A DNA stretch of 64,000 nt from Nitrospirales bacterium (GTDB lineage Bacteria; Nitrospirota; Nitrospiria; Nitrospirales; UBA8639), in the NCBI GenBank assembly GCA_965203665.1, contig OZ241905.1, positions 174,275 to 238,274 on the forward strand. Reading direction: 5' to 3'. Positions 1-64,000 of the stretch are shown piece after piece. Each line of letters starts with the position of its first letter. The stretch's first letter is position 1. The translations under genes and the position numbers were made by a program. The notes beneath the pieces are model-generated. The model did not search any database, was not told the DNA's origin, and saw nothing but the letters and a program-made list of their open reading frames with translations.

Positions 1-8
1 AGCCATGC

Positions 9-338
9 TCAGGATCGAAAAGGCTCCAATAAATATCGCAAGGACTCGGGGAACTGATCAAAAGCATTGGTGTGTGCGAGTCCGGTAATGATGCCACGGT
101 GTTTCTTGTGTAGGCCGGAGTCGACAAAGGCCTGGACGTGGAGTTGCCGTTTCAGGGCATTATTGCTGAGCACTTGCGCCTGCTCCTCGGCTGTCTTGGT
201 CTTCAACAGGTCGGAGAGACATCGTATGGTTTTTTCGACACTATCATAAGGCGGAGCCAGTTTCAGCTCGGCATAAAATGCTTCCAGGTTCTCACGGAAT
301 TCGCTGAGCAGAGCTTGGTGGCTATCCTGCAGTGCCAT
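9..338 (-). CDS. hypothetical protein (109 aa)
   Basis: ATG-initiated ORF with balanced helical-looking composition. I recognise no motif. The overlapping + strand ORFs (67..249, 138..437) look like shadow frames. Confidence 0.35.
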   Translation of the reverse strand: MALQDSHQALLSEFRENLEAFYAELKLAPPYDSVEKTIRCLSDLLKTKTAEEQAQVLSNNALKRQLHVQAFVDSGLHKKHRGIITGLAHTNAFDQFPESLRYLLEPFRS

Positions 339-507
339 GACGGTAATGTAGAGGCGGGCAAAGGAGGGGGACAGGTTTATTGTGATAGCGGGATGCAGGG
401 CAAGGCGTGCTGGAGCGAAACCCGAGGCTTATCATAGAGATAGGTGAGGGTTGAGCGAGGACACAACGCCGCCATGCGCCCGATAGTGCAATAAATCAGA
501 GGTTCCT

Positions 508-1197
508 TTATTCGGAATTGCTGAATCCGTCCAAGTCATGCTCTTTCCCGATCATGACCAGGACGTCGCCCTTTTCGATCATATCGCCTGGGGAGGGAGT
601 GAAATTGAAGGTATCCTCCTTCTTGAGTTTTCCCTTGATCATGCGATTGACCTGCTTCTTGATGCCTATGATGTTGAGGTTATGCTGTTCGCGGATCCTG
701 GTTTCTTCGATGCTCATGCCGGAAAACCGGTCCGGCACGGCGATTTCCTCGACACTGTACCCGGGCGCCAATTCCAGGTAATCCAACACCTCGGGCGAAA
801 CCAGACGGTGCGCGAGCCGGATCGCGGCATCCCGTTCGGGGTAAATCACTTCGGTCACCCCGAGGTTGCTGAGAATTTTCCCGTGAACGTTGGTCACGGC
901 CTTGGCGATGATGGACTTGATCCCCATTTCGTGCAACGTCTGGACGATGAGGATGCTTGCCTCAATGTTCTCACCGATGCTGACCACCGCCACGTCGACA
1001 TTTTGGGTGCTCACGGCTTTCAGCGCGCGCTCATCGGTCGCGTCGCACTGGACCGCGAACGTCGCGCTGTCACTGATGGCTTGTATTTTGGCCTCTTCGC
1101 TGTCGATGGCGAGAACTTCACATCCCTTTTGAACCAACGATTCCGCGACGCTGTATCCGAATCGACCCAGGCCGATGACTGCGAACAGACGTTTCAT
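508..1197 (-). CDS. ktrA: K+ uptake regulatory subunit, TrkA/KtrA (RCK) family
   Basis: N-terminal Rossmann GxGxxG 'VIGLGRFG' and 'CDATDERAL' are typical of TrkA-N. The C-terminal segment is TrkA-C-like ('GMSIEETRIREQHNLNIIGIKK...GDVLVMIG'). The gene starts 9 nt downstream of the stomatin gene. Confidence 0.85.
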   Translation of the reverse strand: MKRLFAVIGLGRFGYSVAESLVQKGCEVLAIDSEEAKIQAISDSATFAVQCDATDERALKAVSTQNVDVAVVSIGENIEASILIVQTLHEMGIKSIIAKAVTNVHGKILSNLGVTEVIYPERDAAIRLAHRLVSPEVLDYLELAPGYSVEEIAVPDRFSGMSIEETRIREQHNLNIIGIKKQVNRMIKGKLKKEDTFNFTPSPGDMIEKGDVLVMIGKEHDLDGFSNSE

Positions 1198-1206
1198 GAC
1201 GTGAGG

Positions 1207-2025
1207 TTATTCATCTGATGGTTCGGGCTCCACTTGTTTGGGTGGCGGCGCATTCGATGGTTCCATGTGTTTCAAGAACGGGCTCAACAAGTCAATGGGC
1301 ACGGGAAACAGGATCGTGGAATTCTTGTCTCCGGCTACGTTCATGATAGTTTCGAGATACCGTAATTGGATAGCTGCCGGATTTTGGCTGAGGATGTTGG
1401 CGGCATCGGAGAGGCGTTGGGAGGCCTGAAATTCGCCTTCGGCATGGATGACTTTCGACCGTCGTTCCCGTTCGGCTTCCGCCTGCCTCGCAATCGCACG
1501 CTGCATTTCCTGCGGAAGGTCCACGTTCTTGACCTCCACGGCGGAGACCTTGATGCCCCAGGGTTCGGTGGCTTGGTCGATAATCCGCTGCAAGTCCGCG
1601 TTGATTTCATCCCGTTTCGAGAGCAGGTCATCCAACTGGCTTTGGCCCAGGACGCTCCGCAGGGTCGTCTGGGCGATCATGGAGGTAGCATAATAGTAGT
1701 CTTCCACCCCGACAATGGCTTTTTCCGATTCCACCACGCGAAAGTAAATCACCGCGTTCACCTTGACCGACACGTTGTCTTTCGTGATGACGTCCTGGGG
1801 GGGCACGTCCATGGTCACGGTGCGGAGGCTCACGCGAACCATTTTGTCGATGAACGGGATGATGATGACGACACCGGGTCCATTCTGGCCGACCAAGCCC
1901 TTGGCCAGACGGCCGAACCGGAAAATGACGCCGCGCTCGTATTCCCGCAGGATATAGAACCCTTTCGAGATCAGGATGATGAACCCAAGCAACAGGATGA
2001 ATAGCATCATGGGACTGAAATCCAT
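1207..2025 (-). CDS. SPFH/band-7 (stomatin-like) membrane protein
   Basis: An N-terminal TM helix is followed by '[16 protein letters not shown]' and an '[11 protein letters not shown]' coiled segment, typical of stomatin/prohibitin homologues. It follows nfeD with a 3-nt gap, matching the conserved nfeD-stomatin operon. Confidence 0.9.
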
Positions 2026-2028
2026 TGG

Positions 2029-3396
2029 TTATGGCCCCTCATTTTGCGGTTCGAGGGGTTTCACGTGGACCGTGAGGCCCTCAATTTGGGTGATTTGAAT
2101 GGGTTGCCCTTCGGTCACCGGCGCCGAACTGACGGCGTCCCAGATTTCGCCCTGAACAGAAATTTGTCCCTTCGGCGTCAGGTTCGTTTTCGCCGATCCG
2201 ATGCGGCCGATCATGCCTTCGCTGCCGGTGGGCGTTTGCCGGCGCAAAGCACGCACGCCGAAATTCACCACAAGCAAGGTAAAGCCGACCGCGAGGGCGA
2301 TGACGGGAAGCATAACAGACCAGGAGAGCTGATAATAGGGGAAATCCTGGTTGAAGAGAAACAGCGACCCCAGCACCATGGCCGTGACCCCGCCGATGGC
2401 CAACACCCCGTAACTGGTGACGGTGACTTCCAGAATCAGCATGACGATGCCCAAAATGAACAGCAGGACCCCCGCGTAGTTTACGGGAAGGGACTGCAGG
2501 GAATAGAACGCAAGGATCAGGCTGATGGCGCCGACCACGCCGGGAAGAATCGCGCCCGGGCTGTAGAGTTCCGCGATCAACCCGATGGTGCCGATGGTCA
2601 TGAGCACGTAGGCGATATTCGGATCGCTGATGGCTTTCATGGTTTCGAGTCGCCAACTCATGGGGAAATCGCTCGTGCGCACGTCCTGGGTCTGAAGGGT
2701 CACGGGTTGTTCCCCAATGGCGAGTTCCCACCCGTCGAGTTGTCGGAACAGGTCGTCGAGATCCGACGCAATCAGGTCGATCACGCCCAGTTCTTGGGCC
2801 TGCGTGGCGGTGGCCGAGACGCTTTTCTTGACGGCGTTTTCCGCCCATTCGACGTTCCGGCCGCGGCGTTCGGCTATGGACCGGATGTAGGCGACCGCGT
2901 CATTCTCCACCTTGGCCTTCATCACCTCGTCCATTTCCCCGCCGCCCATGGCCACGGGGTGAGCCGCGCCGATATTGGTGCCCGGCGCCATGGCCGAGAC
3001 GTGCGCCGCCAGGGTGAGGAAGACCCCGGCCGATGCCGCCCGCCCGCCGGTCGGCGCGACGTACACGACAACGGGAAGTTGGGCACCCGTGATGTCTTTA
3101 ATCATCAAACGCATCGACGTGTCCAGTCCTCCGGGCGTGTCGAGCTGAAACACCAGGAATTGGGCGCGTTCCTGTTCCGCATGGGCGATGGCTTCGTGGA
3201 GATATTCGGCGGCGACGGGATTGATCACCCCTTCATACGCGGCGGTGACCACCAGGGAAGGCTCGGCCCGGGAGAGGCCGACGTGACAAAAGAAAAACAG
3301 AACGATCAGCGCGACGACCGCGCGACCTTTCCGACTGTGCCACAGGGAGCTACGAACGAGCGAAACCGGGGAAGGCGTTGTGCGAATGATAGTCAA
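2029..3396 (-). CDS. nfeD: NfeD-family membrane-bound ClpP-class serine protease
   Basis: ClpP-like N-domain ('FQLDTPGGL', 'RAASAGVFL'), a multi-TM middle region, and a C-terminal OB-like NfeD tail ('ISVQGEIWDAVS'). Confidence 0.85.
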   Translation of the reverse strand: MTIIRTTPSPVSLVRSSLWHSRKGRAVVALIVLFFFCHVGLSRAEPSLVVTAAYEGVINPVAAEYLHEAIAHAEQERAQFLVFQLDTPGGLDTSMRLMIKDITGAQLPVVVYVAPTGGRAASAGVFLTLAAHVSAMAPGTNIGAAHPVAMGGGEMDEVMKAKVENDAVAYIRSIAERRGRNVEWAENAVKKSVSATATQAQELGVIDLIASDLDDLFRQLDGWELAIGEQPVTLQTQDVRTSDFPMSWRLETMKAISDPNIAYVLMTIGTIGLIAELYSPGAILPGVVGAISLILAFYSLQSLPVNYAGVLLFILGIVMLILEVTVTSYGVLAIGGVTAMVLGSLFLFNQDFPYYQLSWSVMLPVIALAVGFTLLVVNFGVRALRRQTPTGSEGMIGRIGSAKTNLTPKGQISVQGEIWDAVSSAPVTEGQPIQITQIEGLTVHVKPLEPQNEGP

Positions 3397-3493
3397 TGCG
3401 GAGGAAACCTCCTACAAAAACCATCTTACGAGCCTCTCCCAAGGGTGTCAAGAAAACGCACGCGTTGGGTGGACGGGGAGGATATGCGTATTC

Positions 3494-3775
3494 TTAGACC
3501 AATTCCAGGCGCACTTTGCGCCCCATGGCCGTGGCCGCTTTCTGCAACGTCGCCAGCGTGACCGATTCATTCCCGGCGTCCAGCAACCGGTTCAGCGCAC
3601 TGCGACTGGTCTGCATTCGCCGTGCCATTTCCGTCTTGGTGAGCCCCTCTTGTGCCATCGCCGCTACGACCTGACGCGCCAGTACCCGTTTGATGGCGCC
3701 GGCCGTGACGTCCTGCCTGATGCCTTCTTCATCCAGCCAGCTATCGAACGACGTTCCGACGTGCTTTCTCTTCAT
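3494..3775 (-). CDS. XRE-family HTH antitoxin (HigA-like)
   Basis: HTH segment 'LTKTEMARRMQTSRSALNRLLD'. It overlaps the upstream toxin gene by 4 nt. Confidence 0.8.
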   Translation of the reverse strand: MKRKHVGTSFDSWLDEEGIRQDVTAGAIKRVLARQVVAAMAQEGLTKTEMARRMQTSRSALNRLLDAGNESVTLATLQKAATAMGRKVRLELV

Positions 3776-4110
3776 CGGTTATCTCCCTTCTTGCGCCGTC
3801 GAGCCAACTCCATATCCTGATTCGGGGTTTTCCGGCTCTTCTTGATGAACCCGTGCAGCAACACGAGCCTTCCCTCGTCCACACAGAATATGACTCGTGC
3901 TGTCCTATTTTCACTGAGATTGCTCCGTACCTCCCACAAGTCATGGCCCAGTGAACGCACCAGCGGCATGCCCAGCGGCCAGGAATATTCCACGTCCTTG
4001 ACGTCTTCGCCGATGATCTTGCGGTCGGCCGGATTGAGGCTCCTCAGCCATTCCCGAACCGGCTCCCGTCCTCTATTAGAGCGGTAAAAGTATGCGGGCA
4101 GACGTTTCAA
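3772..4110 (-). CDS. RelE/HigB-superfamily toxin, phage Gp49-like (DUF891)
   Basis: 'REPVREWL..L...D..KI..DV..VE..WPLGMPLVRSLG..LWEVRS......ARVIF......LVLLHGFIKKS.KTP' matches the Gp49/HigB-like pattern. The toxin-first gene order is typical of HigBA. Confidence 0.8.
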   Translation of the reverse strand: MKRLPAYFYRSNRGREPVREWLRSLNPADRKIIGEDVKDVEYSWPLGMPLVRSLGHDLWEVRSNLSENRTARVIFCVDEGRLVLLHGFIKKSRKTPNQDMELARRRKKGDNR

Positions 4111-4324
4111 TTCCCAGGCCGTAAGCTAATGTATCAAAAATGGTACTACAAAGACAATGAAGACCTGCCCCTGGTCGGCATCTACGCAGGCTGACTATTC
4201 TGTCAATGAATGACTGAACTTTTACAATCCCCGACTCGATCGGGGATCCAGTGTCTTTGTCTTTAAATTCGTGGCCGTGACATCCCTGTTTGGAGGCCGG
4301 GACATGCCGGATCATGGTGTGAGG

Positions 4325-4363
4325 AAAAAAAAGAAGGGCAGCTATGGCTGCCCTTCTTTTTTG
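4325..4363 (-). terminator. rho-independent terminator (symmetrical A-run/T-run flanks, so potentially bidirectional)
   Basis: Perfect hairpin 'AAGAAGGGCAGC-TATG-GCTGCCCTTCTT' flanked by an A-run and a T-run, about 30 nt downstream of the stop of the 4395..5696 gene. Confidence 0.6.
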
Positions 4364-4394
4364 TGGTCCGCGACGCGGGCCATGGATAAGATCG

Positions 4395-5696
4395 TTACTG
4401 TTTATACGCGCCGAAGGCGCCGACGAAGTTCACGGCATCATCCGTAGAAGATCCGCCGAAGGTCCCGGCAACCGACCCCGGTCTGCCGTCCGACTCACCA
4501 TTGCCGAAGAACTGGCCGCCCCAATTGCCCGTGTAACTGCGAGTATTGTTTGAGCCTGTCACGGCACCATGGAAGAAGCCGCTGTTTTGTGATCCAATAT
4601 TGGCCGTGCCCAGGTTCAACGTCCCATCCGCCGGGGCGCCGTCCACTAAGAACTCGGTGATTGATCCGCTGATCGTACCGAAATCGCTTCCACCGCCGAA
4701 GTTCGCCGTCAGCTCGAGAACGCCGGCGAAGTCGCCGATGTTGGTTGCGGTGGCTGTCTTTTCCGAATACACACCCACTGCATTCCCTTCATAGGTTGCC
4801 GTGCCTTGAAGAGTCACCAAATTGGCCTGAGCGAACGGGTCGCTGCCGTCTGCAAACGCACCGAATACTAAATCGTCGACGCTTGTCGCAGTGTCGGGAA
4901 CGAACACCCACACTCCGCCAGACAAATAGTCGGTGTCTGCTTCCGATACCGTTGTGGTGGTCCCTTGGGGAGTGAATATCCAGTCAGTGCCGCTTGGATC
5001 GAAAGCTGTGCCACCAAATGATGGACACGATCCACCACCGGCTCTGTCGCAGGAGAAAGTTCCCGGAACCCCATTCAGGGTTCCATCACCCATGCGGGCA
5101 TTCCATTCCGCTTGCGTCATCCCACCTACTCTGGAACCCTGGGGTATATCCTCCAACCGCACGGGTTGCCCTCCACCCGTCGATATTTGGCTTGTCTTCG
5201 GTGCCTCAATATCCGAGTGGGCATCGACATACACGGTGCCGCCGCTGACGCGTTTGCTCAGTTCGGAACCTTTCCACGGAGGACTAACGTCCGATATCCT
5301 CTGAGGATTCCCCTCACCCATGCCGATCGACCACTCCGTTCCGTTCCGCACGGAGAACCTGTGTTGGCTGGCTCCGTATTCTGCGGTCACTTCCACCCGG
5401 TCGAGTGTGACGTTGTTGCTGTTTACATTCGAAGACTGCGTGACGCTGCCTGCACGGGGCGTAGCCTCGGCAGCTTTTCCCATTGCTGCCAATATGTTAT
5501 CCGCAGCCATCTGGTCTACATTCAAACCACCGAATACCGATACAGACGGCGTCGCGCCACTTCCCGGTTGCTGAGCGGGCGGCTGTTGATTATCCGGCAT
5601 TCCGGCCATTGGGCTGCTGCTGCCACCACCACCGCAGCCGGCCAAGGCTAGAGTGGCAATTATCACCAACGTGCTGATCAAGCGATAAACGTTCAT
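4395..5696 (-). CDS. lipoprotein with TbpB/fHbp-like C-terminal beta-barrel signature
   Basis: Signal peptide with lipobox 'LALAGC' and a Gly/Ser/Pro linker. The C-terminal ~130 aa show alternating beta-strand motifs: 'YEGNAVGVY','GVLELTANFGG','ISGSITEF','FHGAVTG','YTGNWGGQFFGNGE','VAGTFGG','FVGAFGAYKQ'. Confidence 0.7.
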   Translation of the reverse strand: MNVYRLISTLVIIATLALAGCGGGGSSSPMAGMPDNQQPPAQQPGSGATPSVSVFGGLNVDQMAADNILAAMGKAAEATPRAGSVTQSSNVNSNNVTLDRVEVTAEYGASQHRFSVRNGTEWSIGMGEGNPQRISDVSPPWKGSELSKRVSGGTVYVDAHSDIEAPKTSQISTGGGQPVRLEDIPQGSRVGGMTQAEWNARMGDGTLNGVPGTFSCDRAGGGSCPSFGGTAFDPSGTDWIFTPQGTTTTVSEADTDYLSGGVWVFVPDTATSVDDLVFGAFADGSDPFAQANLVTLQGTATYEGNAVGVYSEKTATATNIGDFAGVLELTANFGGGSDFGTISGSITEFLVDGAPADGTLNLGTANIGSQNSGFFHGAVTGSNNTRSYTGNWGGQFFGNGESDGRPGSVAGTFGGSSTDDAVNFVGAFGAYKQ

Positions 5697-5894
5697 GTTG
5701 TGCCTCCTGTCCTTCTCAGATGATGGGATGAATAAGACATATGCAACTAAACAGTCCAGTAATGTCGCTAATTTTAGATTGTAAAGTCAATAATTTTATT
5801 GCTGGCACCGTTAAAAGGCGTGAGGTTGGAATGTGACCCTGTGGAAAGGGTGGGTAGCGCAAGGAAGTTGCAAGCCCAAGGGCGGGCTCCTAGA

Positions 5895-6785
5895 ATGCGG
5901 GCGATGTCCACCTTTCAATCAGGCCAACGCGTCCATCTGGTCGATAAAAAAGGGCGGCAGTATGCCCTTACGCTCAAAGCCGGCGATCGGTTTCAGCACA
6001 GCGGGGAAACCATCCCGCATGACGACCTCATCGGACTGCCGGACGGAATCATGGTGCGCCTTTCAGGGGGGAAGACCATGATGGCCTTGAGCCCCACTTT
6101 GGCGGAGTACACGCTGAAGATGCCGCGGGGCGCGCAGGTTCTCTATCCCAAGGACATCGCCATGATCCTCATGTGGGCCGACGTGTACCCGGGAGCTTCC
6201 GTGTTCGAAGCGGGGGTCGGTTCCGCGGCGTTGACGCTGGGCCTGCTGCGTGCGGTCGGCGACCGTGGGCAGGTTGTCAGTTATGAAAGACGGGAAGACT
6301 TTGCGCGGACCGCGATGAAAAATATCGAGCGATTCCTGGGTCCGGTGGCCAACTTCCACCTAGTGCAGCGCGATGCCCATGAAGGTATTTGTTGGGAGGT
6401 GGACGGTACGCCCCACGTCTTCGACCGGGTGATCCTGGATTTGCCGGAACCGTGGCACGTGGTGCCCCACGTACCGGCAGTACTCAGGTCAGGCGGCATT
6501 TATCTGAGCTTTGTCCCGACCGTGCCCCAAGTGGTTCAGACGGTGGAGGCCTTGCAACGGACTAGGGCCTTCGGCCTGATCGAGACCTTCGAATCCCTCG
6601 TGCGCCATTGGAACATCGACGGGCGTAGCGTCCGGCCTGACTTGCGAATGATCGCCCACTCGGGATTCATCACGGTGGCCCGTCGCCTGGAAAAGGGTGA
6701 GGCCCACACGGGGCCGATCTCCGCTGTCGCATCCGATAACGAAGGTGAAGGCGAAACAGAAGATCCGGTGTTTGACGGAGGCTGA
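5895..6785 (+). CDS. trmI: tRNA (adenine-N1)-methyltransferase TrmI/GCD14 family
   Basis: 'LSPTLAEYTLKMPRGAQVLYPKDIAMILMWADVYPGASVFEAGVGSAALTLGLLRAVG' carries the SAM motif I. 'DRVILDLPEPW' is typical of TrmI. The track ORF starts at TTG 5799, but I prefer ATG 5895 or 5904. Confidence 0.85.
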   Translation: MRAMSTFQSGQRVHLVDKKGRQYALTLKAGDRFQHSGETIPHDDLIGLPDGIMVRLSGGKTMMALSPTLAEYTLKMPRGAQVLYPKDIAMILMWADVYPGASVFEAGVGSAALTLGLLRAVGDRGQVVSYERREDFARTAMKNIERFLGPVANFHLVQRDAHEGICWEVDGTPHVFDRVILDLPEPWHVVPHVPAVLRSGGIYLSFVPTVPQVVQTVEALQRTRAFGLIETFESLVRHWNIDGRSVRPDLRMIAHSGFITVARRLEKGEAHTGPISAVASDNEGEGETEDPVFDGG

Positions 6786-6850
6786 ACCCGTTCCATCCTA
6801 TACGGATCTGCCGGGGCAGGTCGTAGGGGCGGTGCCCGTCCTGTGAGGCA

Positions 6851-7228
6851 ATGCAAACACTTCTCATTGCAGATGATGACCCCGATCTCCGGTTGTTGCT
6901 GCAAACCACGTTGGAAGATCCGGCCTATCGCATCCTGGAAGCTTCGGACGGGAAGTCGGCCTTGCACCTGGTCCGGCAGGAACAACCGGACGTGGTGATC
7001 CTGGATCGGATGATGCCCAAACTCGACGGTCTTGCCGTGGCCCGGATCGTGCTGGCTGACCCGGCCATCCGGCATATTCCTCTGATTCTCCTGACGGCCC
7101 TGGATCCGCCCGTGTCAATTGATGGAGAGCCGCTGCCGGAAGTCTTTGCCTATCTCGTCAAACCCTTCAGCCCCTTGCAATTACTCGAAACCGTCCGGCA
7201 GGCGCTCGACCGCACGGGCACGGTTTAG
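6851..7228 (+). CDS. stand-alone response-regulator receiver (CheY-like)
   Basis: 'LLIADDD', phospho-acceptor context 'DVVILDRMMPKLDG', and 'PLILLTA'. Confidence 0.9.
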   Translation: MQTLLIADDDPDLRLLLQTTLEDPAYRILEASDGKSALHLVRQEQPDVVILDRMMPKLDGLAVARIVLADPAIRHIPLILLTALDPPVSIDGEPLPEVFAYLVKPFSPLQLLETVRQALDRTGTV

Positions 7229-7241
7229 GTCCCGGGTGCCG

Positions 7242-8081
7242 ATGAAACTCTCTCAGGATTTCGTCCCAGATGATGATCTCAACAAACAACTGCGTTCGGC
7301 CAAGTCGCAACTGGCGCTCTATGCCAAGGATCTGAAAGCCCTGTTGTCTCGCGAACGCAAAAAAACACACAAACTGGAAACGACGAATCAGCAGTTGCAG
7401 GCCTATGCCCATGACCTGAAGGCGGCCTATGCAACCCAACAACAAAAGACACGGGAACTCGAAAAAGCCTATGCGGATACCGTGGTCCGCCTGACCCTGG
7501 CCTCCCGGTACAAGGACGAAGAAACCGGCGCGCATATCCGGCGCCTGAGTCACTACGGCAAAATCCTGGCACTGGTCATCGGACTCGATGAAGATGACGC
7601 TCAATTGATTTTCGACGCGGCGCCCATGCATGACGTGGGCAAGGTCGGGATTCCCGACCGGATCATGCAAAAGCAGGGACCGTTGGATGAAGAGGAATGG
7701 GAGATCGTCAAACGGCACCCGATCCTGGGAGCCAATCTGTTGGCCGGTTCACCCTCGTTGTTGTTACAGACTGCACGGGACATCGCTCTCACGCATCATG
7801 AGCGGTGGGACGGCAGCGGCTACCCGCAAGGCTTGAAAGGCGAGGCTATTCCTCTAGGCGGGCGCATGGTCATGTTGGGAGACACCTATGATGCGCTTCG
7901 AAGCGTGCGGCCGTATAAACCGGCCTTTTCCCATAAGAAGACGTGCGACATCATCCTGAACGGCAACGTGCGAACCAAGCCCAGGCATTTCGATCCGGCG
8001 CTGCTCGAAGCCTTTCGGGACAAGCACCTGGAGTTCGACCGGATTTTTTCGCAGATCAGGGAGGAAGAAGCGATGCTGTAG
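7242..8081 (+). CDS. HD-GYP domain c-di-GMP phosphodiesterase with N-terminal coiled coil
   Basis: 'HIRRLSHYG','MHDVGKVGIPD','HHERWDGSGYPQGL' are the HD and GYP signatures. ATG 7242 lies 14 nt after the receiver gene's stop. The longer track ORF (from 7119) overlaps the receiver gene. Confidence 0.9.
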   Translation: MKLSQDFVPDDDLNKQLRSAKSQLALYAKDLKALLSRERKKTHKLETTNQQLQAYAHDLKAAYATQQQKTRELEKAYADTVVRLTLASRYKDEETGAHIRRLSHYGKILALVIGLDEDDAQLIFDAAPMHDVGKVGIPDRIMQKQGPLDEEEWEIVKRHPILGANLLAGSPSLLLQTARDIALTHHERWDGSGYPQGLKGEAIPLGGRMVMLGDTYDALRSVRPYKPAFSHKKTCDIILNGNVRTKPRHFDPALLEAFRDKHLEFDRIFSQIREEEAML

Positions 8082-8111
8082 AGCCGCAGAACATGCCTGC
8101 GCCATTAGATT

Positions 8112-8169
8112 TGTAGCTGCCGCATCTTATGCGGCCAAGAAGAAAGCGCCATAAGATGGCGCGGCTACA
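8112..8169. repeat. REP-like composite palindrome, family B
   Basis: TGTAGC-[GCCGCAT-CTT-ATGCGGC]-spacer-[GCGCCAT-AAG-ATGGCGC]-GCTACA. A second copy lies at 41529..41602. Confidence 0.6.
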
Positions 8170-8175
8170 AAACAT

Positions 8176-8604
8176 TCAGCGTCCCGGGAAATCGACCGGA
8201 TATCCGGCTTCGGCCCAGGCGTTCATGCTGCCCGCGACGTTATACACGTGTTGGTACCCGAGGCCGGCCAGCGTTTCCGCGGCGATGTTGCTCCGGTGAC
8301 CGGATTGACAGTACACGACAATATGATCGTCGAGTTTTGCACCGAGTTCCGTGTGGCGACGGCCAATTTCCCGAAAATCGATATTGTAATCGGTGCCGGG
8401 AATGAAGCCCGTCATGTGTTCGTCGCCGGTGCGGACGTCAATCAGAATGAACCCTTTCTGCTGGAGGCTCGGGGCTTTTTCGAGTCCCCGGTTCAACTCC
8501 TGGACCGTCAGCACGTACGTTTGTTGGGCCGAGACGGAACCACCCAGTACAACCAACGCCAGTGAGAGAACTATGAAACCACTGAGTATTGTCCGGATCT
8601 TCAT
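8176..8604 (-). CDS. secreted single-domain rhodanese (sulfurtransferase)
   Basis: Signal peptide, then the active-site loop 'VYCQSGHRS'. Confidence 0.85.
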   Translation of the reverse strand: MKIRTILSGFIVLSLALVVLGGSVSAQQTYVLTVQELNRGLEKAPSLQQKGFILIDVRTGDEHMTGFIPGTDYNIDFREIGRRHTELGAKLDDHIVVYCQSGHRSNIAAETLAGLGYQHVYNVAGSMNAWAEAGYPVDFPGR

Positions 8605-8671
8605 ACGAAACCTCCCTCTCGAAAAAGTCTGGAGGACAATCAGAAATCAACTCCTGCTTAGAAAATATCCT

Positions 8672-8989
8672 ATGCCCACTTTCGGAGCCTGGTCAAGAGC
8701 CTGTATGGCGCTCATGATCGTGCTGGGGGGGTGTGGCGGCGGCGTTGAGGTGGTTCGGGAGAGTCCGGATTCAGGAGTCGTTCGGTATCTGTACAAAGGG
8801 ACCGACGGACACCTGTACACATCCAAGCGCCAAAAGGCGTTTGACAAGATTGACGAGTTTTGCGGTGGCCCGTACCAAGTGCTCAAGGAAGGGCAAACCA
8901 AAGGCCGGCAACGGGTGGTCGAGGGCATGGGTGGCTCGGAGATCGTGACCGAAGACTGGTGGGGCATTCGGTTTCAATGCCTGCCCTGA
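8672..8989 (+). CDS. small lipoprotein (105 aa)
   Basis: The internal ATG at 8672 gives 'MPTFGAWSRACMALMIVLGGCGGG' (lipobox LGGC). The upstream part of track ORF 8393..8989 overlaps the rhodanese gene. Confidence 0.6.
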   Translation: MPTFGAWSRACMALMIVLGGCGGGVEVVRESPDSGVVRYLYKGTDGHLYTSKRQKAFDKIDEFCGGPYQVLKEGQTKGRQRVVEGMGGSEIVTEDWWGIRFQCLP

Positions 8990-9058
8990 GCCCAGTCGAA
9001 GGGCACGAAGTAAACGAGAGGCGTCATCGTCGCCTGTCATGTTAAAAATGGAGACTGC

Positions 9059-9358
9059 ATGATGACTGAACAACGTTACTTACCGGACGACGTAGAGGCC
9101 TATGGCAAAACACCTTTGTTCACGAACGAAACCGTGCCGGACAAGCTCCTCACCTATCATGACTTGCAAGCCGGAACATGGGGTCTTCTAACGGTTGAAG
9201 CCGGTACGGTGAGTTTTTTCCGGCAAGGAGACGATGCGCCGTTTGCGGTCATTTCATCGGAAAAGCCTTTCGTCATCTTGCCGGAAGAAGTTCACCATGT
9301 CGGTTTGTCTGAGGACGCTAAATTTTTCGTGACGTTCTACAAGCGTCCTGCAAGCTGA
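9059..9358 (+). CDS. DUF1971 (TehB N-terminal/YeaR-like) protein
   Basis: 'TPLFTNETVPDKLLTYHDLQAGTWGLLTVEAGTVSF...VILPEEVHHV' matches the DUF1971 pattern as I remember it. Confidence 0.7.
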   Translation: MMTEQRYLPDDVEAYGKTPLFTNETVPDKLLTYHDLQAGTWGLLTVEAGTVSFFRQGDDAPFAVISSEKPFVILPEEVHHVGLSEDAKFFVTFYKRPAS

Positions 9359-9806
9359 CAACAATGCACAGGTAGACCGACAAAATCGTTCCTTCCACAG
9401 AGGAGCCCGATACGACATACGTTCCAGATTCCGGCTCCAGCTTCCACACTTGCGTCCTTCTTTCCCCACCTGCGTACCATTGTCCCCCTCTGCCACAGAG
9501 AGAACCTGAGGAGTGGGGCAGAGACCCTCACCCGCCATCCGCACTTGGGTTCGAACAGCGGAAGGCGTCAATTTTTCCAGCCATTGGCTTCCCCATACCA
9601 GGTGTTTTCTCTGGCACACTTATTGCTTGGGTTGTTCATGTTCAATAAAGTGACCGTGGGCTAAGCCGTGACTCGTCTTTCGTCCCATACACGAAAAAAC
9701 TTTTTCACGGAGGTCCGGTCCGCCGGGAGCACGAGGCTCCCGGCATGGGCCAAGGCTTGTATGGTTTGTTGATACCATATCCATGACGCAAAAAGGAGAT
9801 GCGAGG

Positions 9807-10241
9807 ATGTTTGAGAATCCATCGTTGATCACCCGAATCGCCATCGGAAAGGCCGTTGGCTTCTTGATCGGCCTCGCCGGGTTTGTTTTGCTACCCTGGT
9901 TTCTGCCTGAAGCGGGCTGGTTGATCCGATGGGGGATCCTGCTTTGGTATACCACGCTGGGAGCGATCATCGGGATGTTCGGTGTGTTCACCTGGCATCC
10001 CGTTTTGAAGCTGCCCATGCCTTGGTGGGTTCGCGCTCCGGTTATTGGGGCTTGGATGAATTTCGTCTTGACGTTTTTCGCCTACGACATGTTGAAACAG
10101 GCGATGGAGACCGTATTCGGTCTTGACGGCGTCCTCAGCTCGCCCTTCTGGTTCGTGGCCGAGGGCGCCGTTGTCGGTCTCATCATCGGCTATTGCGCGA
10201 CACGCTTCGGTGGCGAGGGGGTAGAAACCGCCGGCCGGTGA
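9807..10241 (+). CDS. integral membrane protein (4 predicted TM), unknown function
   Basis: Four hydrophobic stretches. ATG 9807 is preceded by AAGGAG (9793-9798); the alternative start is 9783. Confidence 0.6.
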   Translation: MFENPSLITRIAIGKAVGFLIGLAGFVLLPWFLPEAGWLIRWGILLWYTTLGAIIGMFGVFTWHPVLKLPMPWWVRAPVIGAWMNFVLTFFAYDMLKQAMETVFGLDGVLSSPFWFVAEGAVVGLIIGYCATRFGGEGVETAGR

Positions 10242-10276
10242 AGACGCCGGTGAACGGTCAGTTGCTGCCACAGTAG

Positions 10277-10322
10277 CGGGTGCTCAAGGAAGGAAAAACC
10301 AAAGGCCGTCAACGGGTGGTTC
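10277..10322 (+). pseudogene. 46-nt fragment of a paralogue of the 8672..8989 lipoprotein gene
   Basis: 'gtgctcaaggaaggaaaaaccaaaggccgtcaacgggtggttcag' versus 8878-8923 'gtgctcaaggaagggcaaaccaaaggccggcaacgggtggtcgag'. It encodes VLKEGKTKGRQRVV and is cut off where the antitoxin gene ends. Confidence 0.45.
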
Positions 10323-10653
10323 AGGCAATTGCCTGCAAGCCCTTCTCCTGAACCAGCGTCAGAAGTTTGAGAGAGGCGCCGGCAGGATGTTTCTCTCCGC
10401 GCTCCCACTGGCTGATAAGACCCGTCGAAACGTTCAGGTAGAGAGCGAACACGGCTTGGCTCACGCGCTCGCGTTCACGGAGCGCCCGAATGTCATCCGC
10501 TTGCATCGCGCGCACCGGGGTGAGGCAAAGTTCATCGAACTTGCGCAGGGTGCGCTTATCCATGAGGCCAGCGTCGTGAAGATCGGATGCCGTCTCATGG
10601 ATTGCCCCGAGGGCGTTGCTTCGATATGTCTTTCTCATGACATGTTGCGCCAT
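10321..10653 (-). CDS. XRE-type HTH antitoxin (COG2944/YiaG-like)
   Basis: 'IRALRERERVSQAVFALYLNVSTGLISQWERGEKHPAGASLKLLTLVQEKG' is the pattern typical of this antitoxin class. The start is ATG 10653, or ATG 10638, which forms an ATGA overlap with the upstream toxin remnant. Confidence 0.7.
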   Translation of the reverse strand: MAQHVMRKTYRSNALGAIHETASDLHDAGLMDKRTLRKFDELCLTPVRAMQADDIRALRERERVSQAVFALYLNVSTGLISQWERGEKHPAGASLKLLTLVQEKGLQAIA

Positions 10654-10745
10654 TGGTCGTTGATGCGAATGGAATGGAAGCCCGAAAGCCGGCCGCTCAG
10701 TGCTTTGTATAGCATGGTTTTTGACGTTATGGCGGAGAGGGTGGG
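10635..10745 (-). pseudogene. HigB-like (plasmid-maintenance killer family) toxin remnant
   Basis: 'LSAITSKTMLYKALSGRLSGFHSIRINDQWR' matches the HigB core ('..L.G.R.G.HSIRINDQWRI.F'). However, about 20 C-terminal residues are missing, and the N-terminal part runs into tRNA-fragment/GC-rich filler. Confidence 0.45.
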
Positions 10746-10947
10746 ACATTCGAAGTCGCGCGGGGTCGCGCTCCCGCTAGGGGGCCAGGCCCCCTCGCGC
10801 CGCCGCTTCGCTTCGGTCACCCCGTGAAGGGGGCATACCCCCTTCAGAACCCCCGTTCGAATCCCACCCTCTCTCTTATTGCCTAGGGATGAGGTTTGGG
10901 CTCCATTGTGCATGATTCGGCTTTTTTCTATGGTGGCGGAGAGGGTG
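10730..10947. repeat. cluster of partial copies of the tRNA-Ser(CGA) 3' end (att-like remnants)
   Basis: 10730-10755 'tggcggagagggtggga(ca)ttcgaa' and 10934-10947 'tggcggagagggtg' are in the same orientation as 40851-40876. 10855-10876 'gttcgaatcccaccctctc' is an inverted copy. Confidence 0.6.
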
Positions 10948-11001
10948 TTCTGCAAACGATACGCGAAACCCCCATAAACAGGAGCGTTTCGCAGATCACG
11001 T

Positions 11002-11026
11002 CATGTGTGTTCCCAAGTTTGTTCCC
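11002..11026 (-). repeat. copy of the integrase 5' leader plus start codon (remnant of an older integrase gene?)
   Basis: 'catgtgTGttcccaagtttgttccc' equals 40676-40698 'catgtgttcccaagtttgttccc' apart from a 2-nt insertion. At 40676 this sequence is the ATG and 5' UTR of the integrase. Confidence 0.5.
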
Positions 11027-11469
11027 CCATCCGTCGGCGTGCCCCCCGCAGGATGGGACTCCGTGCGACGGGGCTCCTGTCAGGCTCTTGCTGCCAGACC
11101 TCGCTTTCACTGCGGAGGACGGGCCTCACGTCCCTGGTCCTGACGTGGCCACGACCCGTGGTCCGCAATCGTTTTGATCAGCGCGTCGTCGGCCGTGGGG
11201 GCTCGTCGGTCAAACGAATACGGGATCGGTGCTACTCTCTCCACCCAGCCGTCCCCCATAGTAGCAGCATTCCTATCGAAAGGGCTACCGGAAAACCGTC
11301 TGTCGCTCGCAATCTGTTGGCGTGCCCGCCATCAAACCCATGACGTTTGACCAGGTCGCCCCGTCGTTGTATCGGCCCATCGTCCAATGATGGGGCACTC
11401 CACGCGACGTGCATCTGTCCTTCCCATGCCATGTCGCGCCCCCTCCGAGTGTCCCCGCCATCCCGCGCC

Positions 11470-12036
11470 GTTTCTCTAGAGAAACGGGTTCGTAAATTCG
11501 GTCAACCTGTCGCCGCGCGGGACGCCCTGCTGGTGCCGGTTCACCGGAAATGCTCGCTGACCCGTCCTTCTTCTCGCCCCGTGTCCGGGGCGTACAGGGT
11601 CGATTCAGTGGTGAATTCACCGGTGACATGGCCGGTCGATCCGACCGACCGTGTGGTGAGCGGCCCCTCGGCGCTGGCCTGTTACGCTGCGAGGCGACGC
11701 TTGTGGAGGACGTGTGTCACCATGGCCGGTGGGAGGCGCCACTCCGATCACGACGTGCCGAGCCGCCGTCGGCACGTGAGCCCATCACGCTCCACGCACC
11801 GGTTCCTCCCGTTCCGTGTCGCTCTCCTCTCTCCCTGTCCTCCCCCATGCGGCGCAGTTTCTCAGGGAAACCGGTTGGTAAATTCCGGCAACCTGCCGTC
11901 GCCGCGCGGGACGCCCGGACGGGCCGGGCACCCCCCATTCTACCCCTGATTCTACCCCGCACCGGTGTCCGGGGTAGAATCAGGGGTGAATTCACCGGTG
12001 ACATGGCCGGTCGGTCCGACCGCCCGTGTGATGAGC
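11470..12036. repeat. two structured repeat units ~380 bp apart in a G+C-rich non-coding stretch
   Basis: Block 1 is 11470-11526 versus 11857-11916 (palindrome GTTTCTC..GAGAAAC + 'GTAAATTC(C)GG(T)CAACCTG..CGCCGCGCGGGACGCC'). Block 2 is 11610-11661 versus 11985-12036 ('GGTGAATTCACCGGTGACATGGCCGGTCGRTCCGACCG.CCGTGTG.TGAGC', 3 mismatches). A hairpin lies between the blocks in both units. Confidence 0.6.
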
Positions 12037-12763
12037 TGCCCCCGGCCGGTCCTGGCCGGGCGTCGGGAGCGCCGCCGCCCGGCGGAGGCTCCGCCTCTTT
12101 GCGAAACGCGCCGCTGGACGCGGCTTTTGCGCAAATTCACCGGCGGGGCCTGGGAGCGCCCGGCCCCGCCCAGGGGGGTCCCCTCTGGCACCACGCCCCC
12201 CGCTGGACGCGGGAGGACCTGGGCCATTCACCCCGCTGCGCTGTCCCGGCTGTTGCGAGGGGTCGCAAGCCGTGACCAACCCCAAGGGAACCCTCATTTT
12301 CACTCGGGTTCTCGCCGCTGGACGCGGCTCAGTCTTGGGGTTGGTCACGGCTCGCTCCTTCGGCACACGGTAGCGCCCAGTTTCCCGCATTTTAGGGCCG
12401 CGTGTCGCGGCACTTTTTTGACGCGTGTTCGCGAGCCGGGACAGCGCAGCCGACCAACCCGTGAGGCGTCGCTGGGGCTCGGCCTCACGTCGCCTCCGCC
12501 TGGGGGCCGAGGCGTTGGTCTTCCGGTCGCACGTTTCACCGTCTCGGGACGGTGGTGCCGTGCTCGTTCACGTCGGATTGAGGGATCCACGTGAACCGCA
12601 TCGGCGGCAGGTCCGCTGGGGCTACCCTGACCGCCTGACTCGATTTGGGAATCGAGTCTGCGCCGGTGGCAATGTCGGTGACGACACCCTCGACATTCTC
12701 CCCCAAAATTGGTGTCCCCTCAGCCCATAACGGACGTTGAATGGTCGTTTCAGGGAGGAAAGA

Positions 12764-13951
12764 TTAGTCCGAATGGAATAATGCAGCCTTTGATAGTTTG
12801 TCCAGTGCGTTCTCAATATAGCTGACGGCATTTTCAACGTCTTCGTCAGTTGTACTGAAGCCAAGGCTAAAGCGAATCGAGGATTCAGCTTCGTCACCAT
12901 TGAGACCGATGGCTTTCAGAACATGCGACGGTTCAGGGATGCGGGATGTGCAGGCGGAACCGGTCGATGCCGCCAGATATGGTTGTAAAGAATTAAGGAT
13001 GTCATGAGCCGAAAACCCGACAAACTGGATGTTCGCGTTACCGGGATGCCGAGCTTGTCCTTTTGGCCCATTCAACTTAATCGGCCACGGTAAATCCTTG
13101 AGTCTTTCAACGAAGGCATCGCAGCGATTGCGTAAAAGCGAGCGGTTTCCTTCGGACTCTACGGTGCTTAGGATGTCCGCAGCCGTGCCCATTCCCACAC
13201 AAAGCGCAACGGGGATCGTCCCGGATCGCAGGCCATTCTGTTGCCCGCCGCCATAAAACAACGGCTCGATATGATCCTGAAACGCGCGCGCGACATAGAT
13301 GACCCCAATGCCTTGAGGCCCATACATTTTGTGCGATGAAAGGCTAATAATATCTGCGTATTGCGCAAAAGAATCCATGTTCATCGCGGTGGGTGCTTGC
13401 ACAGCATCGCAATGAACAACGGTGCCATGACCTCTGACGAGTTCGGAAATTCTCTCTATGTTCTGAATTGTTCCGATCTCGTTATTGACGGCCATGATCG
13501 ATACAGCGAGCACATCATCAGCGAGAGCGTCCTCCAGAGCAGAAAACTGAACAAAACCTTCATTATCAACAGGTATGTGTTCTACAGTATAGCCGAATTG
13601 CTGTTGGAGAATGCGACCGACAGCGAGGACACATTTGTGTTCAATCGCGCTGACTAGGATACGGCGGCGTTTGCTGCCAGCCACGTGGCGAGCTAGGCCT
13701 AGCAAAGCCAGATTGTTCGACTCTGTTGCTCCTGACGTAAACATAATTTCATCAGGATCAGCACCGATCAATCGCGCCAAGCGGGTGGCTGCTTGTTCGA
13801 CAGCTTGTGCAGATGCCCACCCAATACAGTGATCCGATGAATGCGGATTGCCAAACGACTCGGTAAAGTACGGGGTCATTTCTTCAAAAACACGTACATC
13901 AACCGGTGTGGTTGCCTGATGATCAAGATAAATAGTCTTACGAATTTTCAT
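12764..13951 (-). CDS. sspA: class-V aminotransferase, cysteine desulfurase (IscS/NifS-like); SspA/DndA-type role by context
   Basis: 'LDHQATTP', PLP-lysine context 'SLSSHKMYGPQGIGVIY', and active-site Cys loop 'STGSACTS'. It is divergently transcribed from the DUF4007-ATPase-PP-loop operon. Confidence 0.8.
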   Translation of the reverse strand: MKIRKTIYLDHQATTPVDVRVFEEMTPYFTESFGNPHSSDHCIGWASAQAVEQAATRLARLIGADPDEIMFTSGATESNNLALLGLARHVAGSKRRRILVSAIEHKCVLAVGRILQQQFGYTVEHIPVDNEGFVQFSALEDALADDVLAVSIMAVNNEIGTIQNIERISELVRGHGTVVHCDAVQAPTAMNMDSFAQYADIISLSSHKMYGPQGIGVIYVARAFQDHIEPLFYGGGQQNGLRSGTIPVALCVGMGTAADILSTVESEGNRSLLRNRCDAFVERLKDLPWPIKLNGPKGQARHPGNANIQFVGFSAHDILNSLQPYLAASTGSACTSRIPEPSHVLKAIGLNGDEAESSIRFSLGFSTTDEDVENAVSYIENALDKLSKAALFHSD

Positions 13952-14072
13952 TATTTTTCAACGTAATAGATAAGAAGACTCAGAATTCTTGGCTCAAGAC
14001 TGATGTGGTTGTTTGCTGGATGATTGATCCAGTTACGGTTGACTATAGCATAGCACTTGGGCTACAGTCCAC

Positions 14073-14089
14073 CTGGAGGAATCCTCCAG
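14073..14089. promoter_or_regulatory. perfect palindrome CTGGAGGA-A-TCCTCCAG overlapping the sspB ribosome-binding region
   Basis: 8-bp arms located 15 nt upstream of ATG 14104 in the divergent sspA/sspB intergenic region. It is a candidate operator or RBS-sequestering hairpin. Confidence 0.3.
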
Positions 14090-14103
14090 CAGCCTAATGA
14101 AAC

Positions 14104-15048
14104 ATGGCAAGCGGACCATTATATCAGAATGGCTATACCCCGCAGTTTTCTGGGCATGAAACCTTCCCGCTTCGTTATGGGTGGCTGAAGAAGGCGTTCG
14201 ATCGCGTCGCCCAAACCAAAGACATATCCGATAACAGAGGGGCTTGTTGGGACGATGACGCCATTGCCCAATTCGGTGTCGGCAGAAACATGGTCGCGTC
14301 CATGCGTTATTGGGCAAAAGCGACCCGAATTATCGAGGAGACGGGAACGAATTCGGTATTGCCAACGAAACTTGGCCATAAGCTATTCGGACCGAAGGGG
14401 CTCGATCCATATATGGAACATCCCGCTACACTCTGGTTGATCCATTGGCAATTGGCATCCCGAGTTGAAAAAACGACCTGGTTTTGGGCCTTCAGCCACT
14501 ATCCGGCAATTACGTTCGACCGCGACAATCTCGTGAAGAAACTCGAGCGGCTCGCGAAGGAACGTGCGTGGTCGCGAGTTGCCAATACGACAATTAAAAA
14601 CGATGTGGCATGCTTCATTCGGACGTACGTGGCGCGGCAGCCTTCAGGGAAAATTGGACACGACGATGCGCTTGAGTCGCCCCTGACGGAGTTGGGACTC
14701 ATCAAGGCAATCGGCAAGAAAGATGGATTCCGTTTTGTGCGCGGCCCGAAGACCACATTGGGCGACGGCATTTTCGTCTATGCATTGATCGATTTTTGGT
14801 GGCGCTATTCCTCAGTAGCCACACTGTCGTTTGAGGCTGTCGCACACGCACCTGGAAGCCCGGGACGCGTGTTTTTGTTTGACGAAAACGATGTGGTGGA
14901 CCGCCTTGCTACCCTCGAAGACGTAACCCGTGGTGCGCTGAGATGGTCCGAGACTGCCGGGTTAAAGCAAGTGGTGCGCAACATGGATATCAGCGAAGAT
15001 GTCGCACTTTCCTATGTGCCAAGCGATTATGGCAAACGTGCCGAATAG
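14104..15048 (+). CDS. sspB: DUF4007-family protein (SspB-like, phosphorothioation nickase by analogy)
   Basis: The N-terminus 'FSGHETFPLRYGWLKKAFD' is the hallmark start of DUF4007 as I recall it. The gene is followed by a large ATPase and a PAPS-reductase-like gene. Confidence 0.75.
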   Translation: MASGPLYQNGYTPQFSGHETFPLRYGWLKKAFDRVAQTKDISDNRGACWDDDAIAQFGVGRNMVASMRYWAKATRIIEETGTNSVLPTKLGHKLFGPKGLDPYMEHPATLWLIHWQLASRVEKTTWFWAFSHYPAITFDRDNLVKKLERLAKERAWSRVANTTIKNDVACFIRTYVARQPSGKIGHDDALESPLTELGLIKAIGKKDGFRFVRGPKTTLGDGIFVYALIDFWWRYSSVATLSFEAVAHAPGSPGRVFLFDENDVVDRLATLEDVTRGALRWSETAGLKQVVRNMDISEDVALSYVPSDYGKRAE

Positions 15049-15058
15049 AGGCTAACTG

Positions 15059-18000
15059 ATGGCATTAAACGAACGGGTCCGTATAGCTCGTCGCTTCCTG
15101 AGGTCGATTCGCATAGATGCCGATCTCGGCAACACGATGGCACTGGAAGGGTTCGTGTGTCCGCAGTCGTCCGCAGACGTGCTCATGACCATGGCACGTT
15201 GCGTCTCGGAAACAGGACAAGGGGCATTCACATGGACCGGGCCATACGGCAGCGGCAAGTCAAGCCTTGTGGTCGCACTTAGTGCCTTGTTGAATGGCAA
15301 TCCAGCTTTACAGAAAGAGGCGACGAAAGTTTTCGGGCAGAAGCTGACAAAAACCGTATGGTCTGCGTTGCCCACAGGCACAAAAGGATGGCGGGTGGTC
15401 CCGGTCGTTGGGAGACGTACCAATCCGGTCACGATCATCGGAGAATCCGTTCAGAAAGTAGGATTAGTCTCGCGGGTACCTCGCGGTGGATGGACCGAGA
15501 GCAATCTGATTGCCACACTGACAGACCTTGCAGCAGGTAAGCCCAAAATGTATGGCGGGCTTATTCTTTTTATCGACGAGATGGGGAAATTGCTCGAAGC
15601 AGCCGCACAGGACGGCGCCGACATCTACGTGCTCCAACAACTAGCCGAAGCTGCATCGCGGAGCAACGGCCGTTTTCTTGTCGTGGGCGTGCTGCATCAG
15701 GCGTTCGACGAATACGCCCATCGCCTGTCGCACGAGATGCGTGACGAGTGGGCGAAGATTCAGGGGCGTTTCATCGATCTCATTGTCAACGCCGCAGGTG
15801 AAGAGCAAATCGACTTACTCTCGCGCGCGATAGAAAGCGATCATCGTCCGAAAGAGCCGGGCACATTAGCATCCAGAGTCGCCGCCTTCGCATGCCGCGA
15901 ACGGGCTAATGACGCGGCACGGCTAGCGGTGATGCTGGAGGCATGCTGGCCGTTGCATCCCGTTGTCGCTTGCTTACTTGGACCTATATCGCGACGACGA
16001 TTCGGACAAAACCAACGAAGTATATTCGGTTTCCTGAATTCATCAGAACCGCACGGCTTTCAGGATTTTCTCAAACACGCCGGGAACGGCGAGTTATATG
16101 GCCTAGACCGCCTTTGGGATTACCTTCGCGCGAACCTAGAGCCGTCCATTCTAGCTTCGCCCGACGGCCACCGGTGGGCCTTGGCAGCAGAAGCGCTTGA
16201 GCGCTGCGAGGCGAGTGGCGGCGACATGCTGCACATTAAGCTGCTCAAGACAGTTGCGGTTATCGATCTTTTCAAGGAGAGATCGGGCCTTGTTGCAAAT
16301 TCGGACCTGCTACAAACGTGTTTCCCCGAAACAGTAGGGACTGTGCTAGAGAAAGCGTTGACGCAACTCGATAACTGGTCATTTACGATCTTCAAGAAGT
16401 TTCTTGGCGCCCGCGCCATCTTTGCCGGCAGTGATTTCGACATCGATCAGGCGGTCCGCACGGCCCTCGATGATATTGATGCCGTGGGCTTCAAGGAACT
16501 CAAATCCCTCGCCGGTCTTCAGCCAATACTTGCTAAACGGCACTATCACGAGACAGGCACCTTACGGTGGTTTGACGTAAACATCGTTCCGGTGAGTGGC
16601 CTCGTCGAATCCGCGACCAACCTCGCGACAGAGAACGGTACGGTCGGTCAGTTTCTGTTGGCGATCCCGACTGAGGGGGAAACCGAAGATTATGCTGAAG
16701 ATCTGTGTCGAAAAGCGGCAAGGTGCAGCGAAGCATGGGACATCGTGGTCGGGATTTCGAGACGGTCCTGGGCCATCGTTCCCTTGGCCCGTGAGTTGTT
16801 TGCACTCGATCACGTCAGCAACGATCACCCGGAACTTGCCGGCGATGCCGTCGCACGGCGGGAAGTCTCCGCCCGCCTCGCGACCTTGCAGGCGCTCCTA
16901 GAGGCGGAACTGCAGACGGCATTTGACAATGCGCTGTGGTTTAGAAAAAACCATCAGCCCAAACACTTGCGGCAGGCTGATTTGAACGGCATCGCGTCCG
17001 AATTGGCTGATCGCCGCTTCCAGCAATCGCCCGCTCTGCATAATGAGTTGTTGAACCGTCAGAAACCTTCAAGCAACGCCATCGCGGCACAGAATATCCT
17101 GTTGCGACGCATGGTCTTGAACGAAGGCGAACCACGTCTGAGTATTGAGGGGTTTCCTGCGGAGGGTGGCTTGTTCTCCTCTTTACTGGAAGCAACGGGA
17201 CTGTATGCACAAGACGGGAAGGGGTGGCGTTTCCGTCCTCCAACGAATAGCGATGATCCTCACCGGCTCGCGCCAATGTGGGACGCGGCTTTCGAATTCG
17301 TGAAGAAGCACGGTAACCGTACAGTTGCTGTTGCCGAACTGTTCGATCTGTGGCGCAAGGCACCCTTCGGCGTCAAGGACGGGCTTATGCCGATTTTGGC
17401 AGTCGCCTTTGTGCTGTCGCAACGAGATAAACTCGCGGTCTATCGGAACGGCATTTTTAGGGCACGATTTGACGACGTGGATGTCGACTATCTCGCCAAG
17501 GACGCCGCCTTCATTCAATTGCGCTGGATGGACCTGACCGATGTCGCGCGTCGCCTGTTGTCAGGCATGGCAGACGTTGTTCGTCAACTCGATAGCACCA
17601 ATGACCTTGTTCATTTAGAGCCCATCGATGTCGGGCGTGGCCTTGTGGCGATCTACGATCATCTCCCAAAATGGACCACCCGGACGAGGCAGCTTTCCGC
17701 GAATGCGGTGAAGATTCGAGATCTATTCAAACGGGCGCACGATCCAAACCAGTTCTTGTTCGACGACATTCCAGGAACGCTCGGTGAAGATCTTTCCCTT
17801 GCCAACGATCAGGAACTGCGCCGCGTCATTGATAACGTTCATGACGGGTTGAAGGAATTGGTGCAGGCCTATCCATTAATGCTCTACCGCTTACGCGACA
17901 TCATGCTTGCGGAGTTGCAGGTGCCGAATGTTTCGCCTCAATCGCTAGCTGAGTTGCGCGATCGTGCTGAGAATATCAAACAACTCACCGGAGACTTCAG

Positions 18001-18448
18001 GCTTGACGCCTTAATCGGCAGACTCGCGCAGTTCGACGGTAGCGATGAGGGTGTTGAAGGGATAGCCAGTCTAGCTGCGAACAAACCGCCGTCCGACTGG
18101 GTTGATCCGGATCTCGACAACGCGGCGATGGAGATTGCCGACATGGCGCAGAAATTTCTCCGCGCGGAGACATACGCGCGCGTGAAGGGTCGCCCAGACA
18201 AACGGAATGCTATGGCGGTCGTCATCGGCATGGAAGGACGGCCCACACCGTTCCTAAAGGAATTTCATATTGCCGATTCAGATCGCGCCGCCGTCAACAC
18301 ACTCGTTGAGCGCATTGGGGCCACGCTTGAAGAAGCCGGTGTCGGCCAACGTAGCATCATTCTAGCGGCCCTCGCAGAAATGAGCGCACGGTACATGCAA
18401 AAGCCGACCCCGACGCAGCCGAACGGGAAAGGAAAAGTCGCGTCTTGA
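15059..18448 (+). CDS. sspC: large P-loop ATPase (SspC-like), 1129 aa
   Basis: Walker A 'GPYGSGKSS' and Walker B-like 'LILFIDEMGK'. There is a 10-nt gap after sspB and a 4-nt overlap with sspD. Confidence 0.75.
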   Translation: MALNERVRIARRFLRSIRIDADLGNTMALEGFVCPQSSADVLMTMARCVSETGQGAFTWTGPYGSGKSSLVVALSALLNGNPALQKEATKVFGQKLTKTVWSALPTGTKGWRVVPVVGRRTNPVTIIGESVQKVGLVSRVPRGGWTESNLIATLTDLAAGKPKMYGGLILFIDEMGKLLEAAAQDGADIYVLQQLAEAASRSNGRFLVVGVLHQAFDEYAHRLSHEMRDEWAKIQGRFIDLIVNAAGEEQIDLLSRAIESDHRPKEPGTLASRVAAFACRERANDAARLAVMLEACWPLHPVVACLLGPISRRRFGQNQRSIFGFLNSSEPHGFQDFLKHAGNGELYGLDRLWDYLRANLEPSILASPDGHRWALAAEALERCEASGGDMLHIKLLKTVAVIDLFKERSGLVANSDLLQTCFPETVGTVLEKALTQLDNWSFTIFKKFLGARAIFAGSDFDIDQAVRTALDDIDAVGFKELKSLAGLQPILAKRHYHETGTLRWFDVNIVPVSGLVESATNLATENGTVGQFLLAIPTEGETEDYAEDLCRKAARCSEAWDIVVGISRRSWAIVPLARELFALDHVSNDHPELAGDAVARREVSARLATLQALLEAELQTAFDNALWFRKNHQPKHLRQADLNGIASELADRRFQQSPALHNELLNRQKPSSNAIAAQNILLRRMVLNEGEPRLSIEGFPAEGGLFSSLLEATGLYAQDGKGWRFRPPTNSDDPHRLAPMWDAAFEFVKKHGNRTVAVAELFDLWRKAPFGVKDGLMPILAVAFVLSQRDKLAVYRNGIFRARFDDVDVDYLAKDAAFIQLRWMDLTDVARRLLSGMADVVRQLDSTNDLVHLEPIDVGRGLVAIYDHLPKWTTRTRQLSANAVKIRDLFKRAHDPNQFLFDDIPGTLGEDLSLANDQELRRVIDNVHDGLKELVQAYPLMLYRLRDIMLAELQVPNVSPQSLAELRDRAENIKQLTGDFRLDALIGRLAQFDGSDEGVEGIASLAANKPPSDWVDPDLDNAAMEIADMAQKFLRAETYARVKGRPDKRNAMAVVIGMEGRPTPFLKEFHIADSDRAAVNTLVERIGATLEEAGVGQRSIILAALAEMSARYMQKPTPTQPNGKGKVAS

Positions 18449-19284
18449 CGACCGGTCCTGTGAAGCGTGTCCTTGGTCTTTCCGGGGGGCGCGACAGTGC
18501 GGCGCTTGCCGTTTACATGCGACAGAACCACCCGGAGTACGATATCGACTATTTTTTCACCGACACCGGCAAAGAACTGCCGGAAGTCTATGAGTTTCTA
18601 GTTAAACTTGAAGGATTTCTCGGCAAGCCCATTTTACGACTCAACCCCGATCGCGACTTCGATTTTTGGCTCAAGCAATTCAATAACTTCCTGCCTTCTC
18701 CCCAAACACGTTGGTGCACGAGGCAACTCAAAATACGCCCCTTTGAGCGTTGGCTCAGACCGATACTCAACGATGGTGCGACGATTTACAGCTACGTCGC
18801 GATCCGCAGTGATGAAGAATATCGGGAAGGTTACTCTTCCAAACACGGCAACTTGATTGTTAAACTGCCGTTCAAAGAAGCAGGAATCGATAAGGCCGGT
18901 GTCTTGGAAATTCTCGAAGCTGCCGGGCTTGGATTGCCGAAATATTATGCTTGGCGAACGCGAAGTGGGTGTACCTTTTGTTTTTTCCAACAGAAAATCG
19001 AATGGGTGCGGCTCAAGGAGCAGCACCCCCAGGCATTCGAGGAAGCCAAGGCCTATGAGAAAGATGCTGTCACACATGGCTCGCCGTTTACATGGACGGA
19101 AGGCGAGTCATTGGAAGAGCTAGAGCAGCCGCAACGGGTCGATCAGATCAAACGGGACCACGAACAACGGCTTGTGCGGATGCAGTCGAAGGTACAGCCC
19201 AACCCGCTAAGGCCGGGTCGCGAGCCATTGGATATCGATGATCTCTACGGTCAGGCGAAAGTTTGTCTGGCGTGCCATAAGTAA
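18445..19284 (+). CDS. sspD: PP-loop ATP pyrophosphatase / PAPS-reductase family protein (SspD-like)
   Basis: PP-loop 'LSGGRDSAALAVY' (SGGxDS), 'TRWCTRQLK' and 'RSGCTFCFFQ' Cys motifs, and a C-terminal 'CLACHK'. Confidence 0.85.
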   Translation: MTTGPVKRVLGLSGGRDSAALAVYMRQNHPEYDIDYFFTDTGKELPEVYEFLVKLEGFLGKPILRLNPDRDFDFWLKQFNNFLPSPQTRWCTRQLKIRPFERWLRPILNDGATIYSYVAIRSDEEYREGYSSKHGNLIVKLPFKEAGIDKAGVLEILEAAGLGLPKYYAWRTRSGCTFCFFQQKIEWVRLKEQHPQAFEEAKAYEKDAVTHGSPFTWTEGESLEELEQPQRVDQIKRDHEQRLVRMQSKVQPNPLRPGREPLDIDDLYGQAKVCLACHK

Positions 19285-19353
19285 CCACTCAACTGATTTA
19301 ATTGACCAGATGCACGATTCGGACACCTGTTTGTTTCAGGTCTCCACAAGGGA

Positions 19354-20973
19354 ATGATGACTGTCATGTCAGGTGGATTAGGGCTTTCCGTTAATCAATT
19401 TCTTGAGTCACTGCCGGAAAACGTTCTCAGGAAATTTATAGATCCTGGTGTTCTATCGGTATTGAATGCGGTCTTTAGTGGCCGTGCAACTGGCGACGAT
19501 TTGCGGCGAGCTATGCAAATGCTCGTTAACGTTGACTTTGAACTGCTACTTGGTGAAGAGGACGGCCGAAATCTTGTATTGAAGCACATTCCAAAAAAGA
19601 AGCGCGCTGAATTTGAGAAGCGTGTCGGACGAAGCGTCGATTCGTCTCTCACAGGTAGTTGGACTGAAGCAGAAATCAGACAGATGCGTGACTTCTTCGG
19701 TCTGGTCGAAGAGCGAGCCATACAACCGCCAACGAAAGTTGAAGACATCATTCGGCCAGCATACGGCTTGTTCGACCACCAGAGGGACACCGTCGTCAGA
19801 TTGGCTCCACTGTTGGACCAAGATGAGAGAAAGGCTGTACTTCACCTTCCTACAGGTGTTGGCAAGACGCGCACCGCGATGCACATAGTGGCGAGTTCAC
19901 TGCGCGTCAACGATCCCTCGGTGGTAGTCTGGCTTGCATCTGGAAAGGAACTGCTTGAGCAGGCCGTACTCGCCTTTAGGGAAGCGTGGCACAATTTAGG
20001 GACGAGGCCACTGAAGATCGGAACAATGTTTGGCGACAAGGTTCCTGATCTTGACAATTTCAACGATGGTTTTCTAGCTGTCGGACTAGCCAAGGCCTGG
20101 GCTGTAATGTCTCGTACTGATCAAAATTGGGCAGCAAAACTTGCGTCACGCGTTCGGCTCGTAGTTTTTGATGAGGCGCATCAGAGTGTCGCCCAGACCT
20201 ACCGGCGGATCACTGAGGAGCTAACGCTTGATTTTCGATGCGCGTTGTTAGGGCTCACCGCCACCCCTGGTCGTACTTGGGCTGATATCGACAAGGATGG
20301 TGAACTCGTCGAGTTCTTTTCAGGCAACAAGGTCACGCTTAATGTCCCGGGCGACGACCCAATTGCATACTTAATCGACAACGGCTTTCTTGCCAAACCG
20401 TTCTTTCGGACTCTACTGGCGGAACCAGGTCTGAGCATTTCCGACAATGAGATCGCGCGTATCGCGGGGTTGTTGGAAATCCCGGAGGATATTGTGGCCG
20501 CCTTGTCGATGAGTGAGCAATATGTTACATCTGTGCTTGGCGCGATAGAAGAGCTCCTTGACTCGGGGCATCGGCGCCTACTCGTCTTTGCCGCTACAGT
20601 CCAACATGCCCAATTGCTAACGGCGATTCTTATTGCTCGCGATATTCGAAGCTTTTTAGTGACGGGCGTAACGCCCGAGCGGGTTAGGGATCGCGCTATA
20701 AAGACTTTCAAGTCGGAAGATGAGAAGTCGATGGTTCTCATCAACTATGGGGTATTGACTGCAGGGTTCGATGCCCCCAAGGCAAGTGCTGTGGTCATAG
20801 CCCGCCCGACACAATCTCTGGTTCTATTCAGCCAGATGGTTGGTCGCGCAATACGTGGGCCCAGGGCTGGTGGCACTGAAAAGTGCGAAGTAGTAACAGT
20901 CGTTGATCCGAGTCTGCCAGGATTCGGCGATGTAGCAGCGGCGTTTCTAAATTGGGAGGATGTATGGCGGTGA
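19354..20973 (+). CDS. SF2 DEAH-box helicase (ResIII-like); SspF-like by position
   Basis: Motif I 'LPTGVGKTRTA', II 'VVFDEAHQS', III 'GLTATPGR', VI 'QMVGRAIRG'. Confidence 0.85.
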   Translation: MMTVMSGGLGLSVNQFLESLPENVLRKFIDPGVLSVLNAVFSGRATGDDLRRAMQMLVNVDFELLLGEEDGRNLVLKHIPKKKRAEFEKRVGRSVDSSLTGSWTEAEIRQMRDFFGLVEERAIQPPTKVEDIIRPAYGLFDHQRDTVVRLAPLLDQDERKAVLHLPTGVGKTRTAMHIVASSLRVNDPSVVVWLASGKELLEQAVLAFREAWHNLGTRPLKIGTMFGDKVPDLDNFNDGFLAVGLAKAWAVMSRTDQNWAAKLASRVRLVVFDEAHQSVAQTYRRITEELTLDFRCALLGLTATPGRTWADIDKDGELVEFFSGNKVTLNVPGDDPIAYLIDNGFLAKPFFRTLLAEPGLSISDNEIARIAGLLEIPEDIVAALSMSEQYVTSVLGAIEELLDSGHRRLLVFAATVQHAQLLTAILIARDIRSFLVTGVTPERVRDRAIKTFKSEDEKSMVLINYGVLTAGFDAPKASAVVIARPTQSLVLFSQMVGRAIRGPRAGGTEKCEVVTVVDPSLPGFGDVAAAFLNWEDVWR

Positions 20974-22904
20974 CAACGATACCAGAGCAACTGAGTTTCT
21001 CGATTATCGATACCAAAATGACAATCGATTCTATGCGCGCCAGTGGATATAAATCTACAACGCATGCACTCGCTGAACTCATCGACAACTCACTTGAGGC
21101 CGGGGCAACAGCAATCGAGATTTTTGGAGTGAGCCGGCAGGAGAACAGTCCTCGAAGATTCAGGCTTACAGAACTAGCAGTCCTGGACAACGGCTCCGGG
21201 ATGGATGCAAACACTTTAAGGGGAAGTCTTCGATATGGTCACGGAACCCGCCGTGAGCGAAAAGGGATCGGTCGTTTTGGTCTCGGACTCCCCAACGCGT
21301 CGATGTCGCAAGCCAGACACGTAGATGTTTGGTCCTGGCAATCCGGTGTGACAAACGCTCTTCACACTCAACTTTCCATTGAAGACGTGGAACGAGGCGT
21401 CCGAGAAATACCTGAACCAAGTCTACAACCCATCCCAGATATTTACCTCAAATCGAGCTGCAACGGGTTTGGTGAATCCGGCACTCTCATAGTGTGGAGT
21501 AATCTCGACAGAGTCGAATGGAAGCAAGCTTCAACAACATTTCGACATACAGAGGCGCTACTAGGTCGGTTGTACAGGCGTTTTCTTGCCAAGCCATCCG
21601 AGCGACTCCACGCTGACGACCCTAGGGGAAATGAAATTGGCCAACAACGCACCATTTTGTGTGTGCCGATTTTGGATGACGGCTCGACGATCAGCGTACA
21701 ACGTAGTGACCTTGTCGAAGTGAAACCGAACGATCCTCTTTATCTTATGACCGATACTTCTTGCCCTGGGGAATTTGGTCCCGGACCTATGTTCACGGAA
21801 CTCGAAGGTAGCCCTTTTTTTGTCCCCGTAACGTACAAGGGCCAAAAATGCGATGTACGGGTTCGTGCGAGTTATGTCCGGCCTCACGCGCGCCGTTCTT
21901 CTGAGCCCGAAGCCAATTGGCCTCCTGAGTGGAGTGGCAAAGACGCCGGTCACACTCCCTGGGGAAAGCATGCCGACAATAATATGGGGGTATCGCTGGT
22001 TCGCGCGCACCGCGAAATACAACTCGATGACTCTTGGATAAGTGGTGACGATACGAGAGAGCGGTGGTGGACCGTCGAAGTCGACTTTCCGACCGCACTC
22101 GATGAAGTGTTCGGTGTCACCAACAACAAGCAGGGCACGATGACTTTCCAGCGACTAGCACGATACGACTGGCGACGAGAAGCACTTACCGGTGAAGAGT
22201 CGCCCCAGGATGTCCGCCGTCGTATGGAGGCGGATGGCGATCATCGGGTTTACCTATTGGATGTTCGTAGACAGATTACAAAGGCTATCGAGTTGATGCG
22301 ACCCAGAGTCAGAGAGACCAAGAAATCTCGGCATGATCCCCATGAAATAGACGAAGACAAGAAAGCTGACGAAAGGGCAACGGCCGCCATCAAACGCCGA
22401 ATCGAGGAAGGCGAGCGCGGAGAGTCTGATCGAGCCGGTGAATTTGGTACTGAGCAAGAACACAAGGAAGCGCACATTCAATCTCTCGTCGATAAACATC
22501 ATCTTGACCAGGGTGACGCGCTTCGGCGAATCGACGAAACGATGCGGGCTGGAAGCCGAGTGCGGTGGATTCAATCGGCGCAATCCAGCGCCGCCTTCTT
22601 CGATATCGACTCGCTACCAAACGTCATTCAAGTCTCGCTTAACACGAACCATCCTGTACATTCGCACCTGTACGATATCATGCATCCCGAGGTGGACGAG
22701 CTAACGGAAGACGAAATTCGGGATCGGCTGGCAAAAGCCGCCGCCGCATTCCGCATACTTATTTACTCATGGGCTCGCTATGAGGAAGAACAAACCGACC
22801 GTGAGCGTCGCCGCGTGCGTGATGCGCGCGTGGAATGGGGTAAGTACGCAGAGGAATTCTTCGATGAGGACGATGGTTCGCCTCCTCCTACCGACTTGGT
22901 GTAG
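20964..22904 (+). CDS. GHKL (HATPase_c_3/MORC-like) ATPase; SspG-like by position
   Basis: N-box 'ELIDNSLEAGA', G1 'LDNGSGMD', G2 'GRFGLGLPNAS'. ATG 20964 follows GGGAGGA and overlaps the helicase stop by 10 nt (ATGGCGGTGA). Confidence 0.85.
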   Translation: MAVTTIPEQLSFSIIDTKMTIDSMRASGYKSTTHALAELIDNSLEAGATAIEIFGVSRQENSPRRFRLTELAVLDNGSGMDANTLRGSLRYGHGTRRERKGIGRFGLGLPNASMSQARHVDVWSWQSGVTNALHTQLSIEDVERGVREIPEPSLQPIPDIYLKSSCNGFGESGTLIVWSNLDRVEWKQASTTFRHTEALLGRLYRRFLAKPSERLHADDPRGNEIGQQRTILCVPILDDGSTISVQRSDLVEVKPNDPLYLMTDTSCPGEFGPGPMFTELEGSPFFVPVTYKGQKCDVRVRASYVRPHARRSSEPEANWPPEWSGKDAGHTPWGKHADNNMGVSLVRAHREIQLDDSWISGDDTRERWWTVEVDFPTALDEVFGVTNNKQGTMTFQRLARYDWRREALTGEESPQDVRRRMEADGDHRVYLLDVRRQITKAIELMRPRVRETKKSRHDPHEIDEDKKADERATAAIKRRIEEGERGESDRAGEFGTEQEHKEAHIQSLVDKHHLDQGDALRRIDETMRAGSRVRWIQSAQSSAAFFDIDSLPNVIQVSLNTNHPVHSHLYDIMHPEVDELTEDEIRDRLAKAAAAFRILIYSWARYEEEQTDRERRRVRDARVEWGKYAEEFFDEDDGSPPPTDLV

Positions 22905-22910
22905 AGTGCC

Positions 22911-23819
22911 GTGGACGAAGTAAGTGGCAGCCAAGGAGACCGTATTCGTGCTCTTTTCGAGAAAGCTACAGATGGAGTCACAATTATCGCGCCGTTCATT
23001 AAAGTCGATGCGTTGCGGTCGCTGCTTAAAGTAATTCCGTCGCACGCGCACATTCGTTGTGTTACGCGTTGGTTTCCTCAAGAAGTCGCCGCTGGGGTGT
23101 CTGATCCAGAAATTTTTGAAGAACTGGAGGAACGCGGCAATTCGAACCTCTCACTAGTTGACAGGCTACACGCTAAGCTCTTCATTGTCGGTGAACGCTG
23201 TCTCGCTGGTTCAGCAAATGTGACTCTCGCAGGACTAGGCGAAGGAGTTGACAGGAATAACATCGAGGTTCTCGTTGAAACAACCACTGCTGATCCTGGA
23301 ATTTCAGCAACGCTCAACGAGATCTCGCAAGCGGAACGTCCCGCTACAACACTCTTAGCAGATAACGTTCGGCGTTTGGCAGACAGTATTACTGGCGAGA
23401 CGACATCAGAAATTGACCGCAATGCACTTTGGTTCCCGCGCAGTCGACGCCCTGAAGAAGCACATCGGTTCTACACCCAACCACCGAAGAAGCATGTAAG
23501 AGCCGTGGACCGCATTCTATTGGCTGATCTGGCAAGGTGTAATGTTTCACCTGGTCTTGAAGAGCAAGAATTTCGGACATTGATTCGTTCTCTTCTCGCA
23601 GCAATCCCAATTGCGAGAATCCTTCTTGACGCGACGGAAGATATGATGCTCACCCGCGCCGACTCCCACTCTTTTCTCGAAACAGTTGGGGGTGATGAGT
23701 TTTCCACCAACGATTTGTGGCTCGCATTCGTCAATTGGATGGTACATTTTTTCCCAGATCAGGTCATCAAGCAAGAAATCGCCGAGGTGGCGCTTCGACG
23801 CGCTCACCCACTTAGATAG
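22911..23819 (+). CDS. PLD-superfamily (single HKD-like motif) nuclease; SspH-like by position
   Basis: 'LHAKLFIVGERCLAGSANVTLAGL' (HxK....GSxN). GTG start 6 nt after the GHKL stop. Confidence 0.75.
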   Translation: MDEVSGSQGDRIRALFEKATDGVTIIAPFIKVDALRSLLKVIPSHAHIRCVTRWFPQEVAAGVSDPEIFEELEERGNSNLSLVDRLHAKLFIVGERCLAGSANVTLAGLGEGVDRNNIEVLVETTTADPGISATLNEISQAERPATTLLADNVRRLADSITGETTSEIDRNALWFPRSRRPEEAHRFYTQPPKKHVRAVDRILLADLARCNVSPGLEEQEFRTLIRSLLAAIPIARILLDATEDMMLTRADSHSFLETVGGDEFSTNDLWLAFVNWMVHFFPDQVIKQEIAEVALRRAHPLR

Positions 23820-23957
23820 CCCTCCAAACATACGAGGGTAAACAGGTTGAATATGAGGGGACCTCATCACCAAGGGTCACTATTTAGCACCAGAATTCCT
23901 GCCGTCGTAGCCTGAGACGTAAATCTATCCAGTAGCTTGACACCTTCCGACGCTGCT

Positions 23958-24164
23958 TTATTTCAGTTGCTTCGGCCGCGTAACTAGGCGGGCTTGGAGA
24001 CGCCGTTTGCCTCGGCGGGTACCAGGTCGCGGAAGCAGACCCTCTTCCTGTTTGGGCAAAACGAACCCCCCGACATCAGCATCTCGAACGTCTATGGCTT
24101 CATGGCCAAGTCTTTCTAGGAAGAGCTTGGCAGAAAGTGGGAGATCGGTGTCGATCAGAGAGCG
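23958..24164 (-). pseudogene. DUF5615 (PIN-like) toxin remnant
   Basis: The minus-strand translation 'LIDTDLPLSAKLFLERLGHEAIDVRDADVGG' matches the DUF5615 N-terminus ('LiDenLp..la..L...GhdavhV'). There is no start codon, and the C-terminal half is degenerate. Confidence 0.45.
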
Positions 24165-24400
24165 TACACGGGAAGACAGCCCAGGGGGAGCGGGTGGTGG
24201 GTTTCCCGTTCAACCAGTACTTCGGCATAGTTGATGGCGACCCGTACGTCTTCAACTACCACCTCGTACTCTTGGCATATCTCCTCGAAGGTCATTCTAC
24301 CCGCCAGCACGCCCAGGAATCAGTTCACCGCCATGCGCGTGCCGCGTATCACTGGTTTGCCGTGTTGGATCTCCGGCTCAATGATGATTCGTTCATGCGT
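24162..24400 (-). pseudogene. DUF433 antitoxin-like gene with a frameshift
   Basis: 'ERIIIEPEIQHGKPVIRGTRMAVN*' continues in another frame as 'FLGVLAGRMTFEEICQEYEVVVEDVRVAINYAEVL', i.e. a DUF433 domain split near 24320. Confidence 0.55.
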
Positions 24401-24732
24401 GGTTGATCTCGTCGTCTTGGAAGAAAGCTGAAATTTTGTTACCTGCTTGTCAGTATCTGCGTTGTCTTTTTCCAGCCATAGCTGTGGCCGCGACGTGTGC
24501 GCTAGCCCGGATTATGGTCTACGCACGGCACGATGGATTGCTGGATTCCCACGTTCGCTAGGATGACAGAATTCCCAAGTTCGCAAGGTTGAAAGCATGG
24601 AGGAGGTCTTGTGTGGCAACGAGTGAGTGGGGCTGAACGCTGGCTAGGAACCTCAATTGGGGAAAGTTCGGTGAAGCAAGTTCGCGAAGGAGCCGTCCGT
24701 AGTTTAGCGGCAGTTGCTACAAGGACAATGGC

Positions 24733-27700
24733 TCATATCTTATTGATGGATCGCATGCGTGCCAATGCTTTGTTGATGGGCGGATCTGTCACGCCTCCGG
24801 GTATGATGGGCACATCATCGTCGTCTAAGGCGATTATATCAGGATCGTTTTCACCAATCTGCCAAGCCTGACGGGTTTCGAGTTGCCTTTTGGCAATCGC
24901 CAATTCAGGGGAAATTAGCTGAGGGCTTGGACTCATCTGAGCCGGTGCGAGAAAAAAACAACCCGTCTCCTGATAGGCTGTGATGAAATTGTCAACACCC
25001 TTAGAAGAGTTTGGTGACACTCGAATCACTCTCGACACAATTGAAAAGGTCTTTCCCTCGTTTTCCAACTGTCGAAGGTTTGGCCCGATGATTACCGCAT
25101 ACTTTGCATGGTTACGCTGAGATAGCCCGGCGATGATTGCGACTCGGATTGCCTCGTCTTTATCTTCATCGCCCCAGCGATTTTTCCACGCACGAAAAAT
25201 GGCTTGGCCAGCCTCTTCATCTTCGAATGCTATACCAAGTACGGGAGGTACTTCTTGGCCATAGGCGTACAGCGTGGCTCGCCACTTAGCTTGCTCCCAT
25301 AAAGGTATATCTATAGGAGATAGAACGCGACGATCTGTATGCTTCCACCGTTTCCTGTCAAGCGCCTCTTTAGAGGGGGGGGCAGTTCCAAACTTAGGGG
25401 ATTCCATCGGATTGCCTGGGTCTGCAGGTTTCACCGTGCGCCAAGGTCTATCTCGAAGTACGGCATAGCTCTCATTGGCGGGATCTAGCCAATCGATCAG
25501 GCGTATCGGAGGCGTTTCACCATAGACATTAAAGTTTAGGGTAAGAGTGTCCCCGAGTGTTATGGCGCGAGAGAAACCGCATTCCTGAATGGCCATTTTC
25601 TCGATCCAAGTATGCGCGTCCCGTATCAACAGCATCCGAACAACTATTTGCTCAAGGCTACCTTCGAGCCAATTCATGTAGGCCCGCCGTTCATCGGCGG
25701 TCGTGAATCTCAGGTTAGCTGGATGGACGATCTCGGCACGGCCACTGTCGTCATTATCGGGGAAACGGAGTGTCGGCACGTCCGTCGATTGCTGGGATGG
25801 ACTTAGAACAATCGTTAGACACTCTCGATAGGGCAACACGTCGCGCTCATCACTTGTTGCTAGAAAGGCCTCCAGGGCACCAAGGAGAGATTCGGCAATG
25901 CTGATAGAAATCGTATTATTGGGCGTTTCAACCACGAGTTCAGATCCCAGAATCTTCGACTTCAGAAGACTTGTCGGTCCATCTGCCAACATCGGTTTAG
26001 GAGGAATGTGTTTGGCCACGGGATGGTCTTGCAACGACTCAAAAAGGGTCTGAACGGCATTCGAGTCTTCAATAGCTGGGATAGACTCTTCGTCACGCAG
26101 ATGCTGCTCGTGGCCAAGAGCGAACAGCACCGCCGTCCTGGCTGAAAACAACTCTAGTTGTTCCAGCGTATCAGGCAAACGTTCCACGCATGGAAGTGCC
26201 TCATATGGAAGGTTCAAAAAGTGAATGCCTAGCACAAGTTCCTGATGCCACAGTTCTTCGGCATACGAATTTTGTTCCTCCTCTGACAGTTTCAGCTGAG
26301 AAGCAATACCGTTTGCAAGGGTTATTGCACTCAGCACATGAGGGACACGGCCAAGCTGTAGTTCGATCCAGACGAGGCGTTTAGTGGCGATCAGTGCCTG
26401 AGGGACAAACTTTCCTTCTTCGTTGAATACAGCTAGGTTGCGTTCAACAGCCGCCAATGCTTTGTTTCTGGCAGCCCAGAGAAGACCCACATTCTCATAA
26501 GCGCAACTGCTTCCAATAAGCACCGCGATCAGCTTTGTGCGATATTCATCTTTGATCAACAATTCTTCGGCTTGGCCGAACCATCGGATCGCCTCATAAT
26601 ATTTCTCTTGTCTCAGCTTTTGGAAGCCACGCTGAGAAGATGCTTGGCCTGCTGCACCGTCGCTACGCCGCTGTCGGATTACGTCGACGAGTTTTTCGTA
26701 AAGAGAGTCGAAAGCAGGACTGCTGATACGTTCCCCGAGTTCAGTCACGATGTCAAAAAGCTGCTCTATAGGATAAGTACCCAAAGGAGCAGCCTCATTG
26801 ACAATCTGAGCTAGATCAGCCCAGCAAGAATCCAACTGGTCGGATAGTTGGGCTTGAGCAGACTGCGTAATTCTCATGTACACGAGTCCAGTGCGAGCCT
26901 GGAGGGCATTGTTCAGGCGTAGGGGGTCGGAAGCTATAGCCTCCAGCATCTCAACCAAGCGCTGCCTGCGAGAATCAATTTTGGCGTCTTGAGGGTCAAG
27001 CCGTCCTGCAAATACTGATGTCGTCAGAAGCTGCCAGAGCCTTAGAAGGAATTCAACTTCGCATGCTTGGACTGAACCTTCAACACGCTGTTCAACCTCT
27101 TCGTAGAATTGATTAAACATGGAATAGTCTTCGTACCACCAGTAGGCTGTCCAAGCACGATTGTAGGCGATACGTAGTTGCTGCGGTCTGTAGTCGACAG
27201 ACCGTGCTAGTCGTTCCGCGTGTACAAAACGGCTTTCTACCTCATTTCTGGCTCGCTCGAGGCCTCTAGCTAGGAGTGCCGTGCGTAGACAGTCCTCGAC
27301 CAACTGATAGCGCGCACCTTGGTAACATGATGGGTCGGCGACTTGCTGGTCTAGTTCTTCCAGTTCCAAAAGCCGCTCAGCGTCGCGAGGACCGAGCCGG
27401 TTTCTCTTTTCGCTTTGGAAGCCTTCAACACCCAAGGTGGCTGCGGCAAGCTCTAGGTGGTTGGCGTCGTAGACCTTTTCAACGATCCAGGCGCGGTCGA
27501 TAATATGTACGGGAATCTTTGCCAACTTGGAGAGCGCATCTTCTTGAGTTGCACGTACCTTGTCGCTGACAAATTGATTGGTGAAGAAATAGATACGTTT
27601 GTAGTCGCGGCCAGTGGATAATATGCTATGAACGTCGGCTTTAAGCTTAGATTTCCACTCCTTCTTTGCGCTGAAGGCGAAGGCCCACCGCTCCGCTCCA

Positions 27701-28038
27701 GCCGATGGAGTGCCTATCCACCAACGCTCTGCGATCTCCTCGGCTACTGGATATGTTTCAGTATCAACTTTGCTATCGCCACCTCCAGTGGGGCCTGTTT
27801 GAACGCGAAGATTGGGGCATATCTCTTTTTCGGCCAGCTTTCGACAGAAATGCTCGAACTCGTATTCACCTTTACGACTCGTGAGTGTTTCAAGATAGTA
27901 TTCGAACACCTGCTTCGAGATCCGGGGGACATCATCAACTTGAGTGTCTGAGAAAAGATCCGGATGGCGAGCCCGCATGAACTCGCTAGGACTGAGCATG
28001 TTCTTCTGAAATAGAGTCTGATCGGTCGTCTTACTCAT
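24733..28038 (-). CDS. 1101-aa protein: Mrr-like PD-(D/E)xK nuclease N-domain plus ~850-aa helical-repeat region
   Basis: N-terminus 'GEYEFEHFCRKLAEKEICPNLRVQTGPTGGGDSKVDTETY...WAFAFSAKKEW' fits an E / D / (S/Q)xK nuclease-core arrangement. The remainder is alpha-helical, TPR-like, with no Walker A motif. Confidence 0.8.
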   Translation of the reverse strand: MSKTTDQTLFQKNMLSPSEFMRARHPDLFSDTQVDDVPRISKQVFEYYLETLTSRKGEYEFEHFCRKLAEKEICPNLRVQTGPTGGGDSKVDTETYPVAEEIAERWWIGTPSAGAERWAFAFSAKKEWKSKLKADVHSILSTGRDYKRIYFFTNQFVSDKVRATQEDALSKLAKIPVHIIDRAWIVEKVYDANHLELAAATLGVEGFQSEKRNRLGPRDAERLLELEELDQQVADPSCYQGARYQLVEDCLRTALLARGLERARNEVESRFVHAERLARSVDYRPQQLRIAYNRAWTAYWWYEDYSMFNQFYEEVEQRVEGSVQACEVEFLLRLWQLLTTSVFAGRLDPQDAKIDSRRQRLVEMLEAIASDPLRLNNALQARTGLVYMRITQSAQAQLSDQLDSCWADLAQIVNEAAPLGTYPIEQLFDIVTELGERISSPAFDSLYEKLVDVIRQRRSDGAAGQASSQRGFQKLRQEKYYEAIRWFGQAEELLIKDEYRTKLIAVLIGSSCAYENVGLLWAARNKALAAVERNLAVFNEEGKFVPQALIATKRLVWIELQLGRVPHVLSAITLANGIASQLKLSEEEQNSYAEELWHQELVLGIHFLNLPYEALPCVERLPDTLEQLELFSARTAVLFALGHEQHLRDEESIPAIEDSNAVQTLFESLQDHPVAKHIPPKPMLADGPTSLLKSKILGSELVVETPNNTISISIAESLLGALEAFLATSDERDVLPYRECLTIVLSPSQQSTDVPTLRFPDNDDSGRAEIVHPANLRFTTADERRAYMNWLEGSLEQIVVRMLLIRDAHTWIEKMAIQECGFSRAITLGDTLTLNFNVYGETPPIRLIDWLDPANESYAVLRDRPWRTVKPADPGNPMESPKFGTAPPSKEALDRKRWKHTDRRVLSPIDIPLWEQAKWRATLYAYGQEVPPVLGIAFEDEEAGQAIFRAWKNRWGDEDKDEAIRVAIIAGLSQRNHAKYAVIIGPNLRQLENEGKTFSIVSRVIRVSPNSSKGVDNFITAYQETGCFFLAPAQMSPSPQLISPELAIAKRQLETRQAWQIGENDPDIIALDDDDVPIIPGGVTDPPINKALARMRSINKI

Positions 28039-28429
28039 CGCGATAAAATGGTGGTTTGAGAACTAACGAGCGCCCTATTGAAGTGTGGTACGGTAAGCAT
28101 AATAACATTCTGAGGATATAAGCCCAACATCCGGAATGTCTATTTTTGACGACTGGAAGGTGGCAACGAGTGACCTTTTCCCTAAATTTGCTCCAAGTCG
28201 AAAGTGAGGAAGTGGTCGAATTGAGGGGTCCCCGGAAGGACCCGCACTACTCTTATAAAGCCTCATGATCTCACTAACTCCTTACGCTTGACTTGGCTCT
28301 CAAGGGAACTACATTGTAGAGAAAGGCTCTGCGCAATGCCCTCCGAATCCTATTCCAGAAAAGCTGCCGGTGAAGGACTCAATATTCATGAGACCCGTGC
28401 ATAGAGCTGACAATCTGAAAGGAAAGAAC

Positions 28430-29863
28430 ATGGGAATACGTATCCAACCATGCGAAATCGATGTGCCCGCAGAGGCTCCTTTCAAGAACGACCTGCTAGA
28501 TCGGAAGGAGCCTGTAGAGGTTCTGACTCGCTTGGTGAGTTCCCTGGAAGGACCATGTGTTCTGGCTGTCGATGCCGCGTGGGGGAACGGCAAAACCACA
28601 TTTCTAAACATGTGGGCTCAGTACCTGCGCAACCAGGCATTTCCAATTGTCAAGTTCAATGCTTGGGAAACAGACTTCTCGGGCGATCCCTTTGTCGCGC
28701 TCTCAAAGGAACTCACACGTGGTCTCCAAGAATACACAAACGGGTCGATGACGCAGCAAATCGAGGACGGGGCGAAAAAAGTGCTGCAAGAGACCCTGCC
28801 AATTCTGACGCGACTCGGCACCGCGGTCATTCCAGGGGTGGGACCAGAAGTCAGTAAGGTCATTGAGTCCTATGTCTCATCATACGTAGGGGCAAAAGAG
28901 TCTGTCCGAAAATTTAGGGACACATTACAGGAAACGGCAAAAAAGGTATCAAAAGCCAAAGGTGACAAGCCGGTCGTCGTGATGATCGACGAACTGGACA
29001 GGTGCCGCCCGTCTTATGCGGTCGAGCTCCTTGAAGTAGCCAAGCATCTGTTCGCTGTGGATCATATTGTCTTCGTGCTGGCGGTCAATCGTTCTGAACT
29101 CGCGCATTCCATCAAAGCCCTATATGGCGGGAGCTTTGATGCCCAAGGATACTTGCGCCGGTTTTTTGATTTAGACTTCCGGCTTCCGGCACCTGGTCGG
29201 ACTGCCCTCATCAACCACTTACTCATGACGACGAAAATCAACGACTACTTTAAGCAGGAACAAGATTCGGCGGCAGAGAGGGACTATGAACTTGTCAGAA
29301 AATGGTTGATTTACTTTTTTGATGATCCTGACCTCAGTCTGCGAAGCATTGCCCAGGCCATCCACCGACTAGGATTGGTATTCGCATCGTTGCGGAGCGA
29401 CCAGCAGACTTTTGCGAGAATGGCCGCTGTATGTCTGATCATAAGGACCATAGACGAAGATTTGTATCACCAGTTCGCCCAAGGTGAGGTGTCGGATCAC
29501 AATGTTGTTGCAAAGTTATTCAGCGGACCTGGGGCAAGAGCTCTACAACACGAGAAGGACGGGCATCTATTTGAAATTGCGGTCATTTCGGCCAAGCTGG
29601 AAGGAAAACAAATGACAGAGGAAACGAGTAGTTCAGAACTCTTGCGACATTATAGTGAGCTTGTTGGTTCCGATGAACTTTCGAAGTTAAAAATTCTGGA
29701 ACCACTTCAAAGGCCCCCACTGCAACCAACCGGCTCTGATTGTTCGGAACTTGAGCATGCGAAAACAATCATCTTCAGCAGGCGCTTTGGCGACATGCCA
29801 GGATTCAGAGTAGCAGTTCAGCGTCTCGAACTGTTTTCCCCCGATCTTATCGATGATCGTTGA
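28430..29863 (+). CDS. KAP-family P-loop NTPase
   Basis: 'VLAVDAAWGNGKTTFLNMW','KFNAWETDFSGDP','VVVMIDELDRCRPSYAVELLE','VFVLAVNRSEL'. Alternative starts are GTG 28370 and ATG 28388. Confidence 0.85.
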   Translation: MGIRIQPCEIDVPAEAPFKNDLLDRKEPVEVLTRLVSSLEGPCVLAVDAAWGNGKTTFLNMWAQYLRNQAFPIVKFNAWETDFSGDPFVALSKELTRGLQEYTNGSMTQQIEDGAKKVLQETLPILTRLGTAVIPGVGPEVSKVIESYVSSYVGAKESVRKFRDTLQETAKKVSKAKGDKPVVVMIDELDRCRPSYAVELLEVAKHLFAVDHIVFVLAVNRSELAHSIKALYGGSFDAQGYLRRFFDLDFRLPAPGRTALINHLLMTTKINDYFKQEQDSAAERDYELVRKWLIYFFDDPDLSLRSIAQAIHRLGLVFASLRSDQQTFARMAAVCLIIRTIDEDLYHQFAQGEVSDHNVVAKLFSGPGARALQHEKDGHLFEIAVISAKLEGKQMTEETSSSELLRHYSELVGSDELSKLKILEPLQRPPLQPTGSDCSELEHAKTIIFSRRFGDMPGFRVAVQRLELFSPDLIDDR

Positions 29864-29916
29864 CGACACCAAAATGCCACAGAATCTAGTTTTGAAAATG
29901 GGGAGCTTGGGACAAT

Positions 29917-30654
29917 ATGGGCTTTAAGTCATGGAATAGCTATAGTCATTTTTCTTGGGAAGTCACACACAGCAACCGCTATATCTATAGGGATGATGAG
30001 AAGGACTTTCTGGCGAATGTCTTGGAAACAAGCCAGTCTCGGGCGACGACCGTTGGTTCTGGCAGTGTCTTCTGGAGGGCACAGCTAGGATGCAACTGGC
30101 GGCCCATAATTCAAGATGGTGAAGAAGTAGGGGAAGAACCTGAACCGTTTTCCCCTCAGAGAATGAAGCCGGTTTCATTTGGAGCTTTTGAAGGCAGAGT
30201 CAATCCCAAAGGAATTCCCTGCCTCTACCTTGCCACAAAGAAAGAAACAGCCATGTCCGAAGTGCGGCCATGGCTTGAGTCATATATCTCGGTTGGTCAG
30301 TTTCAGACGGTAAAGGAGTTAACGCTGATAAATTGTTCAGTGCATCCGCCCAATGGATTGACTATCTATTTTGAAGAGCCAGACGAACAGAAAAAGGAGA
30401 AGGCGGTTTGGGAAGACATTGACCGGGCTTTTTCTCGACCCGTTACTGTGAGTGACACTTTATCGGACTATGTTCCGACGCAAATACTGGCTGAGCTGTT
30501 CAAAAATAATGGGTTCGATGGCGTCTATTACAGGAGTGCGCTATCACATGGCTTGAACGTTGCCCTGTTCGATATGAATGCTGCTAAAATCATTAACTGC
30601 TTTTTGCATAAAGTGGAAAAAATCCAGTTTGCGTTTGGGGAGCCTTTCCTTTGA
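29917..30654 (+). CDS. RES-domain protein (putative NAD+-targeting toxin/effector)
   Basis: 'FWRAQ', 'EGRVNPKGIPCLYLATKKETAMSEV' (R, E) and 'YVPTQILAELFKNNGFDGVYYRSALSHGLNVALFD' (S). The gene starts 53 nt after the KAP gene. Confidence 0.8.
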   Translation: MGFKSWNSYSHFSWEVTHSNRYIYRDDEKDFLANVLETSQSRATTVGSGSVFWRAQLGCNWRPIIQDGEEVGEEPEPFSPQRMKPVSFGAFEGRVNPKGIPCLYLATKKETAMSEVRPWLESYISVGQFQTVKELTLINCSVHPPNGLTIYFEEPDEQKKEKAVWEDIDRAFSRPVTVSDTLSDYVPTQILAELFKNNGFDGVYYRSALSHGLNVALFDMNAAKIINCFLHKVEKIQFAFGEPFL

Positions 30655-30856
30655 TCTATCCGCTAGTCCTACTTTCTTCAGAAGGATGAGGGCACTCAAA
30701 GCCCCTAAGTGACCATACCAAAAGTTAAGTCAGTTGGCCGCCAATCATCGCGCATAATGCGAATGTCATCGTAACCAAACTCCCGGCAAATAAAGCGATG
30801 AAGGACAAGGCGGTTTTGGAGAAGAGAGGTTGCGACCAGGCGACGACGTGGGGGCA

Positions 30857-31198
30857 TCAGCGGGGCTCAGGCAGCATGAGTTTCATGATTTCGCGGACAA
30901 TACCCTCTCTGACCTCTGGTTTGAGATGGGCGACTGATCTCTCCATGATACCGACATTCGCCGTAAATAATCTGGCGGGCCTGACGTAGCTCGTTTTGAT
31001 CAACTGGCCGCTAGTAAAACTGCTTTGCTCTATTTTTATGGCGCGTTGGTCATAGTACGGTTGGCTGGTAATTTGGCATAAGATAAAGTCGTCTTGCCCG
31101 GCTTCGGCAAGTATTAGTGCGGGTCTCAATTTCTGTTGGCTTAAATCAGAGAACGGGAAACGGACAAGCACAACGTCTCCTACTGAAAATTTTGCCAT
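30857..31198 (-). CDS. mazF: MazF/PemK-family toxin
   Basis: 'GDVVLVRFPFSDLSQQKLRPALIL...ILCQITS...SYVRPARLFT' fits the PemK fold pattern. Confidence 0.85.
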   Translation of the reverse strand: MAKFSVGDVVLVRFPFSDLSQQKLRPALILAEAGQDDFILCQITSQPYYDQRAIKIEQSSFTSGQLIKTSYVRPARLFTANVGIMERSVAHLKPEVREGIVREIMKLMLPEPR

Positions 31199-31377
31199 GC
31201 CCGATCTTCCTCCGCCGTTTTCCAGTCAGCCGCCAGACTGTTTTCGCTGAGATGAGCGCATTCGCCGGCATTTGATACTGCCTCTTGATCTTTAAACCGT
31301 TGTTTGACAAACAGAAAAAAATCGTAGACTTCCTGTTGCGCCGCTTCCGGCAAGACAGACAGATCGATCGATTTCAT
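31180..31377 (-). CDS. DUF2281-like antitoxin
   Basis: 'LPEAAQQEVYDFFLFVKQRF' and a C-terminal 'ADWKTAEEDRAWQNF'. It overlaps mazF by 19 nt. Confidence 0.65.
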   Translation of the reverse strand: MKSIDLSVLPEAAQQEVYDFFLFVKQRFKDQEAVSNAGECAHLSENSLAADWKTAEEDRAWQNFQ

Positions 31378-31391
31378 TGTTCATCCCTCCA

Positions 31392-31466
31392 GTAGGTCGG
31401 ATTAGCGTAGCATAATCCGACATGGGGCTGCAGTGTCGGGGTACGCCTTCGGCTAACCCGACCTAC
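31392..31466. repeat. inverted pair of REP-like palindromes, family A (BIME-like)
   Basis: 'GTAGGTCGGATTAGCGTAGCATAATCCGAC' (31392-31421) and, in the opposite orientation, 'GTCGGGGTACGCCTTCGGCTAACCCGACCTAC' (31435-31466). Confidence 0.7.
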
Positions 31467-31473
31467 GGCTCTC

Positions 31474-31977
31474 TCATGCATCTTCCAACCAAGGTAATCG
31501 GCTTTGAAAAATTTCTAAAATTTCTTTGGCACAATCTTGAGACACATCGTTCAATACATAGCCCTTAAAGAGATGGCCGTGAGATTGTTTCATGGCATAT
31601 AGTGCCTGTTTGAATTTGGTACGATCATTTTCAGATAGACATAGTATATGTTCACGTTCAGCGAAATCTAAATCATTCATAAACTCTTTTGTTGTCTCAA
31701 AAACGGCTGATTGTGCATTCTTATAAACATGTTGCTTGCCATCCCAATGAGAACTTCCACCCATAGACGTTCCATATTTCGTTTTATAAGTAACAGGTCG
31801 ATCAGTCGTTTGTTGAGCAACAGCTATTTCCTGTAATCGATTACGGTATTCTTGGAAAAGTTGCCGTACAGAGTTTCTTGTCTTTCGTTGTTTGTTTTTC
31901 CTCTTTACCCAATCAATGATTTTATATGCTGCCCCGAGCAGAATAAGAAGATGAGAAACAAATTCAAGAATCGCCAT
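31474..31977 (-). CDS. hypothetical protein with N-terminal TM anchor (167 aa)
   Basis: 'ILEFVSHLLILLGAAYKIIDWV' TM helix followed by a Lys/Arg stretch. The ORF is AT-rich and flanked by REP elements on both sides. Confidence 0.55.
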   Translation of the reverse strand: MAILEFVSHLLILLGAAYKIIDWVKRKNKQRKTRNSVRQLFQEYRNRLQEIAVAQQTTDRPVTYKTKYGTSMGGSSHWDGKQHVYKNAQSAVFETTKEFMNDLDFAEREHILCLSENDRTKFKQALYAMKQSHGHLFKGYVLNDVSQDCAKEILEIFQSRLPWLEDA

Positions 31978-32005
31978 GACAGATGTATCTGAAAAATAAT
32001 GTGAT

Positions 32006-32037
32006 GTCGGGTTACGCCTTCAGCTAACCCGCCCTAC
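32006..32037. repeat. REP-like palindrome, family A
   Basis: 'GTCGGGTTACGCCTTCAGCTAACCCGCCCTAC'. It supplies the last codons and the stop of the 32020..32925 ORF ('AVGRVS*'). Confidence 0.65.
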
Positions 32038-32925
32038 GGCTTTCTGCATCTGATGGTGTTTGTTAACGAGATAAGCAGCGAACGAGGCGCAGGCACCGAA
32101 CATGAATACAGCCTCGTCCAAGCCGACATCTGAGGAGTCTTTGAATACCAGCGAATGACGGACACCCTCTTCGGCATTAGTATATGCATAAATTTTTTCA
32201 AATCCCGTCTTGAGCTGCCTATTTGTGAGTAGCCCCTTGTTCTCAAGGTTTTTCAGTGCCTCACCAAGTGTTTTTGATTTTGGAGCGATTTTGCGAGCGA
32301 CAGATTCAACCGCTTCGATGCTGGACTCAACCGAATCTGCATATTGCTGCGCTTTGAAGCGTACCGCCGCTTGCCTCAAATGGGTTGCTGCGCCTTCCAT
32401 ACCACCCTCGCGGAGCGTTTCAATGGCCCGCTTCGTTGCTTCGCCTTGCTCTTGGCTGGCGCGCGGCACGATAGTTGGAACGTTGTCTATGTTTGCAACA
32501 AAGTAGGCGATTGGTGATTTATCAAATGCGTCCATCAGATATTGCCCCAATCTCTCTGAGCACTTATCATGTCGCAGGATGAATTCTATAAAGGTCAACA
32601 CTTCATGGTATTCACCATTCCTTATTTGTTCGTGACAGAATCTTATGTCGCCTTGATATGTGTGGGATTCGATCTCATCATGCCATTTTCCAAGAATCTC
32701 AAATTGGTACAAAAACAGGATGGAGCCTAAATCCCAATCCGTATAGCCGTCTATAGGATCCTCATCATATGTCGAATTTATTGCCTCCTGAATACAGCGC
32801 CACACTCTCCGCCTGAAGTCGTCCGGGATGCTGTCTGTTTGCATGGATTCTGGTAGCGGAGATTTTCCTTCACGTTGAGCGAACGTCAATTTGTAGAATG
32901 CATCATCAGCTTTGTGAACCATCAT
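32020..32925 (-). CDS. AbiJ-like abortive-infection protein (AbiJ-NTD4-like N-terminus, Abi_C/HEPN-like C-terminus)
   Basis: N-terminus 'FAQREGKSPLPESMQTDSIPDDFRRRVWRCI' fits the AbiJ N-terminal pattern (F.qR.g......Q.....LRN.lWN). C-terminus 'SVESSIEAVESVARKI...YAYTNAEEGVRHS...EAVFMFGACASF' resembles the Abi_C/HEPN pattern with G(I/V)RH. Confidence 0.65.
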   Translation of the reverse strand: MMVHKADDAFYKLTFAQREGKSPLPESMQTDSIPDDFRRRVWRCIQEAINSTYDEDPIDGYTDWDLGSILFLYQFEILGKWHDEIESHTYQGDIRFCHEQIRNGEYHEVLTFIEFILRHDKCSERLGQYLMDAFDKSPIAYFVANIDNVPTIVPRASQEQGEATKRAIETLREGGMEGAATHLRQAAVRFKAQQYADSVESSIEAVESVARKIAPKSKTLGEALKNLENKGLLTNRQLKTGFEKIYAYTNAEEGVRHSLVFKDSSDVGLDEAVFMFGACASFAAYLVNKHHQMQKAVGRVS

Positions 32926-33161
32926 TCAAGTTCCTCAAACATCAATTCGCGAAAAACCGGCTCGATGGTTTTTGCGATCCAGGTTTCTCTTGGTGGTTTC
33001 AGGGCATTCAGAGTGTGGTCGCCGTTAGCGTCGTATTCGGCCAGTTCTTCAGCCCGGACCGGGGCCGTATGGGAAAGATACAACGCGTAGGCGTATTCAC
33101 TCTCACCACCGACATTGAGGTTAGACCGCACATCGTGCAGCCGCTTCAGCATTACGCGCAT
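32922..33161 (-). CDS. small acidic protein (79 aa), translationally coupled to the AbiJ-like gene
   Basis: Its stop overlaps the AbiJ-like start (ATGA at 32922-32925). No motif recognised. Confidence 0.5.
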   Translation of the reverse strand: MRVMLKRLHDVRSNLNVGGESEYAYALYLSHTAPVRAEELAEYDANGDHTLNALKPPRETWIAKTIEPVFRELMFEELE

Positions 33162-33287
33162 GTCGTCTTATCCGAATTTCCGGAAAAAATGAAGCGATGC
33201 AGGACAAGCCGTTTTGGAGAGTAAGGGATCAGATTTCAAGCATGGCCCAGCGGTCCCCTTACCGCTGAAGTAGCGTTCATGACTATA

Positions 33288-34193
33288 TTACTCCTTGGAT
33301 GGTGGTAATTCCGGTAGGATGCAAGCAGCGTCAACATCATTTCCCGTTAAATTTCCAACAATTTCGGCTGCCACTGTTGCGCTACTCATGTACGCCGTAT
33401 ATTCGTCTGGTACAGATTCGCGAGCCAGCTTCATGACCCGGTTCTGCACAGCAGCATCATTCCAGGCAGCGGATTTAGCCACCGCTGTTGTAAAGGCAAG
33501 TTCCAATTTGCGCACTTTATCCAAGTTTGCATTTAACTCCGAGATTGGGTTGCTACCGACAAATTTTCCACCGACATAGACACCTTGACTAAGGCCGATA
33601 AGCATCAGATAGGAGTTGTCAATTGAAAAAGACCCTAAAGATTCCGCCGCGATAACACCTTTGTATAAAAGTGAAATTCCTACAACCACTGAAAAAGCTA
33701 CTGCTTGGAATCTCGCAACTTCGAACCCCTGATCAGAAGTCAAAAGATCACTAAACTTTGGCATATACTCAGATGAAGTTCGCGTAAAATCGTTTTTGAT
33801 CCAGCGTTTTTTCTTGGCCCAAGCCCAATTCTCTCCAGTCACCCGAGAACGAACCATGTTGGCTGCCCTACCCAGGCCGGCACCGCCAGCCGCAACACCC
33901 AACAACCAGAGTATGGAGTCGTTTATAGGAACTAGCTTGCCTTCTTTTATGACCCAATAAATTGAAATCCAAAGCACGATCAAGGTGAAAAAAAAGACCT
34001 GAGTTTTCGACAGACTAGCCCGACCGGTAGGTTCGGCGGTTGTTTTTAACGGATTGGCAGTTAGTTTATGCCCCCATCGGGGTTTTGCCGCGTTGGCTGC
34101 TAACAAGTAGAAAAAAATGACTGCTGCGGTAGCTACTATGGTAGCCATTATTTCAGAGGGAATGTTAAATGACATCGCCTCTTTGTGCTCCAC
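33288..34193 (-). CDS. multi-pass membrane protein (301 aa), unknown function
   Basis: At least four hydrophobic helices ('IMATIVATAAVIFFYLLA','VFFFTLIVLWISIYWVI','ILWLLGVAAGGAGLG','FQAVAFSVVVGISLLY') and a soluble C-terminal ~90 aa. Confidence 0.65.
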   Translation of the reverse strand: MEHKEAMSFNIPSEIMATIVATAAVIFFYLLAANAAKPRWGHKLTANPLKTTAEPTGRASLSKTQVFFFTLIVLWISIYWVIKEGKLVPINDSILWLLGVAAGGAGLGRAANMVRSRVTGENWAWAKKKRWIKNDFTRTSSEYMPKFSDLLTSDQGFEVARFQAVAFSVVVGISLLYKGVIAAESLGSFSIDNSYLMLIGLSQGVYVGGKFVGSNPISELNANLDKVRKLELAFTTAVAKSAAWNDAAVQNRVMKLARESVPDEYTAYMSSATVAAEIVGNLTGNDVDAACILPELPPSKE

Positions 34194-34211
34194 TATGGTG
34201 AGAACAATCCC

Positions 34212-34251
34212 GTAGGTTCGATTAATGTAGCATAATTCGATGTAGGGCTGC
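34212..34251. repeat. REP-like element, family A (AT-shifted variant)
   Basis: 'GTAGGTTCGATTAATGTAGCATAATTCGATGTAGGGCTGC' versus 31392-31431 'GTAGGTCGGATTAGCGTAGCATAATCCGACATGGGGCTGC'. Confidence 0.55.
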
Positions 34252-34356
34252 TACTCTTCCTGAAGGGGACTTACGTAGGTAACTCGACATAGCACTGAAT
34301 ACTGCCATTTTAAGCTGTTGTAATCCTGAAGGGACCCCGATCTTTGGTCCACGGGA

Positions 34357-34599
34357 TTAGCGATTTTCTGACCGCTGTTGGTGCCATTGCGCCCTGTACT
34401 GCGAGGGCGTCAGGTTGTTGAGAGACCGGTGAGGCCGCTCCTCATTGTATTCCTGTTTCCAAACCTGCAACTTCGCCCGCGCATCCGTCAAATCCTCGAA
34501 CCAGTGCACGTTCAAACACTCTTCCCGTAAGCGCCCGTTGAACGATTCAATGTAGGCATTATCGGTCGGCTTGCCGGGCCGCGAGAAGGCCAGCGTCAT
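34357..34599 (-). pseudogene. IS3-family transposase (OrfB) C-terminal fragment
   Basis: 'FSRPGKPTDNAYIESFNGRLREECLNVHWFEDLTDARAKLQVWKQEYNEERPHRSLNNLTP' is the end of the DDE/rve integrase core. The upstream ~300 aa are absent. Confidence 0.8.
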
Positions 34600-35110
34600 T
34601 CAAAGCATCCTTCAGGAATAGCCAATTCGATGATGTGACGAGCGGTCCGGTGCCTGGTTTCCTTGGTAACGGGAACAGGAAGAGTGACAGAAGAAGGAAC
34701 AGGACCGGACGCGAATGACCCGCTCTAATCTGTATGACGATCAGTATAACTGACGAGTGGAGCCAAACGCGAACCCCTATAAATACAGGAGTTTAACGGG
34801 CTAATGTAATTTTGGGAGGATAGTCTGCCAGAAATCGTCTCCTTTGTGGCTTAGTTTTTGGTGAGACCCTCAAATTCGACGACAACGAGAGGCCTGCTCC
34901 TTCTAGCGATACGATTTGTTTTCGACAGCGACCACATAAACAGTTGCCAATTCCGGCTTAGGTTCGACATGATCGACTTGCCCGAACTTCGTGTGGCACC
35001 GATCTGATGAACGCGTGTCAGGGGAGGTTCTCGCAAGATTTGCCACCGGGGTGGAGTGAACGTGGCAAGCAAACCGACTTCTTTGCCAGCGTCAACAAGA
35101 TTCAAGATCG

Positions 35111-36193
35111 ATGAAGAACCCCTATAGTGCCGAACAGAGGAGGTGGCTGAATGATCTTCGGGAACATTACCGGTCCGTGGCCAACGGCATCTGCATGGCA
35201 ACTATCCGGCTTGGTGACGAAAGTTTCACGGAGCCATGCGAAGGTCCAATCGGACACCGTCACGCGATCGCGAAGAGGCACGTAAAACTGATTGCGGACG
35301 TCAAAAGCCAAATTCGAGCCAATAGGGAGACTGGAACATTTGCGATATGGCCGGCGCAGTACGACGATCTTCAACTTGTGCCGATCAGCCGGTTCAGCGC
35401 AGGCCGGTGGTCCTGCCAGAGGCACGACGAGAGATTCGAGGGCATCGACGCACAACAGATTGATCTCTCAGAACCCGAGAACTTGTTTAAGGCGGTCTAC
35501 CGTGTCGTACTGCGCCAAAACCATCTGATGCTAGCCCGCTGGAACGCCCATGTCGCCGCGGCCCGAACCGTGGAAGGATGGGAGCTCTTCAAGGAAACGG
35601 CCTTCGAGACGGCGATAAGCGACGATGAAGCGGCTAACGCGGAAAGCGAATGGAGGGATGTCGTACACGCAGTGATGGACAAGATGCGCGATTTTGAACG
35701 GCGATTGAGGCTACGAGATTGGAATTCCCTTGAGTACCGTGCGCTCTTGGTGGCATCCAAACCCACGGTGGCGGGATGGGGTTGTCTCAGGATGAAGTTC
35801 GATTTGAGCGGCTTGCATGCCGATGACCCGCGAAGACATTGGAACCGCCATATCGAGTTGGGCTACATGATTGTGATTCCTCAACAAGACGGACACGCCA
35901 TCATCACGGCCTGTGAGCCTGCAAACCGATTCCGCGTACCAGAGATCGTGAGAATTCACAAATACATACCGGTGCACGCGAACCCCAACGAACCTTATAC
36001 GGCTGAAGTGAATTTGAAGCGGGGGCTTTCGCAAAGGATCTGGGAACTCAATGAAATTGGAATGCGGGAATCGCTCTATCAATCGTGGTCGGTGGCAGAA
36101 CAGAATGAAGTTCAGGCCTGGATGAAGAACAGGGGGTCGCGCCATCCGACGCTCTTGGTTCAAGCATCGAGTTACCTTCCTAGTATTCTCTGA
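35111..36193 (+). CDS. hypothetical protein (360 aa) with possible N-terminal His-Me-finger (HNH_2-like) motif
   Basis: 'CEGPIGHRHAIAKRH' ... 'WSCQRHDERFEGID' resembles the H..H / C..H..FD spacing of HNH_2 nucleases. The rest is unrecognised. Confidence 0.65.
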   Translation: MKNPYSAEQRRWLNDLREHYRSVANGICMATIRLGDESFTEPCEGPIGHRHAIAKRHVKLIADVKSQIRANRETGTFAIWPAQYDDLQLVPISRFSAGRWSCQRHDERFEGIDAQQIDLSEPENLFKAVYRVVLRQNHLMLARWNAHVAAARTVEGWELFKETAFETAISDDEAANAESEWRDVVHAVMDKMRDFERRLRLRDWNSLEYRALLVASKPTVAGWGCLRMKFDLSGLHADDPRRHWNRHIELGYMIVIPQQDGHAIITACEPANRFRVPEIVRIHKYIPVHANPNEPYTAEVNLKRGLSQRIWELNEIGMRESLYQSWSVAEQNEVQAWMKNRGSRHPTLLVQASSYLPSIL

Positions 36194-36496
36194 CCCGGCC
36201 GCGCGTAAAACTGTGTTCACCAACTTATAGTACGTACACTGGAATAATCATTTTATTTTTAATAGCTTATAAAATCTTGCCATCAAGAACCCGATGCTTG
36301 CCCCAACCCTTTTCGCTCGCAGGAGAGGAGGCTCCTCCCTTTCCTTTTCCGTCATCCCCGTTTTGTCCCTGCTGTCAACCTCGACGCGTGTCCCCGACGT
36401 TCGTCATCGGGGAGCCAGAGTCTTTGTCGTTGCAGCATCCCCCTTCCGTCATGCAGAAACTTGATCCCAATATGGGACTATGCTAGGGTTCCGGTG

Positions 36497-36799
36497 ATGA
36501 GGATCATCGCGTTGGCGACCCTGAAGGCATTTCTTGACGCCAAGCCCGCTCACGCAGATGCCCGAGAGCCGATGATGGCGTGGTATCGACAGGTCAAAGC
36601 TGCTGACTGGGCGAGTCCGGCCGACGTCAAACGGGACATTCGGAGCGCGAGCATCCTCAAGGACGGCCGCGTGGTGTTTAACGTCGCGGGCAACGCGTAC
36701 CGCATCGTGGTGTGGATTAACTATCCCTACCGGGTCGTCTATATCCGGTTCGTCGGCACCCATCGGATGTACGACGCCATTGATGCACAGACAATTTGA
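36497..36799 (+). CDS. higB: HigB-family toxin (mRNA interferase, PF09907-like)
   Basis: 'MRIIALATLKAF....HADAREPMMAWYRQVKAADWASPADVKRDIRSASILKDGRVVFNVAGNAYRIVVWINY..RVVYIRFVGTH..YD'. Confidence 0.8.
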   Translation: MRIIALATLKAFLDAKPAHADAREPMMAWYRQVKAADWASPADVKRDIRSASILKDGRVVFNVAGNAYRIVVWINYPYRVVYIRFVGTHRMYDAIDAQTI

Positions 36800-36809
36800 G
36801 GGACCAGCC

Positions 36810-37190
36810 ATGGACATCGCACCCATCAAGACCAAACGGGACTACCGCCGCACGCTCAAGGAAATCGAAGGCCTGATGACGGCCCGCCGCAACACGCCGG
36901 AGGGTGACCGTCTCGACGTCCTGGTGACGTTGGTGGAGGCTTGGGAAGCCAAGCACTATCCGCTGGATTTCCCCGACCCGGTCGCCGCGATCCGCCACCA
37001 CATGGAGCAGAACGGCTTGGCGCCGAAGGGCCTGATTCCCTACCTGGGAAGCCGCAACCGGGTCTACGAAGTGTTGAACCGCAAGCGGCCGCTGAGCCTG
37101 AAGATGATCTGGCGCCTGCACAAGGGCCTAGGAATCCCAGCTGAATCCCTGATCAAGGTCGACGACGGCACATCGGTCCCCAGAACCTGA
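36810..37190 (+). CDS. higA: HigA-family HTH antitoxin
   Basis: 'IKTKRDYRRTLKEIEGLM....TPEGDRLDVLVTLVEAWE' plus HTH 'RNRVYEVLNRKRPLSLKMIWRLHKGLGIPAESLI'. The gene starts 10 nt after higB. Confidence 0.8.
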   Translation: MDIAPIKTKRDYRRTLKEIEGLMTARRNTPEGDRLDVLVTLVEAWEAKHYPLDFPDPVAAIRHHMEQNGLAPKGLIPYLGSRNRVYEVLNRKRPLSLKMIWRLHKGLGIPAESLIKVDDGTSVPRT

Positions 37191-37453
37191 TGGCCTGTTG
37201 CAGGCTAAAGAGGCATTCGAGCACGCTCTTCTTCCCTTGCGAGATATTTGTGCCACAGAAAGCACGGTATGGAGAGAGATCTGAATTCAACCGGACATTG
37301 ACCAAGTGACTGGTGTTAACCATGTAACCATGAGGACTAGTCCCCATACCCTGCCTAGCAATCTTACTGTTACAGGTCACGAGATCATTTCTTTCGCCTG
37401 TTAACTCCCATGAGAAATTACTCTCCATCGGCTTCTGAAACAAGGCGACCATG

Positions 37454-38548
37454 TTACATTGAACGGCTCCACAAATAACGGCCGTCAGGTTGGATAAACT
37501 CAAGCTTCGAAATGTCGCCTGCTAATCCTGGATGAAAAATAACCGTATATCCCAATAATCCTAGAATTTCAAAATGCCCTTTGTCTTTCTTAGCCCTTAA
37601 AATGTGAAGAGGTTGTCCGGGAATGGCGATTGACAGCGTATCATCGTCCCACATAAAGACACGCAAACGATGATTTTGATAAATATAGGCACCTGCATAC
37701 CGAGAAAGACTCTCGGCAGACTTAACGAAATTTGAACGCGGTGGATCGAAGATGCATTTTGCTTTCCCATCACCTTTTGGTAGTGCTGAAATATTGCCAC
37801 CCAAATGTGGGGTGAGCATTCGTTCAATACCGTAAATTCTTTCAAGCCATTGCCCCCTAGCCGTTGTGCAGAGGAGATGTTGCGCATTGACTGCCAATTC
37901 CTGGAGAGATGTTGCAGCACTGTCATAATCATTACGAGTGATCGAGTGCTGCACCTTGAACAGATTTATCACCATAATGAAATTGATTTCCACATCGCTT
38001 TTGGGTATGCCAATTTCGTTCGATGCCTTGTCATACAATTCTGTGGCGAGGGAATGATCACCGCGTGCAATAGCCAAATTCGCAAGGGATCTGAGGGCGG
38101 AAGCACGCAGAATGCGCGTTTTCGCCTTCCCCAAACATACTTTCATATAAGACTCTGCTTTCTCAAAGTCACCAGTCCCAAAATACGCAACCGAAATAAC
38201 GGCTGCGTCTTCTGCAGTCGTCTTTTCTCCAAGTTTTTTGTAGAGTTCTTCCGCTTGACGCAGCAGCAAAATTTTGCGATTCACGAAGCTAAATGACGCA
38301 AATTCTTTTTGTTCATCCGGGATCGACATAGCTTGAAACTCTATGGTTTCCCGGTCGATGTCCGTGATTTGTTCCAGAATGTTGGTCAGGCTTTGTCGTG
38401 TCGTGGCCGCTTCCTTGTTGAGCTCGTTCCAAGCTGTAAACAACCCAACGGCAAGAGAAACCAATAATGCCAGCGTAGATATCGCTATAGTTTTATCAAA
38501 GCGAGATGATTTGTGGGTCGATTGACTATTTGTCTCGTGCGTATCCAT
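37454..38548 (-). CDS. membrane-anchored protein with TPR-like helical region (364 aa)
   Basis: N-terminal TM 'IAISTLALLVSLAVGLFTAW', helical repeats ('ALRSLANLAIARGDHSLATELYDKA'), and a beta-rich C-terminus. The gene starts 13 nt downstream of the HExxH gene. Confidence 0.6.
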   Translation of the reverse strand: MDTHETNSQSTHKSSRFDKTIAISTLALLVSLAVGLFTAWNELNKEAATTRQSLTNILEQITDIDRETIEFQAMSIPDEQKEFASFSFVNRKILLLRQAEELYKKLGEKTTAEDAAVISVAYFGTGDFEKAESYMKVCLGKAKTRILRASALRSLANLAIARGDHSLATELYDKASNEIGIPKSDVEINFIMVINLFKVQHSITRNDYDSAATSLQELAVNAQHLLCTTARGQWLERIYGIERMLTPHLGGNISALPKGDGKAKCIFDPPRSNFVKSAESLSRYAGAYIYQNHRLRVFMWDDDTLSIAIPGQPLHILRAKKDKGHFEILGLLGYTVIFHPGLAGDISKLEFIQPDGRYLWSRSM

Positions 38549-38560
38549 GATGGATATGAA

Positions 38561-39034
38561 CTAGGAATCATAGCACTCAAGAAGAAGCTGAACACGCTGC
38601 TGACCCGGTAAATGTCCCCAAGGAGAGCCGGGGCTCGCTTCAAAGTAGTGGATCAACTTCTTTATATCTTCTCGGCTTAACCAACGCTGATCGCGACCGA
38701 GACGAACAGCCCAACAATCTGCCTGTATTTCTCGAGATAACTGATGAAATCCGTAGGTGTGGCCAAGATAATGATGCGCACACTCATGTGTGTACCAGAA
38801 TAGCTGGAAAAATCGGGGTAAGGGGTAAAGAATAATTGGGTTTAGATATATGACACGTGCGCCATTCGGCTCGATCCGAGCCATACCAACGTCACCCAAT
38901 TGTGGGAAAGGAATTGTAACGACGGGAACACCCAAAGCGTCAACGCAATTGACTGAGACGCCAGCAATCTTTGTCTGAGCTTCACCAATAGATGGGATAA
39001 GAAGAACTATTAAAAGAATGAGTGCTCTTAGCAT
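38561..39034 (-). CDS. secreted protein with HExxH zinc-metallopeptidase-like motif (157 aa)
   Basis: Signal peptide 'MLRALILLIVLLIPSIGEA', motif 'THECAHHYLGH', and a strong RBS (AGGAGGATAGC-ATG). Confidence 0.6.
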   Translation of the reverse strand: MLRALILLIVLLIPSIGEAQTKIAGVSVNCVDALGVPVVTIPFPQLGDVGMARIEPNGARVIYLNPIILYPLPRFFQLFWYTHECAHHYLGHTYGFHQLSREIQADCWAVRLGRDQRWLSREDIKKLIHYFEASPGSPWGHLPGQQRVQLLLECYDS

Positions 39035-39295
39035 GCTATCCTCCTGTCTTCTAAAATCCGCGAAATGACGGCAAGCTTTCGGCCGTCGAAGCCGTTTTTG
39101 AGGGGTCTATCATCGCCACTGTCGAACTTCGAGCTTTTGTCGCTTTGACCGCGAAATATCAGAACAGCCTGCTTCCCCCACGGCTCTACCTGCTCAGCAA
39201 GTGTTTTTTGTACTCAATCAACAAATTCATTTTGGTAATTAGGGTGAAACGTAATCACAATAGATTTTCAGAAACTGTTTAAACGCATTCTTCTA

Positions 39296-39324
39296 GCGGA
39301 TTACGCTATATTAATCCAACCTAC
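39296..39324. repeat. degenerate REP-like element, family A
   Basis: 'GCGGATTACGCTATATTAATCCAACCTAC'. Compare the reverse complement of 58331-58360. Confidence 0.45.
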
Positions 39325-39487
39325 ATTAATCGGAAGTCTAGAGTTCTGTCACCCTCTCCCCATAGCTTAGGAGAGGGTGGGGTGAGGGGGCAGAAGAAAA
39401 AGACACTGGATCCTCGATCAAAAAATGTCGAGGCTGACAGAAAGAAGCGATTTTCATTGCGGAGGACGAGGTGCCGGGCCGTGTCCA

Positions 39488-40678
39488 TCAGCCGTGCAAC
39501 GGGATAACGTCAGCACTTAGGGCCCCGGTGACGTAGTCGGACCACTGTTGCATCACTGATCGCCGCCGCTCGAACAGATCGGAGCGTTGATAGGCTCCCT
39601 CCACGCCTTTGACGACATGGGCGAGACAGGCTTCGGCCACTTCGCGTGACACGTTCACGTCCGCACACCACGACCGGAAACATGCCCTGGCAATGGCATG
39701 GGGCACGCCTTGGATCCGGTTCTCACGCACCAGTTTACTGATGGTGGCGTCGGAGAGCGGCTTGCCGCGGGCGGAAGGAAAGATGAGGGGACTGCCGCCA
39801 CCGGCTTGCTTGGCGGCTTTCAGGAGTGCCAGGGCCCGGGCGGACAAGGGCACCCGATGCTCTTTTCCCGTTTTCGTTCGGGTAGCCGGAATCACCCACA
39901 TCTTCTTGGTGACATCAATTTCAGCCCATTCCGCCAGCCGCACCTCGCCGGACCGGGTCGCGGTGAGCACTTGAAACTCAAAGCAGCGGATCGTTGACGG
40001 CGCGGCCCCGGACCGTTGGATCGTCTCCAGGGCCTGGGCGACCTGGGCATGCGGAATCGTTTTATGGGACTTCTTGAGCGTCGCCGTGTTGGGGAGGGCC
40101 GCGCGGATGCCGGCGGTCGGGTCATCGGCCCGGAGGCCCTGCGCCTTGGCCCAGTTGAACGTGCGGCTCATGCGGTGTTTCACCCGCTTCGCGGTCTCCG
40201 GTTTGCTCGTCCAAATGGGATCGAGAATCCTCATCACGTCCGCCGGGGTGATCTCGGCGACCGGCTTCTGGCCGATGACCGGGAAGGCATAGTTGCGCAG
40301 GGTCGCCCGCCAGAGCTTCGCGGACTTTCCGCCATGTTTCCATGTGGGTTCGTGTAAGGCGATCACGGTGTCCGCCGCTTCTTGGAACGTGATACCGATC
40401 GCTTGGCGTTGCCCGTGAATGAGCTTCTCGCCGTGATACCGTTTGCGGCGATTGTCCATCGCTTTCCGGCGCGCCTCTTCGATGGTGACCACCGGCCAGG
40501 GCCCCAAGCCTAAATCGTGTTGAGTTTTTTGGATCGTCAAGCGTTGCACCCAGGTTTTTCGCGTGGCGGACTTGACGAGCAGATACAGGGTGGGGATGCG
40601 ATCCCCATAGCGGCCCGGCGCGTTCAGGGTTTTAATCTTGGTGTCCGTGAGGCCGTTCATCAGGTTTGCTTTCGGCAT
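39488..40678 (-). CDS. int: tyrosine recombinase / phage-type integrase (DUF4102 N-domain)
   Basis: N-terminus 'LTDTKIKTLNAPGRYGD...LYLLVKSATRKTWVQR'. Catalytic region 'LTATRSGEVRLAEW','HRVPLS','HAIARACFRSW','LAHVV.GVEGAYQRSD' (R..HxxR..Y). I prefer start ATG 40678 over track start 40729. Confidence 0.9.
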   Translation of the reverse strand: MPKANLMNGLTDTKIKTLNAPGRYGDRIPTLYLLVKSATRKTWVQRLTIQKTQHDLGLGPWPVVTIEEARRKAMDNRRKRYHGEKLIHGQRQAIGITFQEAADTVIALHEPTWKHGGKSAKLWRATLRNYAFPVIGQKPVAEITPADVMRILDPIWTSKPETAKRVKHRMSRTFNWAKAQGLRADDPTAGIRAALPNTATLKKSHKTIPHAQVAQALETIQRSGAAPSTIRCFEFQVLTATRSGEVRLAEWAEIDVTKKMWVIPATRTKTGKEHRVPLSARALALLKAAKQAGGGSPLIFPSARGKPLSDATISKLVRENRIQGVPHAIARACFRSWCADVNVSREVAEACLAHVVKGVEGAYQRSDLFERRRSVMQQWSDYVTGALSADVIPLHG

Positions 40679-40850
40679 GTGTTCCCAAGTTTGTTCCCAA
40701 GAATTGGCCGGTGATGGGGGTGACGCCATCCCCCTGGCCCCTGGTGGGATTCATGGGAATACTACCAGAAAAAGTCAACGACATCAAGGTGTTAGGATAG
40801 AACAGGTGGGGCCGTCGTGGACCAGGAAGGACTACGTGAGACTGTGTAAA

Positions 40851-40938
40851 TGGCGGAGAGGGTGGGATTCGAACCCACGGACCGTTGCCGGTCAACGGTT
40901 TTCGAGACCGCCCGATTCGGCCACTCTCGCACCTCTCC
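40851..40938 (-). tRNA. tRNA-Ser (anticodon CGA)
   Basis: The reverse complement reads GGAGAGGTGCGAGAGTGGCCGAATCGGGCGGTCTCGAAAACCGTTGACCGGCAACGGTCCGTGGGTTCGAATCCCACCCTCTCCGCCA. It has a 7-bp acceptor stem, anticodon loop CU-CGA-AA, a long variable arm, a GGTTCGAATCC T-loop and an encoded CCA. Confidence 0.95.
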
Positions 40939-40956
40939 GTATAGCGGTAAGCTCTT

Positions 40957-41460
40957 TCAGTTCATGGTGAGAGGTTGGGCCTGCCTGAGTTGCTGAAAGA
41001 ACCGTTGCAGCAGGTCGCGACTCTCATTTTCCAATATGCCGTGCGTGACGGCGATTTGGTGATTCAAGCGGTTGTCCTCATGGAGCGTAAACAGGGACCC
41101 GCAGGCCCCGGCTTTGGGGTCCCACGTGCTGAACACCAAACGAGGAATCCGCGCTTGCAGCATGGCGCCGGCACACATGAGGCAGGGTTCCAGCGTCACG
41201 TAGAGGGTTGTGCCAGTTAATCGCCAGGATTGCAACTGTTCGGCGGCTTCCCGGATCACGATGAGTTCCGCATGGGCCGTGGGGTCCTGTTGGCGTTCTC
41301 TGGTGTTTCGTCCCCTGGCCACGATGGTATTCTCATGCACGAGGATTGCCCCTACGGGGACCTCGCCTTCGGAGGCGGCTTGCTCCGCTTCCCGCAAGGC
41401 TTCGTGCATGTAGGCTTCGTCGGCCGGGAGCTGGTTTTTTGCGTCTGCTTCAGGGACCAT
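40957..41460 (-). CDS. tadA: tRNA adenosine(34) deaminase
   Basis: 'HAELIVIREA' (HAE) and 'LEPCLMCAGA' (PCxxC) zinc motifs; about 165 aa. Confidence 0.9.
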   Translation of the reverse strand: MVPEADAKNQLPADEAYMHEALREAEQAASEGEVPVGAILVHENTIVARGRNTRERQQDPTAHAELIVIREAAEQLQSWRLTGTTLYVTLEPCLMCAGAMLQARIPRLVFSTWDPKAGACGSLFTLHEDNRLNHQIAVTHGILENESRDLLQRFFQQLRQAQPLTMN

Positions 41461-41482
41461 GTTGTTCCTGTAAAAAGGGAAT

Positions 41483-41512
41483 GTCGGGTTACGTTACGCT
41501 AACCCGACCTAC
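41483..41512. repeat. REP-like palindrome, family A
   Basis: 'GTCGGGTTACGTTACGCTAACCCGACCTAC'. Confidence 0.7.
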
Positions 41513-41528
41513 GATCCTTCTTGTGTTT

Positions 41529-41602
41529 GTGTAGCCGCGCGATCTTATCGCGCTTCCATCTCTTGGCGGCCTCTCCAAGCGGCATAAGATGCCGCAGCTA
41601 CA
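41529..41602. repeat. REP-like composite palindrome, family B
   Basis: TGTAGC-[GCGCGAT-CTT-ATCGCGC]-spacer-[GCGGCAT-AAG-ATGCCGC]-AGCTACA. Compare 8112..8169. Confidence 0.6.
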
Positions 41603-41736
41603 AGTGGAGAGGCCGCGTAGCCGCGAAGCGGCGCGTGGAGCCCTTCGACTTCGCTGGCGCTACGCTCAGGGCAGGCTTTGGTTTGCGCGGTATTCATGGT
41701 ACCATAGCGTGGCCTCAGACTCCATGAGGATCGCAG

Positions 41737-42387
41737 TTGAGGGACATGGCTCGTCGTACTCCAATCAACGTTCCCCTTTCAGTCGAACATCTGCAGACGA
41801 TCTGGCGCGAGTTGAATGGTTCGTATTTCCAGAACCGTCTGCCGGCCATTGAGATTCAATGGAGTAACCGCCTGACGGCTTCGGCCGGTCTCTTCCGCAG
41901 CCGGACGGGTCCGCGTATTTCCTGGGTGGACCCGGAAGAACGGCATGGCAAGGGGCGCGTGATTCGCTTGTCGGTGCCGCTTCTATCCGGGCAACCCTTT
42001 GAAGAGATCCGGGGCACCCTGGCTCATGAGATGATTCATCAATGGCAGTTCGACGTGAAGAAATGGTGCCCGTCGCATGGACGGGAGTTTCGGCGGATCA
42101 TGGCCCTGATGAACGACGACGGCCTGGGGATCACGATTTATCATACACTCGGTGAGGACGCCCAAGTCTCCGTGAAGTTTACGTGGCGGTGTGCCTGGTG
42201 CGGGCACGCGTATCATCGCCAACGCCACACCCTGTCAACGAAACGGCACCGCTGCGGGTTGTGCCGGGGGCCTCTTCAGGAAATTGTTGACCGCACGACG
42301 GAGGGCCACCCCTCACCCCAGCCCTCGCCCAAGGGGAGAGCGAGTCGCGATCTCGGCGGCCCTATTCAACTGGCCTTTCAGTTTTGA
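41737..42387 (+). CDS. SprT-like zinc metalloprotease domain protein
   Basis: 'LNGSYFQNRLP...IQWSNRLTASAG', 'LAHEMIHQW' (HExxH), and a C-terminal Cys cluster 'CAWCGH...CGLCRG'. The last ~25 codons run into a repeat-like 'PSPQPSPKGR' element. Confidence 0.75.
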   Translation: MRDMARRTPINVPLSVEHLQTIWRELNGSYFQNRLPAIEIQWSNRLTASAGLFRSRTGPRISWVDPEERHGKGRVIRLSVPLLSGQPFEEIRGTLAHEMIHQWQFDVKKWCPSHGREFRRIMALMNDDGLGITIYHTLGEDAQVSVKFTWRCAWCGHAYHRQRHTLSTKRHRCGLCRGPLQEIVDRTTEGHPSPQPSPKGRASRDLGGPIQLAFQF

Positions 42388-43180
42388 TCGTTGGTGGCGT
42401 GGACGAGATGCGACTCTCTTTTGCCTGTGCCCGGAGCAGAGTGAGGCGGTTTTGATCGTTCTCGGTCTCCGGGAGGTTATACCGTTCGTCCACTTGGACG
42501 GCCCGCTCGAAGCAGCGTAACGCGGACACGTGGTCGCTTCTGGTTTCGTAAATATCGGCCAGGAGACGGAGCACCGCGGCTTCGCTGGGTTCCTGCCCGA
42601 GTTTGATGAAGTGTTCGCTGGCGTTGTTGAGGCAGCGTTCTGCTTGCTGCAGATCTCCTTGGGCGAGCAGGGCCTTGCCGAATTGGCTGAACGTGTTGGC
42701 TAGTCCCAATTCATCACCAACCACGCGGTGGCACTCGAGTGCGCGTTGAAAATGGGTCGCGGCATCGTCGGGATGGCCGGCGGCGAGTTCCATCAACGCC
42801 AGATTGTTATACAGAATGCCCAGGGCGCGATGGTGTTCGATAGGCTGCAGGACGTCGATGGCCTCTAAGTAATACGCCTTGGCCGTGTCGAATTGGTCCG
42901 CGTCGGCTTTGAGATTGCCGAGGTTCACCAGGGTTTCTCCCACGGTGGATGGATTGTGTTCGCTGCGTTGGAGCGAGAGCACTTCGTGATAACAGGTTTC
43001 CGCTTCGGCGTATTCTCCCAGTTGCGCGCACACGTTGCCGAGGTTGCCTAACGCGGCAATCAGGTCCTGGCCCGTGTCGCTGTTCCGGGCTTCTTTCACG
43101 GCTTCTTCGCACCAATGGCGCGCTTGTGACAGATTGCCGCGGTGCAAATGAATGCGGGCGCGTTGTGAGGCCTGACTCAT
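42362..43180 (-). CDS. tetratricopeptide-repeat protein
   Basis: Six to seven consecutive 34-40-aa repeats of the type 'ALGNLGNVCAQLGEYAEAETCYHEVL'. Confidence 0.8.
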   Translation of the reverse strand: MSQASQRARIHLHRGNLSQARHWCEEAVKEARNSDTGQDLIAALGNLGNVCAQLGEYAEAETCYHEVLSLQRSEHNPSTVGETLVNLGNLKADADQFDTAKAYYLEAIDVLQPIEHHRALGILYNNLALMELAAGHPDDAATHFQRALECHRVVGDELGLANTFSQFGKALLAQGDLQQAERCLNNASEHFIKLGQEPSEAAVLRLLADIYETRSDHVSALRCFERAVQVDERYNLPETENDQNRLTLLRAQAKESRISSTPPTIKTERPVE

Positions 43181-43322
43181 GGTCGGGATGTGGCAAAGAA
43201 CACGAAGAGAACGGCGGGACTACAACGCGAAGCCAAGTCGAACTCGCGGTGTTGCCAAATGATGCCGGGGTTTGATACCTACGCGCGTGAGCCCGTCCCT
43301 GTCCCCGAACGGAGATCCCATA

Positions 43323-43475
43323 TCACCGGCGAAAGGCGTCTTTGCCTTTCACGATGTTGGAGAGAAGTTCATCGGCTTGTTTGGCCGCCTTGCGACGGCG
43401 CCACCATTGGATGCCGAACCGGGAGGCCAGCAGTGCGGCCAGACAACCCACGACGATTCCCATCTCATCACTCAT
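43323..43475 (-). CDS. possible small membrane protein (50 aa, below the ORF-track cutoff)
   Basis: The minus-strand ORF reads 'MSDEMGIVVGCLAALLASRFGIQWWRRRKAAKQADELLSNIVKGKDAFRR', i.e. a TM helix plus a basic stretch. There is no clear SD sequence. Confidence 0.3.
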   Translation of the reverse strand: MSDEMGIVVGCLAALLASRFGIQWWRRRKAAKQADELLSNIVKGKDAFRR

Positions 43476-43561
43476 GACGATAGTCTAGGGTAACCGCACG
43501 CCGTGAGCAAGGTTCACGGGACCATGTGACAAAGGGCGTCTCGCCCGGGAAACCTCTTTCT

Positions 43562-44566
43562 ATGGAATTGTGGATTCTGCTCATTTCTTTGATCGTGATC
43601 CTGGTCGGCGCGGAAACGTTTACCAACGCGCTCGAACATCTCGGAGAACGGCTACACATTTCCGAGGGGGTCACGGGGTCGGTGTTTGCGGCCGTGGGCA
43701 CGGCTTTGCCCGAGGCGATGATCCCGGTGGTGGCGGTGTTGGCCGCCTCCGGGGATCTGTCGGTTCGGCAGGACGTCGGGGTGGGAGCTATTTTGGGCGC
43801 GCCGCTCATGCTGTCGACGATTACGTTTTTCTTGATGGGAACGTTTGCCGCGCGGCGTCGTGGTTGGGCGGAAGCCCTTCGTCCCGAGCCTACCGGCGTG
43901 CACCGGGACCTGGATTGGTTTCTTTTTGCCTTTGCATTGGCCACCCTCGCGATCTTCGTGCCTTCGGAATGGCAATGGGCGCGTGTGTCGTTGGCGTTGG
44001 TCTTGACCCTGAGTTATTTCGTCTATTTGCTGTTGACCATTCGCGCATCCGGGAAGTTGGTTGAGCAGGGCCATGGCACCGAGGCGGATCACCCCCTGTT
44101 TTTGAGCCGGTTACGCATCCCCGAGAACCTACCCACGATCCTCCTGCAACTGGTCATCGGATTTGGGTTGATCATCGGAGGGGCCAAGGGCTTTGTGTAC
44201 GGCGTGGAGCATTTGGCCGCCTGGCTAGGGCTTTCCACCTTGGCGCTGTCGTTGCTGATCGTGCCGGTGGCGACCGAACTGCCGGAAAAAGTGAATAGTA
44301 TTATATGGGTGCGGCGCGGCCGTGATACCCTGGCTTTCGGCAACATCACCGGGGCGATGGTGTTTCAAGGCAGCCTGCTTCCCGCCCTGGGAATCTTGTT
44401 GACGCCATGGGTTCCGCGAAAAGAAGCCCTGTGGGGCATCGGATTGACCTTTCTTGCCGCGGGGTACCTGAAACTTCGTTTACGGTCCCATGCCTTGAGG
44501 CCCTATCATCTGATTTTCAACGGCCTGTGCTATCTTGCTTTCGGCTTACTCATCGCCTTTGGATAA
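43562..44566 (+). CDS. Na+/Ca2+ exchanger (CaCA/YrbG-like) membrane protein
   Basis: Alpha-repeat signatures 'GVTGSVFAAVGTALPE' and 'VPVATELPEKV'; about 10 TM segments. Confidence 0.85.
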   Translation: MELWILLISLIVILVGAETFTNALEHLGERLHISEGVTGSVFAAVGTALPEAMIPVVAVLAASGDLSVRQDVGVGAILGAPLMLSTITFFLMGTFAARRRGWAEALRPEPTGVHRDLDWFLFAFALATLAIFVPSEWQWARVSLALVLTLSYFVYLLLTIRASGKLVEQGHGTEADHPLFLSRLRIPENLPTILLQLVIGFGLIIGGAKGFVYGVEHLAAWLGLSTLALSLLIVPVATELPEKVNSIIWVRRGRDTLAFGNITGAMVFQGSLLPALGILLTPWVPRKEALWGIGLTFLAAGYLKLRLRSHALRPYHLIFNGLCYLAFGLLIAFG

Positions 44567-44712
44567 GGGGTGGGTGCAAGGTTGCGGGAGCCGTATCCCG
44601 GACAAAAGGTTTGTAGTCTCGCTCCGATTTTTATACAATAAATACCTTACTGCCAATCTTGCCGTGTTGTCCTTTTACTTTCATCTGAAACTTGCATGTT
44701 GTTGAGGGGCGT

Positions 44713-45333
44713 ATGAAATCACCCGTGGTGACGTGTTTGGATATGGAAGGGGTCTTGACTCCGGAAATCTGGCTGGCACTGGCCGAGAAAACAGGAATCG
44801 CCGACTTGAACGTCACCACCCGGGACATTCCCGACTATGACGAACTCATGAAGCTGCGCTTGGACATTCTGGCTAAATTTGATCTCAAGCTGTCGGACAT
44901 CACCGAGGTGGTGGCGGGGCTGAAACCCCTGGATGGCGCCGTGGAATTTTTGACGTGGTTGCGAGAGCGTTGTCAGGTCATTATCTTATCAGACAGTTAT
45001 TATGATTTGGTCAGTCCCCTGATGAAGCAACTTCACTATCCTTCCATATTTTGCCATACCTTGGAGATTGACGATAAAGGCTACATTCGGAATTATGCGC
45101 TCCGGCAACAAGACCAGAAACGGCATGCGGTGGCCGCAGTCAAGAGTCTGAACTTTCACGTGTTGGCAGCGGGAGATTCCTATAATGATCTGTCGATGTT
45201 GCAGGAAGCCGATGCCGGATTTTTCTTCCGCCCGCCGGATTCGATTTGTTCCGAATATCCTCAATTTCCGGTTACCCGTTCGTACCCCGAGTTGATGGAA
45301 CGTTTCGTCAGTGCCGGAGGCTTTAGTCACTGA
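44713..45333 (+). CDS. thrH: phosphoserine phosphatase / homoserine phosphotransferase ThrH
   Basis: Collinear similarity to Pseudomonas ThrH as I recall it: 'CLDMEGVLTPEIW','TTRDIPDYDELMK','LKPLDGAVEFLTWLRERCQVIILSD','AAGDSYNDLSML','YPQFP'. Confidence 0.85.
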   Translation: MKSPVVTCLDMEGVLTPEIWLALAEKTGIADLNVTTRDIPDYDELMKLRLDILAKFDLKLSDITEVVAGLKPLDGAVEFLTWLRERCQVIILSDSYYDLVSPLMKQLHYPSIFCHTLEIDDKGYIRNYALRQQDQKRHAVAAVKSLNFHVLAAGDSYNDLSMLQEADAGFFFRPPDSICSEYPQFPVTRSYPELMERFVSAGGFSH

Positions 45334-45450
45334 GTGAGCATTGCCGGCCCTTCAACATGACCGTTGTGGCGAAAGGCGAAGTCGTGGTCGTACATGTATT
45401 ACCCATCATTGCAACGGTTGGAAACTGTTGCCTGCCAAAGGAGGCAAGAT

Positions 45451-46194
45451 ATGCGTCGCCTGTCTGTCGTGCATAAGGCGTGTGGTGTTCTTCTGATCGT
45501 GTCATTGACGATAACGGGCTGCTTGGGCTCACGAGATTGGGATTATCCGCCTCCTCCGGAGAAAACGTATCTGGACGTGTCGGCTGACCAGAAAGTTGAC
45601 GGCAGTCTGGTGGTTGTTCCGCTTGATGATAAGCGGGGCACGGAGATGCGTGAACAATATTGGGCAGCCGCGATTCCCTTTATTCCTTATGCCACCACGG
45701 TCTATGATCGGCCTGAGACGGTATCGTCCCCCAGTCCCGTTGATGAAGTATCCTTTTCCCCGTCACGCGATTTTGCGCGTGCCTTGGCCGAGGAAATTCG
45801 AAAGACGAACATTTTTACGTCCGTGACGTTTGTCGACAAGGATCAACCCTTGCCTCCCAGCGATTTTGTTATGCAGGGACGACTCTATTCGACGCGATGG
45901 GAGCGGAATATTTCCACGTATCTGTTAGGTCCCGCCGGGACGGTGTTGTGGGCGGCCGGTCTGCCGCTGGGCACCACCGAGACCGACGTGGAAATGTTCG
46001 CGCAAATAACCCGGGCTGGGGAGCCGGACAACGCGTTGTGGGGCTTTGCCATGGAATTCGATGCCAAGGAAACCGATAGTCTCTATCGAGGATTGGAGGA
46101 TTCCGTCACGAATTATCCGAGAGGCCTGCAGGAAGGGCTGCGGCTCGCCATTGAAGATTTGGTAGAAAAAGCTCCGACGCGTCTCAAACCCTGA
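45451..46194 (+). CDS. lipoprotein, unknown function
   Basis: ATG 45451 follows AAAGGAGG. Signal peptide and lipobox 'LTITGC'. Confidence 0.65.
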   Translation: MRRLSVVHKACGVLLIVSLTITGCLGSRDWDYPPPPEKTYLDVSADQKVDGSLVVVPLDDKRGTEMREQYWAAAIPFIPYATTVYDRPETVSSPSPVDEVSFSPSRDFARALAEEIRKTNIFTSVTFVDKDQPLPPSDFVMQGRLYSTRWERNISTYLLGPAGTVLWAAGLPLGTTETDVEMFAQITRAGEPDNALWGFAMEFDAKETDSLYRGLEDSVTNYPRGLQEGLRLAIEDLVEKAPTRLKP

Positions 46195-46225
46195 GTCGGC
46201 TAGCGGTTTCGAGAGGGCCTGTCAG

Positions 46226-46561
46226 GTGGGTGTCGATCAGAGAGCACGGGTTGTCCTGGTAACGGCCTCGAGCCAAGAAGAAGCGCTGCTGATCGGGCGT
46301 TCGGTCGTGCAAAAAAAACTGGCGGCGTGTGTCACGGTCGTGCCCAATGTGACGTCCATTTTTGAATGGGAAGGCACAGTCTGCGAAGAACGTGAATGGC
46401 TGCTGGTCATGAAATCCCATGCCGACGCCTACGATGCCTTGGAATCCGAAGTAAAAGCACTCCACAGCTATGAGGTACCTGAAATTCTCGCCTTATCGGT
46501 AGCGAAGGGGGCAAGCGAATATTTGGCATGGGTCAAGGCCATGACCTCCCAGCCTAGTTAG
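46226..46561 (+). CDS. cutA: divalent-cation tolerance protein CutA
   Basis: 'LAACV...V.SIFEWEGTV.EE.EWLLVMKS......LE..V..LHSYEVPEILAL' is the CutA1 pattern. Confidence 0.85.
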   Translation: MGVDQRARVVLVTASSQEEALLIGRSVVQKKLAACVTVVPNVTSIFEWEGTVCEEREWLLVMKSHADAYDALESEVKALHSYEVPEILALSVAKGASEYLAWVKAMTSQPS

Positions 46562-46758
46562 CTTGCCAGGCCGTCCTCGGTCATTTCTGCCTAGGATATG
46601 ATGCTTGCCATTTACCAAGAACCGTATTGTCCCTACCGTAATACTCCCAATTGACCATGCGTGATTTTGTTCCGTAAAGTAGGATTTCCAGAGCCCACAT
46701 TCACCAGTGCATCTCACCCAAAGTCACTTAGGCTGACCCGAAGGTCCGAACTGATCCC

Positions 46759-47745
46759 GTGAACCTCTCTGATGACAGATGGACGGTTGTGCTTTTTCGG
46801 GGCATGGCTCGGGATCCTTTGAGGATCTCTTTGCGCAAGAGAACGTTTAAACGAGTGCTGCTCGCGGCCGCGCTATTGTCGGTCGTGCAGGTGGGGGTGC
46901 TTGCGCATTACGTGGTGCAGACGGGCCAAGTCACCGACCAAGTTGCCGAACTCGAAGGATTGAAGGAGGAACTCAGCCAGTCCAAAGGACAAGTGGTTGA
47001 GTTTTCTGAAGCCGTCGACAAAATGCGGCAGCGTGTCCTGAACATCCAATCGATAAACGAAAAGTTGCAAGTCATGTTCGGGCTTGAACCCGAGCAAGGA
47101 GGCACCGCTGTCGTCAATGGACAGGGCGGCGAAGAAGTTCCGTATGAGGCTGTCTTTGATGGCAGAACCGGAATTCTGAATTTCGACTATCTCGCGGAGA
47201 TCGGCGTGGGCGAGAATGCAGACGATACCGGGATCATGATGACGACTGATATCAAGAATGGGCTGTCCTGGCTTGATCGACAGACGGTCCGGCAACTTCG
47301 CGTATTGGCCCGGTTAGAAAAAGCAGCGGGAGAACGTGTTGGCCTTTGGGCCGCGACACCGTCCATCTGGCCCGTCAAGGGACCCGTCTCATCAAAGTTT
47401 GGGCCACGCATATCGCCATTTACCGGAAAGAAGGCGTTCCATGCAGGCGTGGACATTGTTGCTCCGAAAGGGGAAGAAGTCCGTGCTCCTGCCAAGGGAA
47501 AAGTGATCGTGGCATCCTATGATTCCAGGATGGGACATTACGTTCGAATCAATCATCGTTATGGAATTGAAACGACTTACGGCCATCTGTCCAAAATTCT
47601 CGTTCGGTACGGCCAAGAGGTGAAAAGAGGCGATCTGTTGGGCCGGGTTGGCAGTACGGGGCGGTTTTCGACCGGACCCCATCTTCATTATCAAGTGGCC
47701 GTCAACGACAAAGTTGTCGATCCTCTCCAGTATATTCTGGATTAG
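46759..47745 (+). CDS. M23 (LytM-domain) peptidoglycan endopeptidase
   Basis: 'HAGVDIVAPKGEEVRAPAKGKV','YGHLSKILV..GQEVKRGDLLGRVGSTG.STGPHLHYQV'. The start is uncertain (GTG 46759 or ATG 46804). Confidence 0.9.
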   Translation: MNLSDDRWTVVLFRGMARDPLRISLRKRTFKRVLLAAALLSVVQVGVLAHYVVQTGQVTDQVAELEGLKEELSQSKGQVVEFSEAVDKMRQRVLNIQSINEKLQVMFGLEPEQGGTAVVNGQGGEEVPYEAVFDGRTGILNFDYLAEIGVGENADDTGIMMTTDIKNGLSWLDRQTVRQLRVLARLEKAAGERVGLWAATPSIWPVKGPVSSKFGPRISPFTGKKAFHAGVDIVAPKGEEVRAPAKGKVIVASYDSRMGHYVRINHRYGIETTYGHLSKILVRYGQEVKRGDLLGRVGSTGRFSTGPHLHYQVAVNDKVVDPLQYILD

Positions 47746-48200
47746 TGCAGTCATGCACTGATTCGTCTTTGCGTGTCAGTCTTCTCACAAAACATCCAAC
47801 CGGACGCGTTGTTCCCGCGTTGTGTTGAAACCGGACCATGGGGCCAAAGGCCTAGCCTCAAAATTCCCGCATAGGGCTTCTTTTTAAAGAGGTGGGTCTT
47901 CTTTTATGTTGCCTTCTCGGTGGTTCGGTTTTAGGATAGATGCGTGGATTTTAGCTCAAGGTGGCTTTGGCGGGTCTTGCCAAGCCGTCAGGGCTGCCTG
48001 TCTCTCCCCAAAAATCAGGAGAGGATGCCGTGGGTTGGGTCATGAGAGGTCTTTACTAGGAGACTTCATCTACGCTAAGGTTACTGAAATAGACAAGCAG
48101 TGCTTCGATCAAAGGAGCAGAGAGTACGTATAAGTTGCACACGGCCGATAGGCTGAGTGGCTAACGTAATAAAAACGTCTCAATATAAGGGGGATCCGCA

Positions 48201-49091
48201 ATGAGCCTCGATTATGTCAAGTTTACACCAGGATTCGGAAAGTTCATGCCGAAAGAATATCGCGATATGGTGGAGCATGGTCCGTTCGGGAAAAAAATCT
48301 CGGTATCCCAAGTGGGAACCTTCAAGGAGATTTTGGAAGAACACCCGATGTGCGCAGGCTGTGCCATGACTCTGTTCATCCGGCTTGCCATGGTGGCATT
48401 CCCGAATGCGGAAGATACCATTACGGTCGGGACGGCCGGTTGCGGCCGGTTGGCCATTTCGCAGGCCGCCATCCCATTCGTGTACGGCAATTACGGGGAC
48501 CAGAACGGGGTGGCCAGCGGCTTGACTCGCGGCCTTCGCCTGCGGTTTGGGGATAAGCCCAAAGACGTCGTCGTAATGGCCGGAGACGGCGGAATGGCTG
48601 ATATCGGGTTCGCTCAAACCCTACATTCGTGGTTCCGAAAAGAAAAGTTCACCACCATCATGCTGGACAATGAGGTCTATGGAAACACCGGCGGCCAGGA
48701 AAGCGGCATGACGAACCGGAATCAGGTGCTGAAAATGGCGCCGCTCGGGAAGAAGTTCGAGAAAATGGATATGTTGGGTATGGCCAAGGTTTCCGGTTGC
48801 GCGTACGTGGCGACGGTGGTTCCCAACAACCCGCGACGGGTGGAAAGCGTGATCAAGAAAGCCGTGTTGGTCGCGAGGGAAATCGGTCCCAGCTATATTC
48901 AAGCCTACACGTCCTGTAATATCGAATACGCGATCCCGACGGACAAGGTGATGGAAGACGCCAAAACCGTGGAAACCGACCGCTACAAATTCACGGAATA
49001 TATTACGGATGAAGCCAAGGAATATTTGTCCCAGTTGTACGGGTACAAAGAATATCTGCCGAAGCCTGCCGCTGCCGTGGAAAAGCAGTAA
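48201..49091 (+). CDS. 2-oxoacid:ferredoxin oxidoreductase, beta (TPP-binding) subunit
   Basis: 'CAGCAMT', TPP motif 'MAGDGGMADIGF...LDNEVYGNTGGQ'. RBS AAGGGGGA precedes ATG 48201. Confidence 0.9.
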   Translation: MSLDYVKFTPGFGKFMPKEYRDMVEHGPFGKKISVSQVGTFKEILEEHPMCAGCAMTLFIRLAMVAFPNAEDTITVGTAGCGRLAISQAAIPFVYGNYGDQNGVASGLTRGLRLRFGDKPKDVVVMAGDGGMADIGFAQTLHSWFRKEKFTTIMLDNEVYGNTGGQESGMTNRNQVLKMAPLGKKFEKMDMLGMAKVSGCAYVATVVPNNPRRVESVIKKAVLVAREIGPSYIQAYTSCNIEYAIPTDKVMEDAKTVETDRYKFTEYITDEAKEYLSQLYGYKEYLPKPAAAVEKQ

Positions 49092-49152
49092 GGGCGGTCG
49101 ATTGAGCGAAGAAGCATTGATGGGTACGTGACGAGAGAGGAGGGCGCAGATC

Positions 49153-49857
49153 ATGGCGATTCGTTATAACATTCGTATGGCGGGAGTCGGCGGCCAAGGG
49201 GTCGTGACGGCTTCTCATATCTTCAGCACGGGGGTGATCAATGCCGGTGGCGAAAGCACCATCGTGCCGTTCTATGGGTCCGAAAAGCGAATGGCCCCGG
49301 TGGAGAGTTACGTGAGGGTCTCCGATGAGCCGATTTATGAAATCGGCGAAATCACGTTTCCCCACATTATCATGATCTTTCACCCCCAGGTCATTACCCA
49401 TGGGAAAAGCTACACGAATCCGTTTTATTTCGGGTTGAAAAAAGACGGAGTCGCCTTGATCAACAATGATGGTCCCATGAAACTCGAGCCCGACCAGGAA
49501 CGTGAACTGGAGGAATTAAACGCCAAACTGTTCTATCTGCCCGCCACCAAACTGTCGCTTGAGGTGGCCGGAATCGACTTGGCCACGAATATGGCCATGG
49601 TAGGCGCCATCGGCGCCATTACGGGTCTCTCGGACATGGAGGCCCTGGCGCAAGCGGTGAAAGACCGGTTCTTGGGCAAAGGCTTTGTGGTGTCCGGTGG
49701 GACTGCGGCTTTGGACAGCGTGGTTGAGAGAAAATTCAAGAAGAAACAGGAATTGATCGAGAAAAATCTGGCGGTGGTTCAATCGGCGTGGGAGTTTGCC
49801 GTCGAAAACAATTGGGCCAAAGCGAAAGGGGCATCCGCCTCGCCAGCCATGGCGTAA
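49153..49857 (+). CDS. 2-oxoacid:ferredoxin oxidoreductase, gamma subunit
   Basis: 'IRMAGVGGQGVVTASHIF' is the typical POR/OGOR gamma N-terminus. Confidence 0.85.
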   Translation: MAIRYNIRMAGVGGQGVVTASHIFSTGVINAGGESTIVPFYGSEKRMAPVESYVRVSDEPIYEIGEITFPHIIMIFHPQVITHGKSYTNPFYFGLKKDGVALINNDGPMKLEPDQERELEELNAKLFYLPATKLSLEVAGIDLATNMAMVGAIGAITGLSDMEALAQAVKDRFLGKGFVVSGGTAALDSVVERKFKKKQELIEKNLAVVQSAWEFAVENNWAKAKGASASPAMA

Positions 49858-49883
49858 TGCTTTAACCGACGAGAGGGGCCTAT

Positions 49884-50213
49884 ATGTATTTAGTTGCGAA
49901 TATCGAAACGGAAATATGTGCTGCCACGAGTTGCAAGTTGTGCACGCAATATTGTCCTGAGGCCAATACCATTCTGTACGACAACGAGGCCGGCCAGGAT
50001 AAGGGGTTCAAATATGGAGCCGCCTACGTCGCCGTGGACCGGTGTAAGGGATGCGCTCAGTGTGTCTGGGTGTGCGACAATATGGCCAAGCATAATGCCA
50101 TTAAAATGGAAATGATTGATCAAATCGGTGACACGGCTCTGACGGAAAACGTCACCTATGGTGAAAAAACCAGTTCGGCAGTCTTAGCCAATCCCGTTCG
50201 AGGGCAAGGTTGA
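49884..50213 (+). CDS. 2-oxoacid:ferredoxin oxidoreductase, delta (2x[4Fe-4S] ferredoxin) subunit
   Basis: Cys clusters 'CKLCTQYCP' and 'CKGCAQCVWVC'. Confidence 0.8.
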   Translation: MYLVANIETEICAATSCKLCTQYCPEANTILYDNEAGQDKGFKYGAAYVAVDRCKGCAQCVWVCDNMAKHNAIKMEMIDQIGDTALTENVTYGEKTSSAVLANPVRGQG

Positions 50214-50280
50214 GGGACGTTGTTCGAACGGCAAGGATGGTATTCGTCTCAACCGGATAAATCCAGAGTGGAGGATAGAG

Positions 50281-51036
50281 GTGGGAGCAACAGAGTTGGA
50301 AAGAATAGTTGAACCGGGTCCGGCGGGATTTCATCCGCCCTCCGCGGCCGAATTGGGTGTTCTTCCACCTTTGCCGGAACATGGCCTGACGTTCGGTCAT
50401 GAAGTGCCGGAAGAAAAGGCGATGGAAGAGATGGCCAGGGCCATGTTCACGAGAAAAAATGCGACGATTTTCCCCGGTCCCCTGGTGTTGTGGAATTGGA
50501 ACGACCACGCGGCCGAAAAGGCCCGGGCCGTCCTGGAACTTGCGGCCCAAATTCCGGAAGTTCTGATCATCCCGATGCCGGACTATCGTCCGAAATACCC
50601 GAAGATCGAACCCGAGGAAGTCATCAACCCCAATCATCCCAATCTGACGATATGGGGCAATAAAATCGAAGCATGCATTTTCATCGGGGTACATTGTCAT
50701 TACGCCAATCTGACCCTGAAAATGATCCGAGCCGGCACGAATTGCTGGACCTCGGCGATCTGCGCCGAGCAGGGCCACGAAGACGCCATGTTTACGGTGC
50801 GGGATTCCGACGCCGCCAAGATTCGCAAGGCGGCACGGGTGTTCAAACGCGTTCGCGAGGAATTGGGGATTCCATTGCCGGATAGCGGCGAGAGCGTCCG
50901 TTTCACGGGGTTGCAGTCCCGGGTGCATGACGGCAAGACCCATACGAACCCCATGGACATTCCGTTGGGAGAAGAAGGGACGGCAAGTGCCGCGGCTTTC
51001 GGTCATAAAGCCGAAGATATGCAGCGTGAAGGCTAG
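50281..51036 (+). CDS. fifth (epsilon-like) subunit of five-subunit 2-oxoacid:ferredoxin oxidoreductase
   Basis: A 251-aa ORF embedded between the delta and alpha genes, with GTG start after GGAGGA. The call rests on position in the operon; I recognise no independent motif. Confidence 0.6.
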   Translation: MGATELERIVEPGPAGFHPPSAAELGVLPPLPEHGLTFGHEVPEEKAMEEMARAMFTRKNATIFPGPLVLWNWNDHAAEKARAVLELAAQIPEVLIIPMPDYRPKYPKIEPEEVINPNHPNLTIWGNKIEACIFIGVHCHYANLTLKMIRAGTNCWTSAICAEQGHEDAMFTVRDSDAAKIRKAARVFKRVREELGIPLPDSGESVRFTGLQSRVHDGKTHTNPMDIPLGEEGTASAAAFGHKAEDMQREG

Positions 51037-51108
51037 GCCCATTATTGTTGATCACACGACCCCAGAAAGTTCGGCCTGGGATTGTCGCTACCCTAGAGGG
51101 GGGAAGCC

Positions 51109-52455
51109 ATGAGTGAAGCATTGGAAACGGAAGTCAAAACCAACCCGCAAGGCGACCCGATTACGAGTGCCGCTCCGGCACCTTCCAGTCAAGGAGGAAG
51201 AAAAGATCCTCATGAGGAGGCCAAACGGCAACAGGAGGTTTCCCCTGAGTATATGTTTTCAGAAGCGCCGCGTGAGCGGGAATTCATTACGGGGAGCGAA
51301 GCCGCCAAGGAAGCCGTTCGCCGGTCCAACGTCGATCTTTCCATCGCCTATCCGATTACCCCTCAAAGTGAAACCATGCAGTTGATCGGGGTGTTGTACG
51401 GAGAAGGGTACGTCAAAGAATATTATCGGGGTGAAGAGGAATACGGCGTCATGTCGGCGATTGCCGGGGGCTCCCGTGCCGGTGTGCGGTGCTTCACTGC
51501 CACGGCCGGACCGGGTACGTTGCGAGGGCTTGAACCCATCGCCTCCTGGCCGGGCCACCGCCTTCCCGCCGTGGCCATGTTTACTTGCCGGGTGGTTAAC
51601 GCCCCATTGGCCATTCAGCCGGACAATATCGAAGTCGCGTACTTGTTGAACTGCGGCATGATCGTCTTTCACGCCGAGAACCAGCAGGATTTGTTCGACT
51701 ATATTATGAAGGGCTTCATCATCAGTGAAAAGAACGACGTGACGTTGCCGGTCGGGGTGTGCTGCGACGGCTTTTTCGTAACCCATGCCCGGGGCTACTG
51801 CGCCATGCAGGACCGAGGGCTCAAGTTGCCGTCACGCGATTCCTGGAGAGGTGCGGTTCCGGTCCTGGATGCGGAAAATCCTCCGGCCCGGTTGTCCAGG
51901 GACGCGCCGGTCCAAAAATCGAATTTCATGGCCTACAATATCCACGCCGTGTGGCAACAAGAGGTCTGGGCGGCCGTGGAGCGGTCACGAAAATATATCG
52001 ACCTGTACATGGACGGCTTGATCGAGACGCAGGACGTGGAGGGTGCTGACGTGCTGCTGATTGCGTCCGGAAGCGCCGCGGCTCAGTCACGCGAAGCCAT
52101 CCGGATGTGCAAAGACAAAGGCATTCACGCGGGCTTGATCAAGGTGAAGTCGCTTCGCCCGTTCCCCACCAGGGAATTGCGGCAACTGTGCGCCAAGGCC
52201 AAACTGATTGTGGTGCCGGAATTCAATTACGTCGGGTGGTTGGCCAAAGACGTCGCCACGGCCATTTATGGCTACTCGAAAGCGAAAATCGTGGCAGGCC
52301 CTCACGTCTACGGCGGCATGTCCATGCCGGTGGAAATGATTTTTGACGAGATTGAATGCGGGCTGACGGGGAAAAAGTCAGCGACGGTTCCATCTTCCGC
52401 CATCATGGGCGCCGTGGATCAGGAAGCGGTTGCACACTTCATGCAAAATATCTGA
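51109..52455 (+). CDS. 2-oxoacid:ferredoxin oxidoreductase, alpha subunit
   Basis: 'ITGSEAAKEAVRRSNVDLSIAYPITPQSE' and 'TATAGPG' are typical of the POR/OGOR alpha subunit. Confidence 0.9.
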   Translation: MSEALETEVKTNPQGDPITSAAPAPSSQGGRKDPHEEAKRQQEVSPEYMFSEAPREREFITGSEAAKEAVRRSNVDLSIAYPITPQSETMQLIGVLYGEGYVKEYYRGEEEYGVMSAIAGGSRAGVRCFTATAGPGTLRGLEPIASWPGHRLPAVAMFTCRVVNAPLAIQPDNIEVAYLLNCGMIVFHAENQQDLFDYIMKGFIISEKNDVTLPVGVCCDGFFVTHARGYCAMQDRGLKLPSRDSWRGAVPVLDAENPPARLSRDAPVQKSNFMAYNIHAVWQQEVWAAVERSRKYIDLYMDGLIETQDVEGADVLLIASGSAAAQSREAIRMCKDKGIHAGLIKVKSLRPFPTRELRQLCAKAKLIVVPEFNYVGWLAKDVATAIYGYSKAKIVAGPHVYGGMSMPVEMIFDEIECGLTGKKSATVPSSAIMGAVDQEAVAHFMQNI

Positions 52456-52479
52456 ACGCGTCATTTGCGAGTTTCCCGA

Positions 52480-52517
52480 AAAAGCCTACCTCAATTCCGT
52501 TGAGGTAGGCTTTTTTA
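52480..52517 (+). terminator. rho-independent terminator of the OFOR operon
   Basis: Hairpin 'AAAGCCTACCTCAA-TTCCG-TTGAGGTAGGCTTT' followed by TTTT, 25 nt after the alpha stop. Confidence 0.7.
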
Positions 52518-52542
52518 TGACATCTGCGTATTATGAGCCGGG

Positions 52543-53313
52543 ATGAATATCTTAGTGACCAATGACGACGGCGTCGAATCTTCAGGGATCCGCATTCTGG
52601 AGAAACACCTGAAGAAGCTCGGCAACGTCTGGGTCGTTGCTCCCGAACGCCCGCAGAACGCTATGGGCCGGGCCATTACCCTGCATAAGCCCCTCCGATT
52701 GAAGCAACTTGGCCGGCAGGTCTTCTCGGTGAACGGGACGCCGTCGGATTGCGTCATCGTGGCCACGGGCCGGGTTCTCTGCGATCGTCCGATCCATTTG
52801 CTGGTGTCGGGAATCAACAAAGGGTTGAATTTGGGCGACGACGTGACCAATTCCGGAACCGTGGCCGCGGCGCTCGAAGGCGCAATCCGCGGCATTCCCT
52901 CGATGGCCGTCTCACTGGAGGGGTTAAAACGATTTCGCTTCACTGCGGCGGCACGGGTCGCGGTCGAGGTGGCTACCCTGGTCCTGAAAGATGGCTTGCC
53001 AACCGATACGCTATTGAACGTCAACGTGCCCGACGTTCCGGCCGAAGCCATGACGGGGATCCAAGTCACGTCGTTAAGCCGGCGGCAATATCGCAATTCC
53101 GTTGTCGAGAACATTGATCCGCGGGGGAACGCATATTATTGGATCGCGGGAGAACAGGTGACTTGGAACCGAAAAAAGAATTCCGACGTGGATGCCATTG
53201 CCGCCAAAAAGGTTTCCCTGACGCCGCTGCATTTTGACATGACGCAGTACGCCGCCATGAAAAAATTGACGGCATGGGAATCCGCGTTATCAAAGCGAAC
53301 GCGGTTATCCTGA
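52543..53313 (+). CDS. surE: 5'/3'-nucleotidase SurE
   Basis: 'MNILVTNDDGVESSGI' and 'SGINKGLNLGDDVTNSGTVAAA'. Confidence 0.9.
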   Translation: MNILVTNDDGVESSGIRILEKHLKKLGNVWVVAPERPQNAMGRAITLHKPLRLKQLGRQVFSVNGTPSDCVIVATGRVLCDRPIHLLVSGINKGLNLGDDVTNSGTVAAALEGAIRGIPSMAVSLEGLKRFRFTAAARVAVEVATLVLKDGLPTDTLLNVNVPDVPAEAMTGIQVTSLSRRQYRNSVVENIDPRGNAYYWIAGEQVTWNRKKNSDVDAIAAKKVSLTPLHFDMTQYAAMKKLTAWESALSKRTRLS

Positions 53314-53333
53314 GAGACGGGGACCGGACGCTT

Positions 53334-53942
53334 ATGTTCCAGGACCTGTATCAGTGGATGGTCTCATGGTCGGAATCACCGTACGCGGATCCCGTGTTAT
53401 TTGTGTTGGCATTTGCCGAGTCCTCCGTCTTTCCTATTCCCCCCGACGTGCTATTGATGGCGTTGACCTTGGGGAATCCCTCGTGGGGCCTGTATTATGC
53501 GGCGATAACGACCGCCGGCTCCGTGCTGGGCGGCATGTTCGGCTATCTCATCGGGTGGTGGGGAGGAAAGCCGCTTCTGCTGCGGCTGATCGGGCAGGAT
53601 CGCGTCTCCAAAGTTCATGACACGTTTGAACGTTATGAAGGCTGGACGATTCTGATTGCGGGCCTGACGCCCGTTCCGTATAAAGTGTTTACAATCGGAG
53701 CCGGCGCGTTTTATGTTAATTTTCGCGTCTTCGTTCTGGCGTCGCTGCTCAGCCGGGGCGCCAGGTTTTTCCTGGTCGCCGGGACGTTGCAACTGTTGGG
53801 TCCGTGGGTCAAAGAAGTCCTGGAACAATACTTCAATCTGTTCACCATCGCCTTAGTGGCGTGCATCGTTCTGGGATATTGGATCGTCAAACGGCAAACG
53901 AAAAAGGCCTTAAGCCCTTCCGCTACGCCAACCTCTGAATGA
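53334..53942 (+). CDS. YqaA/DedA-superfamily membrane protein
   Basis: 'FVLAFAESSVFPIPPDVLLMAL' and 'GLTPVPYKVFTIGAG'. ATG 53334 avoids overlap with surE. Confidence 0.75.
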   Translation: MFQDLYQWMVSWSESPYADPVLFVLAFAESSVFPIPPDVLLMALTLGNPSWGLYYAAITTAGSVLGGMFGYLIGWWGGKPLLLRLIGQDRVSKVHDTFERYEGWTILIAGLTPVPYKVFTIGAGAFYVNFRVFVLASLLSRGARFFLVAGTLQLLGPWVKEVLEQYFNLFTIALVACIVLGYWIVKRQTKKALSPSATPTSE

Positions 53943-53949
53943 CCGCTTC

Positions 53950-55410
53950 GTGAAGATTTTCAACACCCTGACGAATCAGAAGGAACCGTTCATTCCCATC
54001 GCGTCTCCCCGCGTCGGCATCTACGTCTGCGGCGTCACCGTGTACGATGAATGTCATTTGGGCCATGCGCGCAGCGCGATCGTCTTTGACGTTCTCCGTC
54101 GGTATCTCGCGTATCGGGGTTACGACGTGACCTACGTGAAGAACTTCACCGACGTGGATGATAAGATCATCAACCGGGCCGCGGAGGAAGGCATCCCGTG
54201 GGAGGGAGTCGTCGAGAAATATATGCAGGCGTATACCCGTGACATGAAACGATTGGGCGTCGTGACTCCGGACGTTGAACCGCGGGCCACGGAACACATG
54301 CCGGAGATTCTTGAGATGATCGGCACCATCCTGGACAAAGGCTTCGCCTATCAGGTGGACGGCGACGTCTATTATCGCGTGTCGGCTTTTCCGGAGTACG
54401 GACAATTGAGTAAACGGCACCTTGACGATATGCAAGCCGGGGCGAGAGTCGAAGTGGATGAACGAAAACAGGACCCCATGGACTTCGCCCTGTGGAAGGC
54501 GGCCAAACCCGGGGAACCGGCCTGGGAGAGTCCATGGGGACCCGGTCGGCCGGGCTGGCACATCGAGTGTTCAGCCATGTCCGTGCGCCATTTGGGAGAA
54601 ACCTTCGATATTCACGGAGGCGGCAAGGATTTGATCTTTCCTCACCATGAAAATGAAATTGCGCAATCCCGTGCCGCAACGGAGCAGGGGTTTTCCCGAT
54701 ATTGGGTGCATAACGGGTTCGTCACCATTGATGAAGAAAAGATGTCAAAATCGCTGGGAAATTTTTTTACCGTGAGAGAGATTTTCGACCAATCGAATTG
54801 CCCGGAACCCGTGACGGCCGAGGCGATACGCTATTTTCTGCTTTCGACCCACTATCGTGGAGACGTAAATTTTTCCAACCTGGCCGTGGCGGAAGCCAAA
54901 TCCGCATTGGATAACGTGTATGACCTCTTCACCCGTCTCTCCGAAAAGCCCGGATCCGGTTCGGACTTTGGGAAGGCTTTAGGAACCGTTTTGCCCCAAT
55001 TTCGTCAGGCATTCGAAGATGCCATGGACGATGATCTGAATACCCCCAAGGCGTTGGCGGCATTTCAGCAGCTTCGAGCCGAGGCTAATCAAGTTCTTCG
55101 AGGAGGGCTGTCCGAGCAGGACCGGCAGGAGGTTCTCGCAATCTTTCGGCAATACGGCGCGCCGTTGGGTTTATTTCAGCTCAATGAAAGAGAGTGGGTG
55201 TTTCGCGATTTGGAGTTCGGCATGGAGTCATGCCGGATGGGCACCGAGCAGGAGTACACCGATGAGTGGATTCAAGAACAGATTCGACAAAGGGCCGAAG
55301 CGCGGGCGCGGAAAGACTTCGCCGCCGCCGACCACATTCGAGAAGCCTTGGAGGCCAAAGGCATCCTTCTCGAGGACCGGTCGGACGGGAGCACCAGATG
55401 GAAGCGATAA
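53950..55410 (+). CDS. cysS: cysteine--tRNA ligase
   Basis: 'CGVTVYDECHLGHARS' (HIGH-type), 'WHIECS', 'KMSKSLGN'. Confidence 0.95.
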   Translation: MKIFNTLTNQKEPFIPIASPRVGIYVCGVTVYDECHLGHARSAIVFDVLRRYLAYRGYDVTYVKNFTDVDDKIINRAAEEGIPWEGVVEKYMQAYTRDMKRLGVVTPDVEPRATEHMPEILEMIGTILDKGFAYQVDGDVYYRVSAFPEYGQLSKRHLDDMQAGARVEVDERKQDPMDFALWKAAKPGEPAWESPWGPGRPGWHIECSAMSVRHLGETFDIHGGGKDLIFPHHENEIAQSRAATEQGFSRYWVHNGFVTIDEEKMSKSLGNFFTVREIFDQSNCPEPVTAEAIRYFLLSTHYRGDVNFSNLAVAEAKSALDNVYDLFTRLSEKPGSGSDFGKALGTVLPQFRQAFEDAMDDDLNTPKALAAFQQLRAEANQVLRGGLSEQDRQEVLAIFRQYGAPLGLFQLNEREWVFRDLEFGMESCRMGTEQEYTDEWIQEQIRQRAEARARKDFAAADHIREALEAKGILLEDRSDGSTRWKR

Positions 55411-56140
55411 GACCGGCGATTTCCTGTTCGGGGTTCAGGCGGTCACGGAGGCGCTCCGGTCGGGCTCGCGAACGTTCATAAAAATCTTCCTGTCGCATCG
55501 ACAGCGTCAATTTTCCCAGATCATTCGTTTCGCCAAAGTCCACGGCGTGCCTTTACAGGTTCATCCGCGTGAACGACTCGATCGGCTGGTCCCTTCTGCC
55601 AATCATCAGGGCGTGGTGGCGCTGGTCGCGGCCAAAGCCTATGCCTCGGAAGATGAGATCCTGGAGCATGCCGTGCAACAAAAGGAGCCGGGGTTTTTCC
55701 TGGCTCTCGACGGGGTGGAGGATCCGCAGAATTTCGGGGCGGTTCTCAGAACGGCTGCCACGGCTGGGATTCATGGAGTGTTTATTCCCGACCGCCGGTC
55801 CGTGGGGTTGACGGCGAGTGTGGCCAAAGCCTCCGCCGGCGCCGTCGAGCACGTCCGGGTGGCCCGGTGCGCGAATATCGCCAAACTGATCGATCGTTTG
55901 CAGGATCGCGGGGTGACTACCGTGGCGTTGGAGCCTCGCTCTCCGAGACTCTATACCGAGTTGAATTTCACGGGACCTGTCTTATTGGTGTTTGGAGGAG
56001 AGGGGCGAGGACTCAGATCGAGGATTGTCGAACGATGCCATGTCCACGCCCGCATTCCCATGCGCGGGGAGGTGAACTCGCTCAACGTTTCGGCAAGCGT
56101 TGCTGTGGTTGCCTATGAAGCGGTTCGTCAACGGATGTAA
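55262..56140 (+). CDS. rlmB: SpoU/TrmH-family 23S rRNA (Gm2251) 2'-O-methyltransferase RlmB
   Basis: 'LFGVQAVTEAL', 'LDGVEDPQNFGAVLRTA', 'LVFGGEGRGL', 'IPMRGEVNSLNVSASVAV'. The only in-frame start upstream of the core is ATG 55262, which gives a basic N-extension. Confidence 0.8.
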   Translation: MSGFKNRFDKGPKRGRGKTSPPPTTFEKPWRPKASFSRTGRTGAPDGSDKTGDFLFGVQAVTEALRSGSRTFIKIFLSHRQRQFSQIIRFAKVHGVPLQVHPRERLDRLVPSANHQGVVALVAAKAYASEDEILEHAVQQKEPGFFLALDGVEDPQNFGAVLRTAATAGIHGVFIPDRRSVGLTASVAKASAGAVEHVRVARCANIAKLIDRLQDRGVTTVALEPRSPRLYTELNFTGPVLLVFGGEGRGLRSRIVERCHVHARIPMRGEVNSLNVSASVAVVAYEAVRQRM

Positions 56141-56222
56141 CATCCGGGTCTTCCCGCAAGGGTATTCACGCTTTTCGTAAGCAATCGAACGGGGTTGTCA
56201 ACGGAGGGAAAAGGCGAATGTC

Positions 56223-56486
56223 TTACCGGATTGCGATCAATCCTTCTTGAATAGCCGCGTTTAAGAGTTGGGCGGCATTCGAGACGCGCACCTTTTTCAT
56301 CATATTGGCGCGATGGGCTTCGACGGTTTTGACGCTGATCGCGAGACGTTCGGCGATCTCTTTATTCTTGAGTCCGGACCAGATCAGTTGAAGAATTTCC
56401 TGCTCCCGTTCAGTGAGCGCTTCGGGGCGTTTCCGTCGCATGGGAAGCAACTCTCTCTTCTTGCTTATTTTTGTCTGGACGGCCAT
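56223..56486 (-). CDS. LuxR/GerE-family HTH protein (stand-alone)
   Basis: 'LTEREQEILQLIWSGLKNKEIAERLAISVKTVEAHRANMMKK'. Confidence 0.8.
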   Translation of the reverse strand: MAVQTKISKKRELLPMRRKRPEALTEREQEILQLIWSGLKNKEIAERLAISVKTVEAHRANMMKKVRVSNAAQLLNAAIQEGLIAIR

Positions 56487-56614
56487 TGGGAACAGAAATT
56501 TTTCTCAAGATGAATTATGTAGGTAATACTAGCAGGGTATCCATTAAAAAGTAAAGTGGAACAGGCGTTCCAAGTTCAAAAAACCGGAGTTTTTGTAGAG
56601 TCACGACATATAGC

Positions 56615-57394
56615 ATGATGGATGCGCCTGGCTCCTATATTTTGTTGTTTATGGTGGGCTTGGTCGTAGGGAGTTTCCTGAACGTCTGTATTCTGAGAAT
56701 CCCCCACGGTCAATCCGTCATTCGGCCCGGGTCCCGATGCCCGCAATGCAAGACGTCCATTCGCTGGTTCGATAACGTTCCTCTCCTGAGTTTTATCCGG
56801 TTGCGAGCACGCTGCCGGTCGTGTGGAGGAAAGATTTCATGGCGCTATCCTTTGGTGGAATGTCTGAATGGAGCGGGCTATCTCGGGATCGTCTACACCT
56901 TCGGCTGGAGCCGCACCGCCCTCGTGTATGCGCTGTTTCTTTCATTGCTGTTGGTCGTGACGATGATCGATCTCGATCATTTCGTGATCCCGGATTCCAT
57001 CTCTCTCCCGGGGCTGGCCATCGGCTTTTTTACCGCGACATTCATCTTGCCCGTGGGTTGGACCGGTTCATTGCTGGGTATCGCATTGGGAGGAGGGATC
57101 CTGTGGATGCTCGCGGCCGTCAGTCCGTATCTGTTTGGCAAGGAGGGGATGGGTGGGGGCGACATCAAATTCCTGGCGATGATCGGTGCGTTCCTTGGCT
57201 GGCAGCATGTGTGCATGACCTTGTTTCTCGCGTCATGTACGGGGGCCATGGTCGGCATCGGTCTCATGGCCTTTCGCGACATGGAGCGTGGTCAGTACCT
57301 TCCTTTTGCCCCGTTCCTGGCGGCCGGGGCGGTGGCATCGCTATTTTTTTATCAGGAACTGTTGGGTATGTATGAGAACATGTTTGCGTTATGA
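56615..57394 (+). CDS. pilD: prepilin peptidase (A24 family)
   Basis: N-terminal 'CPQCKTSIRWFDNVPLLSF...CRSCG' zinc-finger-like segment and 'GGGDIKFLAMIGAFLG'. Confidence 0.9.
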   Translation: MMDAPGSYILLFMVGLVVGSFLNVCILRIPHGQSVIRPGSRCPQCKTSIRWFDNVPLLSFIRLRARCRSCGGKISWRYPLVECLNGAGYLGIVYTFGWSRTALVYALFLSLLLVVTMIDLDHFVIPDSISLPGLAIGFFTATFILPVGWTGSLLGIALGGGILWMLAAVSPYLFGKEGMGGGDIKFLAMIGAFLGWQHVCMTLFLASCTGAMVGIGLMAFRDMERGQYLPFAPFLAAGAVASLFFYQELLGMYENMFAL

Positions 57395-57944
57395 AAATTG
57401 GAAACAAGCATTGAACGGCCATGTTTGCGACCGCGGACGTTTCCGTCCGGGGAGATTCTCCTCCAAGCCGCTGGACGCACGTGCAGGTCCGTTTTATGGA
57501 TCATCAGGATATACATTGACGGAACTGATGATAGTCCTCGGCATTTTGGGGGTCGTGTTGGGGTTGAGCGGCATCTGGCTTTCCTCCCAACTGCCGTACT
57601 ATCGTCTGAATGGAGTGGTCCGGCAAATACGCGCGGACCTTTTGGCAGCCAGGGCACAAGCCGTTAAGCAGGGCAATGAAGTCCGCATCTTTTTTACGGA
57701 CCCGCAGCATTATGATATTTTGGATGACGACAACAATAATGGAAGAGTCGATCCCGGTGAAGCCGTCGAAACCCGCTCGATTCAGGAGGAGTTTGCAGGC
57801 GTCGTGATCGAGTCCAACAGGAGTCCGATCTTCAATCCGAGGGGCACGGCATCCAGTTTTGGCACGATAAAGGTTTTGAATGCCTCCGGAGAAAAAAGGA
57901 TCACGATCAGCATTACGGGTCGCGTGAAAGTGACGACCCCCTAG
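57372..57944 (+). CDS. GspH/FimT-like minor (pseudo)pilin
   Basis: Prepilin cleavage/methylation motif 'GSSG|YTLTELMIVLGILGVVLG'. The start is uncertain (ATG 57372, TTG 57384 or TTG 57411), giving an unusually long leader. Confidence 0.7.
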   Translation: MRTCLRYENWKQALNGHVCDRGRFRPGRFSSKPLDARAGPFYGSSGYTLTELMIVLGILGVVLGLSGIWLSSQLPYYRLNGVVRQIRADLLAARAQAVKQGNEVRIFFTDPQHYDILDDDNNNGRVDPGEAVETRSIQEEFAGVVIESNRSPIFNPRGTASSFGTIKVLNASGEKRITISITGRVKVTTP

Positions 57945-57956
57945 AATACGCCCCGT

Positions 57957-58334
57957 ATGAACCTCGTGACAAACGATAAGGGGTTAACCCTCCTGGAAGC
58001 CGTCATTGCCATGGCGCTCTTTTTTGTCGCTGTATTGGCTTTTGCAGGAGTGATGGTCACGGCGAGTAAAGGTGTCGTAGCGAGCAAGCATCTGACTACT
58101 GCCGCCACACTGGCTCAGGATAAACTGGAACAGGTGAAAAACATCGGTTACGACGCGGGAGTTCCCCTTGAAACCACGGAAGCCTATGGCGCTATTCCGG
58201 ACTTTCCCCTGTATCAACGCGTCGTCAGGATCGAGACCGGCCGTCCCGTTCCGGGATTGCAGACGGCGACGGTGACGGTGTGGTGGGCAGACGACCGGCA
58301 CTCCGTGACCGCATCCACGATTCTTGCCCCGTAG
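57957..58334 (+). CDS. PilV-like minor pilin
   Basis: 'KGLTLLEAVIAMALFFVAVLAF' N-terminal methylation motif. The stop codon TAG lies inside the REP element at 58331. Confidence 0.7.
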   Translation: MNLVTNDKGLTLLEAVIAMALFFVAVLAFAGVMVTASKGVVASKHLTTAATLAQDKLEQVKNIGYDAGVPLETTEAYGAIPDFPLYQRVVRIETGRPVPGLQTATVTVWWADDRHSVTASTILAP

Positions 58335-58360
58335 GTCGGATTAGCGCAGCGTAATCCGAC
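58331..58360. repeat. REP-like palindrome, family A
   Basis: 'GTAGGTCGGATTAGCGCAGCGTAATCCGAC'. Confidence 0.7.
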
Positions 58361-58415
58361 AATTTCACTGGGCCTGTTCACCATTAGCGCGGTCTATGCG
58401 GTACATCTGAATCAG

Positions 58416-58910
58416 GTGAAACGCCAGATCGTTCAAGAGGACGTGTTGGCCATGCAACAAACTGCTCGTGCCGCTATGGACATGATGGCCAGGGAGATTC
58501 GGATGGCCGGTTATGATCCCATGGGGGTCAATCGGGATTCCGCTTCATCGAATGATTTTCATGGGCTTAGTTATCATCCCACGGAGTTGCACGTTCGAGC
58601 CGATTTGAATGGAAACGGCGTGCCCACCGACTCGAAAGAATCCATTGTCTATTTGTATGACGACTCGACCTCCACGTTGCGACGCAAAGTCGGAAGGGGT
58701 GGGCGACAACCCGTGGCGGAGCATATTGAGGCGTTTGCCTTTTCATATCGCGACGCCCTGGGGCATCCCACGACGCACGCGCCGAGTATCCGGGCGGTTG
58801 ACGTGCAGATCACGTCTCGGTCCGCCCACGCCGACAGCCAATATCCCGAGAACGAAGGCTATCGGACGTTTACGCTTCGATCCCGCATTGTCCCGAGAAA
58901 CCTGCCGTGA
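58416..58910 (+). pseudogene. PilW-like minor pilin lacking its prepilin N-terminus
   Basis: 'AMQQTARAAMDMMAREIRMAGYDP' is PilW-like, but there is no G|FTLxE leader. The in-frame upstream sequence ('..ISLGLFTISAVYAVHLNQ') is open only back to the REP element. Confidence 0.5.
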
Positions 58911-59040
58911 AATGTCATGTGCCGGGTGGTTTCTCTTCCTTGACGCTTCGACGGCGCTCTACTAATATCCGCTGCCAATGCGATTCGGTCGATCATGTCT
59001 TTCACATTCACAGTTCGCCTACGGCTGGAGGAGCGCGAAG

Positions 59041-59484
59041 ATGAGAACAACGTTGACCCTGGCTTGTGTCATCCTGAGTCTGTGCTATGGCGGGATGGCG
59101 GTGTCCCAGGACCTGCCCGATGATATTCTGGCGGATCAATATCTGTTGGAAGCGAGGAAAGCCTTGGAAAGCGGCGAGCCGCAAACCGCGAGACGGGCGT
59201 TTGAGAAAATCGAAGCCCTGGATACGGAACCCCCGTTGGAGTTCTACTTTTCTTCGGCAAACTGTTGGTCCGACATGGCGCGTCAGTTGACGACGTCCGC
59301 CAGGGACAGGCTTCGCTCAAGCAATTTGTCGTCAATATCGAAAAGAATTCCGAATATTACAGGCCGACCCTGGAACTGCTTTCCGTCGCGGGAAAAACAA
59401 TCGAAAAAGCCGAGCAACGGCAAACGGAAGAAGCAAAACGCCAAGCAGCGGCGCAGGAACGCGCCGCCACGCTCAAGGACTTGA
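59041..59484 (+). CDS. signal-peptide / helical N-terminal ORF, probably the 5' part of the following FGE-domain gene
   Basis: 'MRTTLTLACVILSLCYGGMAVSQ' signal peptide. The sequence looks protein-like up to ~59250 and becomes Lys/Arg/Ser-rich junk afterwards, while the frame of 59265..60182 is open and protein-like from ~59240. Confidence 0.5.
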   Translation: MRTTLTLACVILSLCYGGMAVSQDLPDDILADQYLLEARKALESGEPQTARRAFEKIEALDTEPPLEFYFSSANCWSDMARQLTTSARDRLRSSNLSSISKRIPNITGRPWNCFPSREKQSKKPSNGKRKKQNAKQRRRNAPPRSRT

Positions 59485-60182
59485 TGCCGTCGTTATTGGA
59501 AAATCTCAAGCAGCAGATGGTCACCGTCCAAGGCGGCACGTTCACGATGGGCTGTACGGAAGAACAGAGCAGTTGCGACGATGACGAAATGCCGGTCCGT
59601 CAGGTACAGGTGAAGAGTTTCAGAATCAGCAAGTATGAGGTAACCCAGGAACTGTGGGAGGCGGTGATGGGCAAGAATCCGAGCAAGTTCCGGAACTGCC
59701 CACGTTGTCCCGTCGAGAACGTGGGCTGGGATGCCACCAAGTTGTTTCTCAAGAAATTGAGTGCCCTGACGGGAGAACACTATCGGTTGCCGACTGATGC
59801 GGAATGGGAGTATGCCGCCAGGGGCGGGGAAAAGAGTCAAGCGCACCTCTACGTCGGGAGCGACGATCTGGATTCGGTTGCCTGGTATGACAAGAATAGC
59901 GGGAACAGAGTCCATCGGATCGGACAAAAACAACCCAACGGGTTGGGCCTGTACGACATGAGCGGGAACGTCTGGGAGTGGGTGGAGGATTGTTGGAACA
60001 AGAAGTTTCCGGGTCCCCAGGCCGATGGGAGCGCGTGGAAGAGCAGGAATTGTGCACGGCACATGTTACGTGGCGGTGCCTGGACCAGCTATCCGAGATA
60101 CCTGCGTTCCTCGAATCGCTACTGGAATTTGTCCGCCTTCCTGCGCGACGACGTCGGATTTCGACTGGTCGCGACGCCGTAA
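59265..60182 (+). CDS. formylglycine-generating-enzyme (SUMF1/FGE-sulfatase) domain protein
   Basis: 'GGTFTMG','PVRQVQVKSFRISKYEVTQELW','YRLPTDAEWEYAARGG','NGLGLYDMSGNVWEWVEDCW','RGGAW'. Confidence 0.85.
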   Translation: MVRHGASVDDVRQGQASLKQFVVNIEKNSEYYRPTLELLSVAGKTIEKAEQRQTEEAKRQAAAQERAATLKDLMPSLLENLKQQMVTVQGGTFTMGCTEEQSSCDDDEMPVRQVQVKSFRISKYEVTQELWEAVMGKNPSKFRNCPRCPVENVGWDATKLFLKKLSALTGEHYRLPTDAEWEYAARGGEKSQAHLYVGSDDLDSVAWYDKNSGNRVHRIGQKQPNGLGLYDMSGNVWEWVEDCWNKKFPGPQADGSAWKSRNCARHMLRGGAWTSYPRYLRSSNRYWNLSAFLRDDVGFRLVATP

Positions 60183-60183
60183 G

Positions 60184-61815
60184 TCATCCGCGCCCCGGCT
60201 CAGGTGTCGAAGCGCCCGGTGTGCCTAGGAACAGCACGGCAACGACGGCCAGCGAGACCGCGACTGCACCGACCGTGAGCGTGTCTCCAATGGCTCCGGC
60301 CAGCGCGGAGTTGAGCGCGTCCAGCAGCATGTCCGCCTTGCGGGCGCCGTCAGCCCCTGCCTCCGCGAATTCGGCTCTGAGCATGTCGGTGGTAGACGGA
60401 TCGAACAGTACCCGCGGATTTTTCTCAATGGCGTCGAGCCGGTCCGGGGAAAGCGAAGCCCTGACGTTCTCGGAGAGCATCTCTTCCAACCGCTTGGAGA
60501 ACCGCTTCGTCAACACGGTACCCAGTACGGCGAGCCCCATCATTCCGCCTACCAACCTGTAGAACAGAAGCATGCTGGTCGCCAAACCCCTGAATGTGTT
60601 CGAGATCGAGTTTTGTACGGCCACGGCAAACACGGTCAGCGTCCCGCCCAGGCCAAGCCCCATGACCACGATGGATCCCACGGCCCCGGCAAAGCTCGTC
60701 CGTTCGTCCATGGCGGAGAGGAGCAACATGCCCGTTGTCATGAGTCCCGTGCTGAAGAGGGCCTGTCTCCGGTAACGTCCGGTCCTGCGGAGCAGGACTC
60801 CGGACAGAATAGCCCCGAACACGACTGCGAGCATCATGGGCGTCAGGAAACTGCCGCTACTGGCTGCGGAGGCGCCCAGAACTCCTTGAAAGAACAGCGG
60901 GACGAACATGACGCTGCCGTATAGGGCCAGCCCGCTCAGGAACATGACGATCACCGAGACGGCCACCGTCCGGTGTCGGTAGATGTCCAGGGGCATGATG
61001 GGAGAATCCGACCGTGATTCGATGACCACGAAAGTCGCGGCCATGACCAATCCGAACGCCAGGAAGCCGATAGTCTGCGGCGAACTCCACTCGTACTGGA
61101 CTCCGGCCCATGAGAGCGCGAGAAGGATAGGGACGAGGGCACATATCAGGGTCATCATCCCCGGATAGTCCAAGTGGCGTTGAGAGGCCTCAGGCGTGAT
61201 TTGTGGGAAGGTTCGTGCGATCAGCAACAGCACCGGAATCCCGGCCGGCACGTTGAACAGGAATGCCCAGTTCCAGGATAAGTTGTCGGTGATGAAGCCG
61301 CCCAAGGTTGGTCCGACAACCGAGGCCATGCCGTACACGAGGGCGATCAGTCCTTGAAACTTGCCTCGTTCTTGGGGTGGGAACAGGTCGGCGATGGCCA
61401 CGAGGCTCGTGGTCATGATGATCCCGCCTCCGATGCCCTGGATGGCACGGAACGCGATAAGCTGGGTCATGGTTTGGCTCAGGCCCGCCGGAACCGAACC
61501 GATCATCAAGACGGCGATGCCCAGCAGGAAGAAGACCTTGCGCCCGTACAGGTCGGAGAGCCTGCCCACGATTGGGACCGCGACCGCTGACGCCACTAGG
61601 TACGCGGTCACAGCCCACGTGTAGCGATCGAACCCGCCCAGGTCGGTGATGATGCGCGGCATCGCAGTGGCGACGATGGTCTGGCTCAGCGCGGCCAGGA
61701 ACATCGCCGACAGCACCCCGGTCAACGCCAGGAGAAGCTGTCTTCGGGGAAGGGGGACGAAGTCGTTTGCTGCCGATTGATCGGCAGTGGTTTGGGAATC
61801 GGGGCCGACGGTCAT
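60184..61815 (-). CDS. MFS transporter, DHA2 (EmrB/QacA, 14-TMS) family
   Basis: 'GRLSDLYGRK' (motif A) and 'LIAFRAIQGIGGG'; about 14 hydrophobic segments; 543 aa. Confidence 0.9.
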   Translation of the reverse strand: MTVGPDSQTTADQSAANDFVPLPRRQLLLALTGVLSAMFLAALSQTIVATAMPRIITDLGGFDRYTWAVTAYLVASAVAVPIVGRLSDLYGRKVFFLLGIAVLMIGSVPAGLSQTMTQLIAFRAIQGIGGGIIMTTSLVAIADLFPPQERGKFQGLIALVYGMASVVGPTLGGFITDNLSWNWAFLFNVPAGIPVLLLIARTFPQITPEASQRHLDYPGMMTLICALVPILLALSWAGVQYEWSSPQTIGFLAFGLVMAATFVVIESRSDSPIMPLDIYRHRTVAVSVIVMFLSGLALYGSVMFVPLFFQGVLGASAASSGSFLTPMMLAVVFGAILSGVLLRRTGRYRRQALFSTGLMTTGMLLLSAMDERTSFAGAVGSIVVMGLGLGGTLTVFAVAVQNSISNTFRGLATSMLLFYRLVGGMMGLAVLGTVLTKRFSKRLEEMLSENVRASLSPDRLDAIEKNPRVLFDPSTTDMLRAEFAEAGADGARKADMLLDALNSALAGAIGDTLTVGAVAVSLAVVAVLFLGTPGASTPEPGRG

Positions 61816-61984
61816 GTGTGTCTTATTTTCTCAGAGCCTGTTTCGGAGGGAAATCCCTTGATCGTGAACGGCTACAATTGCCGAGGTGCGATCTCGTCAC
61901 ATAATATAGATGAAGCGTTGCAAATTAAGGTCAGGACCTTGCCGATTATGTGCCCGTTCGCGAAAGAAAGAAAGGAAAAACCGT

Positions 61985-62353
61985 ATGAGTAGCCCAGGCC
62001 ATCCCCATGCAATTACCATTGAGCAAAATCCCAATCGCGTCAAGGTTGCGTTTAACGGAACCGTCATTGCCGATACCACCCGGGCTTTGATCCTGAAGGA
62101 AGGACCGCTGCCGCCGGCCACGTATATTCCTCGTGAAGATGTGCAGATGTCCTATCTCCGGCGGACGGACCATTCCACTCATTGTCCATTCAAAGGCGAT
62201 GCCTCATATTTTTCCGTCTGCGTCAATGATCAAACAGCCGACAACGCCGTCTGGGCCTACGAAACCCCTATCGACGCCGTGGCGCAGATCAAAGATTGCC
62301 TGAGTTTTTACGTCGAGAAACTGGACGTGAGTGAGGAATCGCCAGGGAATTGA
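61985..62353 (+). CDS. DUF427 domain protein
   Basis: 'RVKVAFNGTVIADTTRALILKE...PATYIPREDV.......HSTHCPFKGDASYFSV......NAVWAYETP' fits the DUF427 pattern as I recall it. I prefer ATG 61985. Confidence 0.75.
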   Translation: MSSPGHPHAITIEQNPNRVKVAFNGTVIADTTRALILKEGPLPPATYIPREDVQMSYLRRTDHSTHCPFKGDASYFSVCVNDQTADNAVWAYETPIDAVAQIKDCLSFYVEKLDVSEESPGN

Positions 62354-62425
62354 TTGGCGTGCTTTGATCGAATGTTCATGCAACTCCCTCTTCCGTAAAG
62401 GGGAGAGGGAGTTGCATGATGAGGG

Positions 62426-64000
<1,575 letters not shown>

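Follow-up and report, generated by a model that had tools for sequence, protein, structure and literature searches.

The gene and its island

The window, i.e. the 64,000-nucleotide stretch of DNA analysed here, contains an intact, ATG-started ORF coding for a protein of 1101 amino acids, which is divergent from a gene pair coding for a KAP_NTPase (28370-29863, plus strand) and a RES protein (29917-30654, plus strand). With over 2,000 homologues that match it along its full length it is, judged from sequence, a genuine gene, and a chance ORF is excluded. It is monocistronic, with no minus-strand ORF longer than 51 amino acids following it; both this and the divergence from the KAP-RES pair had been claimed in a preliminary description of the locus, and both are borne out by the ORF and neighbour maps. 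The features of the gene and of the surrounding DNA are as follows:

24733..28038, minus strand: complete stand-alone ORF, 1101 amino acids and stop codon (full-length homologues at 53-86% identity)
28039..28176, minus strand: upstream region common to the window copy and a Nitrospirales relative, L001 (end of the blastn match at 28176, and alignment)
28142-28113, minus strand: promoter-like site TAGACA-18-TATCCT (tool scan)
28127-28099, minus strand: promoter-like site TTGGGC-17-TATTAT (read by eye)
10729..40938, no strand: integrative island of about 30 kb with the gene as one cargo gene (tRNA repeat, integrase, comparison with L001, G+C)
40851-40938, minus strand: tRNA-Ser(cga), one island boundary
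10729-10746: 18-bp exact repeat of the tRNA-Ser(cga) 3' end, the other island boundary
39488-40729, minus strand: P4-type integrase

The two sites in the shared upstream region are putative promoters. The G+C content is lower inside the island, whose cargo includes SspBCD, PDC-S20 KAP, RES, MazF-like and PDC-S32 genes. On the flank away from the KAP-RES pair the gene is followed by SspB/C/D and a helicase-HATPase-PLD trio, whereas a PemK/MazF-like and an AbiJ-like gene lie beyond KAP-RES, in agreement with the earlier placement between an Ssp cluster and TA modules. The Nitrospirales relative (about 91% flank identity) carries the gene at 89.5% nucleotide identity, along with the 138 bp preceding it. 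The tRNA-Ser/integrase site is the same in both genomes, whereas in the relative the orientation is inverted and the cargo different (Azaca ZacB/ZacC). A role as a component of Ssp (PT-dependent) restriction was considered and rejected for want of sspABCD linkage: no SspA-D, helicase, HATPase or PLD homologue is found beside any of 80 homologous loci.

Domain architecture

The AlphaFold (AF2) model of the protein (pLDDT 86) has four parts, namely an N-terminal domain, a TPR-like solenoid and two alpha/beta C-terminal domains, and this architecture is fixed across the family at a length of about 1100 residues. All of the following lie on the minus strand:

27424..27981: N-terminal domain, residues ~20-205 (AF2 secondary structure, conservation, BFVD match, hhalign)
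27751..27801: invariant motif QTGPTGGGDSKVDTETY, residues 80-96 (conservation, AF2; pLDDT below 50)
27643..27687: WAFAFSAKKEWKSKL, residues 118-132, strand beta3 and then the start of helix alpha2 (AF2, conservation)
25999..27396: TPR-like alpha-solenoid, residues 215-680, about 24 helices (AF2, Foldseek, weak Pfam TPR_12)
25489..25986: CTD1, alpha+beta, residues 685-850 (AF2, conservation)
25342..25488: Pro/Gly-rich linker, residues 851-899, disordered (low AF2 confidence, poor conservation)
24814..25341: CTD2, alpha/beta, residues 900-1075 (AF2, conservation)
24736..24813: acidic/Pro-rich conserved tail, then a terminal helix, residues 1076-1101 (alignment, AF2)

Mean pairwise identity is 51% in the N-terminal domain, about 31% in the TPR region, 23% in CTD1 and 33% in CTD2, and such a gradient from the N-terminal domain to the rest would be typical of an effector joined to a sensor. 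The claimed absence of an NTPase holds in each of the analyses that bear on it: a regular-expression search finds no Walker A-like motif in the 1101-residue protein; the model has no P-loop alpha/beta domain between head and repeats, residues 215-680 being all-helical; and searches of 43 diverse members for AAA/STAND matches in Pfam and NCBIfam give no ATPase assignment.

Residues 215-680 are modelled with pLDDT above 90 as tandem helix-turn-helix repeats wound into a superhelix, and are predicted to be a TPR-like alpha-solenoid. Their best Foldseek matches in the PDB are the TPR domains of LGN/Pins (E 4e-4, prob 1.00, TM(target) 0.46-0.50), and Pfam TPR_12 matches weakly in 4 of the 43 members. 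The proposal that some 850 residues are helical and TPR-like is thus correct for residues ~215-680 but not for the last ~420, which form the two alpha/beta domains. CTD1, the most variable folded part of the protein, is presumably a specificity or sensor module. The conserved blocks of CTD2 include SPIDIPLW..AKW and AWQIGENDPD, and Foldseek with the C-terminal model gives no informative structural match to this domain. As for the tail, with the consensus DDxPIIPxGVTDPPV, a role in docking is a speculation.

The N-terminal domain

The four strings quoted in the preliminary description are all present, at residues 59-68 (YEFEHFCRKL), 85-96 (GGGDSKVDTETY), 118-132 (WAFAFSAKKEWKSKL) and 146-157 (YKRIYFFTNQFV), and they fall within the N-terminal domain, whose standing as the best-conserved part of the protein points to catalysis. 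In the AF2 model the elements (H55-72, a hairpin region at 76-96, E117-123, H128-141, E146-153, H159-173 and E177-180, with residues 80-111 at pLDDT below 50) follow the order alpha-beta-beta-beta-alpha-beta-alpha-beta of restriction endonuclease (PD-(D/E)xK) folds, and the domain is presumed to be the effector. QTGPTGGGDSKVDTETY, the lowest-entropy window of the whole protein, is presumed to form the beta1-beta2 hairpin carrying D88, K90, D92 and E94, and on visual inspection corresponds to 'GDGGIDG' in Mrr. In an alignment of 320 sequences D88, D92, K131 and D135 are each invariant (320/320), while E94 is retained in 316 and E62 in 305. Within WAFAFSAKKEWKSKL, S123-A-K125 stands in place of (E/Q)xK, with the invariant K131 following and D135 just beyond; S123 of 'FSAKK' is found in 318 of the 320 sequences and K125, at the canonical lysine position, in only 295. 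Since 8% of members have another residue in place of this lysine, and all of them Ser or Thr at the (E/Q) position, the chemistry of the domain may differ from that of a standard nuclease; K131 and D135 also lie outside the canonical PD-(D/E)xK signature.

Comparison with Mrr_cat (PF04471, the Type IV restriction endonuclease domain) reveals the same order of secondary structure elements in the AF2 model and several resemblances seen by eye: an FE(x)F helix, a GDxxxD hairpin (GGGD88SKVD92 versus GDGGIDG), an x-A-K strand with a Trp after it (S123-A-K125 versus Q-A-K), an hhhT..F strand (IYFFTNQF versus VFITTSGF) and an h-h-D strand. The family differs in a 22-residue insertion after the hairpin, in Ser for Gln/Glu, in a lysine that is not invariant, in the additional invariant K90, K131 and D135, and in the absence of the Mrr_N winged-helix DNA-recognition domain. 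Repeat proteins apart, Foldseek with the full model matches only one entry, a 'Restriction endonuclease' from a phage in BFVD (170 columns, rmsd 5.6, prob 1.00, E 0.077). Using hhalign against a 28-sequence Mrr_cat profile we obtained 92 colinear columns at E 0.0038 (alignment A6), and E 0.067 with the 320-sequence alignment, as against 0.12-0.74 for controls with a reversed profile or other regions of the protein; E. coli Mrr alone gave no hhalign match, and a single-sequence comparison gave z = 0.5. PF04471, PF13156 and the other PD-(D/E)xK models of Pfam match neither the protein, nor the isolated domain, nor a paralogue from the locus L026, nor any of the 43 diverse members at E<=1-10, whereas E. 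coli Mrr, the positive control, is detected at 1.5e-39. Hence, of the Mrr-like nuclease head proposed earlier, the element order, the motifs seen by eye, one Foldseek match and a marginal hhalign result speak for it, but the Mrr_cat HMM is silent and the canonical lysine varies, and together these point weakly to a link with Mrr.

These data bear on an alternative in which the domain has a restriction-endonuclease-derived fold but is no DNase, acting instead as a binding or adaptor module or on a substrate other than DNA (RNA or a nucleotide, for instance), with the toxic or protective activity of the protein lying elsewhere or being different. The S-A-K with its variable lysine, the invariant K90, K131, D135 and R144 that are missing from the Mrr_cat consensus, the silence of the nuclease HMMs and the invariant glycine-rich loop that AF2 leaves unmodelled (low confidence) could all be accommodated in this way, and Pfam does include inactive REase domains of NLR-like proteins, of which NA-iREase1 matched E. 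coli Mrr. Inactive REase domains normally lose their acidic residues, however, and here D88, D92, E94 and E62 are kept at the frequencies given above in the best-conserved part of the protein; we consider this alternative unlikely, and retain the N-terminal domain as a candidate nuclease effector.

Spread of the family and its genomic contexts

Homologues form 2,266 clusters at 50% identity (E<=1e-3) and are found in at least 269 species genomes from about 14 phyla, with a patchy distribution and 60-68% identity across phyla. They are carried by 15 plasmids, 7 of them conjugative; the plasmid hosts include Agrobacterium, Cupriavidus, Burkholderia, Pantoea and Nostoc. A sequence search of the PDB with the 1101-residue protein found no match, and Pfam, NCBIfam and PADLOC assign no family to it or to the 43 diverse members at E<=1 (for PADLOC, 0 families, the Avs, NLR and Upx models included), in keeping with the view that it could not be assigned to any named system. 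None of the gene families neighbouring the 80 homologous loci is present at more than 6 of them, so no partner gene emerges; in one locus (L026) the gene forms a tandem pair with a paralogue.

The family is associated, in qualitative terms, with defence genes and variable islands. Neighbours of homologues elsewhere include Avs2, GajA, DpdF, Type I/II R-M, PD-T7-5, AbiEii, GmrSD, Mrr and TIR; strong PADLOC matches are present among the 131 nearest neighbours, and 8 of the 9 Pfam-annotated neighbourhoods are of a defence or mobile-element kind. On this qualitative basis the homologues appear enriched in defence islands, a point that the preliminary description had proposed to check.

In at least eight loci the gene is co-oriented between hsdM/hsdS and hsdR (hsdS-hsdR placement in L005, L006, L067, L058, L288, L289/L290, L292 and L294; in L006 hsdS overlaps the start of the gene). 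The prr locus of E. coli has PrrC in this position, flanked by hsdS and hsdR; PrrC consists of an ABC-type ATPase and an anticodon-nuclease domain, and the family resembles it neither in sequence nor in domains. A subclade of our family shares this niche, and the window copy adjoins the Ssp helicase-HATPase-PLD module; the protein might accordingly be imagined as a PrrC-like second line of defence attached to restriction systems. A Type I R-M complex, or some other restriction module such as the Ssp genes next to it, would keep it latent or be monitored by it, and the loss of that complex to an anti-restriction factor of a phage would set it off. We think this improbable. Most loci, including the window, have no hsd genes, and the Ssp genes of the window recur at none of the 80 loci. 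Moreover, the same hsdS-hsdR gaps also hold unrelated TIR, AIPR, PIN/Phd, MNT and AAA_15 inserts, so that the gap behaves as a general insertion hotspot.

Some contexts would suit a non-defence accessory role in mobile elements, for example in maintaining a plasmid or island, in keeping out competing elements or as a regulatory scaffold: parA/parB adjoin the gene on Nostoc and Cohnella plasmids, Tn7-like tniQ/tniB/transposase genes on an Agrobacterium plasmid and F-type tra genes in L293, and one chromosomal homologue (L287) is set among metabolic genes. Yet linkage to maintenance genes is not recurrent in the 80 loci, the recurrent neighbours being R-M and other defence genes, and copies in tRNA-linked islands of chromosomes are frequent too. 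Such a role thus has little to commend it against one in defence.

Relationship to known systems

Upx reportedly is the Gao 2020 system. Two known layouts are precedents for that of the family: in EcAvs2 an Mrr-like nuclease at the N-terminus is followed by a TPR domain and, at the C-terminus, by a beta-rich sensor, and Upx joins a nuclease to a large sensor and has no STAND NTPase (PMC13601566); structures and triggers of Upx have been described (PMC13099982, PMC13601566).

With the Avs (antiviral STAND) proteins, above all Avs2 and Avs4 with their Mrr-like nucleases at the N-terminus, our protein shares a single chain of similar size with a predicted N-terminal REase-type effector, a long TPR array and a beta-containing, presumed sensor domain at the C-terminus, as well as a home in defence islands and horizontal mobility; the order of effector and C-terminal repeat sensor in the model is that of Avs. 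It differs in having no STAND/NB-ARC ATPase between effector and TPR array, in the silence of the PADLOC Avs models, and in that effector swapping is never seen among 270 relatives. There is also no HMM-level similarity to Avs2 or any other protein in the 80 loci. With neither a Walker A motif nor a P-loop domain, membership among the Avs/STAND receptors is rejected. That a P-loop of a STAND-like, NTPase-driven receptor simply escaped detection is scarcely credible: a glycine-rich loop (GPTGGGDSK), a stray nSTAND6 match (E 0.032) in 1 of the 43 members and the name 'ATP-binding protein' in one RefSeq version of Maricaulis alexandrii WP_138511596.1 stand against the helical model of residues 215-680, the negative ATPase searches and the silence of the PADLOC Avs/NLR models.

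Like Upx, the protein unites a (here candidate) PD-(D/E)xK nuclease with a large unannotated sensor in one chain with no NTPase, and its spread is broad and patchy with occasional tandem pairs. In Upx, however, the nuclease (ExK) is C-terminal, a TPR solenoid is undescribed, and sequence similarity is nil; given this reversed domain order and the PADLOC result, membership in Upx is rejected. A weak fold resemblance of CTD1 or CTD2 was nevertheless detected by Foldseek with the C-terminal model, both to Upx (structure 9wuf; E 3.9e-3, prob 0.98, 169 columns) and to M1/M61 aminopeptidases, which make up most of the top 50 PDB matches (108-169 columns, prob up to 0.98, but E only 2e-3 or weaker). 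The protein has no HExxH motif, hhalign finds no similarity to E. coli PepN, and none of the 43 members matches a Pfam peptidase, for which reasons a gluzincin (M1/M61) metallopeptidase is rejected; at most, the C-terminal region may be a degenerate, non-catalytic relative.

A possible NTPase-less sensor-effector

Our best reading is of a stand-alone, NTPase-less protein that is a candidate for defence akin to Avs and Upx, and on balance we lean towards a self-contained, ATP-independent sensor-effector of the mobile anti-phage defence repertoire. Of the single-gene sensor-effector of no named system envisaged earlier, the stand-alone, NTPase-less and unassignable character stands, while its nuclease head is weakly supported. 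In such a mechanism a ligand derived from the invader, most probably either a protein of the phage or some exposed stretch of peptide, would be bound by the TPR solenoid, which is concave, together with the two variable alpha/beta domains at the C-terminus. Its binding would lift autoinhibition and/or bring about self-association, and thereby switch on the conserved restriction-endonuclease-like domain, in which E62, D88, K90, D92, E94, S123, K131 and D135 are the candidate active-site residues. The activated domain might then degrade DNA, so as to stop phage replication or kill the cell (abortive infection). The gene would travel alone, as a cassette that brings its own promoter along, and could thus pass between plasmids, integrative islands and Type I R-M operons, where it would settle in the hsdS-hsdR gap. 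A more elaborate version, which we offer only tentatively and regard as rather doubtful, would make the protein the founding member of a widespread and hitherto undescribed family of 'Avs-like' pattern-recognition nucleases that need no ATP; in its single chain a degenerate zincin-like C-terminal domain, distantly shared with Upx, and a TPR clamp would sense a phage protein or unfolded peptide, and a non-canonical Mrr-derived nuclease would fire with no NTPase-driven oligomerisation.

Implications

On the evidence of its sequences this is a large, widespread and wholly unannotated bacterial protein family. As it is not detected by Pfam, NCBIfam or PADLOC v2, censuses of defence systems that rely on such models would overlook it. 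Since it is sited recurrently in Type I R-M operons and at the edges of tRNA-linked islands, it can also usefully serve to mark defence hotspots. The STAND ATPase is thought to drive the activation of Avs proteins; should the family prove to work in defence, then the Avs-type layout of nuclease head, TPR body and C-terminal sensor would function with no such ATPase, and the question of what the NTPase adds would become directly testable by comparing the two layouts.

Family size and distribution

The target gene lies on the reverse strand at 24733..28038, begins with an ATG and comprises one long open reading frame (ORF) of 1101 residues. The preliminary description could assign its product to no named system, and indeed the protein has no match in Pfam, PADLOC or NCBIfam. 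When 43 diverse relatives were scanned one by one against Pfam and NCBIfam, nothing useful was recovered, the only match being TPR_12 (E 0.01, in 4 of the 43), and sequence searches of the PDB with full-length, N-domain and C-domain profiles returned nothing meaningful. No paper in the literature collection searched names the family or the proteins WP_130932631, WP_179052152, WP_138511596 and WP_169284794. Nevertheless the family is large. A word-indexed search gave more than 2,142 matches, the best 120 of which are without exception full-length proteins of about 1,090-1,150 aa, with 53-86% identity and the name 'hypothetical'. An exhaustive search of 50%-identity representatives detected 2,266 clusters at E<=1e-3, of which 775 reach E<=1e-30; virtually all span residues ~15-1097. 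A pattern scan, confined to a single genome for each species, found relatives in 269 species genomes.

Lineages in which the family is represented include Nitrospirota, Binatia, Desulfobacterota, Alpha-, Beta- and Gammaproteobacteria, Latescibacterota, Chloroflexota, Acidobacteriota, Cyanobacteriota, Bacillota, Planctomycetota, Verrucomicrobiota, Actinomycetota, Chlorobiaceae and Poribacteria. Identity to the window protein (68% in a Binatia MAG, 63% in Desulfuromonas and 64% in a Thermodesulfovibrionales MAG, likely of the window's own phylum) is out of step with taxonomy, which indicates horizontal transfer. Copies occur on fifteen plasmids, seven of them conjugative, and one unannotated 'Bacteriophage sp.' contig carries a copy at 26% identity. 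Several copies are split: by insertions in loci L015 (a 757-aa ORF) and L020 (~5 kb, four ORFs), by IS-sized opposite-strand ORFs in L038 and L077, and by apparent frameshifts in L017, L045 and L055. These could reflect pseudogenisation or assembly error.

No alternative N-terminal domain was seen among 270 collected relatives, and a search for the head domain in other architectures, such as that of Avs2, with N-domain and full-length HMMs against every ORF of the 80 homologue loci retrieved family members only. One locus, L026, contains a tandem pair (6684-9875 and 9923-13288) in which a standard member is immediately preceded by a divergent full-length paralogue of 1063 aa, whose N-domain is 24% identical and has the hairpin motif GGDQGRDFE and the strand FACTLEK. 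This arrangement resembles the paired genes of Upx, a one-protein system that combines a PD-(D/E)xK nuclease with a large sensor and has no STAND NTPase (PMC13601566).

Domain architecture

A confident AlphaFold2 model built with a 121-sequence alignment (mean pLDDT 86, pTM 0.76) divides the protein as follows.

Domains of the window protein in the AlphaFold2 model
Residues ~20-205: N-domain, alpha/beta (helix 55-72, hairpin region 76-96, strand 117-123, helix 128-141, strand 146-153, helix 159-173, strand 177-180)
Residues 215-680: solenoid of about 24 helices
Residues 685-850: CTD1, alpha/beta
Residues 900-1075: CTD2, alpha/beta, separated from CTD1 by a disordered Pro/Gly-rich linker

The long helical-repeat body originally described thus holds for ~465 aa, the best PDB structural matches of the solenoid being the TPR domains of LGN/Pins (E 4e-4, prob 1.00), but not for the last ~420 aa, which form two alpha/beta domains, as confirmed by a separate model of residues 678-1101 (pLDDT 82). 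The absence of an NTPase motif is borne out, in that the sequence lacks a Walker A-like motif. Mean pairwise identity among the 43 diverse members is 51% in the N-domain, ~31% in the solenoid, 23% in CTD1 and 33% in CTD2, as would be expected if a conserved enzyme head were joined to a diversifying recognition end.

The N-terminal domain

The four motif strings on which an Mrr-like nuclease head had been proposed are located at residues 59-68, 85-96, 118-132 and 146-157. The order of elements in the modelled N-domain is that of the PD-(D/E)xK fold, and by eye the motifs can be set against those of E. coli Mrr.

Motifs of the N-domain compared by eye (window protein; E. coli Mrr)
Helix: FEhF; FEvI
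Hairpin: GGGD88SKVD92; GDGGIDG
Strand and Trp: FS123AK125KeW; VQAKRW
Strand: IYFFTNQF; VFITTSGF
Strand: VHIID; MVLVD

In a comparison of the full model with a viral structure library the sole non-repeat match was a Siphoviridae protein of 292 aa named 'Restriction endonuclease' (170 columns, 16% identity, rmsd 5.6 Å, prob 1.00, E 0.077), its family given by name only; Pfam describes Mrr_cat by that same name. An hhalign comparison with an Mrr_cat profile of 28 sequences from phage contigs containing GDGGIDG was colinear over 92 columns at E 0.0038; with the 320-sequence N-domain alignment the E-value was 0.067, against 0.12-0.74 for reversed-profile and other-region controls. Comparisons with the single E. 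coli Mrr sequence (no hhalign match; Smith-Waterman z = 0.5 against shuffles) were uninformative on their own. Against the Mrr assignment, no Pfam nuclease model matches the protein, its isolated N-domain or the 24%-identical L026 paralogue, which was tried as a bridge to Mrr_cat, and the pattern of conservation is non-canonical.

Conserved N-domain residues (sequences out of 320)
D88, D92, K131 and D135: 320
S123: 318
K90 and E94: 316
E62: 305
K125, at the textbook Lys position: 295

The invariant stretch 80-111 is modelled at pLDDT<50, perhaps owing to the lack of covariation signal in invariant columns. The profile match is marginal, and membership in Mrr_cat is not established; the head is predicted to derive from a restriction endonuclease and is probably catalytic, its active site having been rearranged. 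That it is instead a non-DNase or inactive derivative of a restriction endonuclease we regard as unlikely. A likeness of residues 42-149 to ribosomal protein uS7, colinear with E. coli S7 (phmmer E 0.02; profile E 0.014) and including LETL..R.G..E.E.F, RW and K..DVH, was rejected as chance because hhalign against an S7 profile of 80 metagenomic sequences gave E 0.11-0.26.

The C-terminal domains

Foldseek searches of the PDB with the C-terminal model gave weak matches, most of the top 50 being M1 or M61 aminopeptidases (best E 1.9e-3; local, 108-169 columns; prob up to 0.98). Identity as an M1 aminopeptidase was rejected, since hhalign found no similarity between the C-domain and E. coli PepN and the protein sequence contains no HExxH motif; the weak fold resemblance is retained, and at most, one of the C-terminal domains may be a degenerate, non-catalytic zincin-like fold. 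The Upx cryo-EM structure 9wuf (PMC13099982) is also among the matches (E 3.9e-3, prob 0.98, 169 columns; matched residues not reported), and this correspondence of the model is offered as a lead only. Upx reportedly recognises phage terminase, perhaps through beta-augmentation with an unfolded segment (PMC13601566).

The island in the window and its relative

The preliminary description of the gene as monocistronic, divergent from a KAP-RES pair and situated between an Ssp (phosphorothioate-linked) cluster and toxin-antitoxin modules agrees with what we find. No ORF longer than 51 aa lies downstream on its own strand; its 3' side is convergent with a run of plus-strand genes, and the KAP-RES pair is transcribed the opposite way.

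Features around the target gene
10729-10746 and 40850-40867: 18-bp exact direct repeat of the tRNA 3' end, ATGGCGGAGAGGGTGGGA
12764-23819 (+): class-V aminotransferase (cysteine-desulfurase-like), DUF4007/SspB, SspC, SspD, then a helicase/HATPase/PLD trio
24733..28038 (-): target gene
28370-29863: KAP-family P-loop NTPase (KAP_NTPase; PADLOC candidate PDC-S20, E 1e-111)
29917-30654: RES-domain gene, directly after the KAP gene; no PADLOC match
30857-31198: PemK/MazF-like toxin; no antitoxin identified
32020-32925: AbiJ_NTD4 protein (PADLOC candidate PDC-S32)
34357-34599: rve_3 integrase-core fragment
37454-38548: weakly TPR-like protein, 364 aa
39488-40729 (-): P4-type tyrosine integrase
40851-40938 (-): tRNA-Ser(cga)

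SspB, SspC and SspD are strong PADLOC matches. The trio after SspD, namely a ResIII/DEAD helicase, an HATPase_c_3 protein (weak MzaB-like match) and a PLD-like protein (weak ZacB/DrmC-like matches), has no name in PADLOC v2 and is possibly a three-gene restriction module of a phosphorothioate system. Several ORFs of 157-360 aa without a Pfam match also occur in 30857-38548.

The tRNA-Ser, the integrase and the repeat, whose copy at 10729-10746 can be extended to ~24 bp with a 2-nt indel, together delimit an integrative island of ~30 kb (10729-40938). G+C is lower inside it, and its cargo comprises the Ssp genes, the target, KAP-RES, the MazF-like and AbiJ-like genes and transposase debris. In L001, a closely related Nitrospirales MAG (OZ242026.1) compared over window segments 24767-31037 and 39476-49361, the integrase, tRNA and downstream flank are common at ~91% nucleotide identity, and the target gene with 138 bp upstream at 89.5%. 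There the homologue abuts the integrase, inverted relative to the window, and Azaca ZacB/ZacC precede it in place of KAP-RES. The site thus resembles a defence hotspot whose cargo turns over between close relatives, and since the differing islands have the gene and its 138 bp in common, the conserved unit is the gene with its own promoter-like region.

Neighbourhoods of homologues

The gene moves singly. Across the 80 loci there is no conserved partner, the commonest neighbour family occurring in 6 of them, and no gene of the window island recurs beside homologues except the integrase in L001, with distant integrase homologues in L018 and L070. A functional tie to Ssp or KAP-RES was accordingly rejected, as neither gene set recurs. 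Among the nearest neighbours are strong PADLOC matches to Avs2, GajA, DpdF, Type I and II R-M, PD-T7-5, PsyrT and AbiEii, besides integrases, resolvases and transposases; of nine neighbourhoods annotated by Pfam or PADLOC, eight are of defence or mobile genes and one is metabolic. Three independent, qualitative lines (the window, L001 and the other homologues) thus place the family among mobile defence genes.

In L288, L289/L290, L292, L294, L005, L006, L067 and L058 the gene is co-oriented between hsdM-hsdS and hsdR. The hsdS-hsdR gap also often holds an AAA_15/SMC_N ATPase, MNT/HepT, PIN/PhdYeFM, a TIR protein or AIPR, and acts as a hotspot at which defence genes insert into Type I R-M operons. 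This embedding would also suit a PrrC-like guard of restriction complexes; however, many loci have no hsd genes and the gap is mixed in content, both of which weaken the case, and such a role is doubtful. In L293 F-type transfer genes flank the gene on one side, and on the other lies a block of DUF4238, GmrSD, a methylase, a true Mrr, Vsr and an NgoFVII-type enzyme. On two unrelated plasmids, pTCL26-01_F of Nostoc (L203) and one of Cohnella herbarum (L204), the homologue adjoins parA/parB; AbiEii and a NACHT protein are also nearby on the Nostoc plasmid.

A tRNA gene lies within 10 kb in 16 of 60 loci, and within ~600 bp in 8 loci. In three related Acidobacteriota MAGs (L036, L043, L048) the homologue, at ~10001-13258, is embedded in an array of 20-29 tRNA genes that ends ~400-660 bp before the gene and restarts ~90 bp after it. 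This could represent insertion into the array or something functional.

Proposed function and relationship to known systems

A role in defence is reasonably probable, and likelier than the specific nuclease mechanism. Overall we mildly favor a sensor-effector scheme in which the TPR solenoid and the variable C-terminal domains would act as a clamp binding a phage-derived protein or peptide. Ligand binding might relieve autoinhibition, cause self-association, or both, upon which the N-terminal REase-like domains would cut DNA, leading to abortive infection or direct degradation of phage DNA. A mobile-element function outside defence is distinctly unlikely. A cryptic NTPase, as might be read from the name 'ATP-binding protein' given in one RefSeq version to Maricaulis alexandrii WP_138511596.1 (L064), is highly improbable, as the NCBIfam and Pfam scans of the 43 members give it no support.

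The sensor-effector scheme invites comparison with described systems. Avs2 and Avs4 have the same order of parts as the window protein, but they possess a STAND ATPase; Upx, like the window protein, has no ATPase, but its parts are in the opposite order. Sequence tests that define Mrr_cat, Avs, Upx and the metallopeptidases are negative for the window protein, and what it shares with the Avs layout is architectural only. It is predicted to operate like an already known type, the single-chain sensor-effector nuclease, and yet it belongs to no described family.

To the specialist one more nuclease-TPR fusion would be no great surprise. The family is nonetheless a good experimental candidate, being large, with culturable hosts, plasmid-borne copies and clear point mutants that can be designed. 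Among the culturable hosts of homologues are Agrobacterium tumefaciens CFBP5877 (pAt, WP_130932631.1), Cupriavidus necator (NZ_CP017759.1), Burkholderia plantarii (NZ_CP007214.1), Pantoea sp. At-9b (NC_014839.1) and Halopseudomonas formosensis JCM 18415. The family merits pursuit because it is abundant and Avs-like yet NTPase-less, is missed by every standard library and recurs inside Type I R-M operons.

Follow-up and report, generated by a model that had tools for sequence, protein, structure and literature searches.

The KAP-family NTPase gene and the RES-domain gene that follows it in the window (the whole 64,000-nucleotide stretch of DNA analysed) are probably two single-gene defence cassettes, independent of each other and separately mobile, lying head-to-tail in a tRNA-Ser island. 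This reading is favoured because both genes fall into known single-gene classes and because their pairing is not conserved. Both open reading frames of the preliminary description are real, with all of the quoted motifs present, and profile searches recover the two domains assigned to them (KAP_NTPase, 1.5e-37; RES, 4.3e-19). That description went on to join them in a dedicated two-gene module, and had named a lack of co-occurrence in other genomes as the finding that would count against it, which is essentially what was found. The literature searched likewise contains no characterised KAP+RES system, in agreement with that description. The features discussed are collected in Table 1.

Table 1. 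Features of the KAP and RES locus and its surroundings, in window coordinates.
Feature	Position	Strand	Basis
Conserved non-coding stretch 5' of KAP gene (leader)	28236..28429	+	Homology to KAP-only loci
KAP-family P-loop NTPase gene	28430..29863	+	477 aa, ATG start
Spacer, 53 nt, with cassette junction and RES ribosome-binding site	29864..29916	+	Limits of KAP-only and RES-only homology
Stand-alone RES-domain protein gene	29917..30654	+	245 aa; Pfam RES
PemK/MazF toxin gene, convergent to RES	30857..31198	-	PemK_toxin 5.3e-07 (context only)
65-aa ORF upstream of mazF, antitoxin position	31180..31377	-	Position only
Tyrosine integrase gene	39488..40729	-	Integrase domains (context only)
tRNA-Ser, adjoining the integrase gene	40851..40938	-	tRNA call (context only)

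The location of both genes in a defence island is confirmed. SspABCD and PDC-S32 were matched in the window together with an AbiJ-like gene, and defence genes are dense around KAP and RES. GC content is 0.46–0.53 over 18–40 kb, against 0.53–0.62 in 2-kb windows outside, and the integrase gene and tRNA-Ser likely form the right border of this low-GC island. The island is about 27 kb, is integrated at tRNA-Ser, and holds the Ssp genes, KAP, RES, mazF and the AbiJ-like gene. The convergent mazEF pair reported downstream of RES stands for its toxin, which has a PemK/MazF match; the label ‘mazE’ reflects position only, since the 65-aa ORF has no family match in Pfam.

The KAP protein carries an intact P-loop domain. 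Pfam KAP_NTPase matches residues 36–314 (129.9 bits, cut-off 20), and 26 homologues show no variation in either the Walker A motif GxxGxGKT with its lysine K55 or the Walker B motif hhhhIDELDR with D187/E188. Translation from an in-frame GTG at 28370 would make a protein of 497 aa, and this extension is interrupted by TGA in three related loci; the ATG at 28430 is therefore the start. The PADLOC PDC-S20 HMM (PDLC04959) matches at 1.1e-111, with protein residues 6–406 aligned to model positions 4–412 of 464. This coverage of most of the HMM, in a family with no obligatory partner, makes KAP a member of PDC-S20, which we take to be a computational defence candidate only, proposed by PADLOC, and for which no paper and no published experimental test was found. 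Other PADLOC matches are to PifA (2e-22) and QatA (9e-16; 56.8 bits against a cut-off of 600). Stand-alone KAP proteins give phage protection that requires an intact Walker B motif and the C-terminal region (PMC13552941). The window protein shares with these and with PDC-S20 a one-gene organisation with variable neighbours and, as in PDC-S20, EF_KAP and PifA of the F plasmid, its P-loop domain is followed by a C-terminal region of obscure function. This region (residues ~315–477) is all-helical and unrelated to any known domain, a Pfam scan of the C-terminal 163 aa giving zero matches, and Walker A is separated from Walker B by a helical insert. Whereas EF_KAP has been modelled with two transmembrane helices (PMC13552941), the window KAP has none and is predicted to be soluble, with no strongly hydrophobic stretch anywhere in the protein (highest 19-residue Kyte–Doolittle mean 1.6, residues ~200–219). 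The inter-Walker insert does not contain this hydrophobicity peak. The AF2 model (pLDDT 74.6) finds its best PDB matches in RdrA of RADAR and in AAA+ clamp-loader/HslU folds, with low TM-scores.

Upstream of KAP, the leader forms the left-hand end of the KAP cassette. DNA homology to loci that carry KAP alone begins at 28180 (L081) or 28230 (L083), and at 28230 in L166, a related metagenome contig that carries both genes; across the leader, identity is 93%, 87.6% and 97.5%, respectively. The KAP protein of L083 is merely 66% identical despite its leader identity. The leader contains a sigma-70-like promoter match at 28288–28315 and the KAP ribosome-binding site. An RNA element in the leader or the spacer was sought and rejected, with no Rfam RNA in 28000–30000, which covers both, and a leader fold no more stable than that of shuffled sequence (z=+1.27).

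The RES protein is likewise intact. Pfam RES (PF08808) matches residues 83–225 (69.5 bits, cut-off 23.2), and the R/E/S signature that had been noted is upheld in 25 homologues, where R94 and E115 never vary and conservation of S207 reaches 90% or more. Two N-terminal helices (residues 8–42) precede a RES/ART-like catalytic core, and the AF2 model (pLDDT 85) has its best matches in MbcT (Foldseek 1.5e-05) and, more weakly, in ParT and the P. putida RES toxin (2e-3 to 3e-2). Judged by sequence matches, the family is large and widespread: there are 1,684 homologues, the 120 best listed being 228–285 aa, the 150 best representative matches are, with few exceptions, ~240–300 aa, and ~998 representative clusters at E≤1e-30 span many bacterial phyla.

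Its closest characterised relatives are the aRES, antiphage RES-domain proteins described by Osterman et al. (bioRxiv January 2026, 10.64898/2026.01.28.702374) as stand-alone anti-phage NAD+ phosphorylases of defence islands, which act alone, deplete NAD+ and yield ADPR-1P. BLASTP aligns the window RES with residues 116–358 of aRES from E. coli UC5 (2e-13, 27% identity), and hhalign extends over aRES residues 133–356 with a probability of 99.1% (E 1.2e-18). R182, R184, R215, Y225, E236 and S334, each individually mutated in the UC5 protein, in which active-site mutations abolish defence (10.64898/2026.01.28.702374), correspond to R54, Q56, R94, Y104, E115 and S207. Five of these six predicted active-site residues are kept; in place of R184 stands Q56, a glutamine invariant in the short RES family. 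Like aRES, the window RES lies in a defence island and has no conserved operonic partner; its gene follows KAP here, in a pairing that is not conserved. Published aRES are defined as proteins of 300–600 aa with no operonic partner and with HEPN_RES_NTD1 (PF18870) N-terminal to RES at an HHsearch probability above 80% (10.64898/2026.01.28.702374). The window protein differs in being 245 aa long, in its low identity and in lacking the CxxC...CxxC zinc ribbon. The resemblance of its N-terminus to the HEPN/RES module, raised in the preliminary description, holds in part. PF18870 was not detected by hmmscan (E≤10) in the protein or in its first 83 aa, whereas the same search found it in aRES at residues 28–148 (the definition itself uses HHsearch); residues 12–45 do align, in pairwise and profile alignments, with aRES 133–175, the domain tail and linker, so that the N-terminal ~45 residues match only the last ~20 positions of HEPN_RES_NTD1 plus the linker. 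The window RES is best read as a putative short aRES-like variant that lies outside the published definition.

By analogy with aRES, the expected chemistry would be the conversion of NAD+ and phosphate into nicotinamide and ADPR-1P, and the window RES would most plausibly be an NAD+-targeting, growth-arresting anti-phage effector. The first proposal of such an effector is thereby strengthened, since the closest characterised relatives do this alone. If the two genes function independently, RES would most likely be silent in uninfected cells; once a phage has infected the cell, it would use phosphate to split NAD+ into nicotinamide and ADPR-1''-phosphate, cell growth would stop and the phage would fail. 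By analogy with the stand-alone KAP proteins that have been tested experimentally, KAP, a PDC-S20 family member, would probably bind or hydrolyse NTP and thereby activate its helical C-terminal region.

Conserved adjacency or co-occurrence, as expected of a two-gene system, was sought in neighbourhoods of the best 80 matches of each scan. These comprise 80 RES-homologue loci (43–68% identity, many phyla; upstream sequence of 1.5 kb or more in ~66) and 83 KAP-homologue loci (47 with at least 800 bp downstream). A KAP gene is present in none of the 80, for which a positive control was run, and a RES gene in none of the 83, so conserved KAP–RES adjacency is rejected in both directions. Each gene has close relatives that lack the other: KAP relatives at 89, 83, 77 and 66% identity have different downstream genes, RES relatives at 71, 70, 69 and 68% identity have no adjacent KAP, and the pair was seen again only in L166. 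No downstream neighbour of KAP is conserved in the 83 loci. No neighbour family of RES recurs in more than 4 of its 80 loci, and 70 upstream neighbours of RES yield 44 Pfam families with one occurrence each. Close co-directional ORFs upstream of RES (32) are mutually unrelated by phmmer, save one pair from related loci (L006/L007). The upstream gene points the same way as RES in 50 of 70 cases, and in 31 of 37 when only ORFs of 150 aa or more are counted; since about 70% of adjacent bacterial gene pairs share a direction anyway, and since housekeeping genes are among the upstream genes, this bias is not taken as meaningful. Fusion of KAP to RES as Rosetta-stone support was also rejected, the 10 longer proteins scanned (picked from the 150 best representative matches) containing RES alone or RES with TerB_C or DUF3368. 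A shared system claimed from adjacency in a defence island is not supported here, and the locus shows why adjacency alone is no evidence of one.

The DNA around the spacer shows that the two genes are separable. Homology to KAP-only DNA stops at 29894 (L081) or 29887 (L083) and homology to RES-only DNA starts at 29897 (L164) or 29892 (L165), which places the cassette junction at ~29887–29897. L166, of which L167 is a short fragment from another assembly, has the same 53-nt junction with ~98–100% DNA identity to the window; its KAP is 98% identical, its RES is a mosaic, 72% identical, in which the 3' two-thirds have been exchanged, and its flanks differ from those of the window (IS1595, GmrSD_C and purE). 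The spacer carries the RES ribosome-binding site (GGGGAG) and no terminator-like or promoter-like site on the + strand. Co-transcription at the window locus is therefore likely, and this, together with the recurrence of the junction amid other flanking genes, is a point against independence.

These observations, with the single strand and short gap, favour a two-gene system specific to this Nitrospirales-like lineage, in which KAP would be the infection sensor or regulator of a sensor-less mini-RES, co-transcribed from the KAP promoter in the manner of RADAR. We regard this as unlikely, if the best placed of the alternatives. The arrangement survived the exchange within RES and, as the window RES lacks most of the aRES N-terminal region, including the zinc ribbon and NTD1, it may need a sensor in trans. 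RADAR RdrA, the fold closest to KAP, is an ATPase partnered by a distinct effector, RdrB, which likewise speaks against independence, and in L164 a 61%-identical KAP lies 3.6 kb from RES. Against this, the window and L166 share a near-identical KAP lineage and therefore represent one evolutionary event; L081, the third member of the same 90% KAP cluster, has no RES; and in L165, RES occupies the purE-side site that it has in L166, with no KAP present. Gene adjacency is conserved in RADAR (RdrA/RdrB) and in Qat (QatABCD), to whose QatA models KAP weakly matches, unlike KAP–RES with none in 80 and none in 83 loci. The scanned longer proteins show no fusion, and relatives of KAP and of RES each work alone. 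A more speculative form of the idea, to which we give slightly less credence, is that RES proteins of ~250 aa are sensor-less ‘mini-aRES’ controlled by whichever gene they land behind. KAP would then have been recruited as a trans sensor in a young, lineage-specific NAD+-depletion pair, and the L166 junction with its exchanged RES would reflect selection for keeping the pair as the surface of the effector diversifies to counter phage inhibitors.

It is improbable that either gene, or both, is a passenger without activity or acts outside defence, for example in NAD+ metabolism or in plasmid or island addiction, with the island incidental. Many RES homologues do adjoin housekeeping genes (KdtA, decarboxylases, transporters; L165 among them), and for KAP the PDC-S20 assignment marks a computational candidate only. 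Both ORFs are nevertheless intact with all catalytic residues conserved, the window is crowded with defence genes, and other relatives adjoin methyltransferases, a SIR2 gene, a Gabija-like ATPase/helicase pair, a PD-T4-6-type kinase or a GmrSD gene. Mosaic exchange, as between the RES alleles, is moreover typical of arms-race genes.

Characterised RES toxins (MbcT, ParT, NatT and P. putida RES) require an antitoxin. The window RES shares the RES/ART-like fold and R/E/S signature of these Xre-RES systems (MbcT/MbcA, ParT/ParS, NatT/NatR, P. putida), and differs in carrying ~80 extra N-terminal residues and in having no Xre/DUF2384 antitoxin. The original observation that RES lacks an antitoxin was borne out: an ORF and Pfam scan found no Xre/DUF2384 gene beside it, the upstream gene being KAP, the spacer has no ORF of at least 40 aa, and neither Xre/DUF2384 nor any other neighbour recurs across the 80 homologue loci. 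A hidden antitoxin or recurrent partner was rejected, as BLASTP clustering of all ORFs within 4 kb, phmmer among the close upstream ORFs and Pfam on the 70 upstream neighbours turned up no recurring family. The RES family profile retrieves no solved toxin–antitoxin-type RES toxin from the PDB at E≤1 (HMMER), and NCBIfam Res_ParT scores 0.007, well under cut-off. Least probable, therefore, is a classical toxin–antitoxin system with a small protein, an RNA or KAP as the antitoxin of RES, for while the fold and the needs of characterised toxins point that way and some RES relatives have small co-directional upstream ORFs (HTH_3 and DUF3467 genes in L177, a DUF3467 gene in L001), the ORF-free spacer, the empty Rfam search and the 80 loci speak against it, as does a family far by sequence from toxin–antitoxin-type RES and near the antitoxin-less aRES.

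Two independent cassettes remain the preferred reading, and checking the homologues of both partners splits what had seemed a sensor plus NADase into two known single-gene classes. Stand-alone RES (aRES) and stand-alone KAP defence have both already been described, and KAP–RES does not look like a new two-gene system. The main remaining interest is the RES family itself, which resembles aRES minus the zinc ribbon and NTD1, lacks an antitoxin and comprises ~1,000 clusters. If these short RES proteins are active NAD+ phosphorylases, more bacteria defend themselves by NAD+ depletion than estimated, which would raise the question of how a 245-aa NADase stays silent, and is then triggered, with neither sensor domain nor antitoxin. 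PADLOC applied to 112 flanking ORFs returned scattered defence matches, including type II methyltransferases, a PD-T4-6-type kinase, PDC-M30B/M41B and mad6.

The KAP-type P-loop NTPase and RES-domain genes are confirmed, with both ORFs where the preliminary description placed them, every motif it quoted found and each assignment upheld by Pfam profile search (table below). Its interpretation of the two as a dedicated two-gene defence module is not supported. RES lacks an adjoining Xre/DUF2384-like antitoxin, as had been noted, and the 53-nt spacer separating it from KAP is ORF-free. No terminator-like or promoter-like site lies between the two genes, which are therefore likely to be co-transcribed at the window locus; any gene that lands behind another without a promoter of its own would be expected to show this, and the KAP-RES pairing is not conserved. 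An alternative KAP start at the in-frame GTG at 28370 was rejected, a TGA interrupting the extension in three related loci.

Features of the KAP/RES region and its surroundings (window coordinates unless a locus is named)
Feature	Position (strand)	Length	Remark
Helicase/HATPase/PLD trio	19354-23819 (+)		directly follows SspBCD
No-family protein	24733-28038 (-)	1101 aa	divergent from KAP
KAP leader, non-coding	28236-28429	~200 nt	upstream of KAP
KAP	28430-29863 (+)	477 aa	Pfam KAP_NTPase 1.5e-37, residues 36-314
RES	29917-30654 (+)	245 aa	Pfam RES 4.3e-19, residues 83-225
Mosaic RES comparison	window 29917-30654; L166 5001-5732		
Small ORF	30705-30857 (-)	50 aa	begins at mazF stop codon, overlap TGATG
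No-family ORF	31474-31977 (-)	167 aa	flanks AbiJ_NTD4 gene
AbiJ_NTD4 gene	32020-32925 (-)		PADLOC candidate PDC-S32, 2.7e-48
No-family ORF	33288-34193 (-)	301 aa	flanks AbiJ_NTD4 gene
IS-type transposase fragment	~34357-34599		
Tyrosine integrase	39488-40729		right boundary of low-GC stretch
tRNA-Ser	40851-40938		right boundary of low-GC stretch

The best RES homologues are typically short. The 90%-clustered database holds 1684, the best 120 listed being 228-285 aa, and among ~998 representatives in a 50%-clustered library (E<=1e-30) the best 150 are nearly all ~240-300 aa with the match beginning at residue ~3. A KAP fusion was found in 0 of 10 longer proteins scanned from these best 150 matches. 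Rare longer members include a 654-aa protein with a C-terminal TerB_C domain behind a short RES (P0391) and a 432-aa protein with an N-terminal DUF3368 region (P0260), which may be a gene-call fusion. A one-genome-per-species scan yielded 320 RES loci, of which the best 80 (43-68% identity), drawn from Nitrospirales, Desulfobacterota, Planctomycetota, Alpha- and Gammaproteobacteria, Chloroflexota, Bacillota and other groups, were analysed. None of these 80 carries KAP (tblastn with the KAP protein, E<=1e-3), a search that recovers the window's own KAP gene as positive control, and clustering of all ORFs within 4 kb gives no family present in more than 4 of the 80 loci. The 70 immediate upstream ORFs match 44 Pfam families, each once, with neither a KAP nor an Xre-type antitoxin among the families listed; the 32 that are close and co-directional are mutually unrelated by phmmer, except for one pair in the related loci L006 and L007. 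RES relatives at 71, 70, 69 and 68% identity likewise have no adjoining KAP. In 50 of 70 loci (31 of 37 for ORFs of at least 150 aa) the upstream gene has the same orientation as RES, probably near normal genomic background, and the gap is less than 100 nt in 28 loci; the upstream genes are not related to one another, and some are housekeeping genes. Such close, co-directional genes fit RES being a promoterless insert.

The KAP side gives the same picture. Across 83 KAP-homologue loci, 47 of them with at least 800 bp downstream, the RES family profile found no RES in six-frame translations at E<=1 and no family recurs downstream; unrelated genes lie downstream of relatives at 89, 83, 77 and 66% identity. 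KAP genes seem common in such Nitrospirales-like islands. A second island (L164; ERZ25074053 ctg443075, 1081-10750) carries a D12 methyltransferase, a SIR2_2 protein and a 71%-identical RES, with a 61%-identical KAP 3.6 kb beyond it, and locus L081 has two KAP genes within 13 kb. In locus L082 (5990-11631) a 77%-identical KAP sits in a type I restriction-modification locus, with fragmentary HsdM-like ORFs further upstream, HsdR downstream and a 454-aa TPR protein following KAP; an N6-methyltransferase-like ORF lies near ~9 other KAP loci.

The window arrangement of KAP, 53-nt spacer and RES recurs in one locus, L166, of which L167 is a short fragment in another assembly. Its flanks are unlike those of the window, with IS1595 and a 232-aa gene upstream and GmrSD_C and purE downstream. 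KAP is 97.9% identical and RES only 71.7%: DNA identity is ~98-100% from 28236 across the junction to RES codon ~40, past which it falls to 58-93% in patches, ending near the RES stop. Where the L166 protein diverges, it looks like other alleles: its loop at residues ~58-80 is similar to that of family members P0041 and P0067, and its C-terminus to that of RES locus L001. This suggests that the 3' part of RES was exchanged by recombination. Such exchange would be expected of an arms-race gene, for example one under pressure from phage inhibitors that bind the active site. The 90% KAP cluster has three members only (window, L166 and L081), and L081 has no RES. Homology to KAP-only loci runs as far as 29887-29894, and that to RES-only loci starts at 29892-29897. 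Locus L165 carries a RES at L166's purE-side position but lacks KAP. In our reading the KAP-RES junction formed once and was passed to two related genomes, and its recurrence is not independent support for coupling.

Stand-alone RES proteins of defence islands (aRES) protect E. coli and arrest growth, depleting NAD+ and yielding ADPR-1''-phosphate (January 2026 preprint 10.64898/2026.01.28.702374; sequences compared here are from its Table S4). Window RES aligns with residues 116-358 of the E. coli aRES UC5 (BLASTP 2e-13, 27% identity) and its family profile with aRES 133-356 (probability 99.1%), a homology that supports the antitoxin-less, NAD+-targeting defence role first proposed; by sequence, the profile reached no solved TA-type RES toxin. 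The AF2 model (pLDDT 85, pTM 0.83) has the RES/ART fold, with MbcT as best PDB match. Six predicted aRES active-site residues were mutated singly, and such mutations reportedly abolish defence (10.64898/2026.01.28.702374); five are kept in window RES (R54, R94, Y104, E115 and S207), and aRES R184 is replaced by Q56, an invariant Gln of its family. The suggested resemblance of the N-terminus to HEPN_RES_NTD1 was undetected by HMMER even at E<=10. As this domain spans residues ~28-148 of aRES (Pfam), the N-terminal helices match only its tail and the linker, the bulk of the domain and the zinc ribbon being absent. Explicit aRES criteria include a length of 300-600 aa and a PF18870 match; since window RES is shorter and has no such match, we call it a short aRES-like variant rather than a member. 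Novelty is limited to this short RES, an uncharacterised variant of a defence family described only recently, and its neighbour KAP belongs to an existing PADLOC candidate family.

That family is the single-gene candidate PDC-S20 (1.1e-111, covering most of the model); PifA and QatA match far less strongly. Walker A K55 and Walker B D187/E188 are invariant, a helical insert lies between the Walker motifs, and no strongly hydrophobic stretch is present (top 19-residue Kyte-Doolittle mean 1.6). The C-terminal ~160 residues are wholly helical and contain no known domain, and a model of moderate quality finds RdrA of RADAR as best PDB matches, at low TM-scores. Stand-alone KAP proteins protect Enterococcus from phage, requiring an intact Walker B motif and the C-terminal region (PMC13552941), which is uncharacterised. 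The KAP leader is more conserved than the gene, at 93-97.5% identity in L081 and L166 and 87.6% in locus L083, against just 66% for the KAP protein there. Rfam gives no match to the leader and its RNA stability is unexceptional; it may act as a conserved promoter/operator or mark a recombination boundary of the cassette.

We propose that RES would stay inactive until infection, then phosphorolyse NAD+ to nicotinamide and ADPR-1P and so arrest growth. KAP would work independently, its NTP turnover being coupled to its own C-terminal region. Less probably, KAP supplies control in trans to RES, which has neither a sensor domain nor an antitoxin.

KAP and RES, whose closest homologues are both in Nitrospirales metagenome-assembled genomes, lie in a low-GC stretch (0.46-0.53 against 0.53-0.62 outside, 2-kb windows) that is a typical integrated defence island. 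Its order is SspA, SspBCD; the helicase/HATPase/PLD trio; the 1101-aa protein; KAP, RES; mazF; and the AbiJ_NTD4/PDC-S32 gene. The convergent mazEF pair described downstream stands as to its PemK/MazF gene; the 65-aa ORF in the antitoxin position has no family match. Nor has the 50-aa ORF, whose overlap with mazF suggests translational coupling and which may be a gene remnant. The intact 1101-aa ORF, which matches nothing in Pfam, PADLOC or NCBIfam at E<=0.01, may encode a so far uncharacterised defence protein. The trio comprises a DEAD/ResIII helicase, a MORC/MzaB-like HATPase and a PLD-family protein, with weak best matches to PbeA, MzaB and ZacB/DrmC, none reaching a curated cut-off, and no match to PADLOC Ssp/Dnd restriction components; it may pair with Ssp phosphorothioation as an alternative restriction partner.
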